DNA from: Escherichia phage phiWec190 | Sequence record: LC739539.1 | Reading direction: 5' to 3' (one strand) | Length of the DNA: 64,000 nucleotides | Made by a program: the position numbers and the translations under genes | Part shown: positions 1 through 64,000 of the stretch, piece by piece | Numbering within the stretch: position 1 is the first letter of the stretch | Layout of the letters: each line of letters starts with the position of its first letter | The notes under the pieces: model-generated | What the model was told of the DNA's origin: nothing | Databases searched by the model: none | The model's input: only the letters and a program-made list of their open reading frames with translations

Positions 1-2361
1 CTTCTGCTCTTTCTCATCATCCACTTTAACCCAGCCCAAAGATTCTTTAGAGAACCATTTAAATTCTACCAGGTTACGAGATACTTCAAGCTGCGCTTCA
101 TCGTGGTAAGCAATCATTTGCTGAACGAAGTCTTTATTCTTCCAGTCATCAACGAAGAAGTCAACAGCCAAACCCTCCTCTTCGATCATATCGTCATAAA
201 TCACCATTGCACGTTTAGCACAGATAACCCCGCCACTTTGGAACAGTGAGTTTAAGATTGCATGTGCAGATCGTGTTGGTACTTTACGTCCATCAATACC
301 AAGAACATACTGCTTACCAGTGTTAACCCAGAAAGCATTCAACTTCTCTTTAAGTTGTGCTAACGGGAAAGCTGCTTCCCAGAATGCATCAAACACCAGT
401 TGCCCTGTGTACTTATCACTACCAATTGTCTTAGCAACCTTGTCTGCCTGTGCTCCATATGTAATCCCGTACTTAACAGATTTAGCTGGACTACGTTCAA
501 ACTTACGTCCAATAGTTTCTGTGATACGCCTTGCCATCATGGTATGAACATCGTTAGGCTTCTCTAACAAGAGGGCGTTACAGTATTCATGAGGCTCCGG
601 CTCGTAGCGCCAACAATAATGCGACTCAATCTTTGCTTCCAAGGAGTCAAAGTCATAACCGATCTGGAAGTAACGTGGTGTTTCTACCCCAAACAAGTTA
701 CGCATTTCGTACCCAAACAACGATGTAACGCGAGGAACGTTCGCAACAGAGCGATGCTTCATACGAGACGTTGCAGCGTCACACGTAGCCGCTGGAGTCG
801 ATATACGACCATCGGCACGAACTGCTGCTAAGAAGCCTTTATCGTATTCTTGATCTTCCTCATCGTCTTCCCAATCTGCACCACCGCCCAAAATAGAGTT
901 TCGACGATGTTTGTACGTCAGGTACTGCACAATCTGCGTGGCATACGGGAACTTCTCGCCCAGTGCTTCAAGATTAGGACAAATCTCTTTCTCCTGTCCC
1001 TTCGTGAAGCATGGGTTGGTCAGCACTTTAAGACCACGACCTTTCCCTTTAGCCAGACGTTCACGGATTCTAAGCTCCAATGTTTCAGCATCAGCTTGTA
1101 AGTGTTCGCAACGATCATTACAGAAGTTGCTTTCCAGAGTTTGTTTGACATAAGACAGAATACCTTTCTCTAAGTCGTCAGGATCTTTCTTGATCTTCGA
1201 ACCAGATTTAAGCGTCAAGTCTTTGTCTTTATATTCAGACGGAACCCAACCCAAACCTACAAGCCAGTTTTTAATGTGTGTCGTATCATTCAGTGTAGAC
1301 GGAATGGTAGGTTCACAAATAGGTTCTTCACTTGAGATCGGTAACTTAAACTCTTTATCTAAAACAAGCAGCCACCAATCACCTTCACGTTCTTCAAGGC
1401 TACCGCCATGTTTCTCCGCAAACCTGATGATATGGTTTGTTGGCTCACCGTTCTTCTTGATCTGAAGTTTCGGTGGAATAAAATCTTTCAGATAACCTTT
1501 AGTTGCTGGCTTAGGTGGAAGAATAGGCTCTACCAACAAACGTAGACGTTCCATTTCTTTGTCCAAGAATTCCAGGTTCTGTTCAGCTTGTTGCATGTTG
1601 AACTTAAAGCCACGGTGTTCTTGACGGGTGATGATATCCGCAATACGTTGCTCCAAGTCGAACGGCTCTTGCCACTTCTTATAATCACCCCATTCTTCCA
1701 TGAGGTAATAATATACTGCTGTAGTTGCCTTGTTGTCGTAGATACAGTAGTACAACATATCTGCGGCGAACGTCTTGAATCGCTCTCCTTCTGGAATCTC
1801 TTTACGGAAATCGATCTTAACATCCCCGCCAGCTTTTTTAGAAAGGGCGTTCAAGTTGTGTCCAGGTTTACCATCAACCTTGCGATCAGGGTTCAATACT
1901 TTACTAAGGATTAAGGTATCAATAATCTTAACTTTCGAATCACCCCAAGTGTTGTATTTAACGCTGTAATTCAGCCCGTAGTAAAGCTTAACTGCCAAGT
2001 GGTCATAGTTGATGCCGTTATGGGCTACAGCCATTTCTACGAGGTATTCAGGCTTATCTGCGAACTTACCTGTATGGTTGACAAAATCTGGAAAATCTGC
2101 CAGAGGGAAGTGTGTGTATTCCTGTGCCACATACTCCTTCAGTACATAAGTGTACTTACCGTCAGACTCTTCATAAGGACGACCATCGAAAATGTACTTA
2201 GGACCATCGTGAAAAGCAATGATCTCTCCTGTTTCGTGGTTTTCCAGACAAATACAATGCATACCAAAAGTGTCTTTCAATCGATAAGGGCTTGCCAGGT
2301 AATCAATTGTGTCATTGTTCAGTAATGCGGTTGCTTCAATATCCCATGTAAACTTACTCAT
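1..2361 (-). CDS. DNA polymerase, family A (Pol I/T7-like); about 787 codons in window, C-terminus beyond left edge
   Basis: Absent from ORF track (no stop inside window) but minus frame is open 2361->1. Hand translation starts MSKFTWDIEA, contains exo-like DTLILSKVL and Pol A-like DFDSLEAKIESHY and KSVKYGITYGAQADKVAKTIG. GGAGG RBS just upstream. Confidence 0.7.
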   Translation of the reverse strand, partial: MSKFTWDIEATALLNNDTIDYLASPYRLKDTFGMHCICLENHETGEIIAFHDGPKYIFDGRPYEESDGKYTYVLKEYVAQEYTHFPLADFPDFVNHTGKFADKPEYLVEMAVAHNGINYDHLAVKLYYGLNYSVKYNTWGDSKVKIIDTLILSKVLNPDRKVDGKPGHNLNALSKKAGGDVKIDFRKEIPEGERFKTFAADMLYYCIYDNKATTAVYYYLMEEWGDYKKWQEPFDLEQRIADIITRQEHRGFKFNMQQAEQNLEFLDKEMERLRLLVEPILPPKPATKGYLKDFIPPKLQIKKNGEPTNHIIRFAEKHGGSLEEREGDWWLLVLDKEFKLPISSEEPICEPTIPSTLNDTTHIKNWLVGLGWVPSEYKDKDLTLKSGSKIKKDPDDLEKGILSYVKQTLESNFCNDRCEHLQADAETLELRIRERLAKGKGRGLKVLTNPCFTKGQEKEICPNLEALGEKFPYATQIVQYLTYKHRRNSILGGGADWEDDEEDQEYDKGFLAAVRADGRISTPAATCDAATSRMKHRSVANVPRVTSLFGYEMRNLFGVETPRYFQIGYDFDSLEAKIESHYCWRYEPEPHEYCNALLLEKPNDVHTMMARRITETIGRKFERSPAKSVKYGITYGAQADKVAKTIGSDKYTGQLVFDAFWEAAFPLAQLKEKLNAFWVNTGKQYVLGIDGRKVPTRSAHAILNSLFQSGGVICAKRAMVIYDDMIEEEGLAVDFFVDDWKNKDFVQQMIAYHDEAQLEVSRNLVEFKWFSKESLGWVKVDDEKEQK

Positions 2362-2411
2362 TAGTCCTCCATATTATGTAACTCAACCTGAAGGGTATCA
2401 CATTCCTCAAT

Positions 2412-2433
2412 CAAAAGTCAAGAGGGGCTTGCG
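2412..2433 (-). other. GC hairpin (GGGGC-TTGC-GCCCC) between polymerase and primase-helicase genes
   Basis: Inverted repeat read directly; no clear U-run, so terminator role uncertain. Confidence 0.3.
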
Positions 2434-2444
2434 CCCCTTCTGAA

Positions 2445-4226
2445 TCAATACGCGCCTTCTGCACCACCTGCATTATCAGGGTTAGCAAAATACTGTGCTT
2501 TGTCGTGTAGCGTGGCAGTTTTAATATCGTAATAAAACTCCCCAGCCGGACCAGTTTCCGAAAATTCTCGGTTTTTGAGGATGTAGCACATAGTGGTGTT
2601 TCTCATAACGGGGTCTTCATGACTCTTATCTCGTTCCAGTGCCAGTGTAATACCTGCCCCTTTAGCCAAGAAGCTACTACCCATTGCATCATCTTCGGTT
2701 AAGTGCTCATTACCATTGTTCGCAGCTTTCTTAACATGGGAGATCACGATGATTGTAATGCCGTATTCTTTCATGATGCGCTTCAACCACGTTGCCAACT
2801 CTTCTTGTTCCTGAACACTCATCCCCGACAACAGATCCGAGTATGGGTCAATTACCAAGATGGTAATGCCAAAGTAGATAATCATCTCCAGCACCTTCTC
2901 CTTGATTGAATCAATGTCTGCACCACGGTCATCACAAACAAAGAAACGAGGAGAGCCATCTTCACGAACGTAGAAGTTATTAATAGCTTCCTTGTTCTCT
3001 TCCAGGATCGCAGCCTTTTCTTCCTTAGTCTTACGATGCAAAGGAATATGCAGGAACGAAGAAAGAAGGTTACGTGAGTATTTCTTATACGTTGCTTCCA
3101 GGGACAGAATACCCAACACATGTTCTGGATGGGCTACGATAATGTGTTTGGTGATCTCATTCACCATCAACGTCTTACCGATACTCGTTTTAGCCAGAAT
3201 AACTGTGATCTCTTCTTCTACCAGACCACCACCCAACATGTTCGCAGCAGTACGCATGAACGGAGGAAGGGTGATCACTTGTGCATCCAGACAGTCCATT
3301 GCAGCTTCATAGAGTTCGTTCGAAGCATAAACACCCGCTGGGGTATAAAGTTTTGCAGCCCAATAAGCCTTCACAAAATCTTTTGCTTTATCTTGCAACA
3401 GGTATTCATTGGCATCTTTCAGTTCCATCTTCATCAGGTAAACTTTATTACGAGGCAACACTTTTACAATGTTCTCAAAAGCTTCCTTACCTGCCTTATC
3501 ATTATCCATGCAGACGATGATCTTCTTGAACTTCTCAAAGAAAGGGTACTGTGCCTGTACCTGTTTATACATACTGGTTTCACCAGTTGTGCCACTAACT
3601 ACCGCTGGTAATTCATATTTTCTGTCAAGACCTTCTGCCAACATTTGATATGCTGCCAAGGCATCATGTTCACCACCAGTAATGATCACGGTGTGGGAAC
3701 GTTCAAGGAAACGAAATTGTCCAAACAAATCTACATCTTTACCTACTTGACCAATGGGCTTGGAGAAGTCTTTAGGATGGATACGACGCTTAAAACCTAC
3801 CAGTTCTTTACCGATAGTTGTTGGATACAAAGTATGTTCCACAACAACACCAGATTCTTCTTGTTTATACTGGTAACGAACACCGTAGAATTTAGAATAT
3901 TCTTCCTTGATCCCACGGTAGCCTCGTGGGTTAGTGCCTGTTTCTTCTACAATCTTACGATGAATCTCTTTATTAAATTCCGAACCCACAATATCCTCCT
4001 CTTCTTCTAAAACTTCACCATTCTCTCTTAACCATTCAACGCTGGGGATTGTGTACTCACACGCAAAGCATTTGGCTCCTTTATGCTCACCGTTAGAATC
4101 CAATCCATAAACCATCAGGTTATTACGAGAGCGATCCTTGCCATTTTTCATGCAGCGTGGACAGCCAGTGTGCCCTTCCCTGCTAAGATCAACATCAAAT
4201 CCATATTTCGTTATAATGTGTGTCAC
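2445..4226 (-). CDS. DNA primase-helicase (T7 gp4-like: Zn-ribbon + primase + DnaB-like helicase)
   Basis: 593 aa; N-terminal CPRC...CFAC zinc ribbon, central ITGGEHDALAAYQ, C-terminal Walker-A-like LAKTSIGKT. Confidence 0.7.
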   Translation of the reverse strand: MTHIITKYGFDVDLSREGHTGCPRCMKNGKDRSRNNLMVYGLDSNGEHKGAKCFACEYTIPSVEWLRENGEVLEEEEDIVGSEFNKEIHRKIVEETGTNPRGYRGIKEEYSKFYGVRYQYKQEESGVVVEHTLYPTTIGKELVGFKRRIHPKDFSKPIGQVGKDVDLFGQFRFLERSHTVIITGGEHDALAAYQMLAEGLDRKYELPAVVSGTTGETSMYKQVQAQYPFFEKFKKIIVCMDNDKAGKEAFENIVKVLPRNKVYLMKMELKDANEYLLQDKAKDFVKAYWAAKLYTPAGVYASNELYEAAMDCLDAQVITLPPFMRTAANMLGGGLVEEEITVILAKTSIGKTLMVNEITKHIIVAHPEHVLGILSLEATYKKYSRNLLSSFLHIPLHRKTKEEKAAILEENKEAINNFYVREDGSPRFFVCDDRGADIDSIKEKVLEMIIYFGITILVIDPYSDLLSGMSVQEQEELATWLKRIMKEYGITIIVISHVKKAANNGNEHLTEDDAMGSSFLAKGAGITLALERDKSHEDPVMRNTTMCYILKNREFSETGPAGEFYYDIKTATLHDKAQYFANPDNAGGAEGAY

Positions 4227-4238
4227 AATCCTCTCCTG

Positions 4239-4517
4239 TTAAAATGATTCGTTAGTTTCCATCATGTACGCGGCTTCTAATGCCTCCATATGTTTTTTGA
4301 ATTGGTATGCGATTTCTGTTACGGTCACGTTAATATCTTCCGCATCAAGTTGTTCCAGACCCGCATAGAAACGGATACCGTCGATCAGTAACCCACCGTG
4401 GTAATCCCAATCACTTTCCCGTGAGTGTGGATCAGGTTCTTCGTAGTAATAATCAACTTCCACCACAACATTAAAACCACTTTTCGTAGTGTACTCAAAA
4501 TCAAAAGTATTCAGCAT
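4239..4517 (-). CDS. hypothetical protein (acidic, 92 aa)
   Basis: ORF track; co-oriented and tightly packed; no recognisable motif. Confidence 0.45.
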   Translation of the reverse strand: MLNTFDFEYTTKSGFNVVVEVDYYYEEPDPHSRESDWDYHGGLLIDGIRFYAGLEQLDAEDINVTVTEIAYQFKKHMEALEAAYMMETNESF

Positions 4518-5467
4518 TATAGCTCCTCAAATAATAATCTACGGCGTTCATTCAGCACATCAATGTGATAATGCTTACGAACATATTTAGCTAAAGCCAA
4601 TCCCTTCTCGATCCCCACATCAGGTTCTTGGATCAGGTAATTAACAATATCTTCCCATTCACTTCTTGATTCTGCAAAGAACAGTAAATCCTTAAACTCT
4701 TCTGTGAAGTAATTCTCACGAGGAGAACAGACCAAAGGCAGACCCTTGGCACCAGCCTCCAGAATCTTAAGGTTACTTTTGGCGTTATTAAACAGGTTAT
4801 CGGTCAAAGGCGCAAGCATTATTTGATGACCATCATAAGATTCCATGTAGCTCTCATATGGTCTAACAGCCTCATAATTGCAGCTTGGAGCCACTTTTTC
4901 ACGTATGTCAGTCCATTGCTGACTACTTAGTACTTCACTATCTCTACGGAATCCGCAGATTGTTAAATCCCTTCCAAAATTCGGCAGTAGAGCTAAATCT
5001 TGTTTATGTGTTTCACTTCCAGCCCATACTATCGGTGATTTGGAATAGCGATCACGAGTTAACGTGAACTGATCCTCATCAAACGGTAAGCCATTTGGAA
5101 TAATATGTACGTTAGGATTGTACTGGGACAGTTCCACCTGGAGAGCAGGTGTTGTTGTCGTCACAAGATCACTACGTTCAAGAAACCATTGCAAGTCTTC
5201 TCGAATACCTGCATCAAAAATGTCTTCCAGCATGTGTCCTTGAGGAATGTTTAAGGAGTCATCCAAATCCATTACCATCTTAAAACCCATGCTCTTAAGG
5301 GCTATGAAACCTTGTTTCCCTTTTGTAGGGACACCGTTAAAGACATATACGTTCTGTGACGGTTGCGCCGAGAACTGCCTTGTGTAAGGCAGCATTACTC
5401 GGTGATAATCGCAGACACTATATTCTTTTCCAGCACGATTGTCAAGAATAATTTGTCCCATAGACAC
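4517..5467 (-). CDS. glycosyltransferase-like protein (GT-B-type), paralog A
   Basis: 316 aa; CDYHRV, LPFDEDQFTL and KSNLKILEAGAKGLPLV (E..A.G.P motif); clear paralog of 5468..6454. Confidence 0.5.
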   Translation of the reverse strand: MSMGQIILDNRAGKEYSVCDYHRVMLPYTRQFSAQPSQNVYVFNGVPTKGKQGFIALKSMGFKMVMDLDDSLNIPQGHMLEDIFDAGIREDLQWFLERSDLVTTTTPALQVELSQYNPNVHIIPNGLPFDEDQFTLTRDRYSKSPIVWAGSETHKQDLALLPNFGRDLTICGFRRDSEVLSSQQWTDIREKVAPSCNYEAVRPYESYMESYDGHQIMLAPLTDNLFNNAKSNLKILEAGAKGLPLVCSPRENYFTEEFKDLLFFAESRSEWEDIVNYLIQEPDVGIEKGLALAKYVRKHYHIDVLNERRRLLFEEL

Positions 5468-6454
5468 CTACAGACTTTCGATCACTTGACGACGCAATTC
5501 GTTTGCATCCTTCAAGTTGTAATGAGTACGAACATGTTCAGCCAAGAACAGTCCACGATCTTCACGGTAGTTTGGATTACGAAGTAGTTTTACAACTTCA
5601 TAGTGCCACTCTGCCTTGCTATCTGCGAAGGTTACTGCACGGGCATCGATCGGGTTGTAGTAAGGTAATACCTTAGAACAAACGATTGGAATACCTTTAG
5701 CACCAGCTTCTAATACTTTTAGGTTGCTCTTGCAATGGTTGAAGTCATTATCAACTAACGGAGCTACAGCCATAGCATGACCATCGTATGCAGACATATA
5801 ATCATTCAAAGAATCTACAGCAGGTTTATACTGCGCATTAGGCAAACTACGGCGGATCTTAACCCACTCTTGCCCTGTCACTGTGCTGCTCGCTTCATAC
5901 CCTGCGATAGACAACAGACTATCATCAAAAGTATTTGAAAGCAAACGTAGATCCGGTTCATGACTTGCACCTCCAGCCCAGATAATAGGCGTACCCGAAG
6001 TACGATCGTTCGACAGAGTGAACTGGTCATCATCGAACGGTAGAGCATTTCGGATCACAACAACATTAGAGTTTAAGTGACGAATTTTATATGCCAAGTA
6101 TTCTGTTGTCACGATAACCACATCTGCCAGTTTAACCATTTCCACAATGGTGCGGGTGTTTGGCGCGTACAGATGCGCCAGGTAGTGCTCTGGATTCAAC
6201 TGATAGAAATCATCCAAATCTACAACAATCTTAACACCTTGACGCTTAAGCTTTGCTACTTCGTCAGCACCTTTCGAGAAGATGCGATTAAAGACCAGTA
6301 CATCGGTACGTGGTTTTATCTCTACATTAGAAAACGGCATAACGACGCGATGATAATCACAACCACTGTTGAATTTGTTGTCACACAGTAGGGTGGGTTT
6401 TTTATTTAGCGCCATATCCTTCAGCCTCTTCAAAAGAGATGTGTGTTTTGCCAT
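5468..6454 (-). CDS. glycosyltransferase-like protein (GT-B-type), paralog B
   Basis: 328 aa; same three motifs as 4517..5467; true start may be the internal Met near 6415. Confidence 0.5.
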   Translation of the reverse strand: MAKHTSLLKRLKDMALNKKPTLLCDNKFNSGCDYHRVVMPFSNVEIKPRTDVLVFNRIFSKGADEVAKLKRQGVKIVVDLDDFYQLNPEHYLAHLYAPNTRTIVEMVKLADVVIVTTEYLAYKIRHLNSNVVVIRNALPFDDDQFTLSNDRTSGTPIIWAGGASHEPDLRLLSNTFDDSLLSIAGYEASSTVTGQEWVKIRRSLPNAQYKPAVDSLNDYMSAYDGHAMAVAPLVDNDFNHCKSNLKVLEAGAKGIPIVCSKVLPYYNPIDARAVTFADSKAEWHYEVVKLLRNPNYREDRGLFLAEHVRTHYNLKDANELRRQVIESL

Positions 6455-7085
6455 TATTGATATCCTCCAAAGACAGTTTGTATTCTTCCCAGTTAACCCC
6501 GATCGCTGCTTCTTTCTCTTCTTTTGTCAGGTTAGCAAAAGGCAGAGGGTTGTCACCGAAAACATCGTCAGGGTGAATATATGCCATAATGCGCATCGGA
6601 CAAGGTACGCCCTGAAGTCCTTTATTCAAACCTGAAGCTTTCAGACGGTTAGTCCATTCTGCATCTTCGAAACCATATCCATGTGTGTACGGACGGAAGT
6701 AGCCCATTGTCTCAACAGTTGCACGAGAATACATTGCAAACTGACACATAGCCAGTTCCCAGAAAACTACTTCTCCCGAACAACCGATCACGGTATCTTT
6801 GAAGTATTCTGGCATACCAAAGAAGTCCCAACCATTTTCAACAGCTTGCTTAACGAAGTATTCTTCCCAACCACGTTTGACTGGATAGCAATCATCATCG
6901 AAAATAAACCAGTAATCAAAACCTTCGTCATAAAACTGTTTCATCAGTTGGTTGCGAGCATAGGCTACACCTTTACGATCTGGATCGTGGAACACTTTGA
7001 AGTCTACACCAGGTGCAACCATGTAATCTTTAAGTGGACGAACGCCTACAGTGATAACGCCAACCCCAATTTTAACATTTTCCAT
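6402..7085 (-). CDS. glycosyltransferase-like protein (GT-A-type, DxD)
   Basis: 227 aa; FDYWFIFDDDCYP acidic DxD-like motif. Confidence 0.45.
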   Translation of the reverse strand: MENVKIGVGVITVGVRPLKDYMVAPGVDFKVFHDPDRKGVAYARNQLMKQFYDEGFDYWFIFDDDCYPVKRGWEEYFVKQAVENGWDFFGMPEYFKDTVIGCSGEVVFWELAMCQFAMYSRATVETMGYFRPYTHGYGFEDAEWTNRLKASGLNKGLQGVPCPMRIMAYIHPDDVFGDNPLPFANLTKEEKEAAIGVNWEEYKLSLEDINNGKTHISFEEAEGYGAK

Positions 7086-7093
7086 CTTTCCCC

Positions 7094-7657
7094 CTAAATA
7101 GTTTTCCTGTGATCATGACAGTGCATGAGGTGTGATATTGCCCGTTGAGGATCTTTTTGACCTAAACGGTAAATGTGGAAGAGATACATCCCACGCATCA
7201 ATCCTAACCTTTTTCCTCGTTCATGTAAAGTGTTTGAGAAGATTATATCGAACTGGATGCTACGTTCTTCAAAAGGGATCTCCTTCCATAATGATTTCCT
7301 GAACAACAGGAAGAAACCTGCCAAGGGAGTGCCTTGCGGGACTTCTTCAATTTCATCGCCATAGTAATCACGAGCAACTTTGGCATGAGAAATATGGTTC
7401 AGAATGTCAGGATCATCATTAATCTTTCCGCCGAGGAGTTGATAACTACTGCCTAAACGGTTACAGGATGCACCTATTACATCGAACGGTGGGTTGGTTG
7501 CTACCAAATCTTCCAACATAGAAGGTTGGTCTGGCAGTAAGAACATGGTGTCGGTATCACGTAAACACACCCAACTATCTTCATGAAGAACGGCAATAGC
7601 ATCGTTAATTGCTTTGCCGATATCTCCAGTCAGATAAGGGGTAATATAATAAATCAT
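7094..7657 (-). CDS. hypothetical protein, possible GT-A-like glycosyltransferase
   Basis: 187 aa; VCLRDTDTMFLLPD DxD-like motif; weak. Confidence 0.35.
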   Translation of the reverse strand: MIYYITPYLTGDIGKAINDAIAVLHEDSWVCLRDTDTMFLLPDQPSMLEDLVATNPPFDVIGASCNRLGSSYQLLGGKINDDPDILNHISHAKVARDYYGDEIEEVPQGTPLAGFFLLFRKSLWKEIPFEERSIQFDIIFSNTLHERGKRLGLMRGMYLFHIYRLGQKDPQRAISHLMHCHDHRKTI

Positions 7658-7666
7658 ACTAACCCC

Positions 7667-7888
7667 TTACTTAGAATCCACTACCATTCCGCGTTTAACC
7701 ATTGCTTGACGAATCTCAAGCACACGATCCCGTGCTTCCATATATTCCTTGAAGGAGTCTTGAAGATGATCCAAAGCTACATCTCGCATTTTAATCAGTT
7801 TGTCGTTTGTTACGTTCTCAAGAGAAAGTTCCCCTGTATTATTTATCCCATTCGTTTTCATCAACAACCCCCTTAATCTGAACAGCAC
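7667..7888 (-). CDS. hypothetical protein (73 aa)
   Basis: ORF track; co-oriented. Confidence 0.4.
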   Translation of the reverse strand: MLFRLRGLLMKTNGINNTGELSLENVTNDKLIKMRDVALDHLQDSFKEYMEARDRVLEIRQAMVKRGMVVDSK

Positions 7889-8069
7889 AAGCTTTACAAA
7901 TGCAACTACCGTTGCTCTTGGAGAGTTCGATATACGGTTCGTTACCGTCTTCGCCCTTTCTTGAATCGTAGATTACACTGTTGAAACAAACAACGCAAAC
8001 ACTTTTCAGTATCGTGTATTTCTCTACTTTCTTCCGAGTACGGAAGTTTACTTCGATGATATCTGCCAT
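7839..8069 (-). CDS. small Cys-rich (zinc-ribbon-like) protein
   Basis: 76 aa; CVVC...CICKAC cysteine pairs. Confidence 0.4.
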   Translation of the reverse strand: MADIIEVNFRTRKKVEKYTILKSVCVVCFNSVIYDSRKGEDGNEPYIELSKSNGSCICKACAVQIKGVVDENEWDK

Positions 8070-8353
8070 TAGTGAATCACTCCTAAAATGTTGTTTTGTG
8101 CCATAACCATTGAAGATTCAACAGCATCGTGACTTCTTGCAAAACGCTCCCACAGAACAGCATCTACTTTAAGAGCTATGCAAGGATAAATACTGTCGTT
8201 GAGCAACTCCACGGAATATTTATCAACATCGCTTTCGTCTTCCATGAAGAGGGTAGCGTAAGCTTCCAAACCTTTACGAATGTAGTACACATCTTCTTCG
8301 GTTAAACCGATAACGAGATAGCTCGCAACAACAACAGTATTATCTTCTCGCAT
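8069..8353 (-). CDS. hypothetical protein (94 aa)
   Basis: ORF track; ATGA-type overlap with neighbour. Confidence 0.45.
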   Translation of the reverse strand: MREDNTVVVASYLVIGLTEEDVYYIRKGLEAYATLFMEDESDVDKYSVELLNDSIYPCIALKVDAVLWERFARSHDAVESSMVMAQNNILGVIH

Positions 8354-8354
8354 A

Positions 8355-8936
8355 TTAGCTCCTTGTCGGTGAGTAGAACTGATGTTCTTTATAACGATAC
8401 ACTAAGACCATATCTTTTGTCCAGTGTGCACGGGTTTTTACTTTCTTAAAAAATGTCGCACCTTTTGTCATGTCCTGGGCTTCTCTAAGTGTAGGGAAGT
8501 TTGTATCCAGGTATATAAGTCGTTTTGCGATAGCTTTAGCTTCTTTCCATCGCTCTGCTTCAGTAACGTTAAACTTCTTCCTGTAAGAGAATTGTCCCCG
8601 TTGGAAGAGAATATCTTTAATATTGTCAGGGAAGTAATCATCACCTTTCCTGTTCAATACTACGTTACCTACAGCATACATTCCACGTTTACCCTGATTA
8701 CGACTTTCAGCGTAAATTGCACAAGCTAAGAGATTTTCTTTAGTATCTTGCTTTGCACATTTGTGAACTACTTTAGCAGTCTTTACGTTTGCAGCTTCGG
8801 CGGTTGCCGTGACAGGTGTAAATGTAAAAGCAGTTAAGGATAGTAACGCAACTGTTACAAAGTTTTTTATCAGCAAATTTTGCCTCCTTTTGGGTGAATG
8901 AACTACCAGTATAACACATGAGAGGCGTTTTTGCAA
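8355..8936 (-). CDS. cell-wall hydrolase, SleB/CwlJ-like (Hydrolase_2-type), with hydrophobic N-terminus
   Basis: ACAIYAESRNQGKRGMYAVGNVVLNR resembles the SleB signature; hydrophobic VTVALLSLTAFTFTPVTATA segment; true start probably internal. Confidence 0.55.
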   Translation of the reverse strand: MQKRLSCVILVVHSPKRRQNLLIKNFVTVALLSLTAFTFTPVTATAEAANVKTAKVVHKCAKQDTKENLLACAIYAESRNQGKRGMYAVGNVVLNRKGDDYFPDNIKDILFQRGQFSYRKKFNVTEAERWKEAKAIAKRLIYLDTNFPTLREAQDMTKGATFFKKVKTRAHWTKDMVLVYRYKEHQFYSPTRS

Positions 8937-8973
8937 TGGGGGATTTCTCCCCCAACAACATTTCAGTTAAATC

Positions 8974-9576
8974 TTACGGGCAATCATACCATTCTTTCTG
9001 ACCACCGAAGGCCATAACCACATCACAGATATCCATACCTGCTTTACCAACACCGTAAGCTTTCAGTTTCCATTCACCGTCTTCACGAACCAAGGAAGCT
9101 ACGTGGCAGATCGTGTTACCAGCTACTTCAGGAGCCAGGAAGTCGAAGTCCAGGATCTCAACGTTACGCTCGGCATCAAAAATCTTCAGCATACCTTCAG
9201 TAGCATGGCCCAGACGTTTCTGGCCCGTTTCATCATCAATAGTCAGGACAAAAGCAATCTCTTCGGCTTTATCGGAGATCTTAGCTAAGGTTACATCAAT
9301 CTGTTCCATTTGACCAGTACCATCACGAACATCATCACCTGCGAATACAGAACGTTCTGGATCAAACTTGTTAGCATAACAAACCAGATGACGTGCAGAC
9401 AGCATTTCAGGGTTGCCAGAAGCGTTGTGTCGGCATACAAGTGCGCTTACATCCAAATCCAGTTTAGAGTTTGATTTCCAGGAGAACTCCAGACGCAGTT
9501 CTTTCAGTGCCGGAGCAACTTTCTTCAGGGAAATCTTGTCAGTGGAACCTTTTTTCAGGGAAATTTTATCGCTCAT
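8974..9576 (-). CDS. terD: TerD-domain protein
   Basis: 200 aa; duplicated N-terminal DKISLKK, DLDVSAL, GDDVRDGTG, GEWKLKAYGVG; matches TerD family layout. Confidence 0.85.
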   Translation of the reverse strand: MSDKISLKKGSTDKISLKKVAPALKELRLEFSWKSNSKLDLDVSALVCRHNASGNPEMLSARHLVCYANKFDPERSVFAGDDVRDGTGQMEQIDVTLAKISDKAEEIAFVLTIDDETGQKRLGHATEGMLKIFDAERNVEILDFDFLAPEVAGNTICHVASLVREDGEWKLKAYGVGKAGMDICDVVMAFGGQKEWYDCP

Positions 9577-9591
9577 TATATGTCTCCTCTA

Positions 9592-9873
9592 TTATTTAAG
9601 TTTAATTTCGTTAACTGTTAACTCTACCTGCACCAACTCTGCCGTATGGTGTATTGAACACAACATTGCATTGTAATTCATTTCTACCGCATTGTATGGG
9701 TGCTTGGTGTCTTCGTCTCGCCGCAATACCATATAAACGATGACTGCTTCTGGGTCAAGACCGTCTTCATCGTAGGCGCTTTTCAGAACAAACAAATCCC
9801 GATGTGTAAGATTTGCAATGCGACAAGTCTGAATCTCTGGTTTGCTATCTTTCTTAATAGCGAAATTTAACAT
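9592..9873 (-). CDS. hypothetical protein, paralog of 10895..11167
   Basis: Shares M.F.IK.DSKP and SAY(D/E)E(D/N)GLD with 10895..11167. Confidence 0.5.
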   Translation of the reverse strand: MLNFAIKKDSKPEIQTCRIANLTHRDLFVLKSAYDEDGLDPEAVIVYMVLRRDEDTKHPYNAVEMNYNAMLCSIHHTAELVQVELTVNEIKLK

Positions 9874-10096
9874 CTTGTCCTCCTGTCGTGATTTCTGGTT
9901 TGTTGATACGCATTATAACAGCTTTATTTGCTTTGTCAATCCATTCTTCATAAAAAGGATACTGATGGATCTCAACGCGTAGCTTGAGTTCTTCCAAAGA
10001 AAGAGTCCCAAAGTAATCTTTAAGACCCTTCATGATGAAAGCTTCTCTCTCGCGCATCACTTGTAACACCGTTTGAGAGATCAGCGTATCGATCAT
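9854..10096 (-). CDS. hypothetical protein (80 aa)
   Basis: ORF track; co-oriented. Confidence 0.4.
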   Translation of the reverse strand: MIDTLISQTVLQVMREREAFIMKGLKDYFGTLSLEELKLRVEIHQYPFYEEWIDKANKAVIMRINKPEITTGGQDVKFRY

Positions 10097-10893
10097 TTCT
10101 TAGCACCAACCTTTTCGACCCACTCACCGAACTCTTCAGACAAGAGTTTATCGTAAAGCTGCTCGTCTGTCAAGGAAAGATCGTTCAGACCAATGAATGC
10201 TACGTTGTCGTAAGCTTCAGCCAAATCTTTCAGGAAAGAGAAACGAGCACTACCAACACCCACCATGAACCAGTAGATAGGTTTACCCTTGTTCTTTTCC
10301 AGTACGGAGAGTACACGGCTCGGATCATCGTTCTCACCATCTGTCTGGAAGAACACAACTGCCGGAGTAACGTCTACACCAGGCACAGCAACGGCTACAG
10401 TTTTTTCTACAACAGCTTCTACAGTTTCAGTTTTACCCAACAGACGGTTGAAGAAACCTTTCTTAGGGATTTCTTTCGTTACTTGAGTTTCTACAGTTTC
10501 ATACTTGGTAGTGCTACCGAAGTAAGAATCGTAGATATCTTGCATAACAGGGGCGTAGCTTGTACCACCCTGAACTGTTACACGACCATTAATGCATTTA
10601 CCAACGTAATCATCATACACATCAGCAGTTGCCGGAGTGATTTCACGAGAGCTATTGTTGAAAGCCCACATATCGATCTGTGCATTATCGTCAAAGATCA
10701 TACCGAAGGGCAGCAGCTTACCTACGAAATCACTGACGGTGCCGTTACGATACAAGCTGGACATACTACCGGAGATATCCAGTGCGCTTGCAACACGCAG
10801 AACGATCTTTTGATCTTCGTTGACGATTTTCTTTTTCTTCAGTGAAATGGTCAGGGTGTCTTGGCGTTTCTTCAGGCTAATTTTATTGGACAT
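10093..10893 (-). CDS. von Willebrand factor A (vWA) domain protein with TerD-like ISLKK N-terminus
   Basis: 266 aa; LDISGSM (DxSxS MIDAS), TSYAPVM, FFQTDGENDD; N-terminal KISLKK...TISLKKK. Confidence 0.65.
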   Translation of the reverse strand: MSNKISLKKRQDTLTISLKKKKIVNEDQKIVLRVASALDISGSMSSLYRNGTVSDFVGKLLPFGMIFDDNAQIDMWAFNNSSREITPATADVYDDYVGKCINGRVTVQGGTSYAPVMQDIYDSYFGSTTKYETVETQVTKEIPKKGFFNRLLGKTETVEAVVEKTVAVAVPGVDVTPAVVFFQTDGENDDPSRVLSVLEKNKGKPIYWFMVGVGSARFSFLKDLAEAYDNVAFIGLNDLSLTDEQLYDKLLSEEFGEWVEKVGAKK

Positions 10894-10894
10894 A

Positions 10895-11167
10895 TTATTT
10901 CTCCTCTGTAAGTGTGATATCGGTAACTACTAAACGAACTGCAACCATCGGTACATCTGGGGATACGGTATGGACACTCCCTCTTGATGAACTATTCAAA
11001 CAAACAGCAGTCGCGCCGCCGCTTTTAATAAATACTAAGTTTGCAAACGTATCCAAACCATTTTCTTCATATGCTGAATAATACATGAAAGTTTCACCAA
11101 TCCCCAACTCTTCGAAACGAAGTGCTACATCTTGGGGTTTTGAATCTTTTATTTTAAAATCAAACAT
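10895..11167 (-). CDS. hypothetical protein, paralog of 9592..9873
   Basis: Shared N-terminal and SAYEENGLD motifs. Confidence 0.5.
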   Translation of the reverse strand: MFDFKIKDSKPQDVALRFEELGIGETFMYYSAYEENGLDTFANLVFIKSGGATAVCLNSSSRGSVHTVSPDVPMVAVRLVVTDITLTEEK

Positions 11168-11729
11168 TCCCTCCTCCTTTACCAGTTTTGAAGCCCAAAT
11201 CGTAAGCTTCTTTGATGATTTTTTGTAACTCGCTTGTAGGCAGTGTTACAAGAGGATCATCTTCTTCAATTCCCATTTTGTCGTCTTCTGTTTCAATGAG
11301 GACATTATGCACTTTATGATAAGGATTGTCAACACGTTTGAAAATATTATTTTCGGTACTGTAGAAATAATCCTCTTCTTCCTCTTCTTCTCCATCTCCC
11401 CAACCTTGATTAGGATCGTCCTCGGATCGCTTTGTAGGGACTTCTCCTGTAAAGTGTTCTGCTAAAACCATAGCAATACCGTCTCCACGGTTTACAGAGA
11501 ACATAAGATCACAAACGTCGCTCCAAGGCATAGTCCATTTAAAGCTTTCTCTGTTCCCGTGAGCATCCTGCTTACTGCTGAAGACACGTCCATAACTATC
11601 ATAGTTGCCATACATCTCTTCAATAACCTTCCCATCTTTCAACAGGAAAAGATAGCAAGGAGAACCATCGAAAGATGTGGAGAGGGCAGCTTTGCCCGAC
11701 TCCTTACACAGAAAACTAAAGCAACCCAT
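11160..11729 (-). CDS. hypothetical protein with poly-Glu tract
   Basis: 189 aa; GDGEEEEEEDYFY. Confidence 0.5.
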   Translation of the reverse strand: MGCFSFLCKESGKAALSTSFDGSPCYLFLLKDGKVIEEMYGNYDSYGRVFSSKQDAHGNRESFKWTMPWSDVCDLMFSVNRGDGIAMVLAEHFTGEVPTKRSEDDPNQGWGDGEEEEEEDYFYSTENNIFKRVDNPYHKVHNVLIETEDDKMGIEEDDPLVTLPTSELQKIIKEAYDLGFKTGKGGGNV

Positions 11730-12127
11730 TACAGACCTGCCTTAATATCATCAATGGCAAGAGTAGTCTCACTACACTCGTCATATTCTTTATGAAGACG
11801 CAGGAAGTCTTCTGGACCACTCCAATCATAGTTTTGAGTCTTCCACCCATCGATAAAAGCATCTTCCATGATGGTGATCAGTTCTTGTCGAGTTAATTGG
11901 ATAATATCAGGATTCTTAACAACCTCTACACGGAAACCTGGTTCTTCGTATTCTCCCAAGGTGATAATAGATACCAACTCATCAGATTCACAGAGATAAT
12001 AACCTTTAAGGAAGCAAGAACCATCCTCGTCTGTGATAACTTCGTAAATTTCACCGCTTGTGAGATTGATGAAAAGAGTCGGATCTGTTACCGTTAATTT
12101 CAAATGTACGTTTGTGTGGTTAATCAT
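11729..12127 (-). CDS. hypothetical protein (132 aa)
   Basis: ORF track. Confidence 0.5.
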   Translation of the reverse strand: MINHTNVHLKLTVTDPTLFINLTSGEIYEVITDEDGSCFLKGYYLCESDELVSIITLGEYEEPGFRVEVVKNPDIIQLTRQELITIMEDAFIDGWKTQNYDWSGPEDFLRLHKEYDECSETTLAIDDIKAGL

Positions 12128-12293
12128 CTTCTTCCTCCCCTAAAATATGGAACCCGTAATTACAATAATCCTGAAATGTTTCTTTTGCAAGATCTTCGAT
12201 ATCTTCTTGAGACATATCGTCTTCAATTTCGATATCCACAACCTCGGTACATCCAGCCCAGGCAGTTTCGATGTTCACACGCAATGTTTTCAT
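12120..12293 (-). CDS. small acidic hypothetical protein (57 aa, not in track)
   Basis: Hand-read ORF MKTLRVNIETAWAGCTEVVDIEIEDD... preceded by GGAGGAAG RBS; fills a gap in the gene string. Confidence 0.35.
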   Translation of the reverse strand: MKTLRVNIETAWAGCTEVVDIEIEDDMSQEDIEDLAKETFQDYCNYGFHILGEEEDD

Positions 12294-12484
12294 TCTTCCT
12301 CCTCATTAAATTCTACGTCTGAAAGAATCTCAAAACCAAAACTATTACAAGCTTCATAAGAATAATCTTTCCGTAAACTTGCTAAGACGCTTGGAGAATA
12401 TACGCTGCACATAGGTGCGAATCGACGTTCCTCGTCATAGCGTACACCAAAATAATCTTCAACTACATAGACACGGATTCTCAT
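12290..12484 (-). CDS. hypothetical protein (64 aa)
   Basis: ORF track. Confidence 0.4.
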   Translation of the reverse strand: MRIRVYVVEDYFGVRYDEERRFAPMCSVYSPSVLASLRKDYSYEACNSFGFEILSDVEFNEEEE

Positions 12485-13593
12485 TTACCAAGCCCCTTCT
12501 TAACAGCGTCAACCATCCCATCTTCGAGAGATTGAACTTCATTGATGTAATCAACACGGGCAGCACGGGCTTCCGTATTGATGCGGTTAGTTTCTTCCAA
12601 CATCTTAACCAAGTTTTCCTGATCGTGACGCAGGGTTTCAATATCCAGTACTTGGCGGTTAGCCAGTGCTGCTGCTTCGATCTGATTCTGTGTGGCAAGA
12701 TCGCTACCCAGTTTGATTGCCAGGTTGAACTCGTCCAGAACGTTGTTCTGTGTTTCTGCTGCTTTCTTCTGGCGCAGACTTTCAATATACATTGAGAAGT
12801 TTGCCGAGTAAGCAGGAATCACATTGTTCACAATATTACGAGCAGAACGCATGAGGCTGGCAGATACTTTCTGCATACCCAATACACGCGGTCCCATTTG
12901 CACGCACAGCAAGCGTAATGCCTTCAAGTCAGCAATACGTATCTCCAAGAGATCAAGCGTGTCACGGACGCGTTGACGGGCTTCTACGTCATCTTCTGGT
13001 GTGGCTTCAAAAGTAGCCAGTTCTTGCTCATAAGCTGCTGTGAGTAATTCCATATCACGATTCAGGCTTGCGGCGTACTGTCCGATCGCCTGGTGCAGCT
13101 TATCCAGGTACACCAGAGAATCTTCTTCTTTACGGATATCCATTTGAAGATTCTTAACGAGTTCTTCGATACGGTTGTTCACGTTATCGAACTCACCGAA
13201 GAGATCTTCTTTCATCCCCATCAGTTTCTTGATGAGTTTACCTACACCTTTACTCTGCTTAATGGAGGCAGGATCAAGCTGTTTGGCTTGTTTAATCAAA
13301 GCTGTAAGGCGTTGACTCATTTCGTCACCTTGATTGCTACGTTGGTGCTTCAGCACTTCAGCATTCAGAGAACGGAGAGTTAAACCTGCTTCTGCACCTA
13401 CTTCTTCAATCTCTTTACGAGACATTGTTGGCAGGGTAGGCACAGCTTTTGGCGCTGCTGGAGCATACACCGGACTTGCATCCAGGACACTCGGAGCGAA
13501 CACGGACTTGCTTGCGTCTGTAGTAGCAGTCAGTACACTCGTTTCAGATTTCTTTTGACCACCAGTTGCCGCTTTCAAAAATGGACTTGTCAT
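12481..13593 (-). CDS. telA: TelA-like (toxic anion resistance family) protein
   Basis: 370 aa, largely helical, in Ter-type context; assignment by family resemblance, needs HMM confirmation. Confidence 0.55.
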   Translation of the reverse strand: MTSPFLKAATGGQKKSETSVLTATTDASKSVFAPSVLDASPVYAPAAPKAVPTLPTMSRKEIEEVGAEAGLTLRSLNAEVLKHQRSNQGDEMSQRLTALIKQAKQLDPASIKQSKGVGKLIKKLMGMKEDLFGEFDNVNNRIEELVKNLQMDIRKEEDSLVYLDKLHQAIGQYAASLNRDMELLTAAYEQELATFEATPEDDVEARQRVRDTLDLLEIRIADLKALRLLCVQMGPRVLGMQKVSASLMRSARNIVNNVIPAYSANFSMYIESLRQKKAAETQNNVLDEFNLAIKLGSDLATQNQIEAAALANRQVLDIETLRHDQENLVKMLEETNRINTEARAARVDYINEVQSLEDGMVDAVKKGLGK

Positions 13594-14180
13594 TCTTCAT
13601 TCTCCTCTTCTATTTCTCTTGTGTAAGGTGAAACACCATATTCTTTAGCTACTTTAACCCAATCTTCCCATTTATACAACCATATTTTTCCTTCTGTCCC
13701 CTCTTTATCACTCTTCAACCAAATATGTGGTTGTTTCCCTGGGGTCATACGGTTAGGTTTACGATTATACCCTCTAACACATCTTGTGGCAAATCTGTCT
13801 ACCAAAACAAGAACATATTTGTATTCATGATTGAACGGTTCTTTGGAAGTAGCTTTAGGATTGGCTCCCAACTCTGCTGCCAGTTTTTGCCAGTGTGGTC
13901 CATGACGACTGAACTTACCCATACAACCATCAATAGCATGAGCAATTTCATGCTTCATTGTGTCCACTATCATATCCCTTGTGGAGTTTTTATGCAAGTG
14001 CCAATTCACAACAACAATCTTTTCTCGGTAGTTGCACCAACCGAAAGAGTTATTCACTTTGTTCCTAACGCAAGCCGTATATCCAGCTTCACGTAGCATG
14101 TTGTAGTAAACAGGGAAATCCTCCTTGATCTCCTGCATCACTTCCCACCACAAGAGTTTTAAATCTCTCTCGGTATTCAT
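13590..14180 (-). CDS. SprT-like zinc metallopeptidase
   Basis: 196 aa; HEIAHAIDGCMGKFSRHGPHWQKLAAELG (HExxH plus HG..W...ELG). Confidence 0.55.
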   Translation of the reverse strand: MNTERDLKLLWWEVMQEIKEDFPVYYNMLREAGYTACVRNKVNNSFGWCNYREKIVVVNWHLHKNSTRDMIVDTMKHEIAHAIDGCMGKFSRHGPHWQKLAAELGANPKATSKEPFNHEYKYVLVLVDRFATRCVRGYNRKPNRMTPGKQPHIWLKSDKEGTEGKIWLYKWEDWVKVAKEYGVSPYTREIEEENEE

Positions 14181-14183
14181 GCA

Positions 14184-15050
14184 TTACACCTTGAAGTTAA
14201 AGCTTGTTGTGGTAGTTTCGAAATCTGGTGCTGTCAAGTGTGCACTGAAATCAGAGATTTGGTTAATAATGAAACTCTTATGTACACCTAAAACAACAAC
14301 ACTTTTAATATCTTCTACAGACATTTCCCACATATTGGAAAAACGGATAAAAGTTTCTCCTTCTTCTGCAACTGTGAAGAACATAAGGTTTCCGCCAGCA
14401 GTGTAACCCACTTCTTTAAAACCTTTGATCGTATATTGCTCACCGCTGGTAAAGAAAACTGTCGCCTTATTTACGGTGCGCTTACGTTCTGGAATACCTT
14501 TGGCACGTTTACCTTTAACCTTTTTAACTTTGGCTACAGGTTCTTCTTTCTTCTTTTTCTGTTCAGCTACGGCATACATTACGCTCATGAAATCTTTAGG
14601 AGATAACAGGAGATAATCCTGCTCTTCTGTCAATTCAGAAACATCATAGTTTACAGCATCCACATAATCGGAAAAACCATGACTTTTCTCTGCTACAAAG
14701 TGAGGGAAATTATCCCCTGCGAAAAGGTTAGATCTCTTTACATCCACATAAGTATCTGCCATAAAAGCAGAGAACCCTTCAAACAAAGGAGATTTTTTAA
14801 GATCGTCAATATTTACCGCAATCTTATACTCGTCTGCCAACGGGCGGAAAGGTTGCTGGAAGCAGCTACGCATCTCTGCATACTGAAGAACTCCGTTAGT
14901 AATACCTTCGAAAACAATTTCATTACATTCTTCTCTTATTTCTTTCACTCGGAAGACGTTCTTGTTAACTTCTAATGCTTCTGGGGAATAACCCGTACCA
15001 GATAAGAAATACAAATCCCCAACTACAGGTAATGGCTGAATATTTTTCAT
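14184..15050 (-). CDS. hypothetical protein (288 aa) with Lys-rich linker
   Basis: ORF track; KKKKEEPVAKVKKVKGKRAKG segment. Confidence 0.5.
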   Translation of the reverse strand: MKNIQPLPVVGDLYFLSGTGYSPEALEVNKNVFRVKEIREECNEIVFEGITNGVLQYAEMRSCFQQPFRPLADEYKIAVNIDDLKKSPLFEGFSAFMADTYVDVKRSNLFAGDNFPHFVAEKSHGFSDYVDAVNYDVSELTEEQDYLLLSPKDFMSVMYAVAEQKKKKEEPVAKVKKVKGKRAKGIPERKRTVNKATVFFTSGEQYTIKGFKEVGYTAGGNLMFFTVAEEGETFIRFSNMWEMSVEDIKSVVVLGVHKSFIINQISDFSAHLTAPDFETTTTSFNFKV

Positions 15051-15059
15051 ATTTTCTCC

Positions 15060-15302
15060 TCATCTTAAGTTATTAAGTAGTGACCACCAATCAAAATCTT
15101 CTCTTGACTTCTGGTGTGGAGTTTCTTCTTTCTGCATATTAACACAGGTGTGTTTGAAATCTCCAGAGAAGCAGTAAATCTGCTCCCCGTCTTTGTATAG
15201 GGATACTTTACTACCATTGATCACGTTTGTCAACACAAAAAGTATGACGAACAAACCTATTGCAAAACAAATATTTTCAAACACAACCCAAACAACTTTC
15301 AT
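15060..15302 (-). CDS. small membrane protein
   Basis: 80 aa; N-terminal hydrophobic helix. Confidence 0.4.
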   Translation of the reverse strand: MKVVWVVFENICFAIGLFVILFVLTNVINGSKVSLYKDGEQIYCFSGDFKHTCVNMQKEETPHQKSREDFDWWSLLNNLR

Positions 15303-15652
15303 TACAGAAATACCTCATCATCTGTCTCATTATCCCAGAAGAATAAATCCCAAGTGTCAGAGTTATCCCATTTAGCGTAAGGAGAGGTCCAGAAGCCATA
15401 CACCTTAATTTCTGTAATAATATCATCGACATTTGCACTTGCTGCTTGTAGTTCGTAACGCAGAACTGGGGTGACTGTACCCTCACCTGAACCACAACAA
15501 GCTTCAACATTAGGTGGAAGATCCATAGGAGGTGTCTGTTTAACTTCTACATAAGCATAAGGAAAAACCTCTTGAATCGCAGCTTCTACCTCTTGGATTG
15601 TGCCAGAAAGACACCAAACATATTCCTGAACATCATCAAAATATACAGACAT
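15302..15652 (-). CDS. hypothetical protein (116 aa)
   Basis: ORF track. Confidence 0.45.
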   Translation of the reverse strand: MSVYFDDVQEYVWCLSGTIQEVEAAIQEVFPYAYVEVKQTPPMDLPPNVEACCGSGEGTVTPVLRYELQAASANVDDIITEIKVYGFWTSPYAKWDNSDTWDLFFWDNETDDEVFL

Positions 15653-15700
15653 AATTCCTCCTATATTAGTAAGAAACCTCCCGAAGGAGGTTCATTGGTA

Positions 15701-16675
15701 TTAAGCGGTAGCTTCTTCTTTTTCAGGGAAGATGAAACTTGCAATCACGCCCAGGGCCAGAGTACCAAGCACGATATACATGCTGATCGTCGGGTCAATA
15801 TGCGCTGGCAGGAAGCTCACTTTTGCGTGCAGCGTTTCTGCAAACGGGTGATACATCAGTTTCACACCAACAAACACCAGGACTGCGATAACTGCTTTCT
15901 CCAGGTGAACCAGATACTTCAGGGCCACACTAAGAACAAAGAACAGAGCACGTAAGCCTAAGATTGCACAGAGCATCGAAGAGAATACAAGCAGTGGTTC
16001 TTGTGTCACTGCAATTACAGCCGGAACCGAGTCTACTGCAAAGATCACATCTACCATTTCCATCACGAACACACAAACCAGAGCCGGAGTTGCTACACGA
16101 ACACCATTCTTAATCGTGAAGAACTTCTCACCATCCATCTGATCCGATACTGGGAACAGTTTACGAACGACGCGGGTAGCCCAATGTTTAGAGTAATCAA
16201 CTGCTGCGTCATCGTCTTGTTTAAACAACATCTTCGCCGCACAAAAAAGAATCACAATACCGAAGAAAATATTAACATACCATCCAATACTTAGCAGATA
16301 AGTCCCTGCTGCTACAAACACACCTCGGAAGACAATCGCACCTGCAATACCCCAGAGTAGAATTTTGTGTTGTAAGTGTGTGCTCTTAATCCCGAAACTG
16401 GAGAACACTGCTACAAACACTACCAAGTTATCTACCGAGAGCGACTTCTCTAACACATACCCGCTCAAGAACAAGTTTGCAAAATCTGCGCCGTGCTGGA
16501 AGTATACAAAACCATAGTAGGCTAAAGACACACCAATCCAGAAGATTGACCAAGCCACAGCAGATTTGAAAGAGATTTCCTTGTTCTCACGATGCCCGAA
16601 AAAGTCAATACCGATGGACAGAACAAGAATACCTACCAACACCACTACATCAATAATGGGGAAACCAAGTTGCAT
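15701..16675 (-). CDS. terC: TerC-family integral membrane protein
   Basis: 324 aa, multi-pass; LSVDNLVVF and AVDSVPAV signature motifs. Confidence 0.85.
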   Translation of the reverse strand: MQLGFPIIDVVVLVGILVLSIGIDFFGHRENKEISFKSAVAWSIFWIGVSLAYYGFVYFQHGADFANLFLSGYVLEKSLSVDNLVVFVAVFSSFGIKSTHLQHKILLWGIAGAIVFRGVFVAAGTYLLSIGWYVNIFFGIVILFCAAKMLFKQDDDAAVDYSKHWATRVVRKLFPVSDQMDGEKFFTIKNGVRVATPALVCVFVMEMVDVIFAVDSVPAVIAVTQEPLLVFSSMLCAILGLRALFFVLSVALKYLVHLEKAVIAVLVFVGVKLMYHPFAETLHAKVSFLPAHIDPTISMYIVLGTLALGVIASFIFPEKEEATA

Positions 16676-16693
16676 TATTTTCTCCTTTCTCTT

Positions 16694-16752
16694 TGCGGGG
16701 AACCACTCCCCGCCTCATGTGATACATCTTACTCTATTCTAAAACTTTGTCA
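16694..16752 (-). promoter_or_regulatory. cassette-type promoter plus leader stem-loop upstream of terC
   Basis: Minus strand reads TTGACA-16nt-TAAGATGTATCACATGAGGCGGGGA-GTGGT-TCCCCGC then RBS and ATG; same architecture as the 35.8-47 kb array. Confidence 0.55.
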
Positions 16753-16756
16753 ACAC

Positions 16757-16978
16757 TTATTTTGAAGAACTTGAGGAAAAGATCCCACGTAGTACAGCCA
16801 TGATAAATGCCACACACACCACAGTCCAGAAGGTGATAGGAACAGTGATATCTGTGTGACCCATCATTTCAACAACGTAGTTATAAGCCAGCAGCAGAAG
16901 CCATGCTGGAATCATACTGATCAGGAAAGCCAGAACAAACACGATAACTACTGCCAGAACACCTGCAACAACACCCAT
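16757..16978 (-). CDS. small membrane protein (73 aa)
   Basis: Almost entirely hydrophobic. Confidence 0.45.
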   Translation of the reverse strand: MGVVAGVLAVVIVFVLAFLISMIPAWLLLLAYNYVVEMMGHTDITVPITFWTVVCVAFIMAVLRGIFSSSSSK

Positions 16979-16991
16979 ATTATTTCTCCTC

Positions 16992-17465
16992 TTAAAGTTT
17001 ATAAATAGTCACATCGTGACCTGTTTTTACTAAAGTTTCTTCAATCATCACTTCGATGATAGCCCAATTACCTCCCGCAAAACCTGCTCCGATCATAGGC
17101 AGACCAATTTTAAGCCCTTTTGCCTGGAGGAGCAAATCATTAGCCATAGCTATCAGTGCGTCATAAAGAGCATCGTAGTCCAACTGACGACCTTTAGCGT
17201 TGTACCCGTAACGATACTGTCCGTACAGGTTATACACCAAAGGATCAGAGGAATTCTCTGGCACCCCTAAACTAAAAGAACCCAGTTTACTTTGATCACC
17301 TGCTGCTGTGTCCAAGTCGGCTGCATATGCATAAGGAAATGCTTTTTTAATCTGTGGAGCAATCCCTTTACCCATATTACACATGCAGTTACAACAGTGG
17401 GCTATAACGTTCACTTCCCCGCTCTTAGCTGCATCGATCAGATTACCAGTAACAACCTTCAACAT
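16992..17465 (-). CDS. Macro-domain protein (ADP-ribose binding/processing)
   Basis: 157 aa; VVTGNLIDAAKSGEVNVIAHCCN, MGKGIAPQIKK, IGLPMIGAGFAGGNW. Confidence 0.7.
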   Translation of the reverse strand: MLKVVTGNLIDAAKSGEVNVIAHCCNCMCNMGKGIAPQIKKAFPYAYAADLDTAAGDQSKLGSFSLGVPENSSDPLVYNLYGQYRYGYNAKGRQLDYDALYDALIAMANDLLLQAKGLKIGLPMIGAGFAGGNWAIIEVMIEETLVKTGHDVTIYKL

Positions 17466-17474
17466 TTTCCCTCC

Positions 17475-18323
17475 TTACAGGATATGTTGGTTAAAGTAAC
17501 GGTTCAGGAAGACGAAGTTTTCAGAATACTTCTCGATCTTGTCATAACCTTCCCCAAGACACCCAAAGAACAGTGCTTCTACATAACGGTGTGGCAGACG
17601 GGAGAGAATGATTTTAAACTCTTCCGGTGCTTGCCCCATCAGATACTTGATAGGACGAACCAAACACTGTGCATCTTGTTCGGTGTTGATCATATTAACG
17701 AAAGCATCTGTCGTGTTAATATAATTGAAGTTCAGTTTAGCTTCTGTGTCTGCTTGATTACCAGTATACTTGGCAAAGTACAGGAAGTAAACATCGTTCG
17801 TAACTTTATTTTCATCCAGGATCTCAATCAGTTTATCTTCATGAGTCCCCGTGATGTTCACATCATCAATGAAGATCAGCTTCTTGTTGCCCCAAAAATC
17901 TTTGTTGCAATAGAATGTGTCCCCATCAATCAGTTTCTTACGGCTTGCTTTGTCCAGGAAACCATAATCGTTAATGTAGCTTACCTTACGGTGAATCGTA
18001 TCCAACTCTACTGCACGACTACCTTTGTGATTCAGCAGCAACAGGTTCAAGAAATTGATGAACTGGTTGGTCATCATGGTTGCTGCGTTATGCACATGGT
18101 TGTAAGGTGAAGGAATCACCACAAACTCTTCTTCCGGCATATTCTTGACTACCAAGTCATAGAAAGAGACTGCCAATGTTTGCCCCATACGGCGTGCCGC
18201 CTGGTTGCTGCCAAACTTCAGTTTGGAATAGTCACGAATATCAAAACGAGCAGTTTCCAGACTATCAAATTTGTGAGCAAAGATTTGAGTTTGATTACGC
18301 ATTAACAAGTTCTCCTTTAGCAA
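17475..18323 (-). CDS. phosphoribosyltransferase (PRTase)-like protein
   Basis: 282 aa; KKLIFIDDVNITGTHEDK PRPP-binding-loop-like. Confidence 0.55.
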   Translation of the reverse strand: MLKENLLMRNQTQIFAHKFDSLETARFDIRDYSKLKFGSNQAARRMGQTLAVSFYDLVVKNMPEEEFVVIPSPYNHVHNAATMMTNQFINFLNLLLLNHKGSRAVELDTIHRKVSYINDYGFLDKASRKKLIDGDTFYCNKDFWGNKKLIFIDDVNITGTHEDKLIEILDENKVTNDVYFLYFAKYTGNQADTEAKLNFNYINTTDAFVNMINTEQDAQCLVRPIKYLMGQAPEEFKIILSRLPHRYVEALFFGCLGEGYDKIEKYSENFVFLNRYFNQHIL

Positions 18324-18951
18324 GTTTATCTAACAAGTCGTTAGGGTTCTTAATATGACAGAAGTTAAATCCTAAGTCAACACATTTTCCATCATATTCT
18401 TCACTATCGCCTACGTGCAATACTTCGTGCCCTAACAAAGGGATGGGAGAATACGTCAGCGTGCGAGCAAAGAATCGCGGATCTGGTTTACAAAGTAAAG
18501 CTTCATCCGAGAAATGGGTGAACTCAAAACAATTCCAACCATCAAACTTACAAGCCCGGCGCAGGATATCCCCTGATATGAAGTTGGTATTACTCTTGAT
18601 GCTCAAATCATAACGCCCCGAAAGATACAGCAAGTGCATCGGTAAATCCACAGCCACATGTGGTGGAAACTTAAGGAACCACTGTTCACACTCGAAACGA
18701 AGCTTTGCAGACTTCAAAGGTGTTATCCCAAGTTCGTAACCAAGTCTTTCCCAGGCATATGCTGCACACTCGGCTGTTCCCTGAAGTGCCGCATTATCCA
18801 GTTCCTTTTTGATCTTCTTGTAAGCTGCTCTTGCTTCTACTTCCGAAATATCTCCGTATTTTGCGATAGTCCAAGCTCGCATATCCGCGTAATTTGGGTT
18901 TGCTGTGATCAGTGTGTTCCATACATCAAAAGAGATATGTTTAATAGTCAT
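18295..18951 (-). CDS. HAD-superfamily hydrolase/phosphatase
   Basis: 218 aa; motif I FDVWNTL, motif III CKPDPRFF, motif IV GDSEEYD. Confidence 0.6.
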   Translation of the reverse strand: MTIKHISFDVWNTLITANPNYADMRAWTIAKYGDISEVEARAAYKKIKKELDNAALQGTAECAAYAWERLGYELGITPLKSAKLRFECEQWFLKFPPHVAVDLPMHLLYLSGRYDLSIKSNTNFISGDILRRACKFDGWNCFEFTHFSDEALLCKPDPRFFARTLTYSPIPLLGHEVLHVGDSEEYDGKCVDLGFNFCHIKNPNDLLDKLAKGELVNA

Positions 18952-18952
18952 A

Positions 18953-19555
18953 TTAAGCCCACCATGCGTCTAAGTTAAGATTACTGTCTACTACCACTTG
19001 TTCTACATGGTAGCCCTTTATTTCAACACCATTTGTCAGAAGCATATCATAAGCTTTCTTGAACTGCAACTTATCTTCTTCGGTATACAGACGGGCATTA
19101 TAGAAACGATAATCCACCTCTTCTGCATTAGAAGAGATACGGAAGAAGCCAGTGTCAATCTCCGGCATAGAAGCAGGAGTCTTGATGTGTACCTCTCCGT
19201 AGTGCTCTTTGCTTAGGTTCATCTGCATTACATGTTCTACATCCTTGAACATTTGTTCCAGTTTATAGCGTAACACTTTGAAGCCAGCAGCTTTTAACTT
19301 TGCCACACATTCCAACATCAAGCCTGTGTCAATGCCACCCTGATACTTAGTTAACATACGATCGCGTTGTGATTGCGTGTCACGATGTAGATCGATAGTT
19401 GTGCATTTTGCACCGATAATCTTTGCTGCTCGCATAAGCTCTTCACTACTTACCTCGGCTAAGGTCAGATGAAAGTGTGCTTTCCAAACTTTGTCTACTG
19501 GTACACCAAAAACTTCATTACCAGTGCGAGGCATATTAACGATCAGTTGTTGCAT
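18953..19555 (-). CDS. hypothetical protein (200 aa)
   Basis: ORF track; within Macro/PRTase/HAD block. Confidence 0.5.
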   Translation of the reverse strand: MQQLIVNMPRTGNEVFGVPVDKVWKAHFHLTLAEVSSEELMRAAKIIGAKCTTIDLHRDTQSQRDRMLTKYQGGIDTGLMLECVAKLKAAGFKVLRYKLEQMFKDVEHVMQMNLSKEHYGEVHIKTPASMPEIDTGFFRISSNAEEVDYRFYNARLYTEEDKLQFKKAYDMLLTNGVEIKGYHVEQVVVDSNLNLDAWWA

Positions 19556-19567
19556 TGTTAGTCTCCT

Positions 19568-19801
19568 TTAGAATGGCAGTCGTTGAAGTTCGTCACCGCC
19601 GATGCCAAGTAGATTAGCAATATCTCGATCAGAAAGCAACTCTTTTCTTTGTAAAATATCAATCAGGGTACAAATAACCTCACGAGTGTCTCGATCGCTG
19701 TCCATAATCAGCTTCCCAGCCGTTCCTACTTCGTTTTTCACTGCAAAATACGTAACCATATCACCTCCAAAGAAAAAGGGCGCAGAGAGCGCCCTATGCA
19801 T
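19568..19801 (-). CDS. hypothetical protein (77 aa)
   Basis: ORF track. Confidence 0.4.
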   Translation of the reverse strand: MHRALSAPFFFGGDMVTYFAVKNEVGTAGKLIMDSDRDTREVICTLIDILQRKELLSDRDIANLLGIGGDELQRLPF

Positions 19802-21333
19802 TATTTAGAAAGGAACTGTCGTCCCATCAGCTTACCACCTTTAACGGCAGTACCATCATGACCTTGGTAATCCCAAGAACCGTCGATGTTAGCTAAGAAG
19901 TTATCACGGTGTCCATTCTCTTCAATCACCACCGCGAGAAGCAGATTGCTGTCGATCTCGGAAACAACAGACTCAACAATACCTTCTGCAATATTACGCG
20001 CATATTGGATATACACTTTCTCGCCTGTAACCTGCACACTGTCCACATTCTTAAACATGTAGGTTTGTTGTGTGGTGTAGAGAATACGCACAACTGGCTT
20101 CTTGCCTACAGGAGGTTTTTGGCGAGTCTTGCGATAACGTGGTTTAGGTGCATATACCGGAGCAACCACATCATCTCGAACAGCCCCCACTTTAGCTACA
20201 CGCGGAACAATCATGTATTTCACCAGATCCCAATTATCAGGATGGTTCTCATCGACTCTCCAACCCATGTCGTCGGCTGGGCCTGTGAAAGTTTGCCCGT
20301 TACGGCAGACGATCTTCACGTAAGGATTACCCTCTGGAGGGAACCCAGGGTTCGGAAGGTATTCTTCCACATATTCTTCAACTTCAAAAGTATTCTCTTC
20401 CACTTCTTCTCCTTCTTTTGTTAAGTCAGCAATGATATCTTCCAATGATTTCTCGGTATTGTCAATACCTAAATGTTTCAAAAACATCTCGATAAATTCG
20501 TCAACACCTACTTTTGATCCTTGTGGAGAGTTGTGACCATCAATCCCCGACTTAGAACTATAAAAAGAGTAGTGTTCGGACAGACCACGACTGTAAGATA
20601 GGAAGTGTTCAGCATCTTTCCAATATCCTTCACCAGTAACTAAGCTGAAAATCTTTAAAAGAGACTCCACTTGACTTGTGGAGATCTTTCTGGTAGGTAC
20701 GCACACTTCGTGAATAGATCGCCCTGCCACTTTAGCTAAAATAAGATCTAACATTTCTTCTCCATCAATGATTTCTGGTTTTGTCCCTAAGCGTGGAATA
20801 TTTTCATAGGCGATAGAATCCACCCCTAAAACTTCAGAGAAAATAACAACGTCACGCCCACCACGTCCTTCTTCCCAAGCTTTTTGGAGTTGATCGGCAG
20901 TCCAACCATTACCGTAAAGTTCGGCTACAGCCGTATATAAGCGGGAGTTCCCGTCATACAGGCGACTTGCTGCCATACGAAGCGTATCCTTCATGCAGTA
21001 GTAGATAGGCTTCGAATCACACCAGGCTGTCTCCAAAAGCAGATCAATAAAATGTTCGGTAGTGGTAACAGAAGAAACACCTGCTGGCAGATAATCCTCG
21101 GAGTGTGTAGCATCAATACCATTAGACGGATCAAAGAACAAAAACCCTGTCTCTGCGCCTACATCATTACGAAAATCTTCTTCGTTGTCCCACGGACCTT
21201 GCTGAATCTGCTCGCAAAGATCATAGATCTTGGTAAACTCTGCATCTGTCAGGTCTTCTGTGTGGACATAATATTTAACCAATTCTTCCATCGACTTATT
21301 CATAAATAAACCCCTCTCTGTGGTTAAGAGCAA
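19801..21333 (-). CDS. large hypothetical protein (510 aa)
   Basis: ORF track; no motif recognised by eye. Confidence 0.55.
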   Translation of the reverse strand: MLLTTERGLFMNKSMEELVKYYVHTEDLTDAEFTKIYDLCEQIQQGPWDNEEDFRNDVGAETGFLFFDPSNGIDATHSEDYLPAGVSSVTTTEHFIDLLLETAWCDSKPIYYCMKDTLRMAASRLYDGNSRLYTAVAELYGNGWTADQLQKAWEEGRGGRDVVIFSEVLGVDSIAYENIPRLGTKPEIIDGEEMLDLILAKVAGRSIHEVCVPTRKISTSQVESLLKIFSLVTGEGYWKDAEHFLSYSRGLSEHYSFYSSKSGIDGHNSPQGSKVGVDEFIEMFLKHLGIDNTEKSLEDIIADLTKEGEEVEENTFEVEEYVEEYLPNPGFPPEGNPYVKIVCRNGQTFTGPADDMGWRVDENHPDNWDLVKYMIVPRVAKVGAVRDDVVAPVYAPKPRYRKTRQKPPVGKKPVVRILYTTQQTYMFKNVDSVQVTGEKVYIQYARNIAEGIVESVVSEIDSNLLLAVVIEENGHRDNFLANIDGSWDYQGHDGTAVKGGKLMGRQFLSK

Positions 21334-21859
21334 TAGATGCTCGTGGTTCTGCTATGCCTGTGGCATACATATACGGATGACCTTTCGGAGAATTCCTCAT
21401 TCCGAATGACCCTAATTCTAACCCATATTTGTCTTCCACGTCAAACCCTATTTCAGTTTTTACTATACGTGTTTCCAGACTATAATAGGTCCAAAGAAAA
21501 TTACACATATCCTTTGCATATGCTATAGGTCCATGTTTCGGATAAAACTCAATCAATTCCAGTTTCAGAAAGATGTTAAAATGACTTTCATCAAGAACAT
21601 CTTCTGTGCGATAACATGGGGTCAATGCCATATAAGGGTGTTCTGCTACAAACTCAAAACCATCTTTCTCCATCTGGAGGAAGGATTGTTCTGCGCTGGC
21701 AACATAGAATCTCCCATTAGGATGCCCCAAAGGGCGATCCTCTTTACCTTCTGGTAGTGTGTATGCAAGAATATCTGCATCTACCAGGTAAGGTACTTGA
21801 ATCATTTGTGCGTAGCGTCCGTAATAGTGGATCGCATTGGCAATGACTTCCCCATTCAT
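21296..21859 (-). CDS. hypothetical protein (187 aa)
   Basis: ORF track. Confidence 0.5.
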   Translation of the reverse strand: MNGEVIANAIHYYGRYAQMIQVPYLVDADILAYTLPEGKEDRPLGHPNGRFYVASAEQSFLQMEKDGFEFVAEHPYMALTPCYRTEDVLDESHFNIFLKLELIEFYPKHGPIAYAKDMCNFLWTYYSLETRIVKTEIGFDVEDKYGLELGSFGMRNSPKGHPYMYATGIAEPRASIALNHREGFIYE

Positions 21860-22167
21860 GATCTTCCTCCTGTGCGGAAAGCACGTTTGGTAAGATCTGA
21901 CATAGTGATCAAATCTTGCAACGTCATCCCAGGAAACTGTGTCTCCAGCACACCTTCAACAGCACCCACAATATCAGACAATTCAACCAATTGCATAAGT
22001 CTGCAATCCTGTTCGACAGCATCAAAAAGTTCATAAACTTCTTCTTGAATCTTTTCAATACTGCCGTAAGGTTGTTTCTCAATATCTATTAAATGATAAC
22101 CCGCCATATTAATACTCCTCACATCGAATCTGCTTGATCTTACGAGCCAATGCTGCAACCATCTCAT
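21856..22167 (-). CDS. hypothetical protein (103 aa)
   Basis: ORF track. Confidence 0.45.
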   Translation of the reverse strand: MRWLQHWLVRSSRFDVRSINMAGYHLIDIEKQPYGSIEKIQEEVYELFDAVEQDCRLMQLVELSDIVGAVEGVLETQFPGMTLQDLITMSDLTKRAFRTGGRS

Positions 22168-23740
22168 CTTCTTCAGTCATTTTAGGAGATGTGTCTCCCC
22201 CTAATTGCTGCATGGTTAAGATCTCATGCACTGTCTCATTCCACTGCAAACATTTAATACAACGTGTGTGAGCAACATATAGAAGGTTACGTTCAGATTC
22301 TTCCAGTCCTACCCACTCGCGTGTCTTCTTATCATAGTTCGAAGGGAAGTCATTTGCAACGATAACTTGGTCCCATTCCAAACCTTTCGATTTGTGTGCT
22401 GTGGTCAGCGTCACCTTTGCTGTAGGTGAGTTACGGTGCATACGGAGTGTGTACGCAATGTTGTTAGCTTTACCTGAAACAACAATATTCAGTAGACGTT
22501 TAGCGTCTGGATCTGATTCTGCACAATCCACAAACTCCTGCCAGTCTGCATAAGGGAGGACAGTCTCATGCTTCACTTTATCAATATCTCCGCGACGCAA
22601 TGCATTCACACTGTCCACCATAGCAATAAAATCTTTGGTATCAACGTTAATATTGATATCTTCTCCGTTCGCAATACGATCCATTGCATCCATAAGCAAC
22701 GTCAGGTTTTTACGGAAGATGATTGTGTACGGCTTGGAGAAGTCCACTATATCCGAGTGGAAGCTACCTGTCACCGTGTTATACCCTTTCCCTACCAGCG
22801 GATGGGCCAGCGGAGTTTTATCGCTAAGGATCGCATTAGCAATGTCTGCCACTTTAGGACCAAAACGGAAACATGCTGTCAATGGTAATTCTACACCATA
22901 TTGAGCCGTCTCTTTCATCATGTTCTGACTACCTCGGAACTGATAAATACTCTGGAACTCATCACCTACAACCACAATACGACTGGCCTTTTCTGCGTTA
23001 CGCAGGATAGACAGAAACGCAGGGTTAACATCCTGGAACTCATCCCCAAAGATGATATCATACCCTAAATCTTCGCCCGATAGTTCGAACAGTTTCACAT
23101 AGGTGTCATGAGTCATGATCGTTTCCGAGTTAGGATCAATACGCTCACGCCACAATTGTTTTGCATATTTAACGACTTCTGCGATCAGCTTATTCTCATT
23201 CACATTCTTACGTTTAAGGTCAGAAATGTGCATTTTAGGGAAGTGTTTCAAAGAGATATGCTCATCATCTGAAAACTCATATTTAGCCAAAGTTTGTTTA
23301 ACCATTAAACCGATCATAGCACGAGTGACCAAAGTCTTTCCGTTTTTATCAATAAGGTTTTGGATCTTAAACTTCTTGGCGATTTCGCTACCTGTTCCCG
23401 CCACATTCACATATTTTCCTTCAGGACGTGAGAGTTTGTGACGTAAATTTTGCGGAAGCTTCTGATAGCAGATTGAGTGCAGAGTTCGACACTCTACATT
23501 ACTCGGCATCTTACGACGCGCTTCTTCTGCCATGCTTTTGTTGAATGCCAGGTACAGGATGCTCTTGTCTGTGCCATTTGCCAGCATGTATAGGGTAGAT
23601 GTTTTCCCCGAACCAGATTTTGCTTGAATAGTTACAAAACGGTTTTCCCCGAAAGCACGCTCAATAGCAAATTGCTCTTCGGTTGGAGTGAAACTCAAAT
23701 TATTAGACACTAAATCCTCCTTAGTAAAAACTCTTGACAA
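22109..23740 (-). CDS. SF1 DNA helicase, UvrD/Rep-like
   Basis: 543 aa; Walker A QAKSGSGKTS, motif II FGDEFQDVNP, VGDEFQSIYQFRG, TTAHKSKGLEWDQVIV. Confidence 0.75.
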   Translation of the reverse strand: MSRVFTKEDLVSNNLSFTPTEEQFAIERAFGENRFVTIQAKSGSGKTSTLYMLANGTDKSILYLAFNKSMAEEARRKMPSNVECRTLHSICYQKLPQNLRHKLSRPEGKYVNVAGTGSEIAKKFKIQNLIDKNGKTLVTRAMIGLMVKQTLAKYEFSDDEHISLKHFPKMHISDLKRKNVNENKLIAEVVKYAKQLWRERIDPNSETIMTHDTYVKLFELSGEDLGYDIIFGDEFQDVNPAFLSILRNAEKASRIVVVGDEFQSIYQFRGSQNMMKETAQYGVELPLTACFRFGPKVADIANAILSDKTPLAHPLVGKGYNTVTGSFHSDIVDFSKPYTIIFRKNLTLLMDAMDRIANGEDININVDTKDFIAMVDSVNALRRGDIDKVKHETVLPYADWQEFVDCAESDPDAKRLLNIVVSGKANNIAYTLRMHRNSPTAKVTLTTAHKSKGLEWDQVIVANDFPSNYDKKTREWVGLEESERNLLYVAHTRCIKCLQWNETVHEILTMQQLGGDTSPKMTEEDEMVAALARKIKQIRCEEY

Positions 23741-24230
23741 TATTCATTAAATGAAAGGCCCGACTCGCATACGGCTCTCTCAAGTTTGGTGGGAGATGGG
23801 AACGTATATAACGTTCCTGTTTCTCCCATGACCATTTTGTTTTGACTTTTGGTATTGTATCACCTGCATGGTTATTTTCAACTCTTATTTGCACTGTCCA
23901 ATTGGAAGGAAAATGTTCACCACCTTTTTTGAACGGTATGTAGTGACCCAGGGTAAACTCTTTCTTGTTCTTGAGCCTCCCAGCAAGATTAAGGTTGACA
24001 ATCATATTACGGAATACAAAATACTGATAAAGATTGTCAAGAGTATATACAGCGTAGTATGCCCTAAACGCACTATCCCTGCTCATACCTTTGATATCCA
24101 TACGGCACCAGTTTAGGTTTGTAGGATCATAGTTATGAGCATCAATCCACGCCTCCCTTTCTTCAAACTCTGCGTTAACCGCAGATTGTCCAGCAGTGGC
24201 AACGAATAAGGAATCTACGTCAAAGAACAT
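23721..24230 (-). CDS. hypothetical protein, possible HNH-type nuclease
   Basis: 169 aa; LGHYIPFKKGGEHFPSNWTVQIRVENNHAG resembles an HNH core; weak. Confidence 0.35.
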   Translation of the reverse strand: MFFDVDSLFVATAGQSAVNAEFEEREAWIDAHNYDPTNLNWCRMDIKGMSRDSAFRAYYAVYTLDNLYQYFVFRNMIVNLNLAGRLKNKKEFTLGHYIPFKKGGEHFPSNWTVQIRVENNHAGDTIPKVKTKWSWEKQERYIRSHLPPNLREPYASRAFHLMNIVKSFY

Positions 24231-24241
24231 ACTACCTCCTG

Positions 24242-24616
24242 TTATTTCACATCGTGCAGTGCATTACCTACTTTCAGGACGATCACATCATTAATAGCAC
24301 CTTCTCCGTTCAGATCGCTGAACACAGGGGTGACAAAGGTAATGATATAATACGCGTCAACTTGAATCACTGCAATCTTCCCATCAAGCTTTACATCTCG
24401 TCTGAATTTGAAGCCGTATAGCTTCTCTGTTAAAGGTAGATCACCCTCTTTCAACAAAGCCAAATCAAAGATACGATACTTTTCTGACCCGACATAAATG
24501 TACGTAAGCTTGTCTTCTTCATAGTGGTACAGTAGAGCTTGCTTGTCTTGCAAGACGCTTGCACCAAATACATCCACCGCAACAATGTTCTTCATAGATT
24601 CTCCTCCCAGTTCCAA
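24242..24616 (-). CDS. hypothetical protein (124 aa)
   Basis: ORF track. Confidence 0.45.
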   Translation of the reverse strand: MELGGESMKNIVAVDVFGASVLQDKQALLYHYEEDKLTYIYVGSEKYRIFDLALLKEGDLPLTEKLYGFKFRRDVKLDGKIAVIQVDAYYIITFVTPVFSDLNGEGAINDVIVLKVGNALHDVK

Positions 24617-24960
24617 TACCCATCCACAAACGGTGGATTACGTCTATCGTATTCCCTTCTCGCCCATGTCACGGCTGCAACGAGCACATCTCCGTGGCAC
24701 GGTTGTGGCGAGCAAAAGCAGACTACATCTTTACCTTCCAACTCCAACAAATCTTCAAGAGTTATCTTACCAGAACGAATCTGATCCCACAACCACTCTT
24801 TGTATCTTTGAATGGTAGCACCTCTTGGTTCGTCCTCTTTCAGTTTGAACGGGTTGGCAAACTTTGACGCTTTCAACCCGAAGTGGGGCATCGCGCGTCC
24901 AATGTATGTTGCAGTGTCGGGAACAACTTTACCTAAATGGTAGAAGTTCAAGACTTTCAT
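24592..24960 (-). CDS. hypothetical protein with conserved Cys/His cluster
   Basis: 122 aa; GRAMP...NPF...CFCSPQPCHGDVL. Confidence 0.45.
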   Translation of the reverse strand: MKVLNFYHLGKVVPDTATYIGRAMPHFGLKASKFANPFKLKEDEPRGATIQRYKEWLWDQIRSGKITLEDLLELEGKDVVCFCSPQPCHGDVLVAAVTWARREYDRRNPPFVDGYWNWEENL

Positions 24961-24961
24961 A

Positions 24962-25324
24962 TTACCCCAAACACATACGTGAAATTAGACCTTGAATAAG
25001 TTTATCTGCTTCTTCACGATCATAATCAGTATCTTCTATACCGCCATCTTCGTCACGATAAACTTTACCCTCCAGGTAGCCAGCATCGATCAAACCGATA
25101 ATCAAATCGAACTGCCAGCAAGAGTTACCAAAAGGTCGTTTTCCACTGAAACTGTCTTCTTCTTCCCAAAGTGTAGAGAGCAGTCGTCTGAAATATTCAC
25201 GTACAGTAACAGTGCCAAGATCATCATCCTCAAAGACAACATCTAAAGCGTCTGGTTCAGCTTTCTCTACAACAGGCACATAACGTTGACCATTAATAAC
25301 AACATCTACGATTGTTTCTCTCAT
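24962..25324 (-). CDS. hypothetical protein (120 aa)
   Basis: ORF track. Confidence 0.45.
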   Translation of the reverse strand: MRETIVDVVINGQRYVPVVEKAEPDALDVVFEDDDLGTVTVREYFRRLLSTLWEEEDSFSGKRPFGNSCWQFDLIIGLIDAGYLEGKVYRDEDGGIEDTDYDREEADKLIQGLISRMCLG

Positions 25325-25683
25325 TTTTCCTCCTTTTTGTATTCAATGAACATATCTGCATAATAAGCTTTACGTTCTTCAAACTTAGCAGGGTTTATCA
25401 CAATAAACAACACTTTTCGGTTATCTTGTGGTTCTTTGACCGTAATGTAGATTTCTTTGGTGCAATAAAAACCTGTTGCTTTATAAGCGTCGCCCCAATT
25501 ATCTACTCCACGATCTATACGATCAAACTTACAGTTATACTTTTTATCATCCACCTGGTAGACAGCTTCACCACCGTACCAAGTGAAGAATTGGCTACCT
25601 TCCACCCCAATCTTGAAACCGTCACGGGCGGCTGTAGCATTGGTGGCAATCATCAACATCAGGACACAAAGTAGCTTTTTCAT
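25321..25683 (-). CDS. secreted/periplasmic protein
   Basis: 120 aa; signal-peptide-like MKKLLCVLMLMIATNATAA. Confidence 0.5.
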   Translation of the reverse strand: MKKLLCVLMLMIATNATAARDGFKIGVEGSQFFTWYGGEAVYQVDDKKYNCKFDRIDRGVDNWGDAYKATGFYCTKEIYITVKEPQDNRKVLFIVINPAKFEERKAYYADMFIEYKKEEK

Positions 25684-25989
25684 TTAGAATTCCTCTTCAG
25701 TCTTCTGTCGGTTTTTGAAGAATACTACGTCATATACATCTCCGTAACCATCGTTTACAGAGAACATGATAAAACGATCATCTTCTGCTGTTGGTGCGCG
25801 ATGTTCAAGTTCAAAACTTTCAATAAAACCACGCGAATTTACGTAGTAGATTTCATCCTCACCAGAGAACATCCAATCCCTGTCTATCAGATAGAAAGCT
25901 AAACTCACAGGCGACAACTCATCCTTCACAGAATCATTGTACAGCATGTGGGCTGCAACTGCCAAACTTAAAGTCGTATTGTACTGCAT
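25684..25989 (-). CDS. hypothetical protein, paralog of 25989..26408
   Basis: Shared E(I)Y..........ELE(H/Y)R.P...D..FIM(F/Y).VN.G.G....VVF.K. Confidence 0.5.
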   Translation of the reverse strand: MQYNTTLSLAVAAHMLYNDSVKDELSPVSLAFYLIDRDWMFSGEDEIYYVNSRGFIESFELEHRAPTAEDDRFIMFSVNDGYGDVYDVVFFKNRQKTEEEF

Positions 25990-26408
25990 TACACCTCCTC
26001 GTCAGACTCATCTGCTTTAGAGAATACAACATTAAACGTTTCACCGCAACCATTATTTACGAAATACATGATAAAGTTTTCATCTTCGTCTACAGGGCCA
26101 CGGTATTCCAGTTCGTAGCTATACAGAGAACTATTGCTTGTGGCTCCCTGCGGATACCAGAAATAGATCTCATCGAAAGATTTAACCCACTTTAAACCTG
26201 TACGATCCTCAAACACTAACGAGGAAGGATTGTCAGCATCTTTGACAGCTTCTTCATAATCCTGGTGAAACTTGACTGCTGTTGATAATGTGCTCATTAT
26301 GCCTCCTCGTAATGTTTGCAAACAACGTGTCTCCACGTCTTCTTGTAATATTCTCGCTTCGTCATAGCTTCTTGATAAGAGGGAATACGCTGTAACAGAA
26401 GTCTCCAT
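25989..26408 (-). CDS. hypothetical protein, paralog of 25684..25989
   Basis: Tandem paralog. Confidence 0.5.
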   Translation of the reverse strand: METSVTAYSLLSRSYDEARILQEDVETRCLQTLRGGIMSTLSTAVKFHQDYEEAVKDADNPSSLVFEDRTGLKWVKSFDEIYFWYPQGATSNSSLYSYELEYRGPVDEDENFIMYFVNNGCGETFNVVFSKADESDEEV

Positions 26409-26489
26409 TCGCAGTCTACGCCCATACGTCCGTACAAAGCATAACGAACATTATTTTTCTTGTCTTGCATACTCCCTCCGATCAGTTAA

Positions 26490-26687
26490 TTACACTTTTT
26501 CCCAAGTGCCGAATGCACACTCAGGGTAAATCCCCACCTGCATATTACCATTGTCATCTTTGAATGTAAAGCTATTGTTCTCTTTATTCAAAGTGGTAGA
26601 GTAGGTTTTACCGATCGTCACACAACCTGCACTGTGCCCCAGTTGAGTCAGTGACAGACATTTCATTTTTTGTTTCTTCGTAGCCAT
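26490..26687 (-). CDS. hypothetical protein (65 aa)
   Basis: ORF track; candidate leftward promoter at about 26700-26735. Confidence 0.4.
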   Translation of the reverse strand: MATKKQKMKCLSLTQLGHSAGCVTIGKTYSTTLNKENNSFTFKDDNGNMQVGIYPECAFGTWEKV

Positions 26688-26765
26688 TTAAATCTCCTTT
26701 TGTTTAGTGAGATTGCATTCTATCAGAATACAACCTCGTGATCAAGACTTATTTGCAGATTAAGA

Positions 26766-27302
26766 TTATTCTCGGATAGGGCTGACAGTCAGATGCGCTT
26801 TCAAGATTTTCCACACACGATCTTGAGAGAAGGTATCTTGCGGAGAAGTGATCCCCGTATCAAACATAACTGCTAAACCGCCATCTACTTTCTGCCAGAT
26901 AGGAGGCTCACCAGAAGCGTCAGCACCGCCATAGACAAAGAAAGTGCCTTCTGGAATATCCCGCAGGAAGTAAAGCTTAGGTGGCTTCTCTGTGTAAGAG
27001 ATGGTATTCAATGTTCCCAATGTATTTGCCAGGTTGCTATCTGACCCACTCTCTTGGTAGTCACGGATTGCTTGCAAGTTGATAATAGAGTGGAACCAAT
27101 CTTCAGCAGTTTCCAAGCTACGTGGCGCTGGGTAGTAATCCAGGAAGTTGCTATCACCCCAACCGTAAGTTGTAACTGGGCCATGATTACGTGGATAGGC
27201 AGAATACAGGTTTAAGGTGCCATCCTGGTTCTGTGTCATGTATTGAGCATCGTCACGAAGCACACTAAGATCCATAACCATCGCATAGTCTAACAATTTC
27301 AT
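26766..27302 (-). CDS. hypothetical protein (178 aa)
   Basis: ORF track. Confidence 0.5.
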   Translation of the reverse strand: MKLLDYAMVMDLSVLRDDAQYMTQNQDGTLNLYSAYPRNHGPVTTYGWGDSNFLDYYPAPRSLETAEDWFHSIINLQAIRDYQESGSDSNLANTLGTLNTISYTEKPPKLYFLRDIPEGTFFVYGGADASGEPPIWQKVDGGLAVMFDTGITSPQDTFSQDRVWKILKAHLTVSPIRE

Positions 27303-27496
27303 TCTTTATCTCCTAAGTTTAAACAGTTTAAGAAGTCACGAAGGATAATCATTTGTTCTGTAGACAATGAGAGCACACCTTCACCATAAATATCACCAGC
27401 CCATTCAGCAGTAAGATCTAATACGCCAGTCCCAGGGAACCAATCCACAGTGATCCTATTACCATTCGAGTCGGGCAGTATACCATTAATTAACAT
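27299..27496 (-). CDS. hypothetical protein (65 aa)
   Basis: ORF track. Confidence 0.4.
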   Translation of the reverse strand: MLINGILPDSNGNRITVDWFPGTGVLDLTAEWAGDIYGEGVLSLSTEQMIILRDFLNCLNLGDKE

Positions 27497-27599
27497 AGCA
27501 CCTCCTCTATATTATGTTCTTGATCTTACGATCATCTAACGATAAGAACAAGATCTAAGTTTCTGTTCTTCGAACAATCTAACGATAGAAACTATAATT

Positions 27600-27670
27600 A
27601 CTACCCTCTACCCTAACGGGAGGGTAACACTTATACCTCGCTCCCGCTCGGCACTTCGTGGGTAGGGTAG
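27600..27670. other. GC-rich structured intergenic element (long imperfect stem enclosing internal hairpins)
   Basis: CTACCCTCTACCC...GGGTAGGGTAG outer arms, inner GGGAGGG/CCTCGCTCCC; within a 200 bp gap that also has direct repeats ATCTAACGATA(A/G)AAC. Confidence 0.35.
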
Positions 27671-27696
27671 CATACTTCGTATATCAAAGTCAACAA

Positions 27697-27993
27697 CTAT
27701 TTTAAATAATTCTCTATGCTGTCTGGATTGTAGATCGATCCGGTAGTTCCATCATAAAAGTGCAACAACCCTGTTTGGATAGTTACTGTGCGTGCAAGCT
27801 TTGTGCCACGGATGTAAGCATCCATTTCAGAGATACGGTTACGAAACTCTTTTAACGTGGCATCAAAGGCTGAATGAGGCATGTAGGCACGATTGATCTT
27901 GTTACGTTTAAAGCTACGGAAATCTTCGATCAAAAGATTACGTTGATTGTTAAATAGTTTGAGCAGTGTTTTGTGCATAGTGGTAAGGCTCAT
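27697..27993 (-). CDS. hypothetical protein (98 aa)
   Basis: ORF track. Confidence 0.45.
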   Translation of the reverse strand: MSLTTMHKTLLKLFNNQRNLLIEDFRSFKRNKINRAYMPHSAFDATLKEFRNRISEMDAYIRGTKLARTVTIQTGLLHFYDGTTGSIYNPDSIENYLK

Positions 27994-28199
27994 TTGTTAG
28001 TCTCCTCTTCATAAGTTGGTAGTTCATGATATGCGATCACAGGTGCCAAGTCAAAATAAAAATGACCATTGATAACAGCTATCGTGCCATTGCGTGTTTT
28101 GTTAACTTCACAGAATCCCTTCTTACCGTTTGCCATGATTACAAACCACTCTCCGACAGGAACATCCTCGGTGCCAGATACTTTAATCCATCCACTCAT
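27990..28199 (-). CDS. hypothetical protein (69 aa)
   Basis: ORF track. Confidence 0.4.
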   Translation of the reverse strand: MSGWIKVSGTEDVPVGEWFVIMANGKKGFCEVNKTRNGTIAVINGHFYFDLAPVIAYHELPTYEEETNK

Positions 28200-28456
28200 T
28201 TTACTTCCCCTTTGTAATCGGACACTATACCAGGTCTTACTTTTGCCTTAAGATGTTTCAACTCTGCCACAGGAGTTGCCACTTGTATAAGGTTAATAAT
28301 TTCAACCTCGTAGATAGTATACTCATAACCCGCATACTTCCCGATGGAATGCAGGTATTTGATAGCATGTTCAGGTGAATCTGCTTCAACATACCCCAAA
28401 TCTTTTGTAGTGCGGCCTTCACAGTCACCTTCTGTAGTTACGTGATAAAGTGTCAT
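28196..28456 (-). CDS. hypothetical protein (86 aa)
   Basis: ORF track. Confidence 0.45.
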   Translation of the reverse strand: MTLYHVTTEGDCEGRTTKDLGYVEADSPEHAIKYLHSIGKYAGYEYTIYEVEIINLIQVATPVAELKHLKAKVRPGIVSDYKGEVK

Positions 28457-28776
28457 AAAACCTCCTTCTTGTTGGCTGCTTCAATCATAGCGTTAAGAGT
28501 CTCCATACCGCTTTCAACTGCTTGAGCAATCTCTTGGAACACAGACTTCTTAAAGATGTATAAAGACCCTGCCTGTAAGCGTTGCACACAACATAAGATC
28601 GCTTGGTGATCCATCAGGAAGTCGCCGTAGGCTGAATCAATCTTACCTGTAATTGGGTTCTCTCGTGAACGAGGATCATACTCTAAAGTAATGTGTGTCA
28701 CGCCTGGTAAGGTAACAAACTGGCAGCGAATATTAACACGCGGTGCGATTGACACGCTAAACAGATTGTTGGACAT
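28453..28776 (-). CDS. hypothetical protein (107 aa)
   Basis: ORF track. Confidence 0.45.
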   Translation of the reverse strand: MSNNLFSVSIAPRVNIRCQFVTLPGVTHITLEYDPRSRENPITGKIDSAYGDFLMDHQAILCCVQRLQAGSLYIFKKSVFQEIAQAVESGMETLNAMIEAANKKEVL

Positions 28777-28923
28777 TTAAACCTCCTCGTAGTAAGGCAG
28801 AGCCTTGATCAATTGTTCTGAAGTCCCATTCTGCACCCATGTAGTCCCGTTGTCAAGCGAAACATAACCTTTCTTATCGACAAACTTACGTAGACAACCA
28901 GTGAACTTGTTTTTGTAGATCAT
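28777..28923 (-). CDS. small hypothetical protein (48 aa, not in track)
   Basis: Hand-read ORF MIYKNKFTGCLRKFVDKKGYVSLDNG... with ATGA overlaps to both neighbours. Confidence 0.35.
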   Translation of the reverse strand: MIYKNKFTGCLRKFVDKKGYVSLDNGTTWVQNGTSEQLIKALPYYEEV

Positions 28924-29336
28924 TTCTTCTTTCCTTTCTTCAGTTTGTTATGACCTTTACCTTTGTAAAGCTTGTGATTACGGGCAGACGGTTTATTTTG
29001 GTTATCGACACGGGACACCGGAGTTTGCCACATTGTATCTCCAGTAGCGAAAGATGCTGCCACAAGAAGTTCCAGGCAATGGTAGTCCAGTTCAGGCATC
29101 TTTGTTTCACGCATTTCGCGTTCTTCCTTATTGTCTTCTTCCTCAATTACAGACCAACCCTCTTCCTGCCAAGCTTCCCCTCTGAACCAAGTTTCCATGT
29201 TATAACCTTGTTCGTCGAGAATAACACCATCTCGCATCTCAAACCATTCGCCACCACAAAAATGGCGGTGCTCCACACGTCTACCTTCCTTCATTGCTTC
29301 TTTAGCTTCGGTCCAAGTCAGTTTGATGTTTTGCAT
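28920..29336 (-). CDS. hypothetical protein (138 aa), first gene of leftward block
   Basis: ORF track; RBS GAGAGGAGAAAACAA then ATG. Confidence 0.5.
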   Translation of the reverse strand: MQNIKLTWTEAKEAMKEGRRVEHRHFCGGEWFEMRDGVILDEQGYNMETWFRGEAWQEEGWSVIEEEDNKEEREMRETKMPELDYHCLELLVAASFATGDTMWQTPVSRVDNQNKPSARNHKLYKGKGHNKLKKGKKK

Positions 29337-29366
29337 TTGTTTTCTCCTCTCATTTGGTATGAGCTA

Positions 29367-29394
29367 ATCATAACAGAACCAAAAAGCTTGTCAA
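29367..29394 (-). promoter_or_regulatory. leftward sigma70-like promoter
   Basis: Minus strand TTGACA (29394-29389), 16 nt, TATGAT (29372-29367). Confidence 0.5.
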
Positions 29395-29397
29395 CAC

Positions 29398-29425
29398 TTG
29401 ACCTGAAATATTTTTAGTGTACAAT
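29398..29425 (+). promoter_or_regulatory. rightward sigma70-like promoter
   Basis: TTGACC 29398-29403, 16 nt, TACAAT 29420-29425; back to back with the leftward promoter. Confidence 0.5.
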
Positions 29426-29453
29426 AGCCCTACATTATTAAGAGAGGTGAACA

Positions 29454-29744
29454 ATGAATATTACATTAGCAACTAAGAACATTTCACAAACTATCAACGG
29501 TTTTGGTGTTATCGTGGCTTTGCACGGGAATAATGAGAAGTGGTTAGCATCTTTCGAAGAAGATGAAAAGCACAATGTTATCCTGAATGCTCCTATCAAG
29601 GTGATGCACATCGTTGGTGAGAGTAAGGTACTTACTTCTTCTCGTTCAGAGGAACAAATTACAAATGAATTAGTAAAACTGCTTGACAACGTTCTTCGGA
29701 TGTTTGATAATGCACCCATCGACACAAAACGTGTCTTAATGTGA
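29454..29744 (+). CDS. hypothetical protein (96 aa)
   Basis: ORF track; GAGAGG RBS. Confidence 0.5.
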   Translation: MNITLATKNISQTINGFGVIVALHGNNEKWLASFEEDEKHNVILNAPIKVMHIVGESKVLTSSRSEEQITNELVKLLDNVLRMFDNAPIDTKRVLM

Positions 29745-29757
29745 GAGGAGAAATACA

Positions 29758-30249
29758 ATGGCTTACCCTGACTACATCGACGAACGTGCTACTGGCTTCT
29801 TCCGTAACTTCTTGGTTGGTCGTTCTCACGGGGATGGTGGTTCCAGTTATAAAACAAGCTGGGATAGTCAATGTGGTGCTAAGGCCACCAAAACTTTGAA
29901 AATGCCAGGTCGTCCATTGTGCGCGTATTGCGGAAATGAAGCCTTATCCCTTCAGCCTGGTATTGAGCATGGGGATTATGATATTAAAGGTTACACTTGT
30001 GTCTGCAAAGGCGCAATGGACGAGGCGGATTGGGTGAAAGAAAAGGCAGAGATGGAGGAACGTCACAGACGAGAAGTTTATGAAATGGAAAAACGTATGC
30101 CTATTCCAGATCTTCAAGTTAAGAAAGATATTGTTGCAAAAATGATGGAAAAAGTTCAGAAAGCAGAGACTGAACAAGAATTAAACCGTGCGATCGAGAA
30201 CTTACGTAATTTTAAAGAAGAAAAAGAGTTGCGCGAGATTATGTGGTAA
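29758..30249 (+). CDS. hypothetical protein with Cys cluster
   Basis: 163 aa; CAYCGNEAL...CVCKGAMD. Confidence 0.5.
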   Translation: MAYPDYIDERATGFFRNFLVGRSHGDGGSSYKTSWDSQCGAKATKTLKMPGRPLCAYCGNEALSLQPGIEHGDYDIKGYTCVCKGAMDEADWVKEKAEMEERHRREVYEMEKRMPIPDLQVKKDIVAKMMEKVQKAETEQELNRAIENLRNFKEEKELREIMW

Positions 30250-30286
30250 GGTATACTACTTCCATCAACTAAGAGAGGAGAACAAA

Positions 30287-30574
30287 ATGTACTATTCACA
30301 AGACGAAGTGGCAAACATCAAATTAGCAGTTGGCGATCTTATTGTATCCCCTAAATATCACTGGGATAACACGGACATGGTTGAAGTAGTAACCCATGTC
30401 GGGGTTGAAGGCGTTGTTCTCTACACTCTGGGCGGAGGTGTTGTTGGGGAAATGGAACGTTATACGACAACGAAGAAACTGGTGAGTTCTTATCGTATGT
30501 TCTTACACAAAGGCTCGGAAGAGTATGCAGCCTTCTTATTGAAATTGGACGCAGAACGAGGAGAAACAAAATGA
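30287..30574 (+). CDS. hypothetical protein (95 aa)
   Basis: Track ORF 30188..30574 trimmed to Met with GAGAGGAG RBS. Confidence 0.45.
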   Translation: MYYSQDEVANIKLAVGDLIVSPKYHWDNTDMVEVVTHVGVEGVVLYTLGGGVVGEMERYTTTKKLVSSYRMFLHKGSEEYAAFLLKLDAERGETK

Positions 30575-30903
30575 AACTTATCCATGATGAATTACAGTTT
30601 GACGTAGAAGATCTGCAAGATTTGGACGATACGTTCTCCGCGATTATCTGTGCTGGACTGTATGCGTTCAAGGCACGTATTGTGGAACGAGGGGATATCC
30701 TTATCCCATCTAAGATTTGGGCTAAATATGTGTCAGATTACCGTAAACTAACAGAAGAGCAGGAGCGGGAAGCTACAGTGGAGTGGTTATCCATTATTGA
30801 TCAAATGATCGAAGGTTTTAAACCTGAATCAGTTATGACCAAAACAGATAAAATGGAAGGTCGTTGCCTGTTTGCTGAATACTTTCATAACTTGTGGAGC
30901 TAA
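30571..30903 (+). CDS. hypothetical protein (110 aa)
   Basis: ORF track. Confidence 0.5.
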   Translation: MKLIHDELQFDVEDLQDLDDTFSAIICAGLYAFKARIVERGDILIPSKIWAKYVSDYRKLTEEQEREATVEWLSIIDQMIEGFKPESVMTKTDKMEGRCLFAEYFHNLWS

Positions 30904-30905
30904 CT

Positions 30906-31082
30906 ATGTCTGAATTTTTTACAGTGGTTTTCTTAGGGATTTATCTGGTTATTAATGCTGTTGGCTTAATCATGTCTCTAATAGAGAATATGGGAATTAA
31001 GTGGGCTTGTACATTCGGTATAGCTCTTATGCTTAGTCCTGTTTGGATTTACATCTGCAAGGCAGTTCAACTAATTAGTTAA
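30906..31082 (+). CDS. small membrane protein
   Basis: Track ORF trimmed to MSEFFTVVFLGIYLVINAVGLIM...; two hydrophobic helices. Confidence 0.4.
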   Translation: MSEFFTVVFLGIYLVINAVGLIMSLIENMGIKWACTFGIALMLSPVWIYICKAVQLIS

Positions 31083-31091
31083 GGAGGGAAT

Positions 31092-31430
31092 ATGTTTAGT
31101 AAAGAAATGAAAGATGTGATTGCTACCCTGGTAGTTGATCACGGTATTGAGGTTGAGCGCCAGGTTTGGAAAGATGAAGCACCTTTCTTTGACTTGGCAT
31201 CACGAGCTAAAAGTCATATGCACCTGTTGGAAGACGGTAATGAGTTTGTTCTCCGTATGCGTTATGATCGAGAATTTCGAATTCCTCTTGACACTGAACC
31301 AGATGGTGTAGTATTGTGGTTGGCAGAACATTTCGCCTACGATGCACTACACGGACGGGGTTTCGGTAGTGAACGTTGGGATGCTGTTTGTCGTAAACAC
31401 CATATTGAACCAGACTACGGGAGTATGTAA
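31092..31430 (+). CDS. hypothetical protein (112 aa)
   Basis: ORF track; GGAGGG RBS. Confidence 0.5.
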   Translation: MFSKEMKDVIATLVVDHGIEVERQVWKDEAPFFDLASRAKSHMHLLEDGNEFVLRMRYDREFRIPLDTEPDGVVLWLAEHFAYDALHGRGFGSERWDAVCRKHHIEPDYGSM

Positions 31431-31681
31431 TGTTAAGCGTTAAGCCTAAGATGATTAGTGAAGACCAGAAAGATTTCATTTATAAGTGTGGACGAATCTG
31501 GAGAGAGTATACCAAGGGTAACGAGGTCGTGGTGGTTACTGAACACCAGATTGAAATCTCTGATCTTTTCGGTGATTATTTGCAAGTGATCAAATTAGGC
31601 ATTGACAGAGGTTTGGTTGAAGTGCTAACCTTATCTCAAGTTGAGGCACACCACTTAGATAAAACTATTGTGGAATTGTAG
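31430..31681 (+). CDS. hypothetical protein (83 aa)
   Basis: ORF track. Confidence 0.45.
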   Translation: MLSVKPKMISEDQKDFIYKCGRIWREYTKGNEVVVVTEHQIEISDLFGDYLQVIKLGIDRGLVEVLTLSQVEAHHLDKTIVEL

Positions 31682-31689
31682 GAGGTAAT

Positions 31690-31851
31690 ATGTTAGATCT
31701 TATTATCAAATCAAGTTTGACAGGTTGTTTGCTAAGTGCGTTGTCTGCACCTATCATAGGCGAATTTCATTCTCAATTAGGAATGTTTATCGCTTTAAGC
31801 GTGGCTACTCTGTTCTTGGTTGTAGCTGCATTGTGTATGTTGTTGGAATAA
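31690..31851 (+). CDS. small membrane protein (53 aa, not in track)
   Basis: Hand-read MLDLIIKSSLTGCLLSALSAPIIGEFHSQLGMFIALSVATLFLVVAALCMLLE after GGAGG RBS. Confidence 0.35.
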   Translation: MLDLIIKSSLTGCLLSALSAPIIGEFHSQLGMFIALSVATLFLVVAALCMLLE

Positions 31852-31863
31852 GAGGAGATCACC

Positions 31864-32223
31864 ATGAAAAAGATTATTTTAGCTGTAGCCCTGCTGTCTG
31901 CAAGTTTCGTAGCATCTGCTGCGCCGTTTGTGGCTGCACAGTCCACAAGCACCGGAGAAGTTGCAGTAACTGCTAAAGGCCACTTTGCTTATACTGATCC
32001 TGATGGCAAGTTCTTTACTTGCACGGATGTAACCCCGTCTGTGGATGTGGATAATTCTAATCGCCCATACGTGGCTATCGGCGCTGTGTGTGGCAACAAC
32101 TTCATCATCATGAAGCAGTATAAGGATGATCAAGGCGGTAGCCTCCTGATCCGTCAAGATGTTCAACAGAAGAAGAAAGCTGTGGTGATGGAAGCTATCA
32201 TCACTAAAGGCGAAGGGATCTAA
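31864..32223 (+). CDS. secreted/periplasmic protein
   Basis: 119 aa; signal peptide MKKIILAVALLSASFVASAAP. Confidence 0.5.
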   Translation: MKKIILAVALLSASFVASAAPFVAAQSTSTGEVAVTAKGHFAYTDPDGKFFTCTDVTPSVDVDNSNRPYVAIGAVCGNNFIIMKQYKDDQGGSLLIRQDVQQKKKAVVMEAIITKGEGI

Positions 32224-32231
32224 AATAAGTA

Positions 32232-32266
32232 TTGACAAGACGTATTAGACAAGAGATAATACGTCT
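32232..32266 (+). promoter_or_regulatory. sigma70-like promoter with overlapping 9-bp inverted repeat (operator-like)
   Basis: TTGACA 32232-32237, 17 nt, GATAAT 32255-32260; GACGTATTA...TAATACGTC flanks the -10. Confidence 0.5.
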
Positions 32267-32291
32267 ATTCCAACAGAAGAGGAGAGATTAA

Positions 32292-33431
32292 ATGAAATAC
32301 ACAGTGTACGGGGATGTTGCTATTGTTAATAAAGACTTCGGTGTAGAGGTTGATAAACTCCCCGCTGGCGTTTGGACTGTCAATTGTGATCCACATGGTA
32401 ACTACTCTCTTAGTCGTGCTGATAAGTTCACGATTCCTGATCGCCTGTACGGGGAAACCAAAGAACGTGCAGCCCACGTTATCCGTACCTTCGCTCGTCG
32501 TAGTAAAGAAGGTAAGAACACAGGTGTCCTGTTGTCGGGTACAAAAGGCAGTGGCAAGACAATGCTGGCAAAACTGATCAGTAACACTCTGTTGGAAGCG
32601 GAAGACCTGGGAATCCCAACTATTCTGGTAACGCAGCCATATTCTGATGCCAACTTCCTGGAGTTCATGAGTAAGATCTCTGAACGCGCAGTAGTACTGT
32701 TCGATGAGTTCGACAAAGTGTATTCCAAGAAGGAAGATCAGGAAGCACTGCTGACTCTGCTGGATGGCACAGGTAGCGGTAACAAACTGTTCATGCTGAC
32801 AAAGAACAGTGGATACATCTCGGAATACTTCGTCAACCGTCCGAGCCGTATCTTCTATAGCTTCAACTACGACAAGCTGTCTATTGAAACTATGCTGGAC
32901 TACTTGGACAAGAATCTGAAGAATCGCAAACATGTTGAAAGCTTCCAACGTTTGTGGGATGTTAGCACTGAACTGTCTTTCGATGTTATTCAAGGGATCG
33001 TAGAAGAGTTAAACTTCTATCCGAAAATGACGTTCAAGACCTGTCTGGAGATGATGGGTATCTCTCTGGGTAACGATGCACGCTGGACGATTAGCTCTAT
33101 TGTTGTCAACGGTAAAGCTATCAAGCCTAACTGGGTCAACAACTGGCATGAGTTCACTCCTACCAAGTTCTTGTCTGGTGCATGTGAACTGAACATCTAC
33201 CTGGAAGCAGTGAAGGACGAAGAACTGGAGCCTCTCGAAGATAGCAGCTACGTCATCCTGGATGATGATGGTGATCCACGCATCGACCTGAAAGCTACCG
33301 CCGAAGGTTTGAAGTGTGACCTGATTGAAGGTGGTAAGATTGTAGTAGTGAGCGATAAACCTGGAGATACGTTCCGCGTGGTTCTGGAACCAACCACTAC
33401 ACGATCTGCAACACTGAGCAGTGTGTTCTGA
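32292..33431 (+). CDS. AAA-type ATPase
   Basis: 379 aa; Walker A LLSGTKGSGKTMLAK, Walker B AVVLFDEFDKV. Confidence 0.6.
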   Translation: MKYTVYGDVAIVNKDFGVEVDKLPAGVWTVNCDPHGNYSLSRADKFTIPDRLYGETKERAAHVIRTFARRSKEGKNTGVLLSGTKGSGKTMLAKLISNTLLEAEDLGIPTILVTQPYSDANFLEFMSKISERAVVLFDEFDKVYSKKEDQEALLTLLDGTGSGNKLFMLTKNSGYISEYFVNRPSRIFYSFNYDKLSIETMLDYLDKNLKNRKHVESFQRLWDVSTELSFDVIQGIVEELNFYPKMTFKTCLEMMGISLGNDARWTISSIVVNGKAIKPNWVNNWHEFTPTKFLSGACELNIYLEAVKDEELEPLEDSSYVILDDDGDPRIDLKATAEGLKCDLIEGGKIVVVSDKPGDTFRVVLEPTTTRSATLSSVF

Positions 33432-33476
33432 TAAAGATGCCCCGCAAGGGGCATTTCTCATATACGGAGGAAAATT

Positions 33477-33842
33477 ATGTTAGTTGATGTTCAAATCATG
33501 CGTAACGAAAAAATGGATTTCTTTGAAGCAGTAGAGAAACATCTGATTCGATGGGACTATGAATTTATTCCTGCTGGGTGTGGACCAGTAGAGCACTTAA
33601 CGGAAGACGATGACGTATACATGATCATCCGTCAAGTGTACCAGACAGACCAATGTGAAGAAACTCCAGAACTGATTTTGTTTGAGTGTAAAGATCTTGC
33701 AAAATATTTTGACTATGGCGGAAAAGAGGGTCATAATCTCTCCAGATACAATAAACGTCTACTTATCTTAGACTACATGCGGAACAACAAACACAAACTC
33801 ATCGACGCAGACGCAGTTTATGGCTACTGGTGGATGGACTAA
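33477..33842 (+). CDS. hypothetical protein (121 aa)
   Basis: ORF track. Confidence 0.5.
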   Translation: MLVDVQIMRNEKMDFFEAVEKHLIRWDYEFIPAGCGPVEHLTEDDDVYMIIRQVYQTDQCEETPELILFECKDLAKYFDYGGKEGHNLSRYNKRLLILDYMRNNKHKLIDADAVYGYWWMD

Positions 33843-33855
33843 CAAAGGAGAAACT

Positions 33856-34044
33856 ATGGCACGTTTAGCAGATCATGAAATCTTTAAACCTATTCTGAAC
33901 CACTATAATGAACTTAAGGCAGTGTTGGATTGTTATAAAGAGGATGAAGAACGCTTGGAAGTCAATCTTAAGATAGTTCTGATGAAAGCTTTTCAAGACG
34001 GGCAAGCTGAAGTCTTAAGAGGTATGAAAAATGCGAATAACTGA
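33856..34044 (+). CDS. hypothetical protein (62 aa)
   Basis: Track ORF trimmed to MARLADHEIF... with AAGGAG RBS. Confidence 0.4.
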   Translation: MARLADHEIFKPILNHYNELKAVLDCYKEDEERLEVNLKIVLMKAFQDGQAEVLRGMKNANN

Positions 34045-34558
34045 TGAATATGTATTCTTCTTTTCACATAAAGATGTGTTTAGCAATTGGTACATTGCGC
34101 CATTTACAGAGACGGAACCAGGGTACAGTGACACTTTCTGTTGTGTAGAGCAATACATGATGTGGCGTAAGGCTTTGCTGTTCAAGGATCAGGTAATCGC
34201 AGCAGCTATCCTTTATCACTCAATGAAGCGTGACGACGAGAAGGGACAGGCGTACTACAAACGTATGGGTCGAGCGGTGTCTGGTTTTAATAATGACGTG
34301 TGGGAAGAGCACCGAGAGCGTATCGTAATGCGAGGCTTATGCTTGAAGTATACACAGAACCCTGATCTTTACTCTGACTTGCGCCTGTATCAATTCAAAA
34401 CATTCGTTGAGGCCAGCCCTTACGATAAGGTTTACGGAATTGGAATGGGTATGTATGAACCAGGGGTGCTTAATCCTGCCAACTGGAAAGGGCAGAATCT
34501 TTTAGGACAATACCACAACAATCTGATTAAAATCCTGTTCCCAGCCAAAATACCATAA
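34031..34558 (+). CDS. NADAR-like (DUF1768/YbiA-type) protein
   Basis: 175 aa; FFFSHKDVFSNWYIAPFTETEPGYSDTFCCVEQYMMWRKALLFKD fits the NADAR N-terminal signature. Confidence 0.55.
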   Translation: MRITDEYVFFFSHKDVFSNWYIAPFTETEPGYSDTFCCVEQYMMWRKALLFKDQVIAAAILYHSMKRDDEKGQAYYKRMGRAVSGFNNDVWEEHRERIVMRGLCLKYTQNPDLYSDLRLYQFKTFVEASPYDKVYGIGMGMYEPGVLNPANWKGQNLLGQYHNNLIKILFPAKIP

Positions 34559-34627
34559 AGGCGATATTCGTGATATTTTGAAAAAATTCGTTTTTAAAAA
34601 GAATACGTCAACTTTGTGCCACAGAAA

Positions 34628-34665
34628 AAGGCTCCTACAACCTCCGTAGAGAGCCTTTTTCTCTT
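34628..34665 (+). terminator. rho-independent terminator
   Basis: AGGCTCCTAC-AACCTCC-GTAGAGAGCCT followed by TTTTTCTCTTT. Confidence 0.65.
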
Positions 34666-35010
34666 TAGCTACACCAACACTCATCTTTTAGAGTTAACCT
34701 CGTTAGACGAGCATTCAGGTAGGTTGTAGGCTGCGTAGCATCTTCAGGAAAGATTATCTCAAATCTTACAAGCAAACTATCTCAAAAATCCCTACAATTA
34801 TTTAAACTTTTTATGAGTTTACAAAAACGAGAATCCAAAACCAAATTCTAAAGTTTACACACATTATCTCAAATGGGTGGACCAGATTGCAAAACAAAAA
34901 ACCGAGAAAAATTTTTAAAAAAGTCGCGCGCACCAGGTATTTAAAGTTTTTTTGCTTTTACAAAAGTGAAAGTTGAAAAGCAAATTCTAAAGTTTGCGTG
35001 AAAATTACCG

Positions 35011-35210
35011 AAATGAGAATTATTCTCACTTAAAATCGAAATACGAATGAGAATGATAATGATTCTCATTTAACATGGTAAATACGAATGATTCGCATTC
35101 AATAGCGTAAATGAGATTTATTCTCACCTTGCGAATGAGATTGATTCTCATTCAACTATCCAAATAAGATTGATTTTTATTCAATAAGGTAAATGATAAT
35201 CATTCTCATT
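35011..35210. repeat. array of about 7 imperfect palindromes resembling Fur-box hexamer repeats
   Basis: AATGAGAAT-n-ATTCTCATT type units about every 30 bp, e.g. GAATGAGAATGATAATGATTCTCATT and AATGATAATCATTCTCATT. Confidence 0.55.
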
Positions 35211-35471
35211 TAGAGAATGACGGGCAGGTCCGGTGATTATCTCGCGCTCCCGTGTCCCCTCGCCATGTAATAAGAATAACAGATCCAGCCAGGAAAGCAA
35301 GCGATTATTTTATCTTTACATTTCTTTACAAATATATAGCGCCCAGCCTCCCGGCGATCGACCTTCCAACCGGTGCCCCTGGTATGTTAGCCCCGCCTTT
35401 ACGCCGTGGGGGGTGGCGCTTCCTCTTCTGTATGTAAAACAGTATAAGCCCGATCCCTGGGCTTGTCAAGA

Positions 35472-35738
35472 CTATTTTTTGTCTTCTTGCCAGGCAAGAA
35501 CGCCTAACCAAAAATACATATCACCCCGCGCCCCTGGCGGTATCTTGTTTTCACCGCCGCCACTGCAAGCCCATAAATAACCATCAGCGAACGGATCAAA
35601 ATGGTCTATATCTTCCACTTTATGATCGCCCAAGGTGAGAACGGTTTCAACCTTTAAGCCCGTTGCGCTTGCTACCTGGTGGACCGTGCCGCCTTGCCAG
35701 CCTAAAGAGTGCATAAGGTGTAATGTAGTAGTTGTCAT
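35472..35738 (-). CDS. hypothetical protein in GC-rich island (uncertain)
   Basis: 88 aa track ORF, opposite orientation to neighbours, in a locally GC-rich 0.5 kb segment. Confidence 0.3.
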   Translation of the reverse strand: MTTTTLHLMHSLGWQGGTVHQVASATGLKVETVLTLGDHKVEDIDHFDPFADGYLWACSGGGENKIPPGARGDMYFWLGVLAWQEDKK

Positions 35739-35847
35739 GGTGTCGCCCTTTCTTTGTTGTGCGCCCTGGTTGGCGCGGTAGAAAGATAATAGCCCTTTCC
35801 TTTATATATAGCAAGCAAAAAAGAAATGAAAAAGATTGAAAAAGTGG

Positions 35848-35904
35848 TTGACGTTCGCCAGGTGGCGGCGTACTATTCATCACGTAGGGCGGCAATGGTG
35901 CTGC
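35848..35904 (+). promoter_or_regulatory. cassette promoter plus leader stem-loop (copy 1)
   Basis: TTGACG 35848-53, 17 nt, TACTAT 35871-76, leader CACGTAGGGCGGCAATGGTGCTGC (stem 35889-35904). Confidence 0.6.
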
Positions 35905-35925
35905 TCACTATCTGGAGTTAAGATC

Positions 35926-36123
35926 ATGGCAACATTGCACATAGTAGCGAAAGCAGGACAAATCAACGTAGTGGTAAACGGCTTTACTGAATTTAGTCAT
36001 CCTCAAGATGATCATGAAACGGTGCTATCTTTCATTGATTCCCTGTTAGAAATGGGAGTCATTACAGAAGACCAACACGCTACTAAATCCGAACGTGTCC
36101 GCCGTATCGCGGGTGAAGAATAA
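35926..36123 (+). CDS. small hypothetical protein (65 aa)
   Basis: Track ORF trimmed to first Met after leader; RBS GGAG. Confidence 0.5.
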   Translation: MATLHIVAKAGQINVVVNGFTEFSHPQDDHETVLSFIDSLLEMGVITEDQHATKSERVRRIAGEE

Positions 36124-36129
36124 AAAGTA

Positions 36130-36190
36130 TTGACAATACGCAACAACCTGATAAGATGTATCACGTAGAGCGGCGGAATGGTCCACCGCT
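36130..36190 (+). promoter_or_regulatory. cassette promoter plus leader stem-loop (copy 2)
   Basis: TTGACA 36130-35, 16 nt, TAAGAT, leader GTAGAGCGGCGGAATGGTCCACCGCTC. Confidence 0.6.
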
Positions 36191-36213
36191 CACAACTAAG
36201 AGAGATTATCATC

Positions 36214-36486
36214 ATGGCATCATATAGCGCAACAATGATCGTAACTGGCACCACTGGCAAACCTATGAGCGGTGGCGGATCTTTCGCTAACATCAATATT
36301 GACGGGCGCTTATCCCTGGACGCAGCGATCGCCGTAGCGCGGGAAACATTTAAGAAAGAATGTAATTTCAACAAGCAAGATTATTTAGGTTTCGCTATTG
36401 AAAAAACCGCGCGCTTTGTGGATTATAAAAGCCCGAAAATGGTTGATACTACATTAACAGCAAGACAAGTAAACTTTTTGCTGTAA
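36214..36486 (+). CDS. small hypothetical protein (90 aa)
   Basis: Track ORF trimmed to MASYSATM... after RBS AAGAGAGA. Confidence 0.5.
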   Translation: MASYSATMIVTGTTGKPMSGGGSFANINIDGRLSLDAAIAVARETFKKECNFNKQDYLGFAIEKTARFVDYKSPKMVDTTLTARQVNFLL

Positions 36487-36496
36487 GGGGGCTAAC

Positions 36497-36757
36497 GTGC
36501 ACTTTCTTAAGGTATGCGGGAAGATCATAGCCTTTCGTAATGAGGAATTTTATAACCTTGCTCGTTATGTTATGATCTACCCTGGCAAGGTATATAAAAA
36601 CAGTCCGACAAGTTACACTATTTACAATGTGCTATCAGGTAAAACCACGGAGATCATAAAAGGAGGGGTGAGAGATTATCGTACATCTTTCTATCCTTGC
36701 CGTGATTCCGCCAGCTTATTTTTTGTGTGTGAAATGATTGTTAAAAGGGGTGTATAA
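36497..36757 (+). CDS. hypothetical protein (86 aa, GTG start)
   Basis: ORF track; RBS AAGGGGG. Confidence 0.45.
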   Translation: MHFLKVCGKIIAFRNEEFYNLARYVMIYPGKVYKNSPTSYTIYNVLSGKTTEIIKGGVRDYRTSFYPCRDSASLFFVCEMIVKRGV

Positions 36758-37314
36758 TGGGGCGCGAATATGTGATCCAGTCCTGGGTAAAACATGACGT
36801 TAATGATCCGCGCATTATACCGGACGACATGATCGATCATGCTCCTGGCTATAGTGGCGAGCAAGTAGGCAACAGATCGGCGCGTAGTCATGGGAATACC
36901 AAAACACGCAGCGATCGCCCTGGTTGGCTGGCAAATGGTAACGCTGACATTGCAAGCGCCGCAGATGATAGCGACGGCGCGAAAGATAATCCGCTGTACA
37001 AGGTAGATCCGGCTTTTCGTGTCCTGGATGAATACCCCAGCAAGATAGCGGCGCTTGATGCCGCGCTCGAAAGTAAGCGCATCACCTGGACGGCGTACAG
37101 TACTGCAAAAAGCGTATTAGATGGTAAGCTGATCCAAGCTGAAAGGAAATTGGCCAAAATTGCAGCCATAGCCCAGGAGGAAGACCAGGAAGAGGAAGAC
37201 GATCACGCGGTTGAGTGCATCACCTTTGATCACTTCCTTCCAGTCTTTGAGGCATCACAAGAAGAGAAGAAAGAAGCCGAAAAAAATTATCTTTATTTTG
37301 ATGATTTAGGTTGA
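36757..37314 (+). CDS. hypothetical protein (185 aa) with acidic C-terminus
   Basis: ORF track; stop/start overlap with upstream gene. Confidence 0.5.
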   Translation: MGREYVIQSWVKHDVNDPRIIPDDMIDHAPGYSGEQVGNRSARSHGNTKTRSDRPGWLANGNADIASAADDSDGAKDNPLYKVDPAFRVLDEYPSKIAALDAALESKRITWTAYSTAKSVLDGKLIQAERKLAKIAAIAQEEDQEEEDDHAVECITFDHFLPVFEASQEEKKEAEKNYLYFDDLG

Positions 37315-37368
37315 CAGGTAAAACGTGATCACTTATAGTTAACTCATAGGGCGGCAACGGTGCCGCTC
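37311..37368 (+). promoter_or_regulatory. cassette promoter plus leader stem-loop (copy 3)
   Basis: TTGACA 37311-16, 17 nt, TATAGT 37334-39, leader CATAGGGCGGCAACGGTGCCGCTCACAAC. Confidence 0.6.
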
Positions 37369-37388
37369 ACAACCGAAAGGATAGAAAA

Positions 37389-37472
37389 ATGTTTACTACT
37401 TCCCTGTTTTTTGCAATCAATTTTATTCCTGGTTTCCGTGCTGCACTTGAAATCATTCTTTGGACACTGTAA
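37389..37472 (+). CDS. micro-ORF hydrophobic peptide (27 aa)
   Basis: Hand-read MFTTSLFFAINFIPGFRAALEIILWTL right after leader and RBS AAAGGA; not in track. Confidence 0.4.
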   Translation: MFTTSLFFAINFIPGFRAALEIILWTL

Positions 37473-37479
37473 GGAAAAC

Positions 37480-37590
37480 ATGATGATCAAGAAAGAAAAC
37501 AGTTTGACAGTTGGAACGATTAACGCTATTATCTTGGTTGTTCCATTTTGGATCACCGTAGCAGTTATCACAACAATCATTTTCAAGTAA
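37480..37590 (+). CDS. micro-ORF membrane peptide (36 aa)
   Basis: MMIKKENSLTVGTINAIILVVPFWITVAVITTIIFK; in-frame tail of track ORF 37360..37590, whose annotated start lies inside the stem-loop. Confidence 0.4.
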   Translation: MMIKKENSLTVGTINAIILVVPFWITVAVITTIIFK

Positions 37591-37600
37591 GGGGCACACC

Positions 37601-37792
37601 ATGTTTAAAAATATCACTGGCAACGTAGCAACATTGAAAGCAGGTGACAAGGTAGAATTGCACCGGATCACAATGACAGTAGCGCACATTGAAAAAGTGC
37701 CACCGCATCACCGCAAGATCTCGCTAACTTGCAACAAGGGGCGTAACATTACCGCCACATTGCACGAAAAAGATAACGTAGTCATTCTATAA
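37601..37792 (+). CDS. small hypothetical protein (63 aa)
   Basis: ORF track; RBS AAGGGG. Confidence 0.45.
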   Translation: MFKNITGNVATLKAGDKVELHRITMTVAHIEKVPPHHRKISLTCNKGRNITATLHEKDNVVIL

Positions 37793-37802
37793 GGCGGACA
37801 CT

Positions 37803-38084
37803 ATGAGCAAGGTAATTAGTCACGAAAAACTAAGCCCTACCCTATCGATCAGTGAATGCAACGATGGTTATTGGCTATACGATGAAACGCGCGGCATGAA
37901 TTTATCGATGCAAGCGAAAACCGAACAAGCGGCATATGTGCAAGCCCTGGAATATTACCAGCGACGACTACAGGAAGTTGAGAACAATTATAAAAGCCTG
38001 AAATCAAAGGTTGATCACTTTATCAGCCAGGCGGCAGATGACGACGATGATCACTATTGCGAGCGGTGCGGATCATACAGTTAA
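37803..38084 (+). CDS. small hypothetical protein (93 aa)
   Basis: ORF track; C-terminal CERCGS. Confidence 0.45.
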   Translation: MSKVISHEKLSPTLSISECNDGYWLYDETRGMNLSMQAKTEQAAYVQALEYYQRRLQEVENNYKSLKSKVDHFISQAADDDDDHYCERCGSYS

Positions 38085-38092
38085 AAATATCC

Positions 38093-38154
38093 TTGACAAC
38101 GTTTCAAAAAGTAGTAAGCTGTATCACATAGGGCGGCGGAATGGTCCACCGCTC
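38093..38154 (+). promoter_or_regulatory. cassette promoter plus leader stem-loop (copy 4)
   Basis: TTGACA 38093-98, TAAGCT, leader CACATAGGGCGGCGGAATGGTCCACCGCTC. Confidence 0.55.
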
Positions 38155-38174
38155 AAAACAGAAGAGAGAATATC

Positions 38175-38420
38175 ATGAAACACTTATCATCTATCACCAA
38201 TCACAATGAAATCTTTGTTAATGAAAAAGGTTACGCCTGGATTCAGTTAAAAGAGATGAAAAATAACCGTCGTGTAACGGTTGTTCGTAAAATTAAAAGC
38301 AAGCCTTTTAGTAACTTCTCGATTGATACCGTGCGGATCAAGAATGAAGAATACTTGATCGATAGCCAAATCACTTGGAGCTTAACGGCATCAGCCGCCG
38401 CACCATATTTCGCAAACTAA
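38175..38420 (+). CDS. small hypothetical protein (81 aa)
   Basis: ORF track. Confidence 0.5.
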   Translation: MKHLSSITNHNEIFVNEKGYAWIQLKEMKNNRRVTVVRKIKSKPFSNFSIDTVRIKNEEYLIDSQITWSLTASAAAPYFAN

Positions 38421-38431
38421 GAAAAAAACGT

Positions 38432-38488
38432 TTGACACTGTTTAAAATTCTGTTATAGTTTATCACGTAGGGCGGCAATGGTGCCGCC
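38432..38488 (+). promoter_or_regulatory. cassette promoter plus leader stem-loop (copy 5)
   Basis: TTGACA 38432-37, 16 nt, TATAGT, leader CACGTAGGGCGGCAATGGTGCCGCC. Confidence 0.6.
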
Positions 38489-38509
38489 AACAATAAAAAG
38501 GTTATCATC

Positions 38510-38689
38510 ATGGCTATCATTGCAAAAACTGAAATCGTGGGCTTAGATTCCATTCTTCTGACATATAAGGAAACGTTAGGAATGTATGTAGTAACCTATG
38601 GGGATTATGTGCATGAATACGAATATATTGATCTTGCTTTCGAATGTTACATTCGTCAGGTCAATCAAGCCTATAATGATTATCGTTAA
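38510..38689 (+). CDS. small hypothetical protein (59 aa, not in track)
   Basis: Hand-read MAIIAKTEIVGLDSILLTYKETLGMYVV... Confidence 0.4.
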   Translation: MAIIAKTEIVGLDSILLTYKETLGMYVVTYGDYVHEYEYIDLAFECYIRQVNQAYNDYR

Positions 38690-38708
38690 AAGTTTTAGTC
38701 TTGTGCTA

Positions 38709-38761
38709 TTGACAATAGGCGATAGTACAAGCATAATAACTTTTATCGGGAATACTTCCCA
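38709..38761 (+). promoter_or_regulatory. cassette promoter with variant leader hairpin (copy 6)
   Basis: TTGACA 38709-14, 17 nt, CATAAT 38732-37, hairpin GGGAA-TAC-TTCCC. Confidence 0.5.
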
Positions 38762-38786
38762 CTAACCAAAAAGAGAGAGTAAGAAC

Positions 38787-39152
38787 ATGGCTAAAAATAT
38801 CAATGTGTCCGCTTATGCTACCCTGGCTAACACTGCTAAAATCGAACTATCCAGCATTGAAGCAGTGCACATTAGCGCCCGTCGCTGGTTTCAACAGTCC
38901 TACGGTAATACATATTTTTCTTTAAGTGTGGACGTCGAGATCTGCGGTAAATTGATTGAAGTGGTTAACGTTCCGTTTCAATATGGCTATGGTGATCATT
39001 TTGATACCGTCGCCCTGGAAGAATTTAGCAAGGTTATCAACCTTGAAGGCAAAGAATTTTCACGCGGCAGCTATCTTTCCCGTTTTTGCCGTGACAATGG
39101 GATCGCTGTATACAGTCATGCAAGCGATGTTAAGCGTAAAAAAGATTTATAA
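38787..39152 (+). CDS. hypothetical protein (121 aa)
   Basis: ORF track. Confidence 0.5.
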   Translation: MAKNINVSAYATLANTAKIELSSIEAVHISARRWFQQSYGNTYFSLSVDVEICGKLIEVVNVPFQYGYGDHFDTVALEEFSKVINLEGKEFSRGSYLSRFCRDNGIAVYSHASDVKRKKDL

Positions 39153-39158
39153 AAGACG

Positions 39159-39220
39159 TTGACAGCACGAATAAAAAGAGTAAACTGTATTACATAGGGC
39201 GCGGGAATAGTTCCCGCCCC
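39159..39220 (+). promoter_or_regulatory. cassette promoter plus leader stem-loop (copy 7)
   Basis: TTGACA 39159-64, 16 nt, TAAACT, leader ACATAGGGCGCGGGAATAGTTCCCGCCCC. Confidence 0.6.
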
Positions 39221-39241
39221 ACTCAAAGAGAGATTAACATC

Positions 39242-39481
39242 ATGGCTAAATCAAAAATGTTCTTAGGTCACAAAAATAAAAATCATTGGAATGTAAGCCT
39301 TTGGATTAACAACGATGAATCATTGTATCGGTTGGCCCTGGACTTTATTAACGATAGCACTAATCGCAATGATGCGGCCCGTCATATGATGCTATTTTTA
39401 CAAGAGACTGGACAAGATAAGACTCCAGACGGTTTCAAATATAGCACTACTGCGATCCGCGCCGCGATGGTCGGAATGTAA
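39242..39481 (+). CDS. small hypothetical protein (79 aa)
   Basis: ORF track. Confidence 0.5.
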   Translation: MAKSKMFLGHKNKNHWNVSLWINNDESLYRLALDFINDSTNRNDAARHMMLFLQETGQDKTPDGFKYSTTAIRAAMVGM

Positions 39482-39490
39482 TAAAAACAG

Positions 39491-39548
39491 TTGACAACGT
39501 TTTAAATTAGTGTAAGATGTATCACATAGGGGCGACAAGCGCCCCGCC
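39491..39548 (+). promoter_or_regulatory. cassette promoter plus leader stem-loop (copy 8)
   Basis: TTGACA 39491-96, 16 nt, TAAGAT, leader CACATAGGGGCGACAAGCGCCCCGCC. Confidence 0.6.
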
Positions 39549-39568
39549 TAACAGAAGAGAGAAAAATC

Positions 39569-39796
39569 ATGGCTATCAATATTGTTCGCGTATCCGGCAC
39601 CGTTGGCACTTCCCAGGTTATAGCCGTTGTAACAAATAAAAAGATTAATGATGTATGTGAGATCTTGAATAAGTGGGCTATTGCTAATTTTGGGGAATAT
39701 GCGAGCGTTGAGTACATCGAATCTTATCAGGTGCCAACCATCAGCCTGACCGATCTCAACGTTGATCGCCTGTTATGCCTGGACGAATTAATCTGA
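39569..39796 (+). CDS. small hypothetical protein (75 aa)
   Basis: ORF track. Confidence 0.5.
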   Translation: MAINIVRVSGTVGTSQVIAVVTNKKINDVCEILNKWAIANFGEYASVEYIESYQVPTISLTDLNVDRLLCLDELI

Positions 39797-39805
39797 AAAA
39801 GATTG

Positions 39806-39862
39806 TTGACACGGGAAAGAAAAAGAGTAAACTGTATTACGTAGGGCGGCAATGGTGCCGCC
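39806..39862 (+). promoter_or_regulatory. cassette promoter plus leader stem-loop (copy 9)
   Basis: TTGACA 39806-11, 16 nt, TAAACT, leader ACGTAGGGCGGCAATGGTGCCGCC. Confidence 0.6.
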
Positions 39863-39881
39863 AGCAAGAAGAGAGATTATC

Positions 39882-40097
39882 ATGATGGCTAATATCCGCA
39901 CACTGTTAAAAAATGCAAGTCGAGTTTTATTTTCCGATCACGATTATTTCAATAAAGACATTACAGGCGTTAAGAACATCAAAGATGTAAAAAGTGTTAT
40001 GGGTATATATTGCAATGTGAAACGTGTTGGAACTTTTAGCAACAAGGTAGTATATCAGGCAGGGGATTACAATTTTACACTAACAATCTTAAATTAA
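39882..40097 (+). CDS. small hypothetical protein (71 aa)
   Basis: Track ORF trimmed to MMANIRT... after leader. Confidence 0.45.
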   Translation: MMANIRTLLKNASRVLFSDHDYFNKDITGVKNIKDVKSVMGIYCNVKRVGTFSNKVVYQAGDYNFTLTILN

Positions 40098-40100
40098 AGC

Positions 40101-40162
40101 TTGCAATCCCCATAAAATAAAGTAAACTGTATTACATCAAGGCGGCGGAATGGTCCACCGCC
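40101..40162 (+). promoter_or_regulatory. cassette promoter plus leader stem-loop (copy 10)
   Basis: TTGCAA 40101-06, 16 nt, TAAACT, leader ACATCAAGGCGGCGGAATGGTCCACCGCC. Confidence 0.55.
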
Positions 40163-40186
40163 TAACAAAGAGAAGAGGAAAACATC

Positions 40187-40354
40187 ATGATTACTTTTAC
40201 TACCCGTGAAGCCGCTCGCAACGTTGCACGTAAAGTTAACGCCGCCAACCTGGGCGCTACGCTTAAAGCCCCTGTAAAAGATACATCAGGCGCGTGGATC
40301 TTCCCTGGTCTGCGTCATGCTGATAACTTGGGCACGTTAAGCCGTAACAAATAA
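40187..40354 (+). CDS. small basic protein (55 aa, not in track)
   Basis: Hand-read MITFTTREAARNVARKVNAANLGATLKAPVKDTSGAWIFPGLRHADNLGTLSRNK. Confidence 0.4.
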   Translation: MITFTTREAARNVARKVNAANLGATLKAPVKDTSGAWIFPGLRHADNLGTLSRNK

Positions 40355-40368
40355 GGTTAGCCCTTCGT

Positions 40369-40396
40369 AATAGCGCCCCGCTCAATAGGCGCTATT
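40369..40396 (+). other. intercistronic 9-bp-stem hairpin
   Basis: AATAGCGCC-CCGCTCAATA-GGCGCTATT, immediately upstream of RBS for 40435. Confidence 0.45.
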
Positions 40397-40434
40397 GAGA
40401 AGAGAAACCACTTATCACAAAGAGAGAAAACATC

Positions 40435-40656
40435 ATGATCACTTTCGCTATTGTCGCCGTTGTCGCTGGTCAAGTTTACGTGAACGATACATTCACCACC
40501 GAAGACAAAGCAGCAGGAGATATCACCGCCGCTTATAACGAGTGCAAGGAAGTAGGAAGGATGTTAGCGCCTTGCTTCCTTATGAGTGAACGCCAGGACG
40601 GGATCACGGTGTTTACTAACATTGAAACAGGATATCAAATGATAGTAGAAAAATGA
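40435..40656 (+). CDS. small hypothetical protein (73 aa)
   Basis: ORF track. Confidence 0.45.
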   Translation: MITFAIVAVVAGQVYVNDTFTTEDKAAGDITAAYNECKEVGRMLAPCFLMSERQDGITVFTNIETGYQMIVEK

Positions 40657-40718
40657 TTGACAAGTTTTAAAAATCCGGTAAGATGTAACACGTAGGGCGG
40701 CAATGGTGCCGCTCACAA
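40656..40718 (+). promoter_or_regulatory. cassette promoter plus leader stem-loop (copy 11)
   Basis: TTGACA 40656-61, 16 nt, TAAGAT, leader ACACGTAGGGCGGCAATGGTGCCGCTCACAAC. Confidence 0.6.
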
Positions 40719-40733
40719 CAGAAGAGAGACACC

Positions 40734-41087
40734 ATGAAAGCACAAAATGCAATTAAACTTTATATTCTGGCCTCAATTGATTATAGCGAGTATAGCATCA
40801 CAGAAGAGAAAGAGAAGATCGCGGAATTGATGCGACGTTTTAAGAATGAGTACTGGTATCCCTATAACCAAGAATACTACAATCATAACGTTATCAGAGC
40901 AATAGCCTCATGGTTACAAGGTTTACCGTCAGATATCAATATCGCTTTCGAATATTGGGAAGTAGATCGGTTGTTAACATCCTGGGGATACATTAGCGAG
41001 CGTAGCAGCGAAAGCAAGATCCAGAAAGAAAGGGAAAACTATTGGCTATACCTTGCAGGAGTGATCCTTGCACTTTCCCACGAATAA
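40734..41087 (+). CDS. hypothetical protein (117 aa)
   Basis: ORF track. Confidence 0.5.
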   Translation: MKAQNAIKLYILASIDYSEYSITEEKEKIAELMRRFKNEYWYPYNQEYYNHNVIRAIASWLQGLPSDINIAFEYWEVDRLLTSWGYISERSSESKIQKERENYWLYLAGVILALSHE

Positions 41088-41103
41088 AAAGTTTTAAAAG
41101 TAG

Positions 41104-41165
41104 TTGACAGGCATCAAACAATAAAGTAAATTTAAACACGTAGGGCGGCAATGGTGCCGCTCACA
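41104..41165 (+). promoter_or_regulatory. cassette promoter plus leader stem-loop (copy 12)
   Basis: TTGACA 41104-09, TAAATT, leader ACACGTAGGGCGGCAATGGTGCCGCTCACAAC. Confidence 0.55.
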
Positions 41166-41183
41166 ACAAAAAGAGGAAACATC

Positions 41184-41330
41184 ATGAATACATCTAATCG
41201 CGCCGAAAAAATCCAATCTTCCAAAACTCGCGCAGCGTGGAATGAAGAAGTGGTCCGCAAGGGCGACAAGCGCAACAAGACTAAGCGCGACCGCACCGAT
41301 AAACGTGCATGGCTGGACCTGGAAGACTAA
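41184..41330 (+). CDS. small highly basic protein (48 aa, not in track)
   Basis: Hand-read MNTSNRAEKIQSSKTRAAWNEEVVRKGDKRNKTKRDRTDKRAWLDLED. Confidence 0.4.
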   Translation: MNTSNRAEKIQSSKTRAAWNEEVVRKGDKRNKTKRDRTDKRAWLDLED

Positions 41331-41338
41331 CAAAACAA

Positions 41339-41361
41339 GGGCGCAAATAGCGCCCTTTCTT
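41339..41361 (+). terminator. rho-independent terminator
   Basis: GGGCGC-AAATA-GCGCCC then TTTCTT. Confidence 0.6.
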
Positions 41362-41386
41362 ATATCTAACGAGAGGATAACAGCAC

Positions 41387-41572
41387 ATGACCTTAAACGA
41401 GATTAAAACCGCCTACAACGCAACGAACAAAGTAGCAGCCCGTTACCGCGACGAATACGGATTTATTGCGCAAGGCGTGATCCTGGGCTTATCTAATGAT
41501 GGTTTGATTTACATTGATGCTTATCATAACCAGGTTAAACCTGAAAATGTTATCAGTATAAAATATCTTTAA
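41387..41572 (+). CDS. small hypothetical protein (61 aa)
   Basis: ORF track; RBS GAGAGGA. Confidence 0.45.
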   Translation: MTLNEIKTAYNATNKVAARYRDEYGFIAQGVILGLSNDGLIYIDAYHNQVKPENVISIKYL

Positions 41573-41578
41573 AAGTGG

Positions 41579-41638
41579 TTGACACCATAATCAGACCTGA
41601 TAAGATGTATCACGTAGGGCGGCAATGGTACCGCGCTC
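41579..41638 (+). promoter_or_regulatory. cassette promoter plus leader stem-loop (copy 13)
   Basis: TTGACA 41579-84, 16 nt, TAAGAT, leader CACGTAGGGCGGCAATGGTACCGCGCTC. Confidence 0.55.
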
Positions 41639-41654
41639 GTTTGAGGATCAAACT

Positions 41655-41939
41655 ATGGTTAAAGCTAACACGGTGCTACTGTTTTCCCTGGTTAATGATG
41701 CCGCTTACTTGTCCAACATGACGCAAGATGATAGCACATTAACGGCAACGTTTACCGATGGACTTAACCGAGTGATCATCGTTTCACTGAAAACAGGGAG
41801 TAAAGGCTTTTACTCGTTGGCTTATCATTGGGTAACAGACAGCGACGAGACAAGCCAGGACTATAGCGCCCCGTTCCCTGAATCAATGGCACGGGAGATC
41901 ATCGCCGCCGTTGTAAACGATGGTTTATTTACTGCATAA
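41655..41939 (+). CDS. hypothetical protein (94 aa)
   Basis: Track ORF trimmed to MVKANTV... Confidence 0.45.
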   Translation: MVKANTVLLFSLVNDAAYLSNMTQDDSTLTATFTDGLNRVIIVSLKTGSKGFYSLAYHWVTDSDETSQDYSAPFPESMAREIIAAVVNDGLFTA

Positions 41940-41958
41940 AAATAATTTAGAAAAAGGT

Positions 41959-42020
41959 TTGCAATCATTTTGAGATAGTGTATATTTAATTCATAGGGCG
42001 GCGGGAATAGTTCCCAAAGC
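41959..42020 (+). promoter_or_regulatory. cassette promoter plus leader stem-loop (copy 14)
   Basis: TTGCAA 41959-64, 16 nt, TATATT, leader CATAGGGCGGCGGGAATAGTTCCC. Confidence 0.5.
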
Positions 42021-42038
42021 AAGCGAGAGGATAACACA

Positions 42039-42158
42039 ATGAACAAATACACAGTAGAATACACGGTAGAGAATCCGGCAGTATCCGAAGGGCGTAAGAC
42101 TACGATCGCCGTTGGTGTTATCGCTTTCGTTATCACTATCTTATCAATCATCTTATAA
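42039..42158 (+). CDS. micro-ORF membrane peptide (39 aa)
   Basis: Hand-read MNKYTVEYTVENPAVSEGRKTTIAVGVIAFVITILSIIL; C-terminal TM helix. Confidence 0.4.
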   Translation: MNKYTVEYTVENPAVSEGRKTTIAVGVIAFVITILSIIL

Positions 42159-42168
42159 GGTGCACACC

Positions 42169-42348
42169 ATGAAAACAGTAAACGTTATCAGATCATCAAA
42201 CATCATTAAAGAGATCGCCCTTGCCACTGGTATTGAGATCGAGGAAGTGATCGCGCTCAATCTTACAGAAAACGATCTGCGCAACTATGAAGCGGAAAGC
42301 GTGAAAGCAAGTGGCGCGGTCCTGGCATATAATCCGGCTAACAAATAG
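42169..42348 (+). CDS. small hypothetical protein (59 aa)
   Basis: In-frame tail of track ORF 42112..42348 from MKTVNV... Confidence 0.4.
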   Translation: MKTVNVIRSSNIIKEIALATGIEIEEVIALNLTENDLRNYEAESVKASGAVLAYNPANK

Positions 42349-42408
42349 TTTGACAAGCTGAATCAACCTGATAAGATGTATCACATAGGGGCGACAAGCG
42401 CCCCGCCT
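42349..42408 (+). promoter_or_regulatory. cassette promoter plus leader stem-loop (copy 15)
   Basis: TTGACA 42349-54, 17 nt, TAAGAT, leader CACATAGGGGCGACAAGCGCCCCGCC. Confidence 0.6.
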
Positions 42409-42428
42409 AACAGAAGAGAGAAAAAATC

Positions 42429-42707
42429 ATGACCATCGTTAAATTAACAACCGAAGAAATGAAAACAATGTTAACCACTAATTTACAAAATTGGAAAATT
42501 GGTGTTGACGTTGAAACAGTGTGCAAGTTGAACGACAAACTAACACCGGACGACATTGAAACGATCATCCGTGCAGATTTCTATGATGCTTTATACGATG
42601 ATTCCACAGTCCTTGAAACGATGTTGGATAACGCTTGGATCAATCCCGATTTGGCGGCTTATGGTCATCTTGCCTTTGAAGCCATCCATAATGTTTATAA
42701 TCGTTAA
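42429..42707 (+). CDS. hypothetical protein (92 aa)
   Basis: ORF track. Confidence 0.5.
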   Translation: MTIVKLTTEEMKTMLTTNLQNWKIGVDVETVCKLNDKLTPDDIETIIRADFYDALYDDSTVLETMLDNAWINPDLAAYGHLAFEAIHNVYNR

Positions 42708-42717
42708 GGGGGATAAC

Positions 42718-42849
42718 ATGAATCCGAAAGATATGCAAGCATGGAAAGGGTACGACGATCTAAGCGCCTTGCGCAATAAGTCAAGCCGTAACCTTAGACG
42801 GTTGGAAGCAAAGAAAAAGAAAAATATTAAGGGGGTGCACCATGTATAA
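42718..42849 (+). CDS. small basic protein (43 aa)
   Basis: In-frame tail of track ORF 42556..42849 from MNPKDMQAWKGY..., RBS AAGGGGG. Confidence 0.35.
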   Translation: MNPKDMQAWKGYDDLSALRNKSSRNLRRLEAKKKKNIKGVHHV

Positions 42850-43069
42850 CAATATCATTGCAGATCGTGCCGCTACTATTCGCCCAGGAGATCGGGCGCG
42901 TTTACAGGTTGGCGTTTATCCGTTCCCGTCTTATGACTTCTGCAAGGTAACGGCTATCGAAAACAATCCGTTTGATCCTGACACCGTGATCATCTGGTAC
43001 GAAGGAAGGGGAAACAGATATGAAGATATCTTGGGGCGTGATGAATCCGTAAACATTTTACGCTATTAA
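42842..43069 (+). CDS. small hypothetical protein (75 aa)
   Basis: ORF track. Confidence 0.45.
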   Translation: MYNNIIADRAATIRPGDRARLQVGVYPFPSYDFCKVTAIENNPFDPDTVIIWYEGRGNRYEDILGRDESVNILRY

Positions 43070-43202
43070 CAGCCTGTAAGCTGTACGGCTGTATTACAGC
43101 CTAAAAGGTGTAAGGCAATGCAATCCCCTACCTGATTTAATTAGTGCGCCCTGGCTTATACTGGGGCGTTATACATTGTAGAAAATAATTTTAAAAATAT
43201 GC

Positions 43203-43263
43203 TTGACGCCTGGAACGTTGGCGCGTATAGTTTATCACATAGGGCGGCGGAATGGTCCACCGC
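43203..43263 (+). promoter_or_regulatory. cassette promoter plus leader stem-loop (copy 16)
   Basis: TTGACG 43203-08, 17 nt, TATAGT, leader CACATAGGGCGGCGGAATGGTCCACCGC. Confidence 0.6.
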
Positions 43264-43283
43264 AAAACAGAAGAGAAAACATC

Positions 43284-43469
43284 ATGACTACTTACAAGAA
43301 AACGAAAGAATTGGTAAAAGGCGATCTGGTTAGAAATATCCTGAATGGTAAGTTTTATGCAATGGTATCTATTGAACGTTATCAAACTGGTTACATTGTT
43401 AAACTTGATAGTCGTGACGATGGTTGCGAGTTTTACACTGAATATAATGATCGTCACATAGTCAAATAA
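43284..43469 (+). CDS. small hypothetical protein (61 aa)
   Basis: Track ORF trimmed to MTTYKKT... Confidence 0.45.
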   Translation: MTTYKKTKELVKGDLVRNILNGKFYAMVSIERYQTGYIVKLDSRDDGCEFYTEYNDRHIVK

Positions 43470-43480
43470 ACCATAAACCA

Positions 43481-43497
43481 GGGGCGACAAGCGCCCC
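43481..43497 (+). other. intercistronic hairpin GGGGCG-ACAAG-CGCCCC
   Basis: Same hairpin as in leaders of copies 8 and 15, here without a promoter. Confidence 0.45.
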
Positions 43498-43517
43498 ATA
43501 ACAAGAAAGGTAACAAG

Positions 43518-43700
43518 ATGAAAAAGATTGATTCTTCCCGTGTATTGTGTGAAATTGATGTTATCATCGGCAACGGCACCGGACACCATAAACTGATTAA
43601 GGGTAAGGCTTATCGCCTGGCAACGCTCAAAGCAGATATGCGCCTAACAGCAAGCCAGATCAAAAAGTTTTTTCGCCCCTTGTTGACAACAGCAAAGTAA
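43518..43700 (+). CDS. small basic protein (60 aa)
   Basis: ORF track. Confidence 0.45.
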   Translation: MKKIDSSRVLCEIDVIIGNGTGHHKLIKGKAYRLATLKADMRLTASQIKKFFRPLLTTAK

Positions 43701-43740
43701 GCGCGTAGTATTCATCTTGTAGGGCGGCAATGGTGCCGCC
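43683..43740 (+). promoter_or_regulatory. cassette promoter plus leader stem-loop (copy 17)
   Basis: TTGACA 43683-88 (inside 3' end of previous gene), 17 nt, TAGTAT, leader TTGTAGGGCGGCAATGGTGCCGCC. Confidence 0.55.
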
Positions 43741-43758
43741 GATGGTGAGGGTAATATA

Positions 43759-43896
43759 ATGAAAACTTTCAATGCAACAGCCTCGACAATTGGTTATATT
43801 ATTACAGTGCAAGCCGTGGACCTGGTAGCAGCAGCAAACAAGATTAAAAGAATGATCCCGCCAGGTAGTGAATTTTCCGTTTGGGAAGTAAAATAA
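43759..43896 (+). CDS. small hypothetical protein (45 aa, not in track)
   Basis: Hand-read MKTFNATASTIGYIITVQAVDLVAAANKIKRMIPPGSEFSVWEVK. Confidence 0.4.
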   Translation: MKTFNATASTIGYIITVQAVDLVAAANKIKRMIPPGSEFSVWEVK

Positions 43897-43898
43897 AT

Positions 43899-43961
43899 CT
43901 TGACAGTATTTTGTTTTCTGGTAAAGTGTATCACGTAGGGCGGGGCAATAAGGCAACGCCC
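43899..43961 (+). promoter_or_regulatory. cassette promoter plus leader stem-loop (copy 18)
   Basis: TTGACA 43899-904, 16 nt, TAAAGT, leader CACGTAGGGCGGGGCAATAAGGCAACGCCC. Confidence 0.55.
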
Positions 43962-43979
43962 ATTAAAGAGGGTAGCATC

Positions 43980-44084
43980 ATGTTAGAGAAAATTTTCACG
44001 GTTGCAATAGTTGGCCTGGCGTTATCGGTTGGAGTGGTTGCAACTATGGCTAATATGATCCTATCTTCTCACGGTATCGGTTAA
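43980..44084 (+). CDS. micro-ORF membrane peptide (34 aa)
   Basis: In-frame tail of track ORF 43881..44084: MLEKIFTVAIVGLALSVGVVATMANMILSSHGIG. Confidence 0.4.
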   Translation: MLEKIFTVAIVGLALSVGVVATMANMILSSHGIG

Positions 44085-44094
44085 GGTGAAACAA

Positions 44095-44310
44095 ATGTTC
44101 ACGAACAAAGCAGGCAAAACGGAATTTTTACGCGGCTTACAAGTTGGTAAGCCTGAGATCTGGCATTGCAGCAAGTCCGCACATAACGAAATGAAAGACT
44201 TTACCGCATCGTTGCAACGTGTTAAAATAACTATCACGCAGAAAAAAGCCCTGATAGTGGCAGAAAACGAGATCCCACAGACCATTATCATAATTGAGCG
44301 CACATCATAA
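44095..44310 (+). CDS. small hypothetical protein (71 aa)
   Basis: Track ORF 44086..44310; ATG at 44095 has AAGGTG RBS. Confidence 0.45.
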   Translation: MFTNKAGKTEFLRGLQVGKPEIWHCSKSAHNEMKDFTASLQRVKITITQKKALIVAENEIPQTIIIIERTS

Positions 44311-44325
44311 TTTTATTTATATTGA

Positions 44326-44387
44326 ATAAATAGTATTGACACAGATCACCAGTGTGATAATATTTACCACGTAGGGCGGCAATGGTG
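44326..44387 (+). promoter_or_regulatory. cassette promoter plus leader stem-loop (copy 19)
   Basis: TTGACA 44326-31, 16 nt, TAATAT, leader ACCACGTAGGGCGGCAATGGTGCCGCTCACC. Confidence 0.6.
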
Positions 44388-44412
44388 CCGCTCACCATTT
44401 GGAGTTATAACC

Positions 44413-44814
44413 ATGAACATTACGATCCTTTCTTATACTGACGTTGTTAACATTGCTAAAACTTTCGGCGCTGAAGCCCTGAAATATGCGGTTTCCAATG
44501 GTAATCTGACAAAGGAACAATGCTACCTGATTGGAGGCTGTAAACGTTGGGCGGTGTCTCGCAACATTGAGATCGAAAACGTCAACGATGGCAACACTGA
44601 ATATAGTGTTGATGCCGTTTTCCAGTCGGTTGATTTAGGCGGGATCTATAACACTAATCTGAATGATGTGCGTATCGTTCGCACTGGTTTCGGTGCTTAT
44701 GATGTACCAGTCCGCGAAGCTATGGAGAAAGGTTATATTAATCCGACCATTTTAAATATGATCATGACTGAGACTAAACAGCGTAACGATGCACGGGCTA
44801 TCTTGGGCCTGTAA
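44413..44814 (+). CDS. hypothetical protein (133 aa)
   Basis: ORF track. Confidence 0.5.
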   Translation: MNITILSYTDVVNIAKTFGAEALKYAVSNGNLTKEQCYLIGGCKRWAVSRNIEIENVNDGNTEYSVDAVFQSVDLGGIYNTNLNDVRIVRTGFGAYDVPVREAMEKGYINPTILNMIMTETKQRNDARAILGL

Positions 44815-44834
44815 GTAAAAACTCCAAAAAACTA

Positions 44835-44896
44835 TTGACACGGATCGTCAATATGATAATATTTACCACGTAGGGCGGGAATAGTTCCCGCTTCCT
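44835..44896 (+). promoter_or_regulatory. cassette promoter plus leader stem-loop (copy 20; near-duplicate of copy 19)
   Basis: TTGACA 44835-40, 16 nt, TAATAT, leader ACCACGTAGGGCGGGAATAGTTCCCGC. Confidence 0.6.
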
Positions 44897-44914
44897 GGAA
44901 AAAGGTAAAACATC

Positions 44915-45160
44915 ATGTACCAGACAACTAAAATTGGCAATATCTACCACGACCCGAAAAATTCGCGCGGTATGGCTTGGATCAAAATGCCTAACAACAT
45001 TTGGTATTATGCGTTAAAAGGGAATACTTTGATGGGTAATCGTTGGACCTGGATCAAAGAGAATAACAACATTATCAACGATGAAAAAATCAGCGAAATG
45101 GTAGCAACAGGTAAGGTTGTAAAGGAAGAAAACACCGATCGCGTAACGCGTCAATTCTAA
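44915..45160 (+). CDS. small hypothetical protein (81 aa)
   Basis: ORF track. Confidence 0.5.
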   Translation: MYQTTKIGNIYHDPKNSRGMAWIKMPNNIWYYALKGNTLMGNRWTWIKENNNIINDEKISEMVATGKVVKEENTDRVTRQF

Positions 45161-45163
45161 AAA

Positions 45164-45178
45164 GGGCGGCAACGCCCC
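45164..45178 (+). other. intercistronic hairpin with GCAA tetraloop
   Basis: GGGCG-GCAA-CGCCC between stop of 44915..45160 and RBS of 45200. Confidence 0.45.
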
Positions 45179-45199
45179 ACTATCAGAAAGGAAAAGATT

Positions 45200-45424
45200 A
45201 TGAGTATTGTTAGAATGTTACAAGCTATTAAACTGGCTGAATTGTCGGATCTCAAGGTAGAAATAACTGAATATGATTATGGGGATCTAAGCGTGCATAT
45301 CTTCCCGCTTCCAGTTGATGGCGCTTATGCCTGGTGCTATGCTGATAACTTCCCGCCGGATGACACAAAGGGCGTAACTGACTTTATTTTAAAGTCGATA
45401 GTAGAAAACAGCCAACGTAATTAA
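45200..45424 (+). CDS. small hypothetical protein (74 aa)
   Basis: ORF track. Confidence 0.45.
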   Translation: MSIVRMLQAIKLAELSDLKVEITEYDYGDLSVHIFPLPVDGAYAWCYADNFPPDDTKGVTDFILKSIVENSQRN

Positions 45425-45429
45425 TCAGC

Positions 45430-45445
45430 GGGGCGGCAACGCCCC
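45430..45445 (+). other. intercistronic hairpin with GCAA tetraloop
   Basis: GGGGCG-GCAA-CGCCCC upstream of 45476. Confidence 0.45.
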
Positions 45446-45475
45446 ATTAAACGCAATAGGAAGAGGATAGACAAC

Positions 45476-45766
45476 ATGAAAAAGATGATCGCAGTAGTTG
45501 CCCTGGTTGTTGGTATTAACGCGCCTGTAATGGCTAACGATTTGCCTGAATCGATCACGTTAACCGATATCAACGCAGTAAACCGGATCGGGGTTAATTA
45601 TCGCCTATGCCTTGCCGCTAAAACTTTTAAGGACGGGGAAACAGAATACCACGGATTCGAGGGTGTCCGGTGCGGTGAGCTTGCACGCGACCTTAAGGAA
45701 GATCCAGACCTTGAGGCCATACCGATGACCGTAAACGGTAAAGCTTACGTAAACCGCCAACAATGA
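45476..45766 (+). CDS. secreted/periplasmic protein (96 aa)
   Basis: Signal peptide MKKMIAVVALVVGINAPVMA. Confidence 0.5.
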   Translation: MKKMIAVVALVVGINAPVMANDLPESITLTDINAVNRIGVNYRLCLAAKTFKDGETEYHGFEGVRCGELARDLKEDPDLEAIPMTVNGKAYVNRQQ

Positions 45767-45777
45767 GAAAGGTAATC

Positions 45778-45897
45778 ATGACAATGGGGATCATAGTAGC
45801 AACGCTGGCGCTAATCCCCTTCCTGGTTAAATATGTGCTAATCGGTGTTGTTCTGGTAGTCAGTGACCTATTGGAAACGGTTGGCACCTGGTTTTAA
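45778..45897 (+). CDS. micro-ORF membrane peptide (39 aa, not in track)
   Basis: Hand-read MTMGIIVATLALIPFLVKYVLIGVVLVVSDLLETVGTWF. Confidence 0.4.
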   Translation: MTMGIIVATLALIPFLVKYVLIGVVLVVSDLLETVGTWF

Positions 45898-45909
45898 GGA
45901 GTAATAAAA

Positions 45910-46101
45910 ATGAATGCAGAACAAGTTAGAAAGGTATTAGCAGCGTTGCGTTATCACAACCATAGCAAGGTAAAGAATGATCCTGATTATGTGGATTCAA
46001 GCCTGGAAGAAGACACATTGCAAGCTATAAGCCATATGCAGGAATTGCTTAAGCGTATGACAGAGAAGAACAGATCTGATTATATAGGTGACGAAGTATA
46101 A
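45910..46101 (+). CDS. small hypothetical protein (63 aa)
   Basis: ORF track. Confidence 0.45.
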   Translation: MNAEQVRKVLAALRYHNHSKVKNDPDYVDSSLEEDTLQAISHMQELLKRMTEKNRSDYIGDEV

Positions 46102-46105
46102 AATA

Positions 46106-46168
46106 GCTTGCATGATGTGCCGGATAGTGTAAGATGTATTTCGTAGGGCGGCAATGGTGCCGCTCACA
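46106..46168 (+). promoter_or_regulatory. cassette promoter plus leader stem-loop (copy 21)
   Basis: TTGCAT 46106-11, 16 nt, TAAGAT, leader TCGTAGGGCGGCAATGGTGCCGCTCACAAC. Confidence 0.6.
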
Positions 46169-46186
46169 ACTGGAAGGAAAAACACC

Positions 46187-46390
46187 ATGACTACAGCTAA
46201 CCGCCTGATCGCCGTCCTGAATAAAGCAAAGGCTAACCGCCTGGATGTTCAAATCAAAGAGCAAGCAAATGGCGAGATCCTTGCTACGGTGTCCGATGGC
46301 GGTTATGTATCGGAATCATTTTTATCAGGGAGCTTAGATCATCTTGTTTGGAAATTAGAAATTATCGTGGAGGATATGCAGATCATCTAA
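46187..46390 (+). CDS. small hypothetical protein (67 aa)
   Basis: Track ORF trimmed to MTTANRL... Confidence 0.45.
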   Translation: MTTANRLIAVLNKAKANRLDVQIKEQANGEILATVSDGGYVSESFLSGSLDHLVWKLEIIVEDMQII

Positions 46391-46400
46391 TCTTTACAAA

Positions 46401-46430
46401 ACAGGGCTTGTTTTTGTCCTGTTTTTTGTT
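46401..46430 (+). terminator. rho-independent terminator
   Basis: ACAGGG-CTTGTTTTTG-TCCTGT then TTTTTT. Confidence 0.55.
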
Positions 46431-46564
46431 ATGCTTATTGAACGGGCGGCACTGGCAACGGGGGAGGTAATCACCGGACGACCCCGCTATATATTGATAG
46501 CTAACACCTATCAAACAACAAAACATCAAAGAGATAAACTATCAAATCTTTACAATTCTACCTA

Positions 46565-46623
46565 TTGACACCGGATCACGCTTATATTATTATTTATCAC
46601 GTAGGGCGGGAATGTTTCCCGTC
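46565..46623 (+). promoter_or_regulatory. cassette promoter plus leader stem-loop (copy 22)
   Basis: TTGACA 46565-70, about 17 nt, TATTAT, leader CACGTAGGGCGGGAATGTTTCCCG. Confidence 0.55.
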
Positions 46624-46641
46624 TAATATAGGAATAACACC

Positions 46642-46875
46642 ATGATCGGACAAATTAAAAGCACTAAATCGAACGTTAACGGCAATGTTTCACACTTTAT
46701 CGGTGATAATGAGAGAGGTACACCCTACGCCGCCGTAACCGTTCAACCTGACGGGGATTATTGGTTTACCGTTTATGGATCTTATTCCTTTGGACGTCCG
46801 GCGCATGATAAGATCTTGCAAGCGGTTAAGCCTACAGGGAAGAATATCACAGCAGAAAAATTTTATAAAAAATAG
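46642..46875 (+). CDS. small hypothetical protein (77 aa)
   Basis: ORF track. Confidence 0.5.
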   Translation: MIGQIKSTKSNVNGNVSHFIGDNERGTPYAAVTVQPDGDYWFTVYGSYSFGRPAHDKILQAVKPTGKNITAEKFYKK

Positions 46876-46936
46876 CTTGCTTTATACACCCTGTTAACTT
46901 ATAGTTATTGCGTAGGGCGAGCAATACAGCAAGCCC
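46876..46936 (+). promoter_or_regulatory. cassette promoter plus leader stem-loop (copy 23)
   Basis: TTGCTT 46876-81, 17 nt, TATAGT, leader GCGTAGGGCGAGCAATACAGCAAGCCC. Confidence 0.5.
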
Positions 46937-46953
46937 ACAAAGAGGAAAAGAAG

Positions 46954-47322
46954 ATGAGCAAATCAGCAATTAAAGCAGTTGAAAAAGCGCAAGAAGTGAT
47001 CGCAACGTCCACCACTGGCGCAAAGGTTGATCTCGTTGGTTATCTGAAAGATGAAACTATCCGTAAAAATTGGCGCAACGCTGATCTACTGGCTTGCTTA
47101 TTGATTAATAGTGTCGCTGATGCTTTCCAGTGTGAAACAGCCGAGAGCCTGGAGGCAAACTTGTTCGACAATATGGATCAAGCCATTGAAACCTATATTC
47201 AATCAAATTTAGATAGCTGGAACAATAAAACATGGCCTGACAGCTTACGCGATACAACTGATCAACTGATCCGCCTTGCCTTGATGGTTGAACGCGATAA
47301 CGTTTACAACCGCACAAAGTAA
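46954..47322 (+). CDS. hypothetical protein (122 aa)
   Basis: ORF track. Confidence 0.5.
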   Translation: MSKSAIKAVEKAQEVIATSTTGAKVDLVGYLKDETIRKNWRNADLLACLLINSVADAFQCETAESLEANLFDNMDQAIETYIQSNLDSWNNKTWPDSLRDTTDQLIRLALMVERDNVYNRTK

Positions 47323-47333
47323 GATTGTACAAG

Positions 47334-47353
47334 GGCGCACTAAGCGCCCTTTA
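47334..47353 (+). terminator. terminator-like hairpin
   Basis: GGGCGC-ACTAA-GCGCCC then TTTAA. Confidence 0.45.
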
Positions 47354-47387
47354 ACGTAAAGAAATGTAAATAATGCGCTATCCCCTA

Positions 47388-47416
47388 TTGACAGGGGATC
47401 GGCGTTATATTATATT
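47388..47416 (+). promoter_or_regulatory. sigma70-like promoter (no leader stem-loop); -35 inside palindrome CCCCT-ATTGAC-AGGGG
   Basis: TTGACA 47388-93, TATATT about 47411-16. Confidence 0.45.
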
Positions 47417-47461
47417 TAACTCACTGGCAGCAAACAACGAAACGAAACAAAGGACAACACC

Positions 47462-47881
47462 ATGAACATTAAATCAAATAATCCAGCTTACTCCTTCGAC
47501 AACGCTTTTTGTCACGGTAGCGCCGCTAAAGGCTTCGAAATTGATGGTAAACTGGTTATCGTGAACGTTGACGGGGAAGAGGTTGCAGTATATCCGGTGG
47601 CAGACGTTAAAAGCCGTTTACAATGCCGCATGGATGTTACCGCGTATCAGCTTGATCCGATCCGTGTAGTTGCCCTGGTCCTGGAAGAAGAGATCAAAGC
47701 AATGCATCATAGCAATAAGTTTATTGGTGACGCGCAGGACAATATGAAAGTATGCCGCAGTAAAGTTAACGAAGCATTGAAAGAATGCGGTTTTAAGGAT
47801 CTGATGATTAAACGTGATGAAAAATTCCGCTTTCGTAATGACCTGGCGAACCGGATATACTCAATCTATGAAGCTTTATAA
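47462..47881 (+). CDS. hypothetical protein (139 aa), last gene of array
   Basis: ORF track. Confidence 0.5.
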   Translation: MNIKSNNPAYSFDNAFCHGSAAKGFEIDGKLVIVNVDGEEVAVYPVADVKSRLQCRMDVTAYQLDPIRVVALVLEEEIKAMHHSNKFIGDAQDNMKVCRSKVNEALKECGFKDLMIKRDEKFRFRNDLANRIYSIYEAL

Positions 47882-47896
47882 TCGACAACAAAACAA

Positions 47897-47924
47897 GGGG
47901 CGCACTAAGCGCCCTTTCTTTTTG
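47897..47924 (+). terminator. strong rho-independent terminator closing the array
   Basis: GGGGCGC-ACTAA-GCGCCC then TTTCTTTTTG. Confidence 0.7.
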
Positions 47925-48039
47925 TCCAAATAATGTTGATAGCTTCCGCCTATGAAAAACCGACACAGAACAAAAATGAATAAATCGCGGTATCGAGCTA
48001 ATCAACCAGCAAACGAATAACCATACCTCCCAGGGCAAC

Positions 48040-48420
48040 AGGCTGTTAGAGAGCTATTTAGAGCGGTTAAAATCGATCAACAACCAACAACAAACAACCG
48101 AAAAAGGCTGTTTTCCTCCTTTCCAGTGCAATGATAACCATTATCATCTAACCTTGCGTATCTATGCAATATAAGTGCATAACTATAATGTTGATAATAG
48201 TTCGCAACAACTAACCAACCAACAACCTAAAACAATAAGCAAACTAATCATAATCAAAGGAATAATAGAAAGATGATTGATAACGACAAACAATCAAACC
48301 ATGATGAATACTAAGCAAGATAACGATAACACGACAAAACAACCAACTAACTAACGATAACAAATGAAATCATTAAAATAACAACTATTAGTAAAATAGT
48401 GCCTATTGCCGAAATAGTGA
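48040..48420. repeat. A+C-rich, G-poor low-complexity tract with CAACAA/ACGATAAC-type short repeats
   Basis: Read directly: strong strand compositional skew, no plausible ORF. Confidence 0.5.
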
Positions 48421-48463
48421 AGACTGTAATAATTGTAAAATGAATCATTCCAAGCCTCATCAT

Positions 48464-48496
48464 TAGCACGCTACGCCGGACACGTAGCGAGCTAAT
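48464..48496. repeat. 13-bp-arm hairpin/palindrome
   Basis: TTAGCACGCTACG-CCGGACA-CGTAGCGAGCTAA (one mismatch). Confidence 0.5.
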
Positions 48497-48560
48497 AATA
48501 AGCCAACTACACCCCCACAATCATAACTATCGGTGATAGTTATTTCTTGTGATTATGTAG

Positions 48561-48577
48561 CTTGCAATTATTGCAAG
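48561..48577. repeat. perfect 17-bp palindrome CTTGCAATTATTGCAAG
   Basis: Read directly. Confidence 0.55.
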
Positions 48578-48655
48578 CGTATTACGCTTACACTAATTAC
48601 GCTGGCTTATTATTAGCATTGTATGTAAGAATAGTTAAGCGTAATATAATAATCA

Positions 48656-48670
48656 ATGTAATTATTACAT
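48656..48670. repeat. perfect 15-bp palindrome ATGTAATTATTACAT
   Basis: Read directly. Confidence 0.55.
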
Positions 48671-48913
48671 GAGTTATCACTATCGTTCAGTGTGATCATC
48701 ATTAGCATGGTGAAGGATTAGCACGTAGCAACATGAGCGAATAGCGACAGGTTGCATAGTGTACAGATATACAGAAAGATGAAAGATAAAGGCTTAATGT
48801 TTGCGGGGGAAAGATAGCCGCCTATGGCGGATATGTTGAGCACGTTCTCTTAAACGTAAATAAAATCAGAAAAATCTTGATTTATTGGTCGATTTGTTGT
48901 AAGAATTGTCTGA

Positions 48914-48932
48914 ATAATAATCATTCTCATTT
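48914..48932. repeat. Fur-box-like palindrome copy
   Basis: AATAATAATCATTCTCATT, same unit as 35011-35210 array. Confidence 0.5.
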
Positions 48933-49083
48933 ATTTTATAGGTAGTCTGTTATGGGCGGCACCTTTACACCGTAGTAATCATATGTTTAGGTTGTTAAGT
49001 AGTTGATTGATAAAGGATTGTTTAAAAAGTAGTGCTTAAGTTAGGCCCAACCTTATAGCAGGGGAAAAGATCGCCTAAGTTAT

Positions 49084-49116
49084 TGAATGCGAATGATAAT
49101 GATAATTATTCTCATT
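49084..49116. repeat. Fur-box-like palindrome copy
   Basis: GAATGCGAATGATAATGATAATTATTCTCATTG. Confidence 0.5.
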
Positions 49117-49462
49117 GATATTTGAAGATTCCGGCGCGCAGAAGTGGAGGGGCCGGAAAATTCGCGTTCAGCAGTCCTGACGTACTCGCCATAAATCCTT
49201 GCTACCAAAGGCTTTTCTGTCTCTTTGCCGATGATATTCTTGCCGATAAATCGCAGGAACAGAGGGTATCGAAATAATCTCTCCCCCCAGATATTTTGCC
49301 GATTAATATTTGACCAAAGGGGTGTCAAAAATAACAGGTATATATGGAATAATTGATAGGGAATACCAATGATAAATGAATTGTAATTGCCGAGGATTGA
49401 TCGTAAGATGTTCCTCGTTGAGAGTTACGATGTTTGTCATGAAACCAAGAGAGGAGATTATC

Positions 49463-49843
49463 ATGCAAGAGAGTAAAAATGTTCCGTTGAGTAGTCCAAT
49501 GTTGTTAGCCTTCTATGAAAGTTGGCTTGCTGATCATCATACCAAAGAGCGCACAAGGAATGGGTTATGTGTATGCTTGGATACCTTTATCTGGGATGAG
49601 ATGTGGGACCGTAATTTCAGTGAGGAACAGGCAAAACAGCTTTGTGCCATAAGTGATGCAACATTAAAAGAAATGAAGAAACAATTCCGTTGCGCAGGAT
49701 TGTCTGTCAGTGTTCCCTTTAATGTGAACTACGAAGAATATGTGCGAGAGTATAACCACAGCAGAGCGCATGAAAACAAGCTTCGTGTAGAGTGGGTGCA
49801 AGAACGAGTGAAAGATTGTTTGCATAATCGTAAAGGAGCCTGA
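49463..49843 (+). CDS. paralogous small-protein family X, member 1
   Basis: Track ORF trimmed to MQESKNV... (RBS AGAGAGGAG); motifs FY..W...NGLCVCL, VPFN, LRVEWV. Confidence 0.55.
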   Translation: MQESKNVPLSSPMLLAFYESWLADHHTKERTRNGLCVCLDTFIWDEMWDRNFSEEQAKQLCAISDATLKEMKKQFRCAGLSVSVPFNVNYEEYVREYNHSRAHENKLRVEWVQERVKDCLHNRKGA

Positions 49844-49844
49844 T

Positions 49845-50207
49845 ATGAAAAATATTCCCTTGAGTAGTGATACTCTTCTGATGTTCTATAAGAATTGGAT
49901 GGCTAACCGTAGTGAGTTGGCGAACACAGCGAATGGCTTGTGCGTATGTTTAGGCAATTTTGCATGGGAAGTATTATATCCGAAGCATGGGGCTGATGTG
50001 GATATGTTCTGGGAGATGCGTGAAGCTTTAGGTGATGAAATGATGATACAGTTTATCTATGCAGGGTTGTCTAAAAGCACACCTTTCAATACTGACTTCT
50101 TCGACTACGAGGAAGAATGTGAAAACAGAAAATGTCATCTCAACAAACTGCGTGTGCAATGGGTGGAAGATCGTATCGAAGATGTAAATAATGCTTGCAT
50201 TGAATAA
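49845..50207 (+). CDS. family X, member 2
   Basis: FYKNWMA...NGLCVCL...TPFN...LNKLRVQWV. Confidence 0.55.
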   Translation: MKNIPLSSDTLLMFYKNWMANRSELANTANGLCVCLGNFAWEVLYPKHGADVDMFWEMREALGDEMMIQFIYAGLSKSTPFNTDFFDYEEECENRKCHLNKLRVQWVEDRIEDVNNACIE

Positions 50208-50266
50208 AAATGTCTGTATAGTGGTTTGCATACCGCGCATAACAGATAGCCAATGAGGAGATTGAA

Positions 50267-50476
50267 ATGTCAAATATGAAAACTGTATCCTTGTATTTAG
50301 CTAACACTGATCGTGTGCACACCCTTGCTAACGCAAGTCGTGTACTCGTGCAGTTCCGAAACTTCGCACCGTCCGTTGTGACAGGCAGTGAAACGTGTGT
50401 GATCGATTTCATCAATGAATATTTCTACGGGAATCCTGTTGCTCGTCACTTCGTGGAGAATATGAAAGATGCATAA
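50267..50476 (+). CDS. small hypothetical protein (69 aa)
   Basis: ORF track; RBS GAGGAG. Confidence 0.45.
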   Translation: MSNMKTVSLYLANTDRVHTLANASRVLVQFRNFAPSVVTGSETCVIDFINEYFYGNPVARHFVENMKDA

Positions 50477-50699
50477 CATGAAACGTATGAAAATTCGTAT
50501 TGAAACCGCTTGTGGGTATGTAGGTCTGATTGGTGCAGAGTTACCCGTTGTGCTGAATGCACAAATAGGGTATAGTGGGCTGGCCCATGTGCGCTTTTCG
50601 AAGATGATTGAGATACCAGGTTTCTTCTGGGATGAAGAAGATGCAGGTGAAGGGGAAGATTATGTTTTCCTTCCTCATGAATATGAAATTGTTCACTAA
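50469..50699 (+). CDS. small hypothetical protein, paralog of 55526..55747
   Basis: Shared MKI.I......GYVG...LP.V and DYVF motifs. Confidence 0.45.
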   Translation: MHNMKRMKIRIETACGYVGLIGAELPVVLNAQIGYSGLAHVRFSKMIEIPGFFWDEEDAGEGEDYVFLPHEYEIVH

Positions 50700-50708
50700 G
50701 GAGGGATT

Positions 50709-50948
50709 GTGATCACTGCAAAGCAGAATGAGAGAGCAAACAATTATCTGAACAATCTGTACTTCGATGCAGGGCACGACTGTCGTCCTGAACATAATTG
50801 CCAGTCTCTGCAAGAGAAGACACTGGCGTTGGTATTGACAGATCGTTTGTTCGATGGCTACGAAGAAGCCAATCGTATGTTAGCATCTCGTGCACGACGC
50901 GCTTCCATCTTTAATAAAATGGTGGCATTATGGGGAGGTAGAAAATGA
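50709..50948 (+). CDS. small hypothetical protein (79 aa, GTG start)
   Basis: ORF track; RBS AAGGAGGG. Confidence 0.45.
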   Translation: MITAKQNERANNYLNNLYFDAGHDCRPEHNCQSLQEKTLALVLTDRLFDGYEEANRMLASRARRASIFNKMVALWGGRK

Positions 50949-51403
50949 GCGAAAAACCAGTGAGAGCTTCCACAATATTGGGAGCATATGTGCAATGTGT
51001 TACAGATTATGTCAAGAGAAACTCCAGCCTACTGGAAGTGTATAGTGTAATTTCAGAAGATACTGGTGCTGTCTGTGTGAAACACATTCTATCCGAAACA
51101 CGTTATGAAGTGTTCCGTGCCACTTTGTTAGAATGTAATCGTGTTCGTGTGAACTACATGGACCCCAATTATCGCCGTGCCTTGGAAGATATTGAAGACT
51201 ATCTTCCTCGCTGCCCGACAGGTAATGTAAAAGTGGCAGAAGAAGCACCACAAGGTGTTGATTATCGTGTAGCCTTGTGGAAAAAGGCACGTCAACTACA
51301 AGTGCTGAATGAAATGAAAGAGGAGTTGGAGCAGGAACTGCTCAACGACTTCGATAAATCTCCAGAAGAGGCTTTAGCGTGGTTGCGTGAAGTAGAACAA
51401 TAA
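50945..51403 (+). CDS. hypothetical protein (152 aa)
   Basis: ORF track. Confidence 0.5.
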   Translation: MSEKPVRASTILGAYVQCVTDYVKRNSSLLEVYSVISEDTGAVCVKHILSETRYEVFRATLLECNRVRVNYMDPNYRRALEDIEDYLPRCPTGNVKVAEEAPQGVDYRVALWKKARQLQVLNEMKEELEQELLNDFDKSPEEALAWLREVEQ

Positions 51404-51425
51404 TTTAACATAAGAGGAGACACTA

Positions 51426-51944
51426 ATGTTTAAACCAGGTAATATCTATCGTTTCAGACAAGGCACGTACCAAGAGTTGTTTCAATCAATTTCTAAAAAG
51501 TTGGCTGAAGCGATCGGAGAGTTTTGGTTTGAAGTAGTCAAAACAGACGCTTACGGGAATGTCCTATCTCTTATCATCTTCGTAGAAGATAAGAAGCTGT
51601 TCTGGGATCAGGGAGTAGGTGATGCTCAAATGGATCGCTTCCTTATTGGGCACGATGAGATCGGATATTTCTTTGACGGAGGTCCGTTGTTAATGGTGGG
51701 CTTGCCGCCGCTGGCACCGCAGCCAGGCAAGGAGGTTTCCGCACACGACGATCGCCCTGATGCAGATATTGTGCCTAAAAAGTTTGCAGTTATTGTTGAC
51801 TACGTAGTAGTGCATACTGTATCATCTTTTTCAGAGGCGCAAGAAAGAGCCACGAAAGCGAAGAAAGAGAGTCCAGGGAAGCTTGTGGAGATTTATACTC
51901 TGCGTAGCACAGCGAAACTCGTAAGTAATGTGATATTTGACTAA
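51426..51944 (+). CDS. hypothetical protein, paralog of 51957..52469
   Basis: Similar N- and C-terminal segments. Confidence 0.5.
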   Translation: MFKPGNIYRFRQGTYQELFQSISKKLAEAIGEFWFEVVKTDAYGNVLSLIIFVEDKKLFWDQGVGDAQMDRFLIGHDEIGYFFDGGPLLMVGLPPLAPQPGKEVSAHDDRPDADIVPKKFAVIVDYVVVHTVSSFSEAQERATKAKKESPGKLVEIYTLRSTAKLVSNVIFD

Positions 51945-51956
51945 GAGGAGACTATT

Positions 51957-52469
51957 ATGTTTATTCAAGGGCATTCCTATAAATTCAAAAATACAAAAGA
52001 GTACAATGCGTTCCGTGAAGCTGTCAATCTGAACCGTAAGATTTCAGATCTGCTGGGTCCAAAACACTTCCTGGTGTTGGAGACAACAGAAAAAGGGGAT
52101 GTGGTTAAGTTCCAAACATTTGAAGGACATGTCTTTGAAGCTAATGCAGGTGCTTTCGTTGATTGTGGTATGTTGCTGTCCAAACATGAGTTAAAGCATT
52201 TTAACGATATCACTTGGTTTGACTCTTATGTTGAGGCAGAGGTTGGTTTGCCACCAGAACCAAAGGAAGAGCCAGTACAAGAGCCTTCTCAAGAGAGTCC
52301 AGAAGATAAAAAATATCTTGTAATGGTGGATCTTGTTCTCGTGGGTGTTGCCGGAAATATCCGAGATGCGGAAGATCTGGCACAATCCTATAAAGAAGAT
52401 AACGCTAAAGCCGTGGTTGAGATTTACAATCGCTACAGCACGGCACAAGTTAAAGTTTATTTTGAATAA
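51957..52469 (+). CDS. hypothetical protein, paralog of 51426..51944
   Basis: Tandem paralog. Confidence 0.5.
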   Translation: MFIQGHSYKFKNTKEYNAFREAVNLNRKISDLLGPKHFLVLETTEKGDVVKFQTFEGHVFEANAGAFVDCGMLLSKHELKHFNDITWFDSYVEAEVGLPPEPKEEPVQEPSQESPEDKKYLVMVDLVLVGVAGNIRDAEDLAQSYKEDNAKAVVEIYNRYSTAQVKVYFE

Positions 52470-52474
52470 ATAGC

Positions 52475-52503
52475 TTGACATAAGGATCACGTTGGTAGAT
52501 AAT
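52475..52503 (+). promoter_or_regulatory. sigma70-like promoter
   Basis: TTGACA 52475-80, 17 nt, GATAAT 52498-503. Confidence 0.5.
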
Positions 52504-52534
52504 CATTGCATACACAAATGAGAGGAGAAATGAA

Positions 52535-52834
52535 ATGAATTTGACTGATCAACTGCGCCGTATTGCAAAAGAGGCTTCCTTCCAATTCCCTATTGAAGAG
52601 GTGATTGAAACCTGTTTTTCTGAAGCACGGGCGGGAAACTTCTCAAAGAATTTCACGCCCTCTGATTTTGGTTTGGCTAATTCGCCTATCCATCCAGAGG
52701 CGATCTCCAATCAAGTGAAGTGGATGGATGAAGCAGTAGCAATTCTTCGTGAGCGTGGGCTTGTTGTTTATAGAGAAATGGACTCTGATGGAGCATATGA
52801 GTGGATCACTGTTGATTGGTCGGAGGTGAAATAA
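52535..52834 (+). CDS. hypothetical protein (99 aa)
   Basis: ORF track. Confidence 0.5.
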   Translation: MNLTDQLRRIAKEASFQFPIEEVIETCFSEARAGNFSKNFTPSDFGLANSPIHPEAISNQVKWMDEAVAILRERGLVVYREMDSDGAYEWITVDWSEVK

Positions 52835-53067
52835 TGAAAGGTAACAAGATGAAAGTTAATCAAGTGCCGAGCGCATACACTTTGTGGCTTGCGCGAGCGT
52901 TAAACCAGACGATCAAAGATCCTAAGAAGCCAATGAAGAGTGGGAAGAAGTTTATGTCTAAGGGCAAAAAAACCTTTGGCTTCACTCGTATGTCTGTTAA
53001 GATGAAAAGGCTGGGGTATAAGCCAAACTATGCGCGTTACCCTTCCGAATATAACTGGTTCGACTAA
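52834..53067 (+). CDS. small Lys-rich basic protein
   Basis: Track ORF trimmed to MKGNKMKV...; KKPMKSGKKFMSKGKK. Confidence 0.4.
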   Translation: MKGNKMKVNQVPSAYTLWLARALNQTIKDPKKPMKSGKKFMSKGKKTFGFTRMSVKMKRLGYKPNYARYPSEYNWFD

Positions 53068-53079
53068 AAGGAGAAAGCA

Positions 53080-53553
53080 ATGGCAGGTTTGAAACTGGAA
53101 ATGTTGACAAAGCAAGAATTTGTTCCCGAACATGGTGAAACTTACATTGCTTTCTTGATCAGTGATTTTTATGGGGATTTAGAGTACGTTGAACTGGGAT
53201 GTGAATTTCACTACCAAATGATCGACGCAGAAACTGGCTATTGCCTTCCTACTTCCGCAGTGTATAATGGGGATAACGGTATTCCTTTTAACACAGCAAT
53301 GCGTTGGGAAGGAAAGAATCGCTTCAAACTTCTCACCGAAGAAGAGAAAGAGGCATACAGGTATCACGAAGAAGAGGATCAACGCTTCTGGTGGGAGAAA
53401 ACTTGGTTCCTGTCTGATCGCCGTAATCTCCAGATCCACCCAGAAGAACTGGATGAAATGTCCATCGGGATTATGAAGAAGAAAGACTTCATGTTCCAGG
53501 TGAGAGAAGCTAATAAGTTCCGTGTTGCAACTAAAGAGGAGAACAAAACATGA
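53080..53553 (+). CDS. hypothetical protein (157 aa)
   Basis: ORF track. Confidence 0.5.
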   Translation: MAGLKLEMLTKQEFVPEHGETYIAFLISDFYGDLEYVELGCEFHYQMIDAETGYCLPTSAVYNGDNGIPFNTAMRWEGKNRFKLLTEEEKEAYRYHEEEDQRFWWEKTWFLSDRRNLQIHPEELDEMSIGIMKKKDFMFQVREANKFRVATKEENKT

Positions 53554-53747
53554 AAACATCTATTCGCGTAAAACATGATCCGAACACCAGTTACCCATAC
53601 GCATATGTTGAACGTCATGCAGGGGACTATTACACCATAACACGTAAAGTACCAACTGATACAGGGTTTAACTTTGATGTTATTGCACTGGATGATCAAG
53701 GTGTTGATAATCTGGTGAACGCACTAATCGCACTGAAGGAGGCATGA
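53550..53747 (+). CDS. small hypothetical protein (65 aa)
   Basis: ORF track. Confidence 0.45.
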   Translation: MKTSIRVKHDPNTSYPYAYVERHAGDYYTITRKVPTDTGFNFDVIALDDQGVDNLVNALIALKEA

Positions 53748-53748
53748 T

Positions 53749-53940
53749 ATGAAAATCCGACTGATTGAAAAGGGTGATACCATCTTCGAAACCCGTAAAG
53801 GGGAGATCACAGAGATTCCAGAAGAAAGATCAACAATCCTTGTGGACGGTGTTTTGAAATATTGCTGTAGTGTCTACAAATCTTACGAGAAGGATCAGTA
53901 TGGCGATCCAGAAATCTGGTTTGTAGGTGATGTGTATTAA
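53749..53940 (+). CDS. small hypothetical protein (63 aa)
   Basis: ORF track. Confidence 0.45.
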   Translation: MKIRLIEKGDTIFETRKGEITEIPEERSTILVDGVLKYCCSVYKSYEKDQYGDPEIWFVGDVY

Positions 53941-53949
53941 GGAGAGAAA

Positions 53950-54222
53950 ATGATCGGACATTTCTGTAAGGTGAAAGATATCTCCCTCTTCGAGGGAGAC
54001 GTTGTTAAGTTCGACTGTTTCACCTTGGTCTTTGAAAGATTTTTAGGTGGGGACATGGTGATCTTCAAGGTAGAAGGGACTGTTGACAATTACACAGCTT
54101 ACGGGGTGCATTCTGAAGTTTATTTTCATGGTTATGTGGAAAGACCTCTTGTAACTAAGATGTGGGAGGAGTATCATATAGACATTACAGACAAACGTGG
54201 TGTTTTCTGGAACGTTGAATAA
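53950..54222 (+). CDS. small hypothetical protein (90 aa)
   Basis: ORF track. Confidence 0.45.
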   Translation: MIGHFCKVKDISLFEGDVVKFDCFTLVFERFLGGDMVIFKVEGTVDNYTAYGVHSEVYFHGYVERPLVTKMWEEYHIDITDKRGVFWNVE

Positions 54223-54234
54223 GAGGAGAGAACA

Positions 54235-54393
54235 ATGGAGAGTAAGAACGCATTCGATAAAGGCTACGCACAGGGTTATAAATTCGGTATGTTTTGCCGC
54301 CACAATCCTTACGATCCCAATAAACATCCTGAAAAGTTTCAAGAGTGGGAAGAAGGGTTTTCTAAAGGTTATCAAGATAAGGGGTGGTTATGA
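54235..54393 (+). CDS. small hypothetical protein (52 aa, not in track)
   Basis: Hand-read MESKNAFDKGYAQGYKFGMFCRHNPYDPNKHPEKFQEWEEGFSKGYQDKGWL after GAGGAGAGAA RBS. Confidence 0.35.
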   Translation: MESKNAFDKGYAQGYKFGMFCRHNPYDPNKHPEKFQEWEEGFSKGYQDKGWL

Positions 54394-54701
54394 AAACATT
54401 AGAAGGGTATTACAAGGCATACGCAGATTGGTTAGATAATGGCGCTCCGCCTTACCGACCTTTCTCCCGTGGTGTAGGGCTGTGTAGCAATCTTCGATAT
54501 TACACTGGCGCTGACAATATCTCGATACTTACTCGCTTAGAGCGTCAACTTGCCGATCAGTTTGAAGATGCGGGACTCTCTGCTGCCTATCCTTTCGGGG
54601 AAGAAGCTTTTGATTTATGTTTGGACCAAAACAACATGCACCTTGACCTTAATCGTATTGCTTGGGTAAGAAACCACTTAGAAAAAGGAGAAAACCAATG
54701 A
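54390..54701 (+). CDS. family X, member 3
   Basis: Track ORF trimmed to MKTLEGYYKAYADWLDNGAP...GLCSNL...LNRIAWV. Confidence 0.55.
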   Translation: MKTLEGYYKAYADWLDNGAPPYRPFSRGVGLCSNLRYYTGADNISILTRLERQLADQFEDAGLSAAYPFGEEAFDLCLDQNNMHLDLNRIAWVRNHLEKGENQ

Positions 54702-55054
54702 AAACATTAGCTTACTACGAAAACCTACGTGATGCTTATATGAGCCTCTCAAATCCATCGGTCACTGCACAGCTTTTAATTGAAACCCTGGAAGACCTGA
54801 TCGCTCTTTATCAAGAACCTGCGAAGGATCTGCCATTGTTTCTCGGCGTTCCTGTAGATTTGCCGCCAGGTTGGAGGATTCTGATCGATGATATTAAGGT
54901 TATCCGTCTGATTGATAACTACGATCTGATTCGTGGGGTCATTCACCCTTGTATTCAGGGCGGTTACAATATAAATTGGGATAAAGAGTACCTGGATCAC
55001 CGTCAAGACCAGGCAGAGGCTATCAAATTTTTGATGGAGAACATTAAACGATGA
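54698..55054 (+). CDS. hypothetical protein (118 aa), possibly a divergent family X relative
   Basis: Track ORF trimmed to MKTLAYYENL... Confidence 0.45.
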   Translation: MKTLAYYENLRDAYMSLSNPSVTAQLLIETLEDLIALYQEPAKDLPLFLGVPVDLPPGWRILIDDIKVIRLIDNYDLIRGVIHPCIQGGYNINWDKEYLDHRQDQAEAIKFLMENIKR

Positions 55055-55338
55055 AAACATTACGAGAGTTCTATCAAGCTTACGCAGATTGGGTGGACGC
55101 GGGAGCGCCAGACGGCAATCCTTTCCGCCGTGAATGGGGTTTATGCACTAATCTCTATTTCTTCGGTTATTGTGATGATGATTTGCTATATGAAATGTCA
55201 AAGCAGTTCGAAGCTGCGGGGTTGGACCCAGAACTCCCGTTCAATAAAGATTGGGATGATTACGCGAGAGAGTATAAGGAAGATGGTTCTCATCTCAATG
55301 CTGTCCGTATCCAATGGGTAAGGGATCATCTCAAATGA
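55051..55338 (+). CDS. family X, member 4
   Basis: MKTLREFYQAYADWVDAGAP...GLCTNL...LPFN...VRIQWV. Confidence 0.55.
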   Translation: MKTLREFYQAYADWVDAGAPDGNPFRREWGLCTNLYFFGYCDDDLLYEMSKQFEAAGLDPELPFNKDWDDYAREYKEDGSHLNAVRIQWVRDHLK

Positions 55339-55529
55339 TTATAGAGATTAAACTGGAGTACGCCGGAGCGGTAGCTTTAGTTGCACAAATGCTTGACGCA
55401 AAGATCAACGAAGTGTATATTAATGCTTGGAGTGTGGAGATAGACGTGTCTATGGACAATCAAGCTAACCGTCTATTGGTTGCGGAATGTGAACTAAGAG
55501 GTTTACTTTATAAAGGAGAACCCTCATGA
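55335..55529 (+). CDS. small hypothetical protein (64 aa)
   Basis: Track ORF trimmed to internal Met. Confidence 0.4.
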   Translation: MIIEIKLEYAGAVALVAQMLDAKINEVYINAWSVEIDVSMDNQANRLLVAECELRGLLYKGEPS

Positions 55530-55747
55530 AGATTAAAGTTATCGATGTTACAGGTTACGTAGGTTTTGAAAATGTTCAACTTCCTTTTGTTGTTGAAGCA
55601 CACCTTTTCAGCGATGATTTGCAAACATTCTTCGTTTCCCAAGAGGAGATGGCTAAAGTGGAAGGTTGTGAGATCCTGGAAGATGATGTTTGGGAAGGTT
55701 GCGACTATGTATTCTTCTCTTGGGATGTGGAAGTGATCGAGGAATAA
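55526..55747 (+). CDS. small hypothetical protein, paralog of 50469..50699
   Basis: Shared motifs. Confidence 0.45.
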   Translation: MKIKVIDVTGYVGFENVQLPFVVEAHLFSDDLQTFFVSQEEMAKVEGCEILEDDVWEGCDYVFFSWDVEVIEE

Positions 55748-55751
55748 CGCG

Positions 55752-55907
55752 ATGACAGTACAAGAAGCTATGAAACTTACAGATAAAGAGTTGATAGCCC
55801 TTGGTAGAGAAGAACTCCAAAAGTGGTCAACAGCTTACGTCCACTTCCAGTCTACACGAGAGTTTGCCTTAAGGTGTAAAGAATTAATTAATCAAGCAGA
55901 AGGATAG
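55752..55907 (+). CDS. small hypothetical protein (51 aa, not in track)
   Basis: Hand-read MTVQEAMKLTDKELIALGREELQKWSTAYVHFQSTREFALRCKELINQAEG. Confidence 0.35.
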   Translation: MTVQEAMKLTDKELIALGREELQKWSTAYVHFQSTREFALRCKELINQAEG

Positions 55908-55910
55908 GAA

Positions 55911-56123
55911 ATGTCTTACTTTACAAGAGTTATTTCGTTGTGTGAAAAGCAATATGAGAGTGATTATGGGCTTTTTGATGTTCCTCTGGACCTAACAGGG
56001 TATTGTTCATGTGGGAATAAGTTGAAAGAAGCCTTGATTTACGCAGAATGTAGTGATAATCTTGTTAAAGTGAAAGTGTGCAGGAAGTGTCACTCGATTC
56101 TTCCTGCTTCTATGAATAAGTGA
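55911..56123 (+). CDS. small zinc-ribbon-like protein
   Basis: 70 aa; CSCGNK...CRKCHS. Confidence 0.45.
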   Translation: MSYFTRVISLCEKQYESDYGLFDVPLDLTGYCSCGNKLKEALIYAECSDNLVKVKVCRKCHSILPASMNK

Positions 56124-56204
56124 GAATGTGGTATGATAGAGACTATTATTTTCGTTGTCCTGATTATTATTTTAGGTTTCTTAATGTACGAGTAGGAGGT
56201 TTAA

Positions 56205-56651
56205 ATGAGTAAAGTGAAACATTATGGTGTAAATCCCAACGACGCTTGGCTTATGTGTTCGGATGATCCGACAGAAGGGACATATGTGAAGTATGAAGAT
56301 TATGAAACCCTGTCGAAGGCAGTGATCGCACTGTTAACAGATATTCGCTCCCGTTATCCAGGGCAAGACTTCACTTGTCCACATATTCAGCTTCTTGCCC
56401 TTCTGGTGGAAGGGGAGGAACAAGTGGAAGATGGCTTCAAGCGTGTAGAGTATCAAGGTGAAACTTTAGATGTGCCAGAGTTTGTCAATTACATCGCAAC
56501 AGACTCAAGTGGTGATCGCTATGGCTACAGCCATAAGCCGGAGGTTCCTGATTGGATTCATGCTTGGCGTACTTCTGTTAGTACCTCAGACTATTACTTC
56601 CTTGGCGTGGGTAGCAGTAAAGATTGGCGTGATTCCTTGGTTCAGGTTTAA
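56205..56651 (+). CDS. hypothetical protein (148 aa)
   Basis: ORF track; RBS GGAGG. Confidence 0.5.
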   Translation: MSKVKHYGVNPNDAWLMCSDDPTEGTYVKYEDYETLSKAVIALLTDIRSRYPGQDFTCPHIQLLALLVEGEEQVEDGFKRVEYQGETLDVPEFVNYIATDSSGDRYGYSHKPEVPDWIHAWRTSVSTSDYYFLGVGSSKDWRDSLVQV

Positions 56652-56655
56652 TACT

Positions 56656-56937
56656 ATGAAAGAAACATTACCAGCAGCATATCGTCTGAATGATGAACGT
56701 GTTTGGGAGTGGACTGACGTTTCTTGTTTTTACCCTGAAATAGTTCAGTATTGGCGAGCAAAAGGGTGTGTTGTAGTTATCAATCCTTGTGGACCAGTAG
56801 ATGAAGATTGCCTCTACTTGGATGGAAAGTGGCATAGCTATTGTCGCTGGCCTTTTGAGTGGATGCTTAACGAAGATCTCCCAGAGGGTTGGGAGTATCC
56901 CAAAGCAAAGGAGAGAAAGAATGTCTTACGGAAATAA
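56656..56937 (+). CDS. hypothetical protein (93 aa)
   Basis: In-frame tail of track ORF 56470..56937 from MKETLPAAY... Confidence 0.4.
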   Translation: MKETLPAAYRLNDERVWEWTDVSCFYPEIVQYWRAKGCVVVINPCGPVDEDCLYLDGKWHSYCRWPFEWMLNEDLPEGWEYPKAKERKNVLRK

Positions 56938-57166
56938 AACCCGTTTATTCCATGTAGTACGTTTCCTGGATACAAAGAAAGAATACCTTCTGCCTTTCAT
57001 TACCGAACCGGATCAAGAAGTGTTTCGCCTTACCGAAGATGGTGATTTTGCCACTACCAGTTTGGTAAGTTATATGATTAACGAAGCTATTGACGAGGGG
57101 CGAGCAATCTCTGTAGGTTTAGCTACGCTCTCTTTGTCTGTAATCTCCAATGAGGAGGTAGAATGA
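56921..57166 (+). CDS. hypothetical protein (81 aa)
   Basis: Track ORF trimmed to MSYGNKT... (RBS GGAGAGAAAG). Confidence 0.4.
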   Translation: MSYGNKTRLFHVVRFLDTKKEYLLPFITEPDQEVFRLTEDGDFATTSLVSYMINEAIDEGRAISVGLATLSLSVISNEEVE

Positions 57167-57687
57167 GCAAGGTATTCGCTGTTTACTGTAGTCTCTCTAA
57201 GCATTCCTTTGTTACCACTGGTAAAACTTACGAGGCTGAATGGGAGGACAAGGAAGGAGAGGTATTCCGATTTACTTGTGACGATGGGGACTATGCGTGG
57301 GATACATTGAAAGATAGTAAGCTGGGGCGTTGGTCTATTGTGGGAGAGAAAGAAGAACCTTTCATTCTTGTTCCTGCTGACACTTCTGTGAACTGGGAAG
57401 TATCTAAGGCTGAACAGGAGAAAGCTACCCTTCTCCGTAGTCTGGAACATGCCGTTGAACAATGGAAGGAAGCGCAGCGCAACTACGATATTTCTCGTAA
57501 ACACAACCGTGTGCTTGAAGCACGTATAGAATTGCTGGCTCTTAGTTTGCGAAGCCTTATTCTCACTATTGAGCAAGGACTTTCCAGTCCTGATGGGTTC
57601 CCGATCAGCGATGTAGAACACGAAGTGTATCTGGCACGGGGTGCCTATTATCATATTAAGCAAGAATCTGTAGAAGGAGAGAAATGA
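57163..57687 (+). CDS. hypothetical protein (174 aa)
   Basis: ORF track. Confidence 0.5.
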   Translation: MSKVFAVYCSLSKHSFVTTGKTYEAEWEDKEGEVFRFTCDDGDYAWDTLKDSKLGRWSIVGEKEEPFILVPADTSVNWEVSKAEQEKATLLRSLEHAVEQWKEAQRNYDISRKHNRVLEARIELLALSLRSLILTIEQGLSSPDGFPISDVEHEVYLARGAYYHIKQESVEGEK

Positions 57688-57884
57688 TGGAAGAAAAACT
57701 GGAACGTATTATCGAGTTAGCCATGTCTATCGGCTACGACGATTGTTTTCTCCAAACCATTGGGGAAACACAGAGTGATTACGACTCTTGGGTGAAAGAG
57801 TTGGAAGAACTCAAAACTTCCTTGATTGCTGACTTTGCTGAAGCAGAGGATAAAGCAGATCGTTACAACTATCTGTGTCGATAA
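57684..57884 (+). CDS. small acidic protein (66 aa)
   Basis: ORF track. Confidence 0.45.
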   Translation: MMEEKLERIIELAMSIGYDDCFLQTIGETQSDYDSWVKELEELKTSLIADFAEAEDKADRYNYLCR

Positions 57885-57887
57885 AGC

Positions 57888-57915
57888 TTGACACCTGATT
57901 TCTGTATGGTATGCT
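57888..57915 (+). promoter_or_regulatory. sigma70-like promoter (extended -10)
   Basis: TTGACA 57888-93, 16 nt, TGgTATGCT. Confidence 0.4.
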
Positions 57916-57944
57916 TACCACATCAAGACAATAAGGAGAGAAAA

Positions 57945-58289
57945 ATGACTAAACTTTTGTGCGTATCATCTTCCGTTCCATATTTCACTGTTGGTAAGCA
58001 ATACCCTGTGACAAATACGGACGAGGATGTAGATTACTACTGGATCAATAGTGATGACGGAACAGATTGTGTTATTGAGTTGAGAATGGGGTGCGCCACT
58101 TTTGAGGTGGTAGCTGAAGATGTGATGCGTCTCTTCGAAATCCGATATACAAAAGATAACGGCAGTATTAAAACTTATCAGATCCCAGCCCTTTCTATCT
58201 ACGACGCATGTGTACGTTTGGGTCAGATTTACGGGGATGATAAATACTACCGTGACGATGTGTCCATTCATGTGGTAGAGGTGGTGTAA
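57945..58289 (+). CDS. hypothetical protein (114 aa)
   Basis: Track ORF 57888..58289 begins on the -35 TTG; trimmed to MTKLLCV... after AAGGAGAG RBS. Confidence 0.45.
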   Translation: MTKLLCVSSSVPYFTVGKQYPVTNTDEDVDYYWINSDDGTDCVIELRMGCATFEVVAEDVMRLFEIRYTKDNGSIKTYQIPALSIYDACVRLGQIYGDDKYYRDDVSIHVVEVV

Positions 58290-58290
58290 C

Positions 58291-58542
58291 ATGAATAAAG
58301 ATCGGTTTCTTTCTTTAGTCGCGGAAGCGCCTTTTGATGTTGTTGGGGTCAGATTATGGAAAGACAGAAACTACGGGTTAGATGTTCAAACATATTCTCT
58401 TTGGTTGGTCGGGGAGCACAGTTTAGATGAAAGCTTGTGCATGGGTATGGATACTCTTTCCCTTTGTTCAAAGTTTAGAAGCTTAGAACGCGCAAACAAA
58501 GAGCAAGAAAAACTGACGAGGTGGCTAAATGAAAACAAGTAA
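58291..58542 (+). CDS. small hypothetical protein (83 aa)
   Basis: ORF track. Confidence 0.45.
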   Translation: MNKDRFLSLVAEAPFDVVGVRLWKDRNYGLDVQTYSLWLVGEHSLDESLCMGMDTLSLCSKFRSLERANKEQEKLTRWLNENK

Positions 58543-58855
58543 AGATCTGATGAAGTTTTACAAAAAGTACCTTGCCTGGATCGAAGATGGTGCCCCTTAC
58601 GGTAGACCGTTTCTGCCAAATTGTGGTTTGTGTGCCAATTTGTTCGATTACGTGCACAGAGATAATTACAATCCTATTATAACAACCTTATCAGATGAAA
58701 TGCACGCGCAGTTCCACTATAAAGGGTTGAGTCAAGAACTCCCTTTCAATGAGAACTATGATGCATATGTTTTAGAGTCAGACGCAGATGCCTGTCACCT
58801 GAACGTGGACAGGATTAATTGGGTGAGAGATCGTATTGCAGAGGAGGATGAATAA
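58529..58855 (+). CDS. family X, member 5
   Basis: FYKKYLAWIEDGAP...GLCANL...LPFN...HLNVDRINWV. Confidence 0.55.
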   Translation: MKTSKDLMKFYKKYLAWIEDGAPYGRPFLPNCGLCANLFDYVHRDNYNPIITTLSDEMHAQFHYKGLSQELPFNENYDAYVLESDADACHLNVDRINWVRDRIAEEDE

Positions 58856-59082
58856 TGGCTGCTTATAATTGGTATGAACTTGAAGCTGTTTGTCAGTTTT
58901 ATGATTCAATAGTGTTGCGCGACCCGATCTGTCAAGAATTGAGTCGTCGTGCAAGTGCATTGGCGATCAATGTTAAAGTGCATGATTGGAACGCAGATCT
59001 GGAAAAAGAATTGGAATTCCTTTTGGAAACAACCCGTGTCTTCCGTAAAGTGTTCCCTGAATGGTTTGAGATGGAGGAATAA
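58855..59082 (+). CDS. small hypothetical protein (75 aa)
   Basis: ORF track. Confidence 0.45.
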   Translation: MAAYNWYELEAVCQFYDSIVLRDPICQELSRRASALAINVKVHDWNADLEKELEFLLETTRVFRKVFPEWFEMEE

Positions 59083-59084
59083 GC

Positions 59085-59297
59085 ATGTGGATTGTCCGTC
59101 TTAAGTATGATGGCAAGTTTCCGTGGGAGAAAGATGTTTGTGCCTGTGATTCGGCAGCACATGCCAAAGCAGCGGGTCAGGCAGTAGTTGACATATATAA
59201 CAACACTTCCGTTGATCCAGAAATGGGAGGTGTTACAATGAGCATGTTCACTTACTATTCTTTTGAGGTTTACTATCACGAAGGAGAGTGGAAATGA
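59085..59297 (+). CDS. small hypothetical protein (70 aa)
   Basis: ORF track. Confidence 0.45.
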   Translation: MWIVRLKYDGKFPWEKDVCACDSAAHAKAAGQAVVDIYNNTSVDPEMGGVTMSMFTYYSFEVYYHEGEWK

Positions 59298-59614
59298 GCG
59301 AAGAACTATTAACATTTTACCGCACGTATTTGGCATGGTTGGAAGCTGGTGCTCCTGAAGGTAAACCGTTCACCCGTTGCACAGGTTTGTGCACGAACCT
59401 CTATGATTTTTACGATATGGGAGAAAGCGAACGATACGAACCTGTACTGGATGAAATGCATGAGCAGTTCTACCACAAAGATTTGGTTATGGTGTTGCCT
59501 TTCAATAGTAATTTTGGAAAGTACACCTTAGAAGCGGAAAAAAGCCGTTGTCATTTGAATGTGGATCGTGTGAACTGGGTAAAAGAACGTGTAGCAGAAG
59601 AAATAATTGGTTGA
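59288..59614 (+). CDS. family X, member 6
   Basis: FYRTYLAWLEAGAP...GLCTNL...LPFN...HLNVDRVNWV. Confidence 0.55.
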   Translation: MEMSEELLTFYRTYLAWLEAGAPEGKPFTRCTGLCTNLYDFYDMGESERYEPVLDEMHEQFYHKDLVMVLPFNSNFGKYTLEAEKSRCHLNVDRVNWVKERVAEEIIG

Positions 59615-59639
59615 CAGAAGGATCTGTCTTTGGCATAAT
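59611..59639 (+). promoter_or_regulatory. sigma70-like promoter with inverted repeat GACAGA-AGGA-TCTGTC over -35/spacer
   Basis: TTGACA 59611-16, 17 nt, CATAAT 59634-39. Confidence 0.5.
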
Positions 59640-59668
59640 CATCTCATCGAAACAGAGAGGAGAAAATC

Positions 59669-60223
59669 ATGAAACAGTTTATCTGCACCCGTTCCACCAA
59701 CAGCGATATCCAGAGAGGCAAGGTTATCAAAGGAGAACTCTTCCACGCAAATGGTAAGAAATACATTTTGCTGAAGGACTCTTTCAACGGGGAACTTCCA
59801 CGTTGCACCTTCTTCAACTACAACACCACGTTTGCTTTAGAGGGAGATGTTTGGGAGTGGGCTGAACTTCATCCTTTTTACGAAGAAGAGCAGGAAGAAG
59901 GTCAGGAAGCGTATGTGGGAAGTTTACGTGATAAACTGCGTAATAAAGCACTGCAAGCAAATTCTCATTTTACAGAGATGGTAGACTCCGTTCTGTTAGA
60001 GATCGAAGATTGTGCGGAGCAAGGGAAGTTTGAAAAATACTTTGAACCTTCCAGTTTTGGTTTGTGCAATAGCCCTTCTTCTTATGAGCAGATAAGTGAA
60101 CAGAAAAGAGGGGTAAATGTTGTAGCTACAATGTTACGTGCAAAAGGTTTGGATGTAACGTTGGCAAACGCAGAGCACAGTATTTTTGGGATTATCAAAC
60201 ACATCATTATAAGTTGGAACTAA
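59669..60223 (+). CDS. hypothetical protein (184 aa)
   Basis: ORF track. Confidence 0.5.
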   Translation: MKQFICTRSTNSDIQRGKVIKGELFHANGKKYILLKDSFNGELPRCTFFNYNTTFALEGDVWEWAELHPFYEEEQEEGQEAYVGSLRDKLRNKALQANSHFTEMVDSVLLEIEDCAEQGKFEKYFEPSSFGLCNSPSSYEQISEQKRGVNVVATMLRAKGLDVTLANAEHSIFGIIKHIIISWN

Positions 60224-60235
60224 GAGGAGATAAAA

Positions 60236-60451
60236 ATGCAAATCGAAGAGTCGGAAGAAGAACTGATGTTCATGGGTTTGAATATGTATCGTGTAGATTA
60301 CACCATGTGTGGTGTGGAATACTCTGTCCGAGTGGGAGCTTCGTCCAAATTCCAAGCCCCTTTCCGAGCAGGTCTTATCTTAGGGACTTGTCTTGCAAAC
60401 ATTGATGATGTGCAGATCCAGAGAGTAGTACTGGAAGCAGAAAACATTTGA
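60236..60451 (+). CDS. small hypothetical protein (71 aa)
   Basis: ORF track. Confidence 0.45.
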   Translation: MQIEESEEELMFMGLNMYRVDYTMCGVEYSVRVGASSKFQAPFRAGLILGTCLANIDDVQIQRVVLEAENI

Positions 60452-60476
60452 CAGAGAGTGTCAGACATATTATAGT
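60448..60476 (+). promoter_or_regulatory. sigma70-like promoter with inverted repeat TGACA-GAGAG-TGTCA over -35
   Basis: TTGACA 60448-53, 17 nt, TATAGT 60471-76. Confidence 0.5.
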
Positions 60477-60506
60477 GATTGCATCAACAACAAGAGGAGA
60501 GAGAAC

Positions 60507-60821
60507 ATGCAAATAGAAGAATTAGAAGTGATCCTGAAAGCGGCTGTTGAGAAAGGTGCAATCGCTAAGTATGAGCGTCAGAAAGAGAAGCACGACACCC
60601 ATTTCGCTCGTGAGTTTTACATCACAGGTGTAGACGGCACAGAAGTGACGCTGGAATGGTATGTAAACATTATGACCTTACATATCGGCAGTTTCGAGAT
60701 GTGGGTGAAGAATGTGGGGATCTCTGATACCCACCCTGGCTTCCGAGTGAGTTTGGATTTCACCTCTTATGAAGGTGATCGCTGTGCCCGTATTGGTCGT
60801 CGCAATTCATTTCAAGGCTAA
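60507..60821 (+). CDS. hypothetical protein (104 aa)
   Basis: ORF track. Confidence 0.5.
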   Translation: MQIEELEVILKAAVEKGAIAKYERQKEKHDTHFAREFYITGVDGTEVTLEWYVNIMTLHIGSFEMWVKNVGISDTHPGFRVSLDFTSYEGDRCARIGRRNSFQG

Positions 60822-60842
60822 CCAAAGGTTACTGGAGGGTTT

Positions 60843-61082
60843 ATGAAAAAGGCATTACTGATCGCATTGTTTCTGGTGACTCCTGCTGTTATGGCAGACA
60901 CTGTGCCGGAAGTTAACGGCTTCTCGGACTCAAAAGTTGTAACCAAGGATCGCTTTGTTCAAACTGGCATGACTGGGGCTTTAGATTACATCATCACAGA
61001 CACAAAGACAGGGTGCCAGTTTGCTATCGTCTATAATGGCGGGGTCATCTCTTTGGGTTGCTTTTCGGAGTTTAAGAAATGA
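60843..61082 (+). CDS. secreted/periplasmic protein (79 aa)
   Basis: Signal peptide MKKALLIALFLVTPAVMA. Confidence 0.5.
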   Translation: MKKALLIALFLVTPAVMADTVPEVNGFSDSKVVTKDRFVQTGMTGALDYIITDTKTGCQFAIVYNGGVISLGCFSEFKK

Positions 61083-61465
61083 AAAACATTCGTGTGAAGT
61101 TTCTTGCCTCTAAGTTTATTAATGTCCGAGACTATTTGACCATAGGTCGGATTTACAACGCCAAAGTAGCAGATGAGAACTGTTTCATTGTCGTGGATGA
61201 TGAAGGATCTGAACTCTATTGTTTGTTCGAGAATTGCAGCTACGGAGTGTGGCAAGTTATGTCGGAAGAAGCTGAAAAGAAAGCGAGTGGAATGTGTATC
61301 CCAGAAGGGTATGTCTTGGTCCCGAAAGAGCCTACCCCAGAAATGTTGGAGGCAGCGAAGGACTGGACGGGGCTAACCCGAACAGCCGAAGTTGTCTATA
61401 AGTCGATGATCGCGGCTTCGCCGCTTATTGGAAAAGGGGGAGGGGAAGAAAATGAGGTCAAGTGA
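61079..61465 (+). CDS. hypothetical protein (128 aa)
   Basis: ORF track. Confidence 0.5.
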   Translation: MKNIRVKFLASKFINVRDYLTIGRIYNAKVADENCFIVVDDEGSELYCLFENCSYGVWQVMSEEAEKKASGMCIPEGYVLVPKEPTPEMLEAAKDWTGLTRTAEVVYKSMIAASPLIGKGGGEENEVK

Positions 61466-61796
61466 AGCTTTACTGGAATTTTATGAGTGGTGGTTGGATC
61501 AGGCTATGAGCCAAGATCCGAACGAAAACATCAAAGCTTGCGGTTTGTGTCATGCAGTGGAAGTGTATTGCGGGGAAGACCAAGATTTGTATCTTTCCCT
61601 CTCTGATGAAATGGTAGAGCAGTTTGAAGCGGAAGGTTTAGAATGGAACTATCCGTTCGATGGCGAGTGGGATCTGTCAGGTTGGATTCCTTGTTATTGG
61701 ATTGAGAAGAAGTCCGGCACCCAACACAAAAACTTCGATCGTCTTGCTTGGGTGTATGACCGTCTGGAGGAGGTGCAGCATGGCGAAGAAGAATAA
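61452..61796 (+). CDS. family X, member 7 (divergent)
   Basis: Track ORF trimmed to MRSSEALLEFYEWWLD...CGLCHAV...YPFDG...FDRLAWV. Confidence 0.5.
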   Translation: MRSSEALLEFYEWWLDQAMSQDPNENIKACGLCHAVEVYCGEDQDLYLSLSDEMVEQFEAEGLEWNYPFDGEWDLSGWIPCYWIEKKSGTQHKNFDRLAWVYDRLEEVQHGEEE

Positions 61797-62034
61797 AATG
61801 GGGCATAGTCAAGAGGGAGAACCGCACTATTTACACCCGTTTGACCCCAAAAACAAGGCAACGATTCATCGTCAATGGGTTGAGACACGTATGACAAAGT
61901 GTCCGATCCCAGCAGCGGAGCAATACAACAAAAAGTATACAGCGGAGTTCATAGAATACACTTTCATCAATAACAAAGGTAAAGAGGTTTACGTTGAAGA
62001 AATGATTCTGTGGATCAAATGGGAGGATGTATGA
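61780..62034 (+). CDS. small hypothetical protein (84 aa)
   Basis: Track ORF trimmed to MAKKNKMGH... Confidence 0.4.
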   Translation: MAKKNKMGHSQEGEPHYLHPFDPKNKATIHRQWVETRMTKCPIPAAEQYNKKYTAEFIEYTFINNKGKEVYVEEMILWIKWEDV

Positions 62035-62237
62035 GTTTTCAAACTTTCTTTAATCTGTTATTGATGTTGGTCTTTTTTGGATTTCTGATCCTCTTTGCTA
62101 ATGCGGTATCAGACGTGCAGAATGAGCAGATAGCCCTTAAAGAACAATGCACCGTTTGGAAACAGGAAAAAGATGCCAATAAATTCCTTGACAATAACTG
62201 CTTCAAGTTTGTAAAATGGAATCCTGATAACGATTGA
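62031..62237 (+). CDS. small protein with N-terminal membrane anchor
   Basis: Track ORF trimmed to MSFQTFFNLLLMLVFFGFLILFANA... Confidence 0.4.
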   Translation: MSFQTFFNLLLMLVFFGFLILFANAVSDVQNEQIALKEQCTVWKQEKDANKFLDNNCFKFVKWNPDND

Positions 62238-62247
62238 GGAGTTGATC

Positions 62248-62922
62248 ATGAAAAAGTTTGTTGTTTACAGCCGTTTGTCTAAACAGAAGAAAGGTGAAGC
62301 CCAGTATGGTATGCAGAGCCAGGAAAACGATATCCGTTATTTCTTGGAATCTGTGCCGGAGGCTGAAGTGATCGGAGAGTTTTCTGAATTTTATTCAGGT
62401 AAAGGCGACTGGAAGCAACGTAAAGAACTTGTCAAGGCTGTTGAGATGTGTAAAGCTACAGGAGCAACGCTTTTGGTAGCTAAAGTGGACCGTTTAGGTC
62501 GTAACAACGCCTCGGTAGCAATCCTCTTGGAAATGATTGACGTTAAGATTGCGATCATGCCGGATGCAGACAAGATGGTTATTCAGCTTCTATCTGTCCT
62601 TGCAGAACAGGAAGTACGTGGTATGGCAGATCGTATCAAAAAAGGTTTGGCAGTAGCTAAGAGCAAAGGTATTCTCTTAGGATCTGCATCTCCAAAATAT
62701 AAAGAGTCTCGTAAAGATTACAGACAATCTCGAAAAAATGATAAAAGCACCTTGTATGCCGAGAAGCTTCGTGATAAAGTTACGTTAATGAGGAAAGCAG
62801 GAGCATCTCTGACTCGAATCGCAGAGATCTTTACTGAAGAGAAAATTGAAACTGTTCGTGGCAGTACCACATGGCACCCTTATACGGTTCAACGTCTGCT
62901 TAACAAACTGAACATTAAATAG
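62248..62922 (+). CDS. serine recombinase (resolvase/invertase family)
   Basis: VVYSRLSKQKKG (Y.R.S..Q with catalytic-Ser position), LLVAKVDRLGRN, LLSVLAEQEVRGMADRIKKGLAVAKSKG, C-terminal HTH-like tail. Confidence 0.75.
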   Translation: MKKFVVYSRLSKQKKGEAQYGMQSQENDIRYFLESVPEAEVIGEFSEFYSGKGDWKQRKELVKAVEMCKATGATLLVAKVDRLGRNNASVAILLEMIDVKIAIMPDADKMVIQLLSVLAEQEVRGMADRIKKGLAVAKSKGILLGSASPKYKESRKDYRQSRKNDKSTLYAEKLRDKVTLMRKAGASLTRIAEIFTEEKIETVRGSTTWHPYTVQRLLNKLNIK

Positions 62923-62930
62923 GAGCTAAA

Positions 62931-63260
62931 ATGACAAAGAACGAAGTGATTATCCAACAATTTCTTAAGGCATGGTTAGCCTGGGCTGAAGTGGCTCCGA
63001 AAAGAGAGAATGTCAAACCCTTCAGCACACTTGTTGGGCTTTGCGACTCTTTGTCTTACTGGTTACTGGAACAAGGGTTTTCATTAAAAGAAATTGACGA
63101 AGTTACCGAAGCATTTGCAGAAATGCTTTTCAAAGATTTCCAAGACACCTTGTACCCATTTGGTGACTTAGCTTATATGCAGGATTATGAGCACGGCACG
63201 CAACATATGAACAAAGAACGGTTGGCATGGGTTAAATCAAAACTGAAAGGGGGTAAATAA
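62931..63260 (+). CDS. family X, member 8 (divergent)
   Basis: FLKAWLAWAEVAP...LVGLCDSL...YPFGD...NKERLAWV. Confidence 0.5.
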   Translation: MTKNEVIIQQFLKAWLAWAEVAPKRENVKPFSTLVGLCDSLSYWLLEQGFSLKEIDEVTEAFAEMLFKDFQDTLYPFGDLAYMQDYEHGTQHMNKERLAWVKSKLKGGK

Positions 63261-63262
63261 CA

Positions 63263-63592
63263 ATGAGTGCAATTCTACAAGAACTCTATTTTAACATTGT
63301 GGTTGTTGCTGTAGCGGTATGTGTCATAGGAAGCATCTACGCCTTAGACCGCACTTTTAAGAAGCGTAACAAACATCAAAAACTCTCCTACAATACGGTT
63401 TTTGTGTACAACTACAGGCCGAGGGAGGGTAAGAGTCTGGGTGTGGGGAATATTGATGTACAATTTACAAATTGGCCTCCCACTCTGGATGATATTCGGG
63501 AAGTAGAGACTCAAATTAACGATACTTATGATTATAACGGTGTAGTTATGATCAACATCCTTCCAGTATCCAAAAACAAGGAGAAAACATGA
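63263..63592 (+). CDS. membrane-anchored hypothetical protein (109 aa)
   Basis: N-terminal TM helix ILQELYFNIVVVAVAVCVIGSIYAL. Confidence 0.45.
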   Translation: MSAILQELYFNIVVVAVAVCVIGSIYALDRTFKKRNKHQKLSYNTVFVYNYRPREGKSLGVGNIDVQFTNWPPTLDDIREVETQINDTYDYNGVVMINILPVSKNKEKT

Positions 63593-63924
63593 CAGAATAT
63601 GGAGTAATGAGTGATTTTGAAATCAACAAGCGTGTGTTTGCAGCAGTCCACGGTGTCAAGCCTTTAGGTTATCCGCACAATGCAGATGGACGATCAGTGG
63701 GAAATGACTGCAACGGCAATTACACTTGGTATGATTACTGCAATGATCCAGCAGATGCTTGGGCTATCATAGTAAAACACAGGATTTGTATCAGTCCTGT
63801 AACAGGGGAAGATGGTTTTCCTCGCGGTTGGCTTGCGAAAACAGAAGGTGTACCGTCCCGTGGAGACGATAAGCCCCTGCGTGCAGCTATGATTGTATTT
63901 TTAATGAAACTCGATCGTTCTTGA
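63589..63924 (+). CDS. hypothetical protein (111 aa), tentatively NinX-like
   Basis: WYDYCNDPADAWAIIVKHRICISPV recalls NinX-type phage proteins; unverified. Confidence 0.4.
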   Translation: MTEYGVMSDFEINKRVFAAVHGVKPLGYPHNADGRSVGNDCNGNYTWYDYCNDPADAWAIIVKHRICISPVTGEDGFPRGWLAKTEGVPSRGDDKPLRAAMIVFLMKLDRS

Positions 63925-63933
63925 GGAGGTAAC

Positions 63934-64000
63934 ATGGACGCATATTCTTTACACGCTTTGGCAGACTCTGTGAACTTTGAGTATATCCAACGAGCAAAAA
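63934..64000 (+). CDS. hypothetical protein, N-terminal fragment (runs off right edge)
   Basis: ATG at 63934 after GAGGAGG RBS; open to window end. Confidence 0.35.
   Translation, partial: MDAYSLHALADSVNFEYIQRAK

Follow-up and report, generated by a model that had tools for sequence, protein, structure and literature searches.

A perfect inverted repeat overlaps the sigma70-type promoter of a predicted AAA ATPase gene in an Escherichia phage: a candidate promoter/stem-loop cassette

Composite promoter/stem-loop cassettes, or PeSLs, are known from T4-like phages (Arbiol et al. 2010, PMC2839356; Comeau et al. 2014, PMC4122927). A PeSL comprises a stop codon in AT-rich DNA, a strong sigma70 promoter, a stem-loop, a Shine-Dalgarno (SD) sequence and an ATG (PMC2839356). 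The stem-loop lies either between the −35 and −10 hexamers or over the −10 (PMC2839356), and the PeSLs of T4-like phages mark the joints of module shuffling (PMC2839356; PMC4122927). Operators of the lac O1, tetO and lambda OR type are palindromic sites of dimeric repressors that overlap a promoter.

We analyzed a promoter overlapped by an inverted repeat in a 64,000-nt stretch of Escherichia phage phiWec190 (LC739539.1), hereafter the window. A preliminary description of this DNA had interpreted the repeat as a classic repressor-operator layout ahead of a separately regulated ATPase gene. Over positions 32100-33600, the window matches phage phiWec188 of Escherichia (LC739537.1, minus strand) at 100% identity. 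PhiWec188 is a virulent myovirus of the Stephanstirmvirinae with a 149.8-kb genome that has been assigned to the proposed new genus 'Wecvirus' (PMC12695924). The product of the ATPase ORF has the same sequence as phiWec188 BDU13375.1, whose annotation is 'hypothetical protein'. Part of what follows is already known: the promoter layout has a published precedent, and the homologues in relatives are annotated 'ATPase' or 'putative ATPase'. Literature searches returned nothing functional on the ATPase family or on the promoters of phiWec188.

Organization of the ATPase locus

The ATPase gene is bracketed by its own sigma70-type promoter and a terminator-like hairpin. The −35 hexamer, TTGACA (32232..32237, + strand), was found by inspection of the sequence and by a promoter scan, and is separated by a 17-bp spacer from the −10 hexamer, GATAAT (32255..32260, + strand). 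Together, the hexamers match the sigma70 consensus at 11 of 12 positions. According to standard sigma70 geometry, transcription from this promoter is predicted to start near 32267 on the + strand. The arrangement is compact: the TAA stop codon of the upstream gene (32221-23, + strand), AAATAAGTA, TTGACA-17-GATAAT, the SD sequence AGGAG (32280..32284, + strand; 7 nt ahead of the start codon) and the ATG are all packed into 71 nt. The ATG opens an ORF of 379 aa (32292..33431, + strand) that matches PF00004 and phrog_2376. The ORF is followed on the same strand by a hairpin of −17.7 kcal/mol (33435..33456) with a GCAA loop and a weak U tract after it; phage ASO2A has an equivalent hairpin, for which the annotation gives a rho-independent terminator.

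Promoters matching at least 11 of the 12 consensus positions occur 18 times in the window versus 1.3 ± 1.3 times in shuffled sequences, a 14-fold enrichment. The promoter class is therefore real and the ATPase promoter, whose leader and GAGGAG ribosome-binding site are of the same kind as those of the other window promoters, is credible. These data bear out the claim that a separate sigma70-type promoter lies directly upstream of the gene, and we infer from its sequence that this promoter is active.

Directly upstream of the cassette are two small genes (31690..32223, + strand) encoding 53 aa and 119 aa, respectively, the latter with a signal-peptide-like N-terminus; the individual genes span 31690-31851 and 31864-32223. 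A divergent promoter region near 29400 marks the beginning of the upstream operon. No terminator was found between the upstream promoters, near 29400 and 29683, and position 32232, and the terminator scan called none on the + strand ahead of 32232. Read-through RNA therefore contains the inverted repeat described below as a hairpin. No Rfam match to a structured RNA was obtained in 28000-40000, and no tRNA was found in the 64-kb window. In phiWec188, Bcp1, LAh_8 and AM2, the ATPase gene sits among small early ORFs, outside the replication modules.

The intergenic cassette is confined to the clade of phiWec188, phiWec179, phiWec181, phiWec186 and PsgM04F. In the sister phages ESCO5, ASO2A and ECO340P2 (Phapecoctavirus), there is no intergenic region and no promoter at this place, and the ATG of the ATPase gene overlaps the upstream stop codon as TAATG. 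Separate regulation of the ATPase, which the preliminary description had proposed and which the bracketing promoter and hairpin support, is therefore a clade-specific acquisition and not a property of the gene. In a gene-by-gene comparison with ESCO5, the two small upstream genes were 47% and 39% identical to their counterparts whereas the ATPase and almost all other neighbours were 80-97% identical. The cassette thus forms the 3′ boundary of a two-gene module that has been replaced.

The inverted repeat and the invariant block around it

The promoter contains a perfect 10-bp inverted repeat. Its left arm, AGACGTATTA (32238..32247), starts right after the −35, and its right arm, TAATACGTCT (32257..32266), ends just before the inferred start site. 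The arms are 100% complementary and are separated by 9 nt. The repeat had been reported as perfect, which it is, and as having 9 bp per arm, which proved to be one too few. It had also been said to enclose the −10. The hexamer straddles the boundary between loop and right arm, with TAAT in the arm and GA in the loop; the −10 is therefore only partly embedded in the repeat.

As RNA, the repeat is predicted to form a hairpin of −12.5 kcal/mol (z = −3.5). The stem has G-C pairs at 3 of 10 positions, closes a loop of 9 nt and is not followed by a U tract; it was not among the calls of the terminator scan. At the sequence level, the stem thus differs from the effective terminator of a PeSL, and it is predicted to be a poor intrinsic terminator.

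As a bare palindrome, the 10-bp repeat is unexceptional. Perfect inverted repeats with arms of 10 bp or more and a spacer no longer than 20 occur at 2 loci in the window and at 5 in the 149.8-kb genome, and shuffled sequences contained a mean of 2.1 ten-mers per 64 kb, about equal to the observed count. The position within a promoter is a different matter. In simulations with the hexamers held fixed, the probability that at least one of the 18 promoter regions would contain a repeat of this kind was ∼0.009, and none of the 18 in the window but the ATPase promoter has arms exceeding 7 bp. Stems of at least 6 bp were present at 8 of these 18 promoters versus 19% of random windows (p = 0.014). 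The other stems measure just 6-7 bp and differ in sequence and position; the 10-bp stem is therefore an outlier. Allowing up to 3 mismatches of 18, no second copy of the palindrome was detected in the 64-kb window or in the 149,831-bp genome. The best other candidates in the 149,831 bp had 4 mismatches of 18, and isolated half-sites occurred at chance frequency.

To evaluate conservation, we compared 13 distinct haplotypes, all of one clade, from GenBank phages, one IMG/VR contig and Logan metagenome contigs. A 62-nt block that extends from the upstream stop codon to the SD sequence and includes the promoter, the repeat and the leader (32224..32285, + strand) was invariant in all 13. Variable sites numbered 41 of 360 in the upstream gene, 85 of 1140 in the ATPase gene and 3 of 68 in the intergenic region. 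The three intergenic variants, at 32286, 32288 and 32291, all fall between the SD sequence and the ATG. At the flanking coding rate of 8.4% variable sites, invariance of 32224-32285 has a P of ∼0.004; the 50 positions of the block outside the hexamers are invariant where ∼4 variable sites are expected. The clade is young, with a divergence of 1.3-3.4% across the region, and the significance of the invariance is therefore only modest. The block is probably constrained, although the data identify neither the constrained part nor the cause. The arms and the spacer are alike invariant in 13/13 haplotypes, and more distant relatives are without the element. Since the 13 haplotypes are identical here, there is no covariation that could separate an RNA stem from a protein-binding site. 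Overall, the intergenic cassette is probably functional.

We also compared the repeat with sites of host regulators, namely the MetJ met box (AGACGTCT), the Fur box and LacI-family sites. Each arm matched the met box at 7/8 positions but the arms are 21 bp apart and not in the tandem 8-bp register, and we regarded the match as a probable coincidence. In addition, we examined the regions upstream of ATPase homologues for a conserved operator. In Serratia phage BF and at several IMG/VR loci, the promoter of the homologue is overlapped by repeats of 10-11 bp. Overall, hairpins were present upstream of 6/35 homologues and 50/291 other genes (17% in both cases; Fisher p = 1), and the candidate was rejected. 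Since they are equally frequent upstream of other genes, such repeats are a generic intergenic feature.

The ATPase and its family

The 379-aa protein matched PF00004 over residues 79-184 with 37.6 bits (gathering cutoff, 21.2; E = 3.5e-9) and phrog_2376 'ATPase' with E = 6e-109. The Walker A (GTKGSGKT, residues 83-90) and Walker B (LFDEFD, residues 136-141) motifs named in the preliminary description are present, in agreement with its assignment of an AAA-type ATPase. In an alignment of 45 homologues, G83, K85, G86, G88, K89, T90, D138 and E139 were invariant, as were K142, Q150, D158-G159-G161, T170, N172, R183, P184 and R186. T170 and N172 correspond to sensor 1 and R183 and R186 to the Arg fingers. 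D158-G159-G161 is the counterpart of the LLxxMDG helix found in classical AAA proteins. Within residues 196-260 of the 45-sequence alignment, no Arg or Lys was invariant, and a conserved sensor-2 Arg is thus lacking. At the pore-loop-1 site, position 117 is a conserved aromatic residue (Y/F) in the same alignment; the loop comprises ∼6 residues (TQPYSD) and is without the hydrophobic-Gly pair of the canonical aromatic-hydrophobic-Gly motif. A phmmer search of the PDB matched p97/Cdc48 D2, and the closest structures were BCS1, bacterial TRIP13 and NSF-D2. By these characteristics, the protein is a classical-clade AAA ATPase.

In the AlphaFold model (pLDDT 85), an N-terminal beta domain is followed by the AAA core with its helical lid and then by an alpha/beta domain at the C-terminus. 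The five-strand N-terminal domain (residues 1-50; 32292..32441, + strand) is conserved in the family, with G17, L40 and P49 invariant, and had no Pfam match. The AAA core and lid (residues 56-255; 32457..33056, + strand) carry Walker A and B, LLTLLDG, N172 and R183/R186. The distinct C-terminal domain noted earlier appears in the model as an alpha/beta domain (residues ∼262-370; 33075..33401, + strand) of variable sequence. In BFVD, it resembled only the C-termini of homologous phage ATPases, and is a family-specific fold. No DNA-binding fold was recognized in the N- or C-terminal domains. Searches for defence and anti-defence functions using PADLOC and NCBIfam yielded only generic P-loop matches far below cutoffs.

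The family is large. An HMM search of 1.84 billion representatives returned 2996 clusters at E ≤ 1e-30, nearly all of 350-410 aa; this count (∼3000) refers to clusters at 50% identity. Using tblastn, we found the gene in 393 phage records, always annotated 'ATPase' or 'hypothetical'. The family is borne exclusively by phages, of Gram-negative and Gram-positive hosts as well as crAss-like, and ranges over Stephanstirmvirinae, Rak2-like jumbo phages, Aeromonas and Felix-like phages, Herelleviridae, Lactococcus 949-like phages and crAss-like phages. Direct homologues include phrog_2376 'ATPase' and the proteins of phAPEC8, ESCO5 (gp153), Serratia phage BF and Cronobacter phage GAP32. Homologues have the same three-domain architecture and length, and are 80% identical in Phapecoctavirus and 44-45% identical in Rak2-like jumbo phages. 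In phAPEC8, ESCO5, BF and GAP32, the annotation 'putative ATPase' derives from the motif alone. Finding the substrate of the ATPase would allow thousands of genes to be annotated.

Clustering of neighbouring genes revealed no constant partner of the ATPase gene across 72 loci. The commonest neighbour among these loci was NAMPT, which lay directly upstream in 7. Homing endonucleases have repeatedly been inserted beside the gene.

Interpretation and comparison with known systems

By analogy with the T4-like elements, the palindrome is most likely the stem-loop part of a PeSL-type composite promoter/stem-loop cassette. The best explanation of the locus overall, which we advance tentatively, is a self-contained early cassette with a PeSL-like stem-loop and a protein-remodelling AAA ATPase. 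A strong host sigma70-type promoter would re-initiate transcription just ahead of the ATPase gene and a hairpin terminator would close the unit, making it a self-contained early-gene cassette of a virulent myovirus. In read-through transcripts from the upstream operon, the palindrome would fold as an RNA hairpin that may serve to attenuate the upstream message, to process it or to insulate it, and fresh transcripts would come from the embedded promoter. Early in infection, the ATPase would assemble into a ring and spend ATP on remodelling or unfolding a protein substrate, with targeting by the conserved N-domain and the variable C-domain acting as a lineage-specific adaptor. The hairpin function, the ring assembly and the protein substrate are presumed parts of this scheme.

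Among the readings of the palindrome, we rank a PeSL-like stem-loop first, a repeat without a function of its own second and a true operator third. According to the second reading, which is possible though unlikely, the promoter cassette is functional but the repeat in it arose by chance or as a recombination scar, and conservation of the block reflects nothing more than constraints on the promoter and leader or recent common descent. The genome-wide number of perfect repeats of at least 10 bp is at the shuffle expectation, the palindrome was picked after the fact from 64 kb, it is located at a recombination joint, and the invariance, in a clade only 1.3-3.4% diverged, is of modest significance. 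The conditional probability of ∼0.009 for any of the 18 promoters argues against chance, as do the invariance of 50 non-hexamer positions where ∼4 variable sites were expected and the general enrichment of stems at the promoters of this phage. It is more doubtful again that a dimeric DNA-binding protein, of the phage or the host, binds both 10-bp half-sites, occludes the spacer, −10 and start site and thereby switches the ATPase promoter off or on at a defined time of infection. Such binding would account for a perfect dyad whose limits coincide with the end of the −35 and the inferred +1, and the same conditional probability and sole occurrence among 18 promoters, together with the invariance of non-hexamer positions in 13 haplotypes, also speak for an operator. 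An AT-rich stem that lacks a U tract, and is a weak terminator, further leaves room for a role at the DNA level. Against this stands the single site in 150 kb, with no other within 3 mismatches of 18 and half-sites at chance frequency. The half-sites are 19 bp apart, centre to centre, around an asymmetric, non-palindromic 9-bp spacer, and this geometry is unusual for simple dimeric repressors. The cassette is missing from the sister genus, and hairpins are as frequent upstream of other genes as upstream of ATPase homologues. Finally, no Pfam DNA-binding domain was detected in the ATPase or the ten neighbouring ORFs scanned, a screen confined to these ORFs of a phage that has ∼290 others. The 'classic repressor-operator layout' of the preliminary description is thus not supported as worded: the site is unique, the ten neighbouring ORFs yielded no regulator, the half-sites are spaced by 19 bp, the sister genus lacks the element and the anatomy is that of a PeSL. 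A repressor is possible though unlikely, and no result calls for one. The most elaborate version, which we regard as improbable, has a single-site operator for a dimeric protein of the phage or host that times a dosage-sensitive AAA unfoldase, itself directed to a conserved host protein via its family-specific N and C domains. If true, the family, which extends from coliphages to crAss-like phages and Herelleviridae, would constitute a widespread and so far undescribed machine for host takeover or anti-defence, with a control of its own.

With respect to the ATPase, an ATP-driven, ring-forming protein remodeller is the best-supported mechanism. The weaker rival, which we judge unlikely, is an accessory factor of DNA metabolism that loads or remodels replication or recombination proteins or DNA. 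Some weak profile matches point in this direction, with E values of 3e-6 to 1e-5 for clamp-loader and DnaC-like PHROGs and further matches to models of Hda, DnaA and RFC. In addition, a short crAss-like homologue is encoded between a Holliday-junction resolvase and an Mre11-like nuclease, in a replication/recombination module. However, the best sequence and structure matches are to the classical clade, known members of which act on proteins, and the protein has the diagnostic features of that clade, namely the LLxxLDG motif, two Arg in the second region of homology and no sensor-2 Arg. Moreover, the gene lies among small early ORFs in phiWec188, Bcp1, LAh_8 and AM2, and has no conserved neighbour across 72 loci.

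With classical-clade AAA proteins (p97/Cdc48 D2, NSF D2, BCS1, TRIP13/Pch2, Msp1/ATAD1 and katanin/spastin), the phage protein shares Walker A and B, the LLxxLDG helix, the sensor-1 Asn, the second region of homology with two arginines, and the combination of a single AAA module with an N-terminal domain of the substrate type. It differs from them in being only 14-20% identical, in its short pore loop 1, in N-terminal beta and C-terminal domains without detectable relatives, and in belonging to a phage-only family. As in operators of the lac O1, tetO and lambda OR type, a perfect dyad at the ATPase promoter extends over the spacer, the −10 and the start site and, if occupied, would block RNA polymerase. 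In contrast to those operators, the ATPase dyad is a single site with a 19-bp half-site spacing, is absent in sister phages, and has no cognate regulator among the ten neighbouring ORFs.

PeSLs have been described only in T4-like phages whereas the ATPase cassette occurs in Stephanstirmvirinae. The stems differ as well: those of PeSLs are typically G/C-rich, while that of the ATPase cassette is AT-rich (3/10 G-C), closes a 9-nt loop and lacks a U tract. Its 10 bp are perfectly paired, in a phage whose other promoter stems measure 6-7 bp. The order of the elements (stop, promoter, stem-loop, SD, start) is common to both, and the arms (32238-47 and 32257-66) extend over the spacer and −10, a position that falls within the PeSL definition of a stem-loop between the −35 and −10 or overlapping one of these boxes. 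Like a PeSL, the ATPase cassette is found among small early ORFs at the boundary of a module replacement, and environmental loci encoding homologues carry the textbook A3-4G3-loop-C3T3-4 form directly upstream of the ATPase gene. The layout looks closer to the promoter/stem-loop cassettes of T4-like phages than to a proven operator, and the finding is therefore largely ordinary. PeSL-like cassettes at module joints may nonetheless reach beyond T4-like phages to Stephanstirmvirinae, a spread that would bear on how accessory genes are shuffled in large virulent phages.

Early gene blocks and an ORF-poor stretch

Two divergent promoters lie back to back at 29367-29425, one on the minus strand (TTGACA-16-TATGAT) and one on the plus strand (TTGACC-16-TACAAT). 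They divide the leftward from the rightward early gene blocks, and the gene for the 379-aa AAA ATPase is about the tenth in the rightward block. A 95-aa ORF at 30287-30574, labelled hypothetical in the database record, clearly matches the Phage tudor domain family (PF24144, E = 2e-25). Approximately 1.2 kb of the window, at 34560-35835, is poor in ORFs. At 34623-34662 in this stretch, the perfectly complementary 12-bp arms of an inverted repeat flank a 16-nt loop. G-rich hairpins lie near 35402-35425, and a minus-strand promoter has a stem between its −35 and −10 elements (35469-35441). The stretch yielded no Rfam or tRNA matches.

Promoter-associated elements

Three near-consensus promoters, at 37311-37390, 38432-38510 and 46565-46640, have in their leaders a conserved, GC-rich hairpin resembling GGGCGGCAAYGGTGCCGCC, just 3′ of the −10 element. 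This hairpin may be a 5′-leader element common to a promoter subclass. No Rfam match was found in 28000-40000, a range that covers the first two of these hairpins. Several plus-strand promoters, at 46565, 47388, 52475 and 59611, as well as at 37311, share GGATC(A/T) in the spacer, a few bases past the −35 element. The motif may be the signature of a promoter subclass under common regulation, or it may reflect a Dam-site (GATC) effect.

The sole near-copy in the window of the half-site, one 10-bp arm of the inverted repeat across the ATPase promoter, is AGACATATTA at 60448-60476. It has one mismatch and falls within a different near-consensus promoter, in the spacer and −10 element. Since the window holds three half-site matches against 3.6 expected, which is the chance level, this near-copy is probably a coincidence.

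Genes adjoining the ATPase and its homologues

Three genes 3′ of the ATPase, the ORF at 34031-34558 encodes a protein of 175 aa with a NADAR domain (PF08719, E = 5e-34); its homologue in the sister phage ESCO5 is annotated as "GTP cyclohydrolase II". NAMPT and a macro-domain-like gene, as read by eye, often adjoin the ATPase homologue in environmental T4-like loci. Together with the NADAR-domain protein, these neighbours suggest a loose NAD/ADP-ribose theme.

In many environmental large-phage contigs, a tRNA-like gene, likewise identified by eye, lies directly upstream of the ATPase homologue; candidates occur about 130 nt upstream in loci L018, L025, L036, L042, L051, L054, L068, L069 and L071. 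The window contains no tRNA genes, and the phiWec188 tRNA cluster is outside it, at record positions 60.8-63.3 kb.

The site downstream of the ATPase terminator

In many relatives, including ESCO5, ECO340P2, PsgM04F, phiWec179/181/186 and some metagenome Wecvirus contigs with a CapR/DUF723 ORF, an endonuclease ORF of ∼1-1.2 kb directly follows the ATPase terminator. Downstream endonuclease ORFs were located at 3878-4873 in L002, 3683-4891 in L003, 5360-5959 in L106 and 5320-5913 in L107. The recorded host of L002 (OR584014.1, "Pseudomonas phage PsgM04F") is Pseudomonas coronafaciens; over this region the phage shares 97.5% identity with these E. coli phages, and the host assignment looks surprising.

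The window has a mere 45-nt gap at the endonuclease position (33432-33476). The site beside the conserved ATPase gene appears to be a hot spot for recurrent insertion of homing endonucleases; an (HNH) endonuclease also lies immediately 3′ of the ATPase homologue in the unrelated phages Aeromonas LAh_8 and Lactococcus AM2.

What the first reader, a model, noticed from the sequence alone, without database searches (positions are those of the whole stretch)
34031..34558. NADAR-like protein, with a Macro-domain protein elsewhere in the window: probable reversal of ADP-ribosylation as counter-defence
34031..34558 carries the NADAR/DUF1768-like N-terminal signature (FFFSHKDVFSNWYIAPF...EQYMMWRKALLFKD) and 16992..17465 is a Macro domain. 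Both families hydrolyse ADP-ribose adducts; NADAR enzymes have been reported to remove ADP-ribose from guanine bases installed by DarT-type toxins, and macrodomains reverse protein or nucleic-acid ADP-ribosylation. A phage carrying both plausibly neutralises ADP-ribosyltransferase-based host immunity.
Basis: partly seen in the sequence, partly recalled or inferred. Interest (0 to 1): 0.65.

Follow-up and report, generated by a model that had tools for sequence, protein, structure and literature searches.

The report
Phage NADAR and macrodomain anti-defence genes

Summary
Both ORFs exist as described. 34031..34558 (+) is a full-length NADAR protein (Pfam 118 bits, cut-off 35) with every ADP-ribose-binding and catalytic residue of the solved Phytophthora NADAR conserved. 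16992..17465 (-) is a stand-alone macrodomain of the DarG/TARG1/SCO6735 class. The window is phage phiWec188, a Phapecoctavirus. The NADAR is the syntenic orthologue (57% identity) of AdfN^Bas60. That protein neutralises the DarT1 toxin and rescues phages from DarTG1 (Nat Commun 2025). The macrodomain is homologous to two tested phage proteins. One is T4 Tk.4/AdfM (36% identity), needed against DarTG2. The other is Adpp (about 44%), an ADP-ribose-1''-phosphate phosphatase that feeds the NARP1 NAD+ pathway against aRES. phiWec188 has no NARP1 anywhere in its genome, so the Adpp route cannot work here. An AdfM-like role is therefore more likely, but sequence cannot settle the substrate. The two genes lie 17 kb apart on opposite strands and are independent, not one system. 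Verdict: observation confirmed, interpretation supported, new members of known counter-defence families, modest interest.

The parts
34031..34558 (+). NADAR-family gene (175 aa), orthologue of AdfN^Bas60. Predicted ADP-ribosyl-guanine DNA glycohydrolase with E40, K47 and E127 as the catalytic or ribose-positioning residues.
   Evidence: Pfam PF08719 118 bits. 57% identity, E=4e-68 to bas60_0111. PDB 8BAU E=2e-14, or 1.6e-17 with the orthologue profile. E40, K47, R81, W91, R95, E127 and D132 are invariant in four orthologues.
34017..34022 (+). Shine-Dalgarno-like AAGAGG 8 nt upstream of the NADAR start codon. The start overlaps the end of the upstream small ORF (33820..34044) by 14 nt.
   Evidence: Read directly from the sequence.
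34623..34662 (+). Intrinsic terminator hairpin followed by a U-run, about 65 nt after the NADAR stop codon. NADAR is the last gene of its plus-strand unit.
   Evidence: RNA fold dG -22.8 kcal/mol, z = -5.46, 0 of 200 shuffles as stable.
16992..17465 (-). Stand-alone macrodomain gene (157 aa) of the phage Tk.4/Adpp family (phrog_335), with an SCO6735-type active site (H23, N26, Q83, G126, G128).
   Evidence: Pfam Macro 24.8 bits against GA 22 and phrog_335 1e-55. PDB hits. PADLOC DarG 4e-12. 36% identity to T4 Tk.4, 44% to Athena gp176, 49% to bas60_0070. Invariant columns in alignment A1.

Best explanation
The window is phage phiWec188 (Phapecoctavirus). It encodes two unlinked, single-domain enzymes that remove ADP-ribose-based marks made by host immunity.

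(1) NADAR, 34031..34558. This is an AdfN-type DNA ADP-ribosylglycohydrolase. When a DarT1-type toxin ADP-ribosylates guanine N2 on replicating phage ssDNA, the enzyme binds the ADP-ribose in the conserved pocket (K47, R81, W91, R95, D132). It cleaves the ribose-C1''-to-guanine N-glycosidic bond using E40, K47 and E127, which restores replicable DNA. It has Glu, not Asp or His, at the third acidic position. It is also closest to the generic 'NADAR' family, so it may additionally remove cytidine-linked and RNA-linked ADP-ribose.

(2) Macrodomain, 16992..17465. This is a DarG-like macrodomain of the phage Tk.4/Adpp family that cleaves a substituent at C1'' of ADP-ribose. The phage has no NARP1 to use free ADP-ribose, so the most likely substrate is thymidine-linked ADP-ribose on DNA made by DarT2, as inferred for T4 AdfM. 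That would give the phage cover against both DarTG types.

Shown here: family membership, active-site conservation, orthology and synteny, absence of NARP1. Shown by others on homologues: anti-DarTG1, anti-DarTG2 and ADPR-1''-phosphate phosphatase activities. Inferred: that these particular proteins have those activities.
For: NADAR:
- Strong profile matches.
- All PnNADAR ligand and catalytic residues (E43, K50, R79, W89, R93, E125, D130) are conserved as E40, K47, R81, W91, R95, E127 and D132, and are invariant in four orthologues.
- 57% full-length identity and the same position (ATPase ... NADAR, then terminator and palindrome array) as bas60_0111 of phage Bas60.
- AdfN^Bas60 neutralises DarT1 and rescues three phages on DarTG1.
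- All NADAR families tested hydrolyse G-ADPr in vitro.

Macro:
- DarG, SCO6735 and TARG1 are its nearest solved relatives, and PADLOC gives DarG at 4e-12.
- The SCO6735 residues needed for thymidine-ADPr DNA hydrolysis (N27, Q85, G128, plus H24 and K34) are present as N26, Q83, G128, H23 and K33.
- It is a homologue of T4 Tk.4/AdfM, whose knockout sensitises T4 to DarTG2.
- Adps and Namat are absent from the whole phiWec188 genome, and from the syntenic site in ESCO5. This removes the only known use of an Adpp activity.
Against: - No experiment exists on the phiWec188 proteins themselves.
- NADAR: 57% identity does not guarantee identical specificity or in vivo efficacy. NADARs with conserved in vitro activity differ in whether they protect cells, as with YbiA and T4 gp30.3. 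The protein also passes NCBIfam's riboflavin-intermediate N-glycosidase domain model.
- Macro: it is more similar to the ADPR-1''-phosphate phosphatase Adpp (about 44%) than to AdfM (36%). It shares Adpp's long loop after Q83, whereas T4 and Vequintavirus have a short loop.
- The AdfM evidence is a preprint with genetics only and no biochemistry.
- Similarity rankings to solved macrodomains do not track the reported functions, so the substrate cannot be read from sequence.
Confidence: 0.72

Rival explanations
1. The macrodomain is an Adpp-type ADP-ribose-1''-phosphate phosphatase acting on a soluble metabolite. That metabolite could be the product of RES-domain (aRES) NADases or of RNA-repair chemistry. 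On this reading it is not a DNA de-ADP-ribosylase.
For: It is about 44% identical (E=7e-30) to Athena gp176, which is 98% identical to the biochemically validated Adpp of Vibrio phage Gary. A 44%-identical homologue also sits beside Adps and Namat in a Pakpunavirus. PHROG calls the family 'phosphatase'. Poa1p is a weak PDB hit.
Against: In the published system all three genes (Adps, Adpp, Namat) are required, and phiWec188 has neither Adps nor Namat. Most of the roughly 3000 phage records with this family are not in NARP1 operons. The only stand-alone member tested, T4 Tk.4, acts against DarTG2.
Confidence: 0.2
2. The NADAR is a YbiA-like housekeeping N-glycosidase that destroys reactive riboflavin-pathway intermediates, as the 'GTP cyclohydrolase II / N-glycosidase YbiA' labels in related records imply. 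On this reading it has no role in immunity.
For: It passes NCBIfam TIGR02464 'riboflavin biosynthesis intermediates N-glycosidase' (109.7 bits, cut-off 73.7). Relatives are annotated as GTP cyclohydrolase II or YbiA-like.
Against: The orthologue profile matches PnNADAR at 1.6e-17 but E. coli YbiA only at 0.026. The orthologue AdfN^Bas60 has a demonstrated anti-DarTG1 phenotype. No riboflavin-synthesis gene is annotated in the related genomes inspected. The 'GTP cyclohydrolase II' label is a transfer from RibA-NADAR fusion proteins.
Confidence: 0.04
3. Both enzymes mainly degrade soluble ADP-ribose-derived immune signals or toxins, such as the cyclic ADPR isomers of Thoeris-type systems, rather than macromolecular adducts. 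This was proposed on contextual grounds for phage Macro and NADAR domains.
For: Iyer, Burroughs, Anantharaman and Aravind 2022 argue this for phage Macro and NADAR domains, and note that the two co-occur in DNA viruses more than chance predicts. The Adpp result shows that a member of this macro family does act on a soluble ADPR derivative.
Against: Every phage NADAR tested so far acts on G-ADPr DNA and counters DarTG1. No NADAR or member of this macro family has been shown to cleave cADPR signals.
Confidence: 0.08
4. The macrodomain works with its tightly packed neighbours (HAD hydrolase, ComF-like PRTase_3, small membrane protein, TerC, and TelA 3.4 kb away) in a Ter-like pathway that makes or processes a nucleoside-like metabolite.
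For: HAD, PRTase_3 and Macro are separated by -29 and +9 nt on one strand. The order is conserved in Bas60. TelA and TerC/Alx are confirmed. Ter systems are predicted to include PRTase and HAD enzymes.
Against: HAD-PRTase_3 is a conserved two-gene cassette in Rhizobium and Caulobacter phages, and even in a Klebsiella Stephanstirmvirinae phage, with no Macro or TerC within 4.5 kb. Macro homologues in T4, Vequintavirus, Mydovirus, Moazamivirus, Pakpunavirus and Thalassavirus have no PRTase_3 or HAD neighbours. Tight packing is the norm in phage genomes.
Confidence: 0.06

Closest known systems
AdfN^Bas60 (bas60_0111, QXV83846.1, phage PaulScherrer/Bas60; Johannesman, Carlson & LeRoux, Nat Commun 2025)
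   Same: Single-domain NADAR of the same length, 57% identical end to end. Same genomic position in a sister genus of Stephanstirmvirinae, with identical catalytic residues. It neutralises DarT1 and rescues phages from DarTG1.
   Different: 43% of residues differ, and Bas60 has a 6-residue insertion near residue 35. The phiWec188 protein itself is untested. That bas60_0111 is the protein tested rests on its being the only NADAR found in Bas60 (56-150 kb searched) and on the BASEL annotation.
AdfN^T4 (gp30.3), the T4-type phage NADAR family
   Same: Orphan phage NADAR that removes ADP-ribose from guanine in DNA and counters DarTG1.
   Different: A different NADAR family. T4-type proteins have His at the position that is Glu127 here. 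tblastn with our protein gave no listed T4-like hit. AdfN^T4 works only in the context of T-even infection and does not remove C-ADPr, whereas Glu-type NADARs do.
DarG1 (the NADAR antitoxin of DarTG1) and Phytophthora NADAR (PDB 8BAU)
   Same: Same fold and same ADPr-binding residues. 8BAU is the best solved match (E=2e-14).
   Different: There is no adjacent DarT, no DarG1-type N-terminal DNA-binding extension, and Glu instead of the DarG1 Asp. DarG1 structures are not detected even at E<=10 with the orthologue profile.
AdfM (T4 Tk.4; HIDEN-SEQ preprint 2025)
   Same: Stand-alone phage macrodomain of about 155 aa in the same PHROG, 36% identical, with the same invariant H/N/Q/GxG core. It is needed for T4 growth on DarTG2.
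   Different: T4 and Vequintavirus proteins have a 7-residue shorter loop after the conserved Gln, and Ser instead of Lys33. Its biochemistry has not been reported.
Adpp (KNV71_gp137, Vibrio phage Gary; NARP1-AP, Osterman et al. preprint 2026)
   Same: Same macro family and the closest characterised relative (about 44% identity through the 98%-identical Athena gp176), with the same long loop.
   Different: Adpp is encoded inside an Adps-Adpp-Namat operon and is useful only with NARP1. phiWec188 lacks NARP1 entirely, and its macro gene lies beside HAD/PRTase_3 and TerC.
SCO6735 (PDB 5E3B) and the DarG2 macrodomain / TARG1 (ALC1-like class)
   Same: Best solved match (2e-13). It has Gln at the position of the TARG1/DarG catalytic Lys, as SCO6735 does, and SCO6735 cleaves thymidine-linked ADPr on DNA.
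   Different: No DarT-binding C-terminal domain (NCBIfam DarG 38.8 bits against a cut-off of 250). No TARG1 Lys/Asp dyad. SCO6735 Lys89 is not conserved.

Membership tests
NADAR superfamily (Pfam PF08719) | Profile match above the curated threshold over most of the domain | tested here: met
   118.4 bits against GA 35.1, profile positions 3-154 of 163. TIGR02464 109.7 bits against 73.7.
NADAR superfamily | Conserved catalytic Glu and Lys (PnNADAR E43/K50; E. coli C7 NADAR E88/K95; AdfN^T4 E36/K43) and the pyrophosphate-binding Arg/Trp residues | tested here: met
   E40, K47 (same 7-residue spacing), R81, W91, R95 and D132 align to E43, K50, R79, W89, R93 and D130. W133 is Tyr135 here.
'NADAR'/YbiA-type as against DarG1-type or T4-phage-type NADAR | Third acidic residue: Glu (NADAR/YbiA), Asp (DarG1), His (T4-type phage NADAR) | tested here: met
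   Glu127 in FVEASPYD aligns to PnNADAR E125. It is therefore Glu-type, and neither DarG1-type nor T4-type.
DarG1 antitoxin | Encoded next to DarT1, with an N-terminal basic extension forming the DNA groove | tested here: not met
   No ART gene is adjacent. The protein starts directly at the YbiA-like core. PADLOC gives PDC-M42C, not DarG. No DarG1 structure is detected at E<=10.
AdfN^Bas60 orthologous group | Full-length similarity plus conserved gene position | tested here: met
   57% identity, E=4e-68 over 172 aa. Same order of ATPase ... NADAR, then an ORF-poor region with the same palindrome motif.
AdfN (functional definition) | Hydrolysis of guanine-linked ADP-ribose on DNA and rescue from DarTG1 | not testable with these tools
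   Needs biochemistry and plaque assays. It has been shown only for homologues.
Macro domain (Pfam PF01661) | Profile match above the curated threshold | tested here: met
   24.8 bits against GA 22, which is marginal. It is corroborated by five independent solved macrodomains at E from 2e-13 to 5e-4.
ALC1-like class, SCO6735 subtype | Asn27, Gln85 (in place of the catalytic Lys) and Gly126/Gly128 in the phosphate-binding loop | tested here: met
   N26, Q83, G126 and G128 are invariant in 8 phage homologues. H23 and K33 are also present. SCO6735 K89 is not conserved.
TARG1 / DarG2 catalytic type | Catalytic Lys (TARG1 K84, DarG K80), with Asp125 in TARG1 | tested here: not met
   That position is Gln83, and the GxGxD Asp position is Ala (alignment; residue roles).
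DarG2 antitoxin | Macrodomain plus a C-terminal DarT2-binding domain, encoded next to DarT2 | tested here: not met
   The protein is only 157 aa. It matches only positions 1-144 of the 329-position PADLOC DarG model. NCBIfam antitoxin_DarG gives 38.8 bits against a cut-off of 250. No DarT is adjacent.
AdfM (T4 Tk.4) family | Homology to Tk.4 as a stand-alone phage macrodomain | tested here: met
   36% identity, E=8e-23. The T4 locus is confirmed as Tk.4. The anti-DarTG2 function itself is not testable here.
Adpp / NARP1-AP | Macro gene within or next to an Adps-Namat operon, with NARP1 present in the genome | tested here: not met
   The neighbours are PRTase_3, HAD and TerC. tblastn with three Adps and three Namat queries over the whole genome gave a best E of 0.008 over 57 aa.

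The most novel reading that the evidence does not exclude
AdfM (anti-DarTG2) and Adpp (ADPR-1''-phosphate phosphatase) are one enzyme family whose members are bifunctional. They would cleave whatever sits on C1'' of ADP-ribose, whether thymine on DNA or phosphate. Phapecoctaviruses, which kept the macrodomain but have no NARP1, would then be the natural test case. The Glu-type NADAR may likewise have a broader range than T4's (guanine and cytidine, DNA and RNA), so the two genes together could blunt several ADP-ribosyltransferase defences beyond DarTG.
Probability: 0.25. Interest if true: 0.5.

Novelty: new member of a known kind. Interest (0 to 1): 0.25.

Why it matters
It gives a functional name to two 'hypothetical proteins' that are conserved across about 130 phapecoctavirus and justusliebigvirus genomes used in phage-therapy work. 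It corrects a widespread misannotation ('GTP cyclohydrolase II', 'phosphatase'). It predicts that these phages resist DarTG1 and probably DarTG2 hosts. The one open point of wider interest is that the same macrodomain family has been given two different counter-defence functions in two recent preprints. A phage such as phiWec188, which has the macrodomain but no NARP1, is a clean system in which to ask whether the family is bifunctional.

Tried and rejected
1. Macro as part of a described NAD+ reconstitution pathway. NARP3 is PnuC plus NadR and is unrelated. NARP1 is absent from the genome.

2. Macro as an obligate partner of the adjacent PRTase_3 and HAD genes. Rejected, because the HAD-PRTase_3 cassette occurs without Macro in Rhizobium, Caulobacter and Klebsiella phages. 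Macro homologues elsewhere also lack these neighbours.

3. Using similarity to solved structures, PADLOC or NCBIfam to tell Adpp-like from AdfM-like. This was uninformative. All three proteins hit DarG equally, and the rankings do not follow the reported functions.

4. An RNA gene in the ORF-poor stretch after the NADAR gene. Rfam found nothing at E<=0.1, and there are no tRNAs in the window.

5. PADLOC candidate PDC-M42C as a lead for the NADAR. There is no literature on it.

6. Supplementary data of the AdfN paper, to confirm the Bas60 accession. None is held.

7. Structure prediction was not run. The alignments contain non-window sequences that the tool refuses, and the fold assignment was already unambiguous from sequence.

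Full report
**Observation**

Both ORFs are present exactly as described.
- 34031..34558 (+) encodes 175 aa beginning MRITDEYVFFFSHKDVFSNWY. It has an AAGAGG ribosome-binding site 8 nt upstream.
- 16992..17465 encodes 157 aa on the minus strand.

The first ORF matches Pfam NADAR at 118.4 bits (cut-off 35.1; E=4.7e-34) over nearly the whole domain. It also matches NCBIfam TIGR02464 at 109.7 bits (cut-off 73.7).

The second ORF passes Pfam Macro only narrowly (24.8 against 22 bits). Other evidence makes it a secure macrodomain:
- phmmer finds five different solved macrodomains: SCO6735 2e-13, BT1257 2e-10, T. aquaticus DarG 3e-7, TARG1 3e-6 and Poa1p 5e-4.
- PADLOC's DarG model matches at 4e-12.
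- phrog_335 matches at 1e-55.

**Provenance**

The window is the reverse complement of the circularised genome of Escherichia phage phiWec188 (LC739537.1; Stephanstirmvirinae, Phapecoctavirus). Identity is 99.95-100%. It differs by one extra cassette of about 800 bp at 42434..43232. Both genes are annotated 'hypothetical protein' in that record. Related records call the NADAR 'GTP cyclohydrolase II' or 'YbiA-like N-glycosidase', and the macrodomain 'phosphatase'.

**The NADAR**

The best solved match is the Phytophthora nicotianae NADAR, 8BAU (E=2e-14). The published ADP-ribose contacts and catalytic residues of that structure are E43, K50, R79, W89, R93, E125 and D130. They align to E40, K47, R81, W91, R95, E127 and D132 here. 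W133 is a Tyr. All of these are invariant in four orthologues down to 57% identity.

A profile of the orthologues finds 8BAU at 1.6e-17, E. coli YbiA only at 0.026, and no DarG1 structure at all. The protein therefore belongs to the generic 'NADAR' family. It has Glu at the third acidic position, where DarG1 has Asp and T4-type phage NADARs have His. In the 2026 study of cytidine ADP-ribosylation, the tested members of the two Glu-type families (NADAR and YbiA), except the E. coli NADAR, also removed cytidine-linked ADP-ribose from DNA and RNA, whereas DarG1 and T4 gp30.3 did not.

**Published function of the orthologue**

Johannesman, Carlson and LeRoux identified a NADAR in BASEL phages Bas60-62 that is distinct from T4 AdfN. 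They showed that it neutralises DarT1 toxicity in uninfected cells. It also restores plaquing of RB69, T5 and Bas25 on DarTG1 hosts, but has no effect on DarTG2.

Bas60 is phage PaulScherrer (MZ501100.1). Its only NADAR that I could find is bas60_0111, annotated 'putative YbiA-like N-glycosidase'. It is 57% identical to the window protein over the full length (E=4e-68). It also occupies the same position: at the end of a plus-strand block, after an AAA ATPase, and followed by an ORF-poor region carrying the same palindromic motif.

In the window the gene is followed by a strong intrinsic terminator at 34623..34662 (dG -22.8, z=-5.5). Homologues occur in 718 phage records, mostly large myoviruses. 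This agrees with the survey of Iyer et al. 2022.

**The macrodomain**

An alignment with seven phage homologues shows an invariant core: H23, N26, Q83, G126 and G128. This is the SCO6735 arrangement, with Gln in place of the catalytic Lys of TARG1 and DarG, and no Asp125 equivalent. SCO6735 cleaves thymidine-linked ADP-ribose from DNA, and Q85A, N27S and G128E mutations impair it.

Two members of this phage family have been characterised.
- T4 Tk.4 is 36% identical (E=8e-23). It is AdfM, the single hit in a transposon screen of T4 on DarTG2 hosts, confirmed by a clean knockout.
- Vibrio phage Gary gp137 is Adpp, a purified ADP-ribose-1''-phosphate phosphatase encoded between Adps and Namat. 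It lets NARP1 rebuild NAD+ after aRES cleavage, and all three genes are required. Athena gp176 is 98% identical to it and 44% identical to the window protein. A 44%-identical homologue also lies beside NARP1 in a Pakpunavirus.

The window protein is thus closer to Adpp than to AdfM. It also shares Adpp's longer loop after Q83.

Sequence does not discriminate between the two functions. All three proteins hit DarG models about equally. Their rankings against solved macrodomains do not follow the reported activities either: T4 AdfM is closer to Poa1p than the Adpp-like protein is.

**Which function applies here**

The informative test is whether the phage can use free ADP-ribose. I covered the entire phiWec188 genome with the window plus three further pieces of the record. 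I searched it with Adps and Namat from three lineages. The best hit was E=0.008 over 57 residues, so NARP1 is absent.

At the site where the sister genus (Bas60) carries NARP1, phiWec188 and ESCO5 have only small ORFs. The identity distribution of Namat hits shows no phapecoctavirus-like class. Adpp is of no use against aRES without Adps and Namat. The retained macrodomain of phapecoctaviruses therefore more probably acts as AdfM does. This is an inference and has not been demonstrated.

**Neighbours**

The macro gene is packed between a ComF-like PRTase_3 (PF15610, 5e-41) with an overlapping HAD hydrolase on one side, and a small membrane ORF and a TerC/Alx protein on the other. TelA lies 3.4 kb away. 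This recalls the predicted Ter 'nucleoside-like metabolite' module.

However, HAD-PRTase_3 is a self-contained two-gene cassette in Rhizobium, Caulobacter and Klebsiella phages, with no macrodomain or TerC nearby. Macro homologues in six other phage lineages have unrelated neighbours. I therefore treat the adjacency as lineage-specific packing.

**Are the two genes a system?**

No. They are 17 kb apart on opposite strands. The macro gene lies in the minus-strand replication and nucleotide-metabolism block. The NADAR lies in the plus-strand block of small genes that starts at the divergent junction near 29.2 kb. Each family occurs in many phages without the other (718 and 2983 records).

**Verdict**

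For the NADAR the support comes from experiments on a syntenic orthologue. For the macrodomain it comes from experiments on more distant homologues, and the substrate remains uncertain.

The idea is already in the literature:
- AdfN^T4, AdfN^Bas32 and AdfN^Bas60 (2025).
- AdfM (preprint, 2025).
- Adpp (preprint, 2026).
- A 2021 genome paper that lists NADAR and Macro ORFs in a phapecoctavirus.

These are new members of known kinds. The residual interest is the possible bifunctionality of the Tk.4/Adpp macrodomain family, for which a NARP1-less phage is a good test case.

Noticed in passing
window 35011-35209 (also about 48130, 48913 and 49098): There is an array of six palindromic 7-1-7 repeats, TGA(G/T)A(A/T)TnATTCTCA, in the ORF-poor stretch after the NADAR terminator. 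The window has 15 matches against 0.15 expected. The motif is close to the E. coli Fur box (TGATAATnATTATCA); the classic 19-mer matches 4 times at <=3 mismatches against 0.04 expected. The motif recurs at the same place in ESCO5, Bas60 and PsgM04F. It could be an iron-responsive or Fur-titrating element, or an operator array for a phage regulator.
   Followed up: partly
window 34799-34856 and 34938-34995: A 58-nt direct repeat (81% identical) lies between the NADAR terminator and the palindrome array, each copy with promoter-like TTTACA elements. Sigma-70-like sites are enriched across 28800-36200, with 28 found against 15.4 +/- 3.8 expected.
   Followed up: no
window 17475-18951 (-); loci L015, L016, L017: HAD hydrolase plus ComF-like PRTase_3, with overlapping stop and start codons, is a conserved two-gene cassette of unknown function. 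It is shared by Stephanstirmvirinae, Rhizobium (Kleczkowskaviridae), Caulobacter and Brevundimonas phages, 156 records in all. In Rhizobium phage Y65 a Nudix gene follows it.
   Followed up: partly
window 12481-16978 (-): A loose Ter-like gene set lies on one strand: TelA (PF05816, 1e-34), an SprT-like protein, three unknown ORFs, TerC/Alx (TIGR03718, 320 bits) and a 73-aa membrane ORF. TerC is 94% identical to that of Bas60, while the flanking genes are only 50-65% identical. That suggests recent exchange or strong constraint.
   Followed up: partly
L005:3892-4623 (Bas60 bas60_0070): The Bas60 macrodomain protein has an extra N-terminal region of about 90 residues that the window protein lacks. 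That region has no Pfam match.
   Followed up: partly
window 33431-33477: ESCO5, PsgM04F and Bas60 carry a 1-1.4 kb gene (an endonuclease gene in ESCO5 and PsgM04F, 'hypothetical' in Bas60) between the AAA ATPase and the small ORFs that precede the NADAR. The window has only a 45-nt gap there. This looks like presence/absence variation of a homing endonuclease.
   Followed up: no
window 42434-43232, with flanking repeats at about 36159, 38122, 39521, 40122, 41126, 42380 and 43233: The window has an extra cassette of about 800 bp relative to LC739537.1. The cassette is 82% identical to a segment of PsgM04F. It is bounded by an intergenic repeat of about 57 nt that recurs throughout the early-gene block. 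This suggests cassette gain and loss by recombination between the repeats. The 148-bp terminal repeat of the record is collapsed in the window.
   Followed up: partly
public records OR584014.1, MG065656.1 and others, OP562383.1: Records labelled 'Pseudomonas phage PsgM04F', several 'Campylobacter phage' records and 'Acinetobacter phage ABPW7' match this E. coli phage group closely: PsgM04F at 94-95% DNA identity over the two tested stretches of the window, the Campylobacter records at about 99% Namat protein identity to Bas60 (57-65% to the window's NADAR and PRTase_3), and ABPW7 at 78% PRTase_3 protein identity to the window. The host labels look doubtful.
   Followed up: no
window 34031-34558 against PADLOC: The NADAR and its Bas60 orthologue match the PADLOC candidate defence protein PDC-M42C (5e-35) rather than a DarG model. 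No literature on PDC-M42 was found. It may mark another bacterial NADAR-containing system that these phage proteins mimic.
   Followed up: partly
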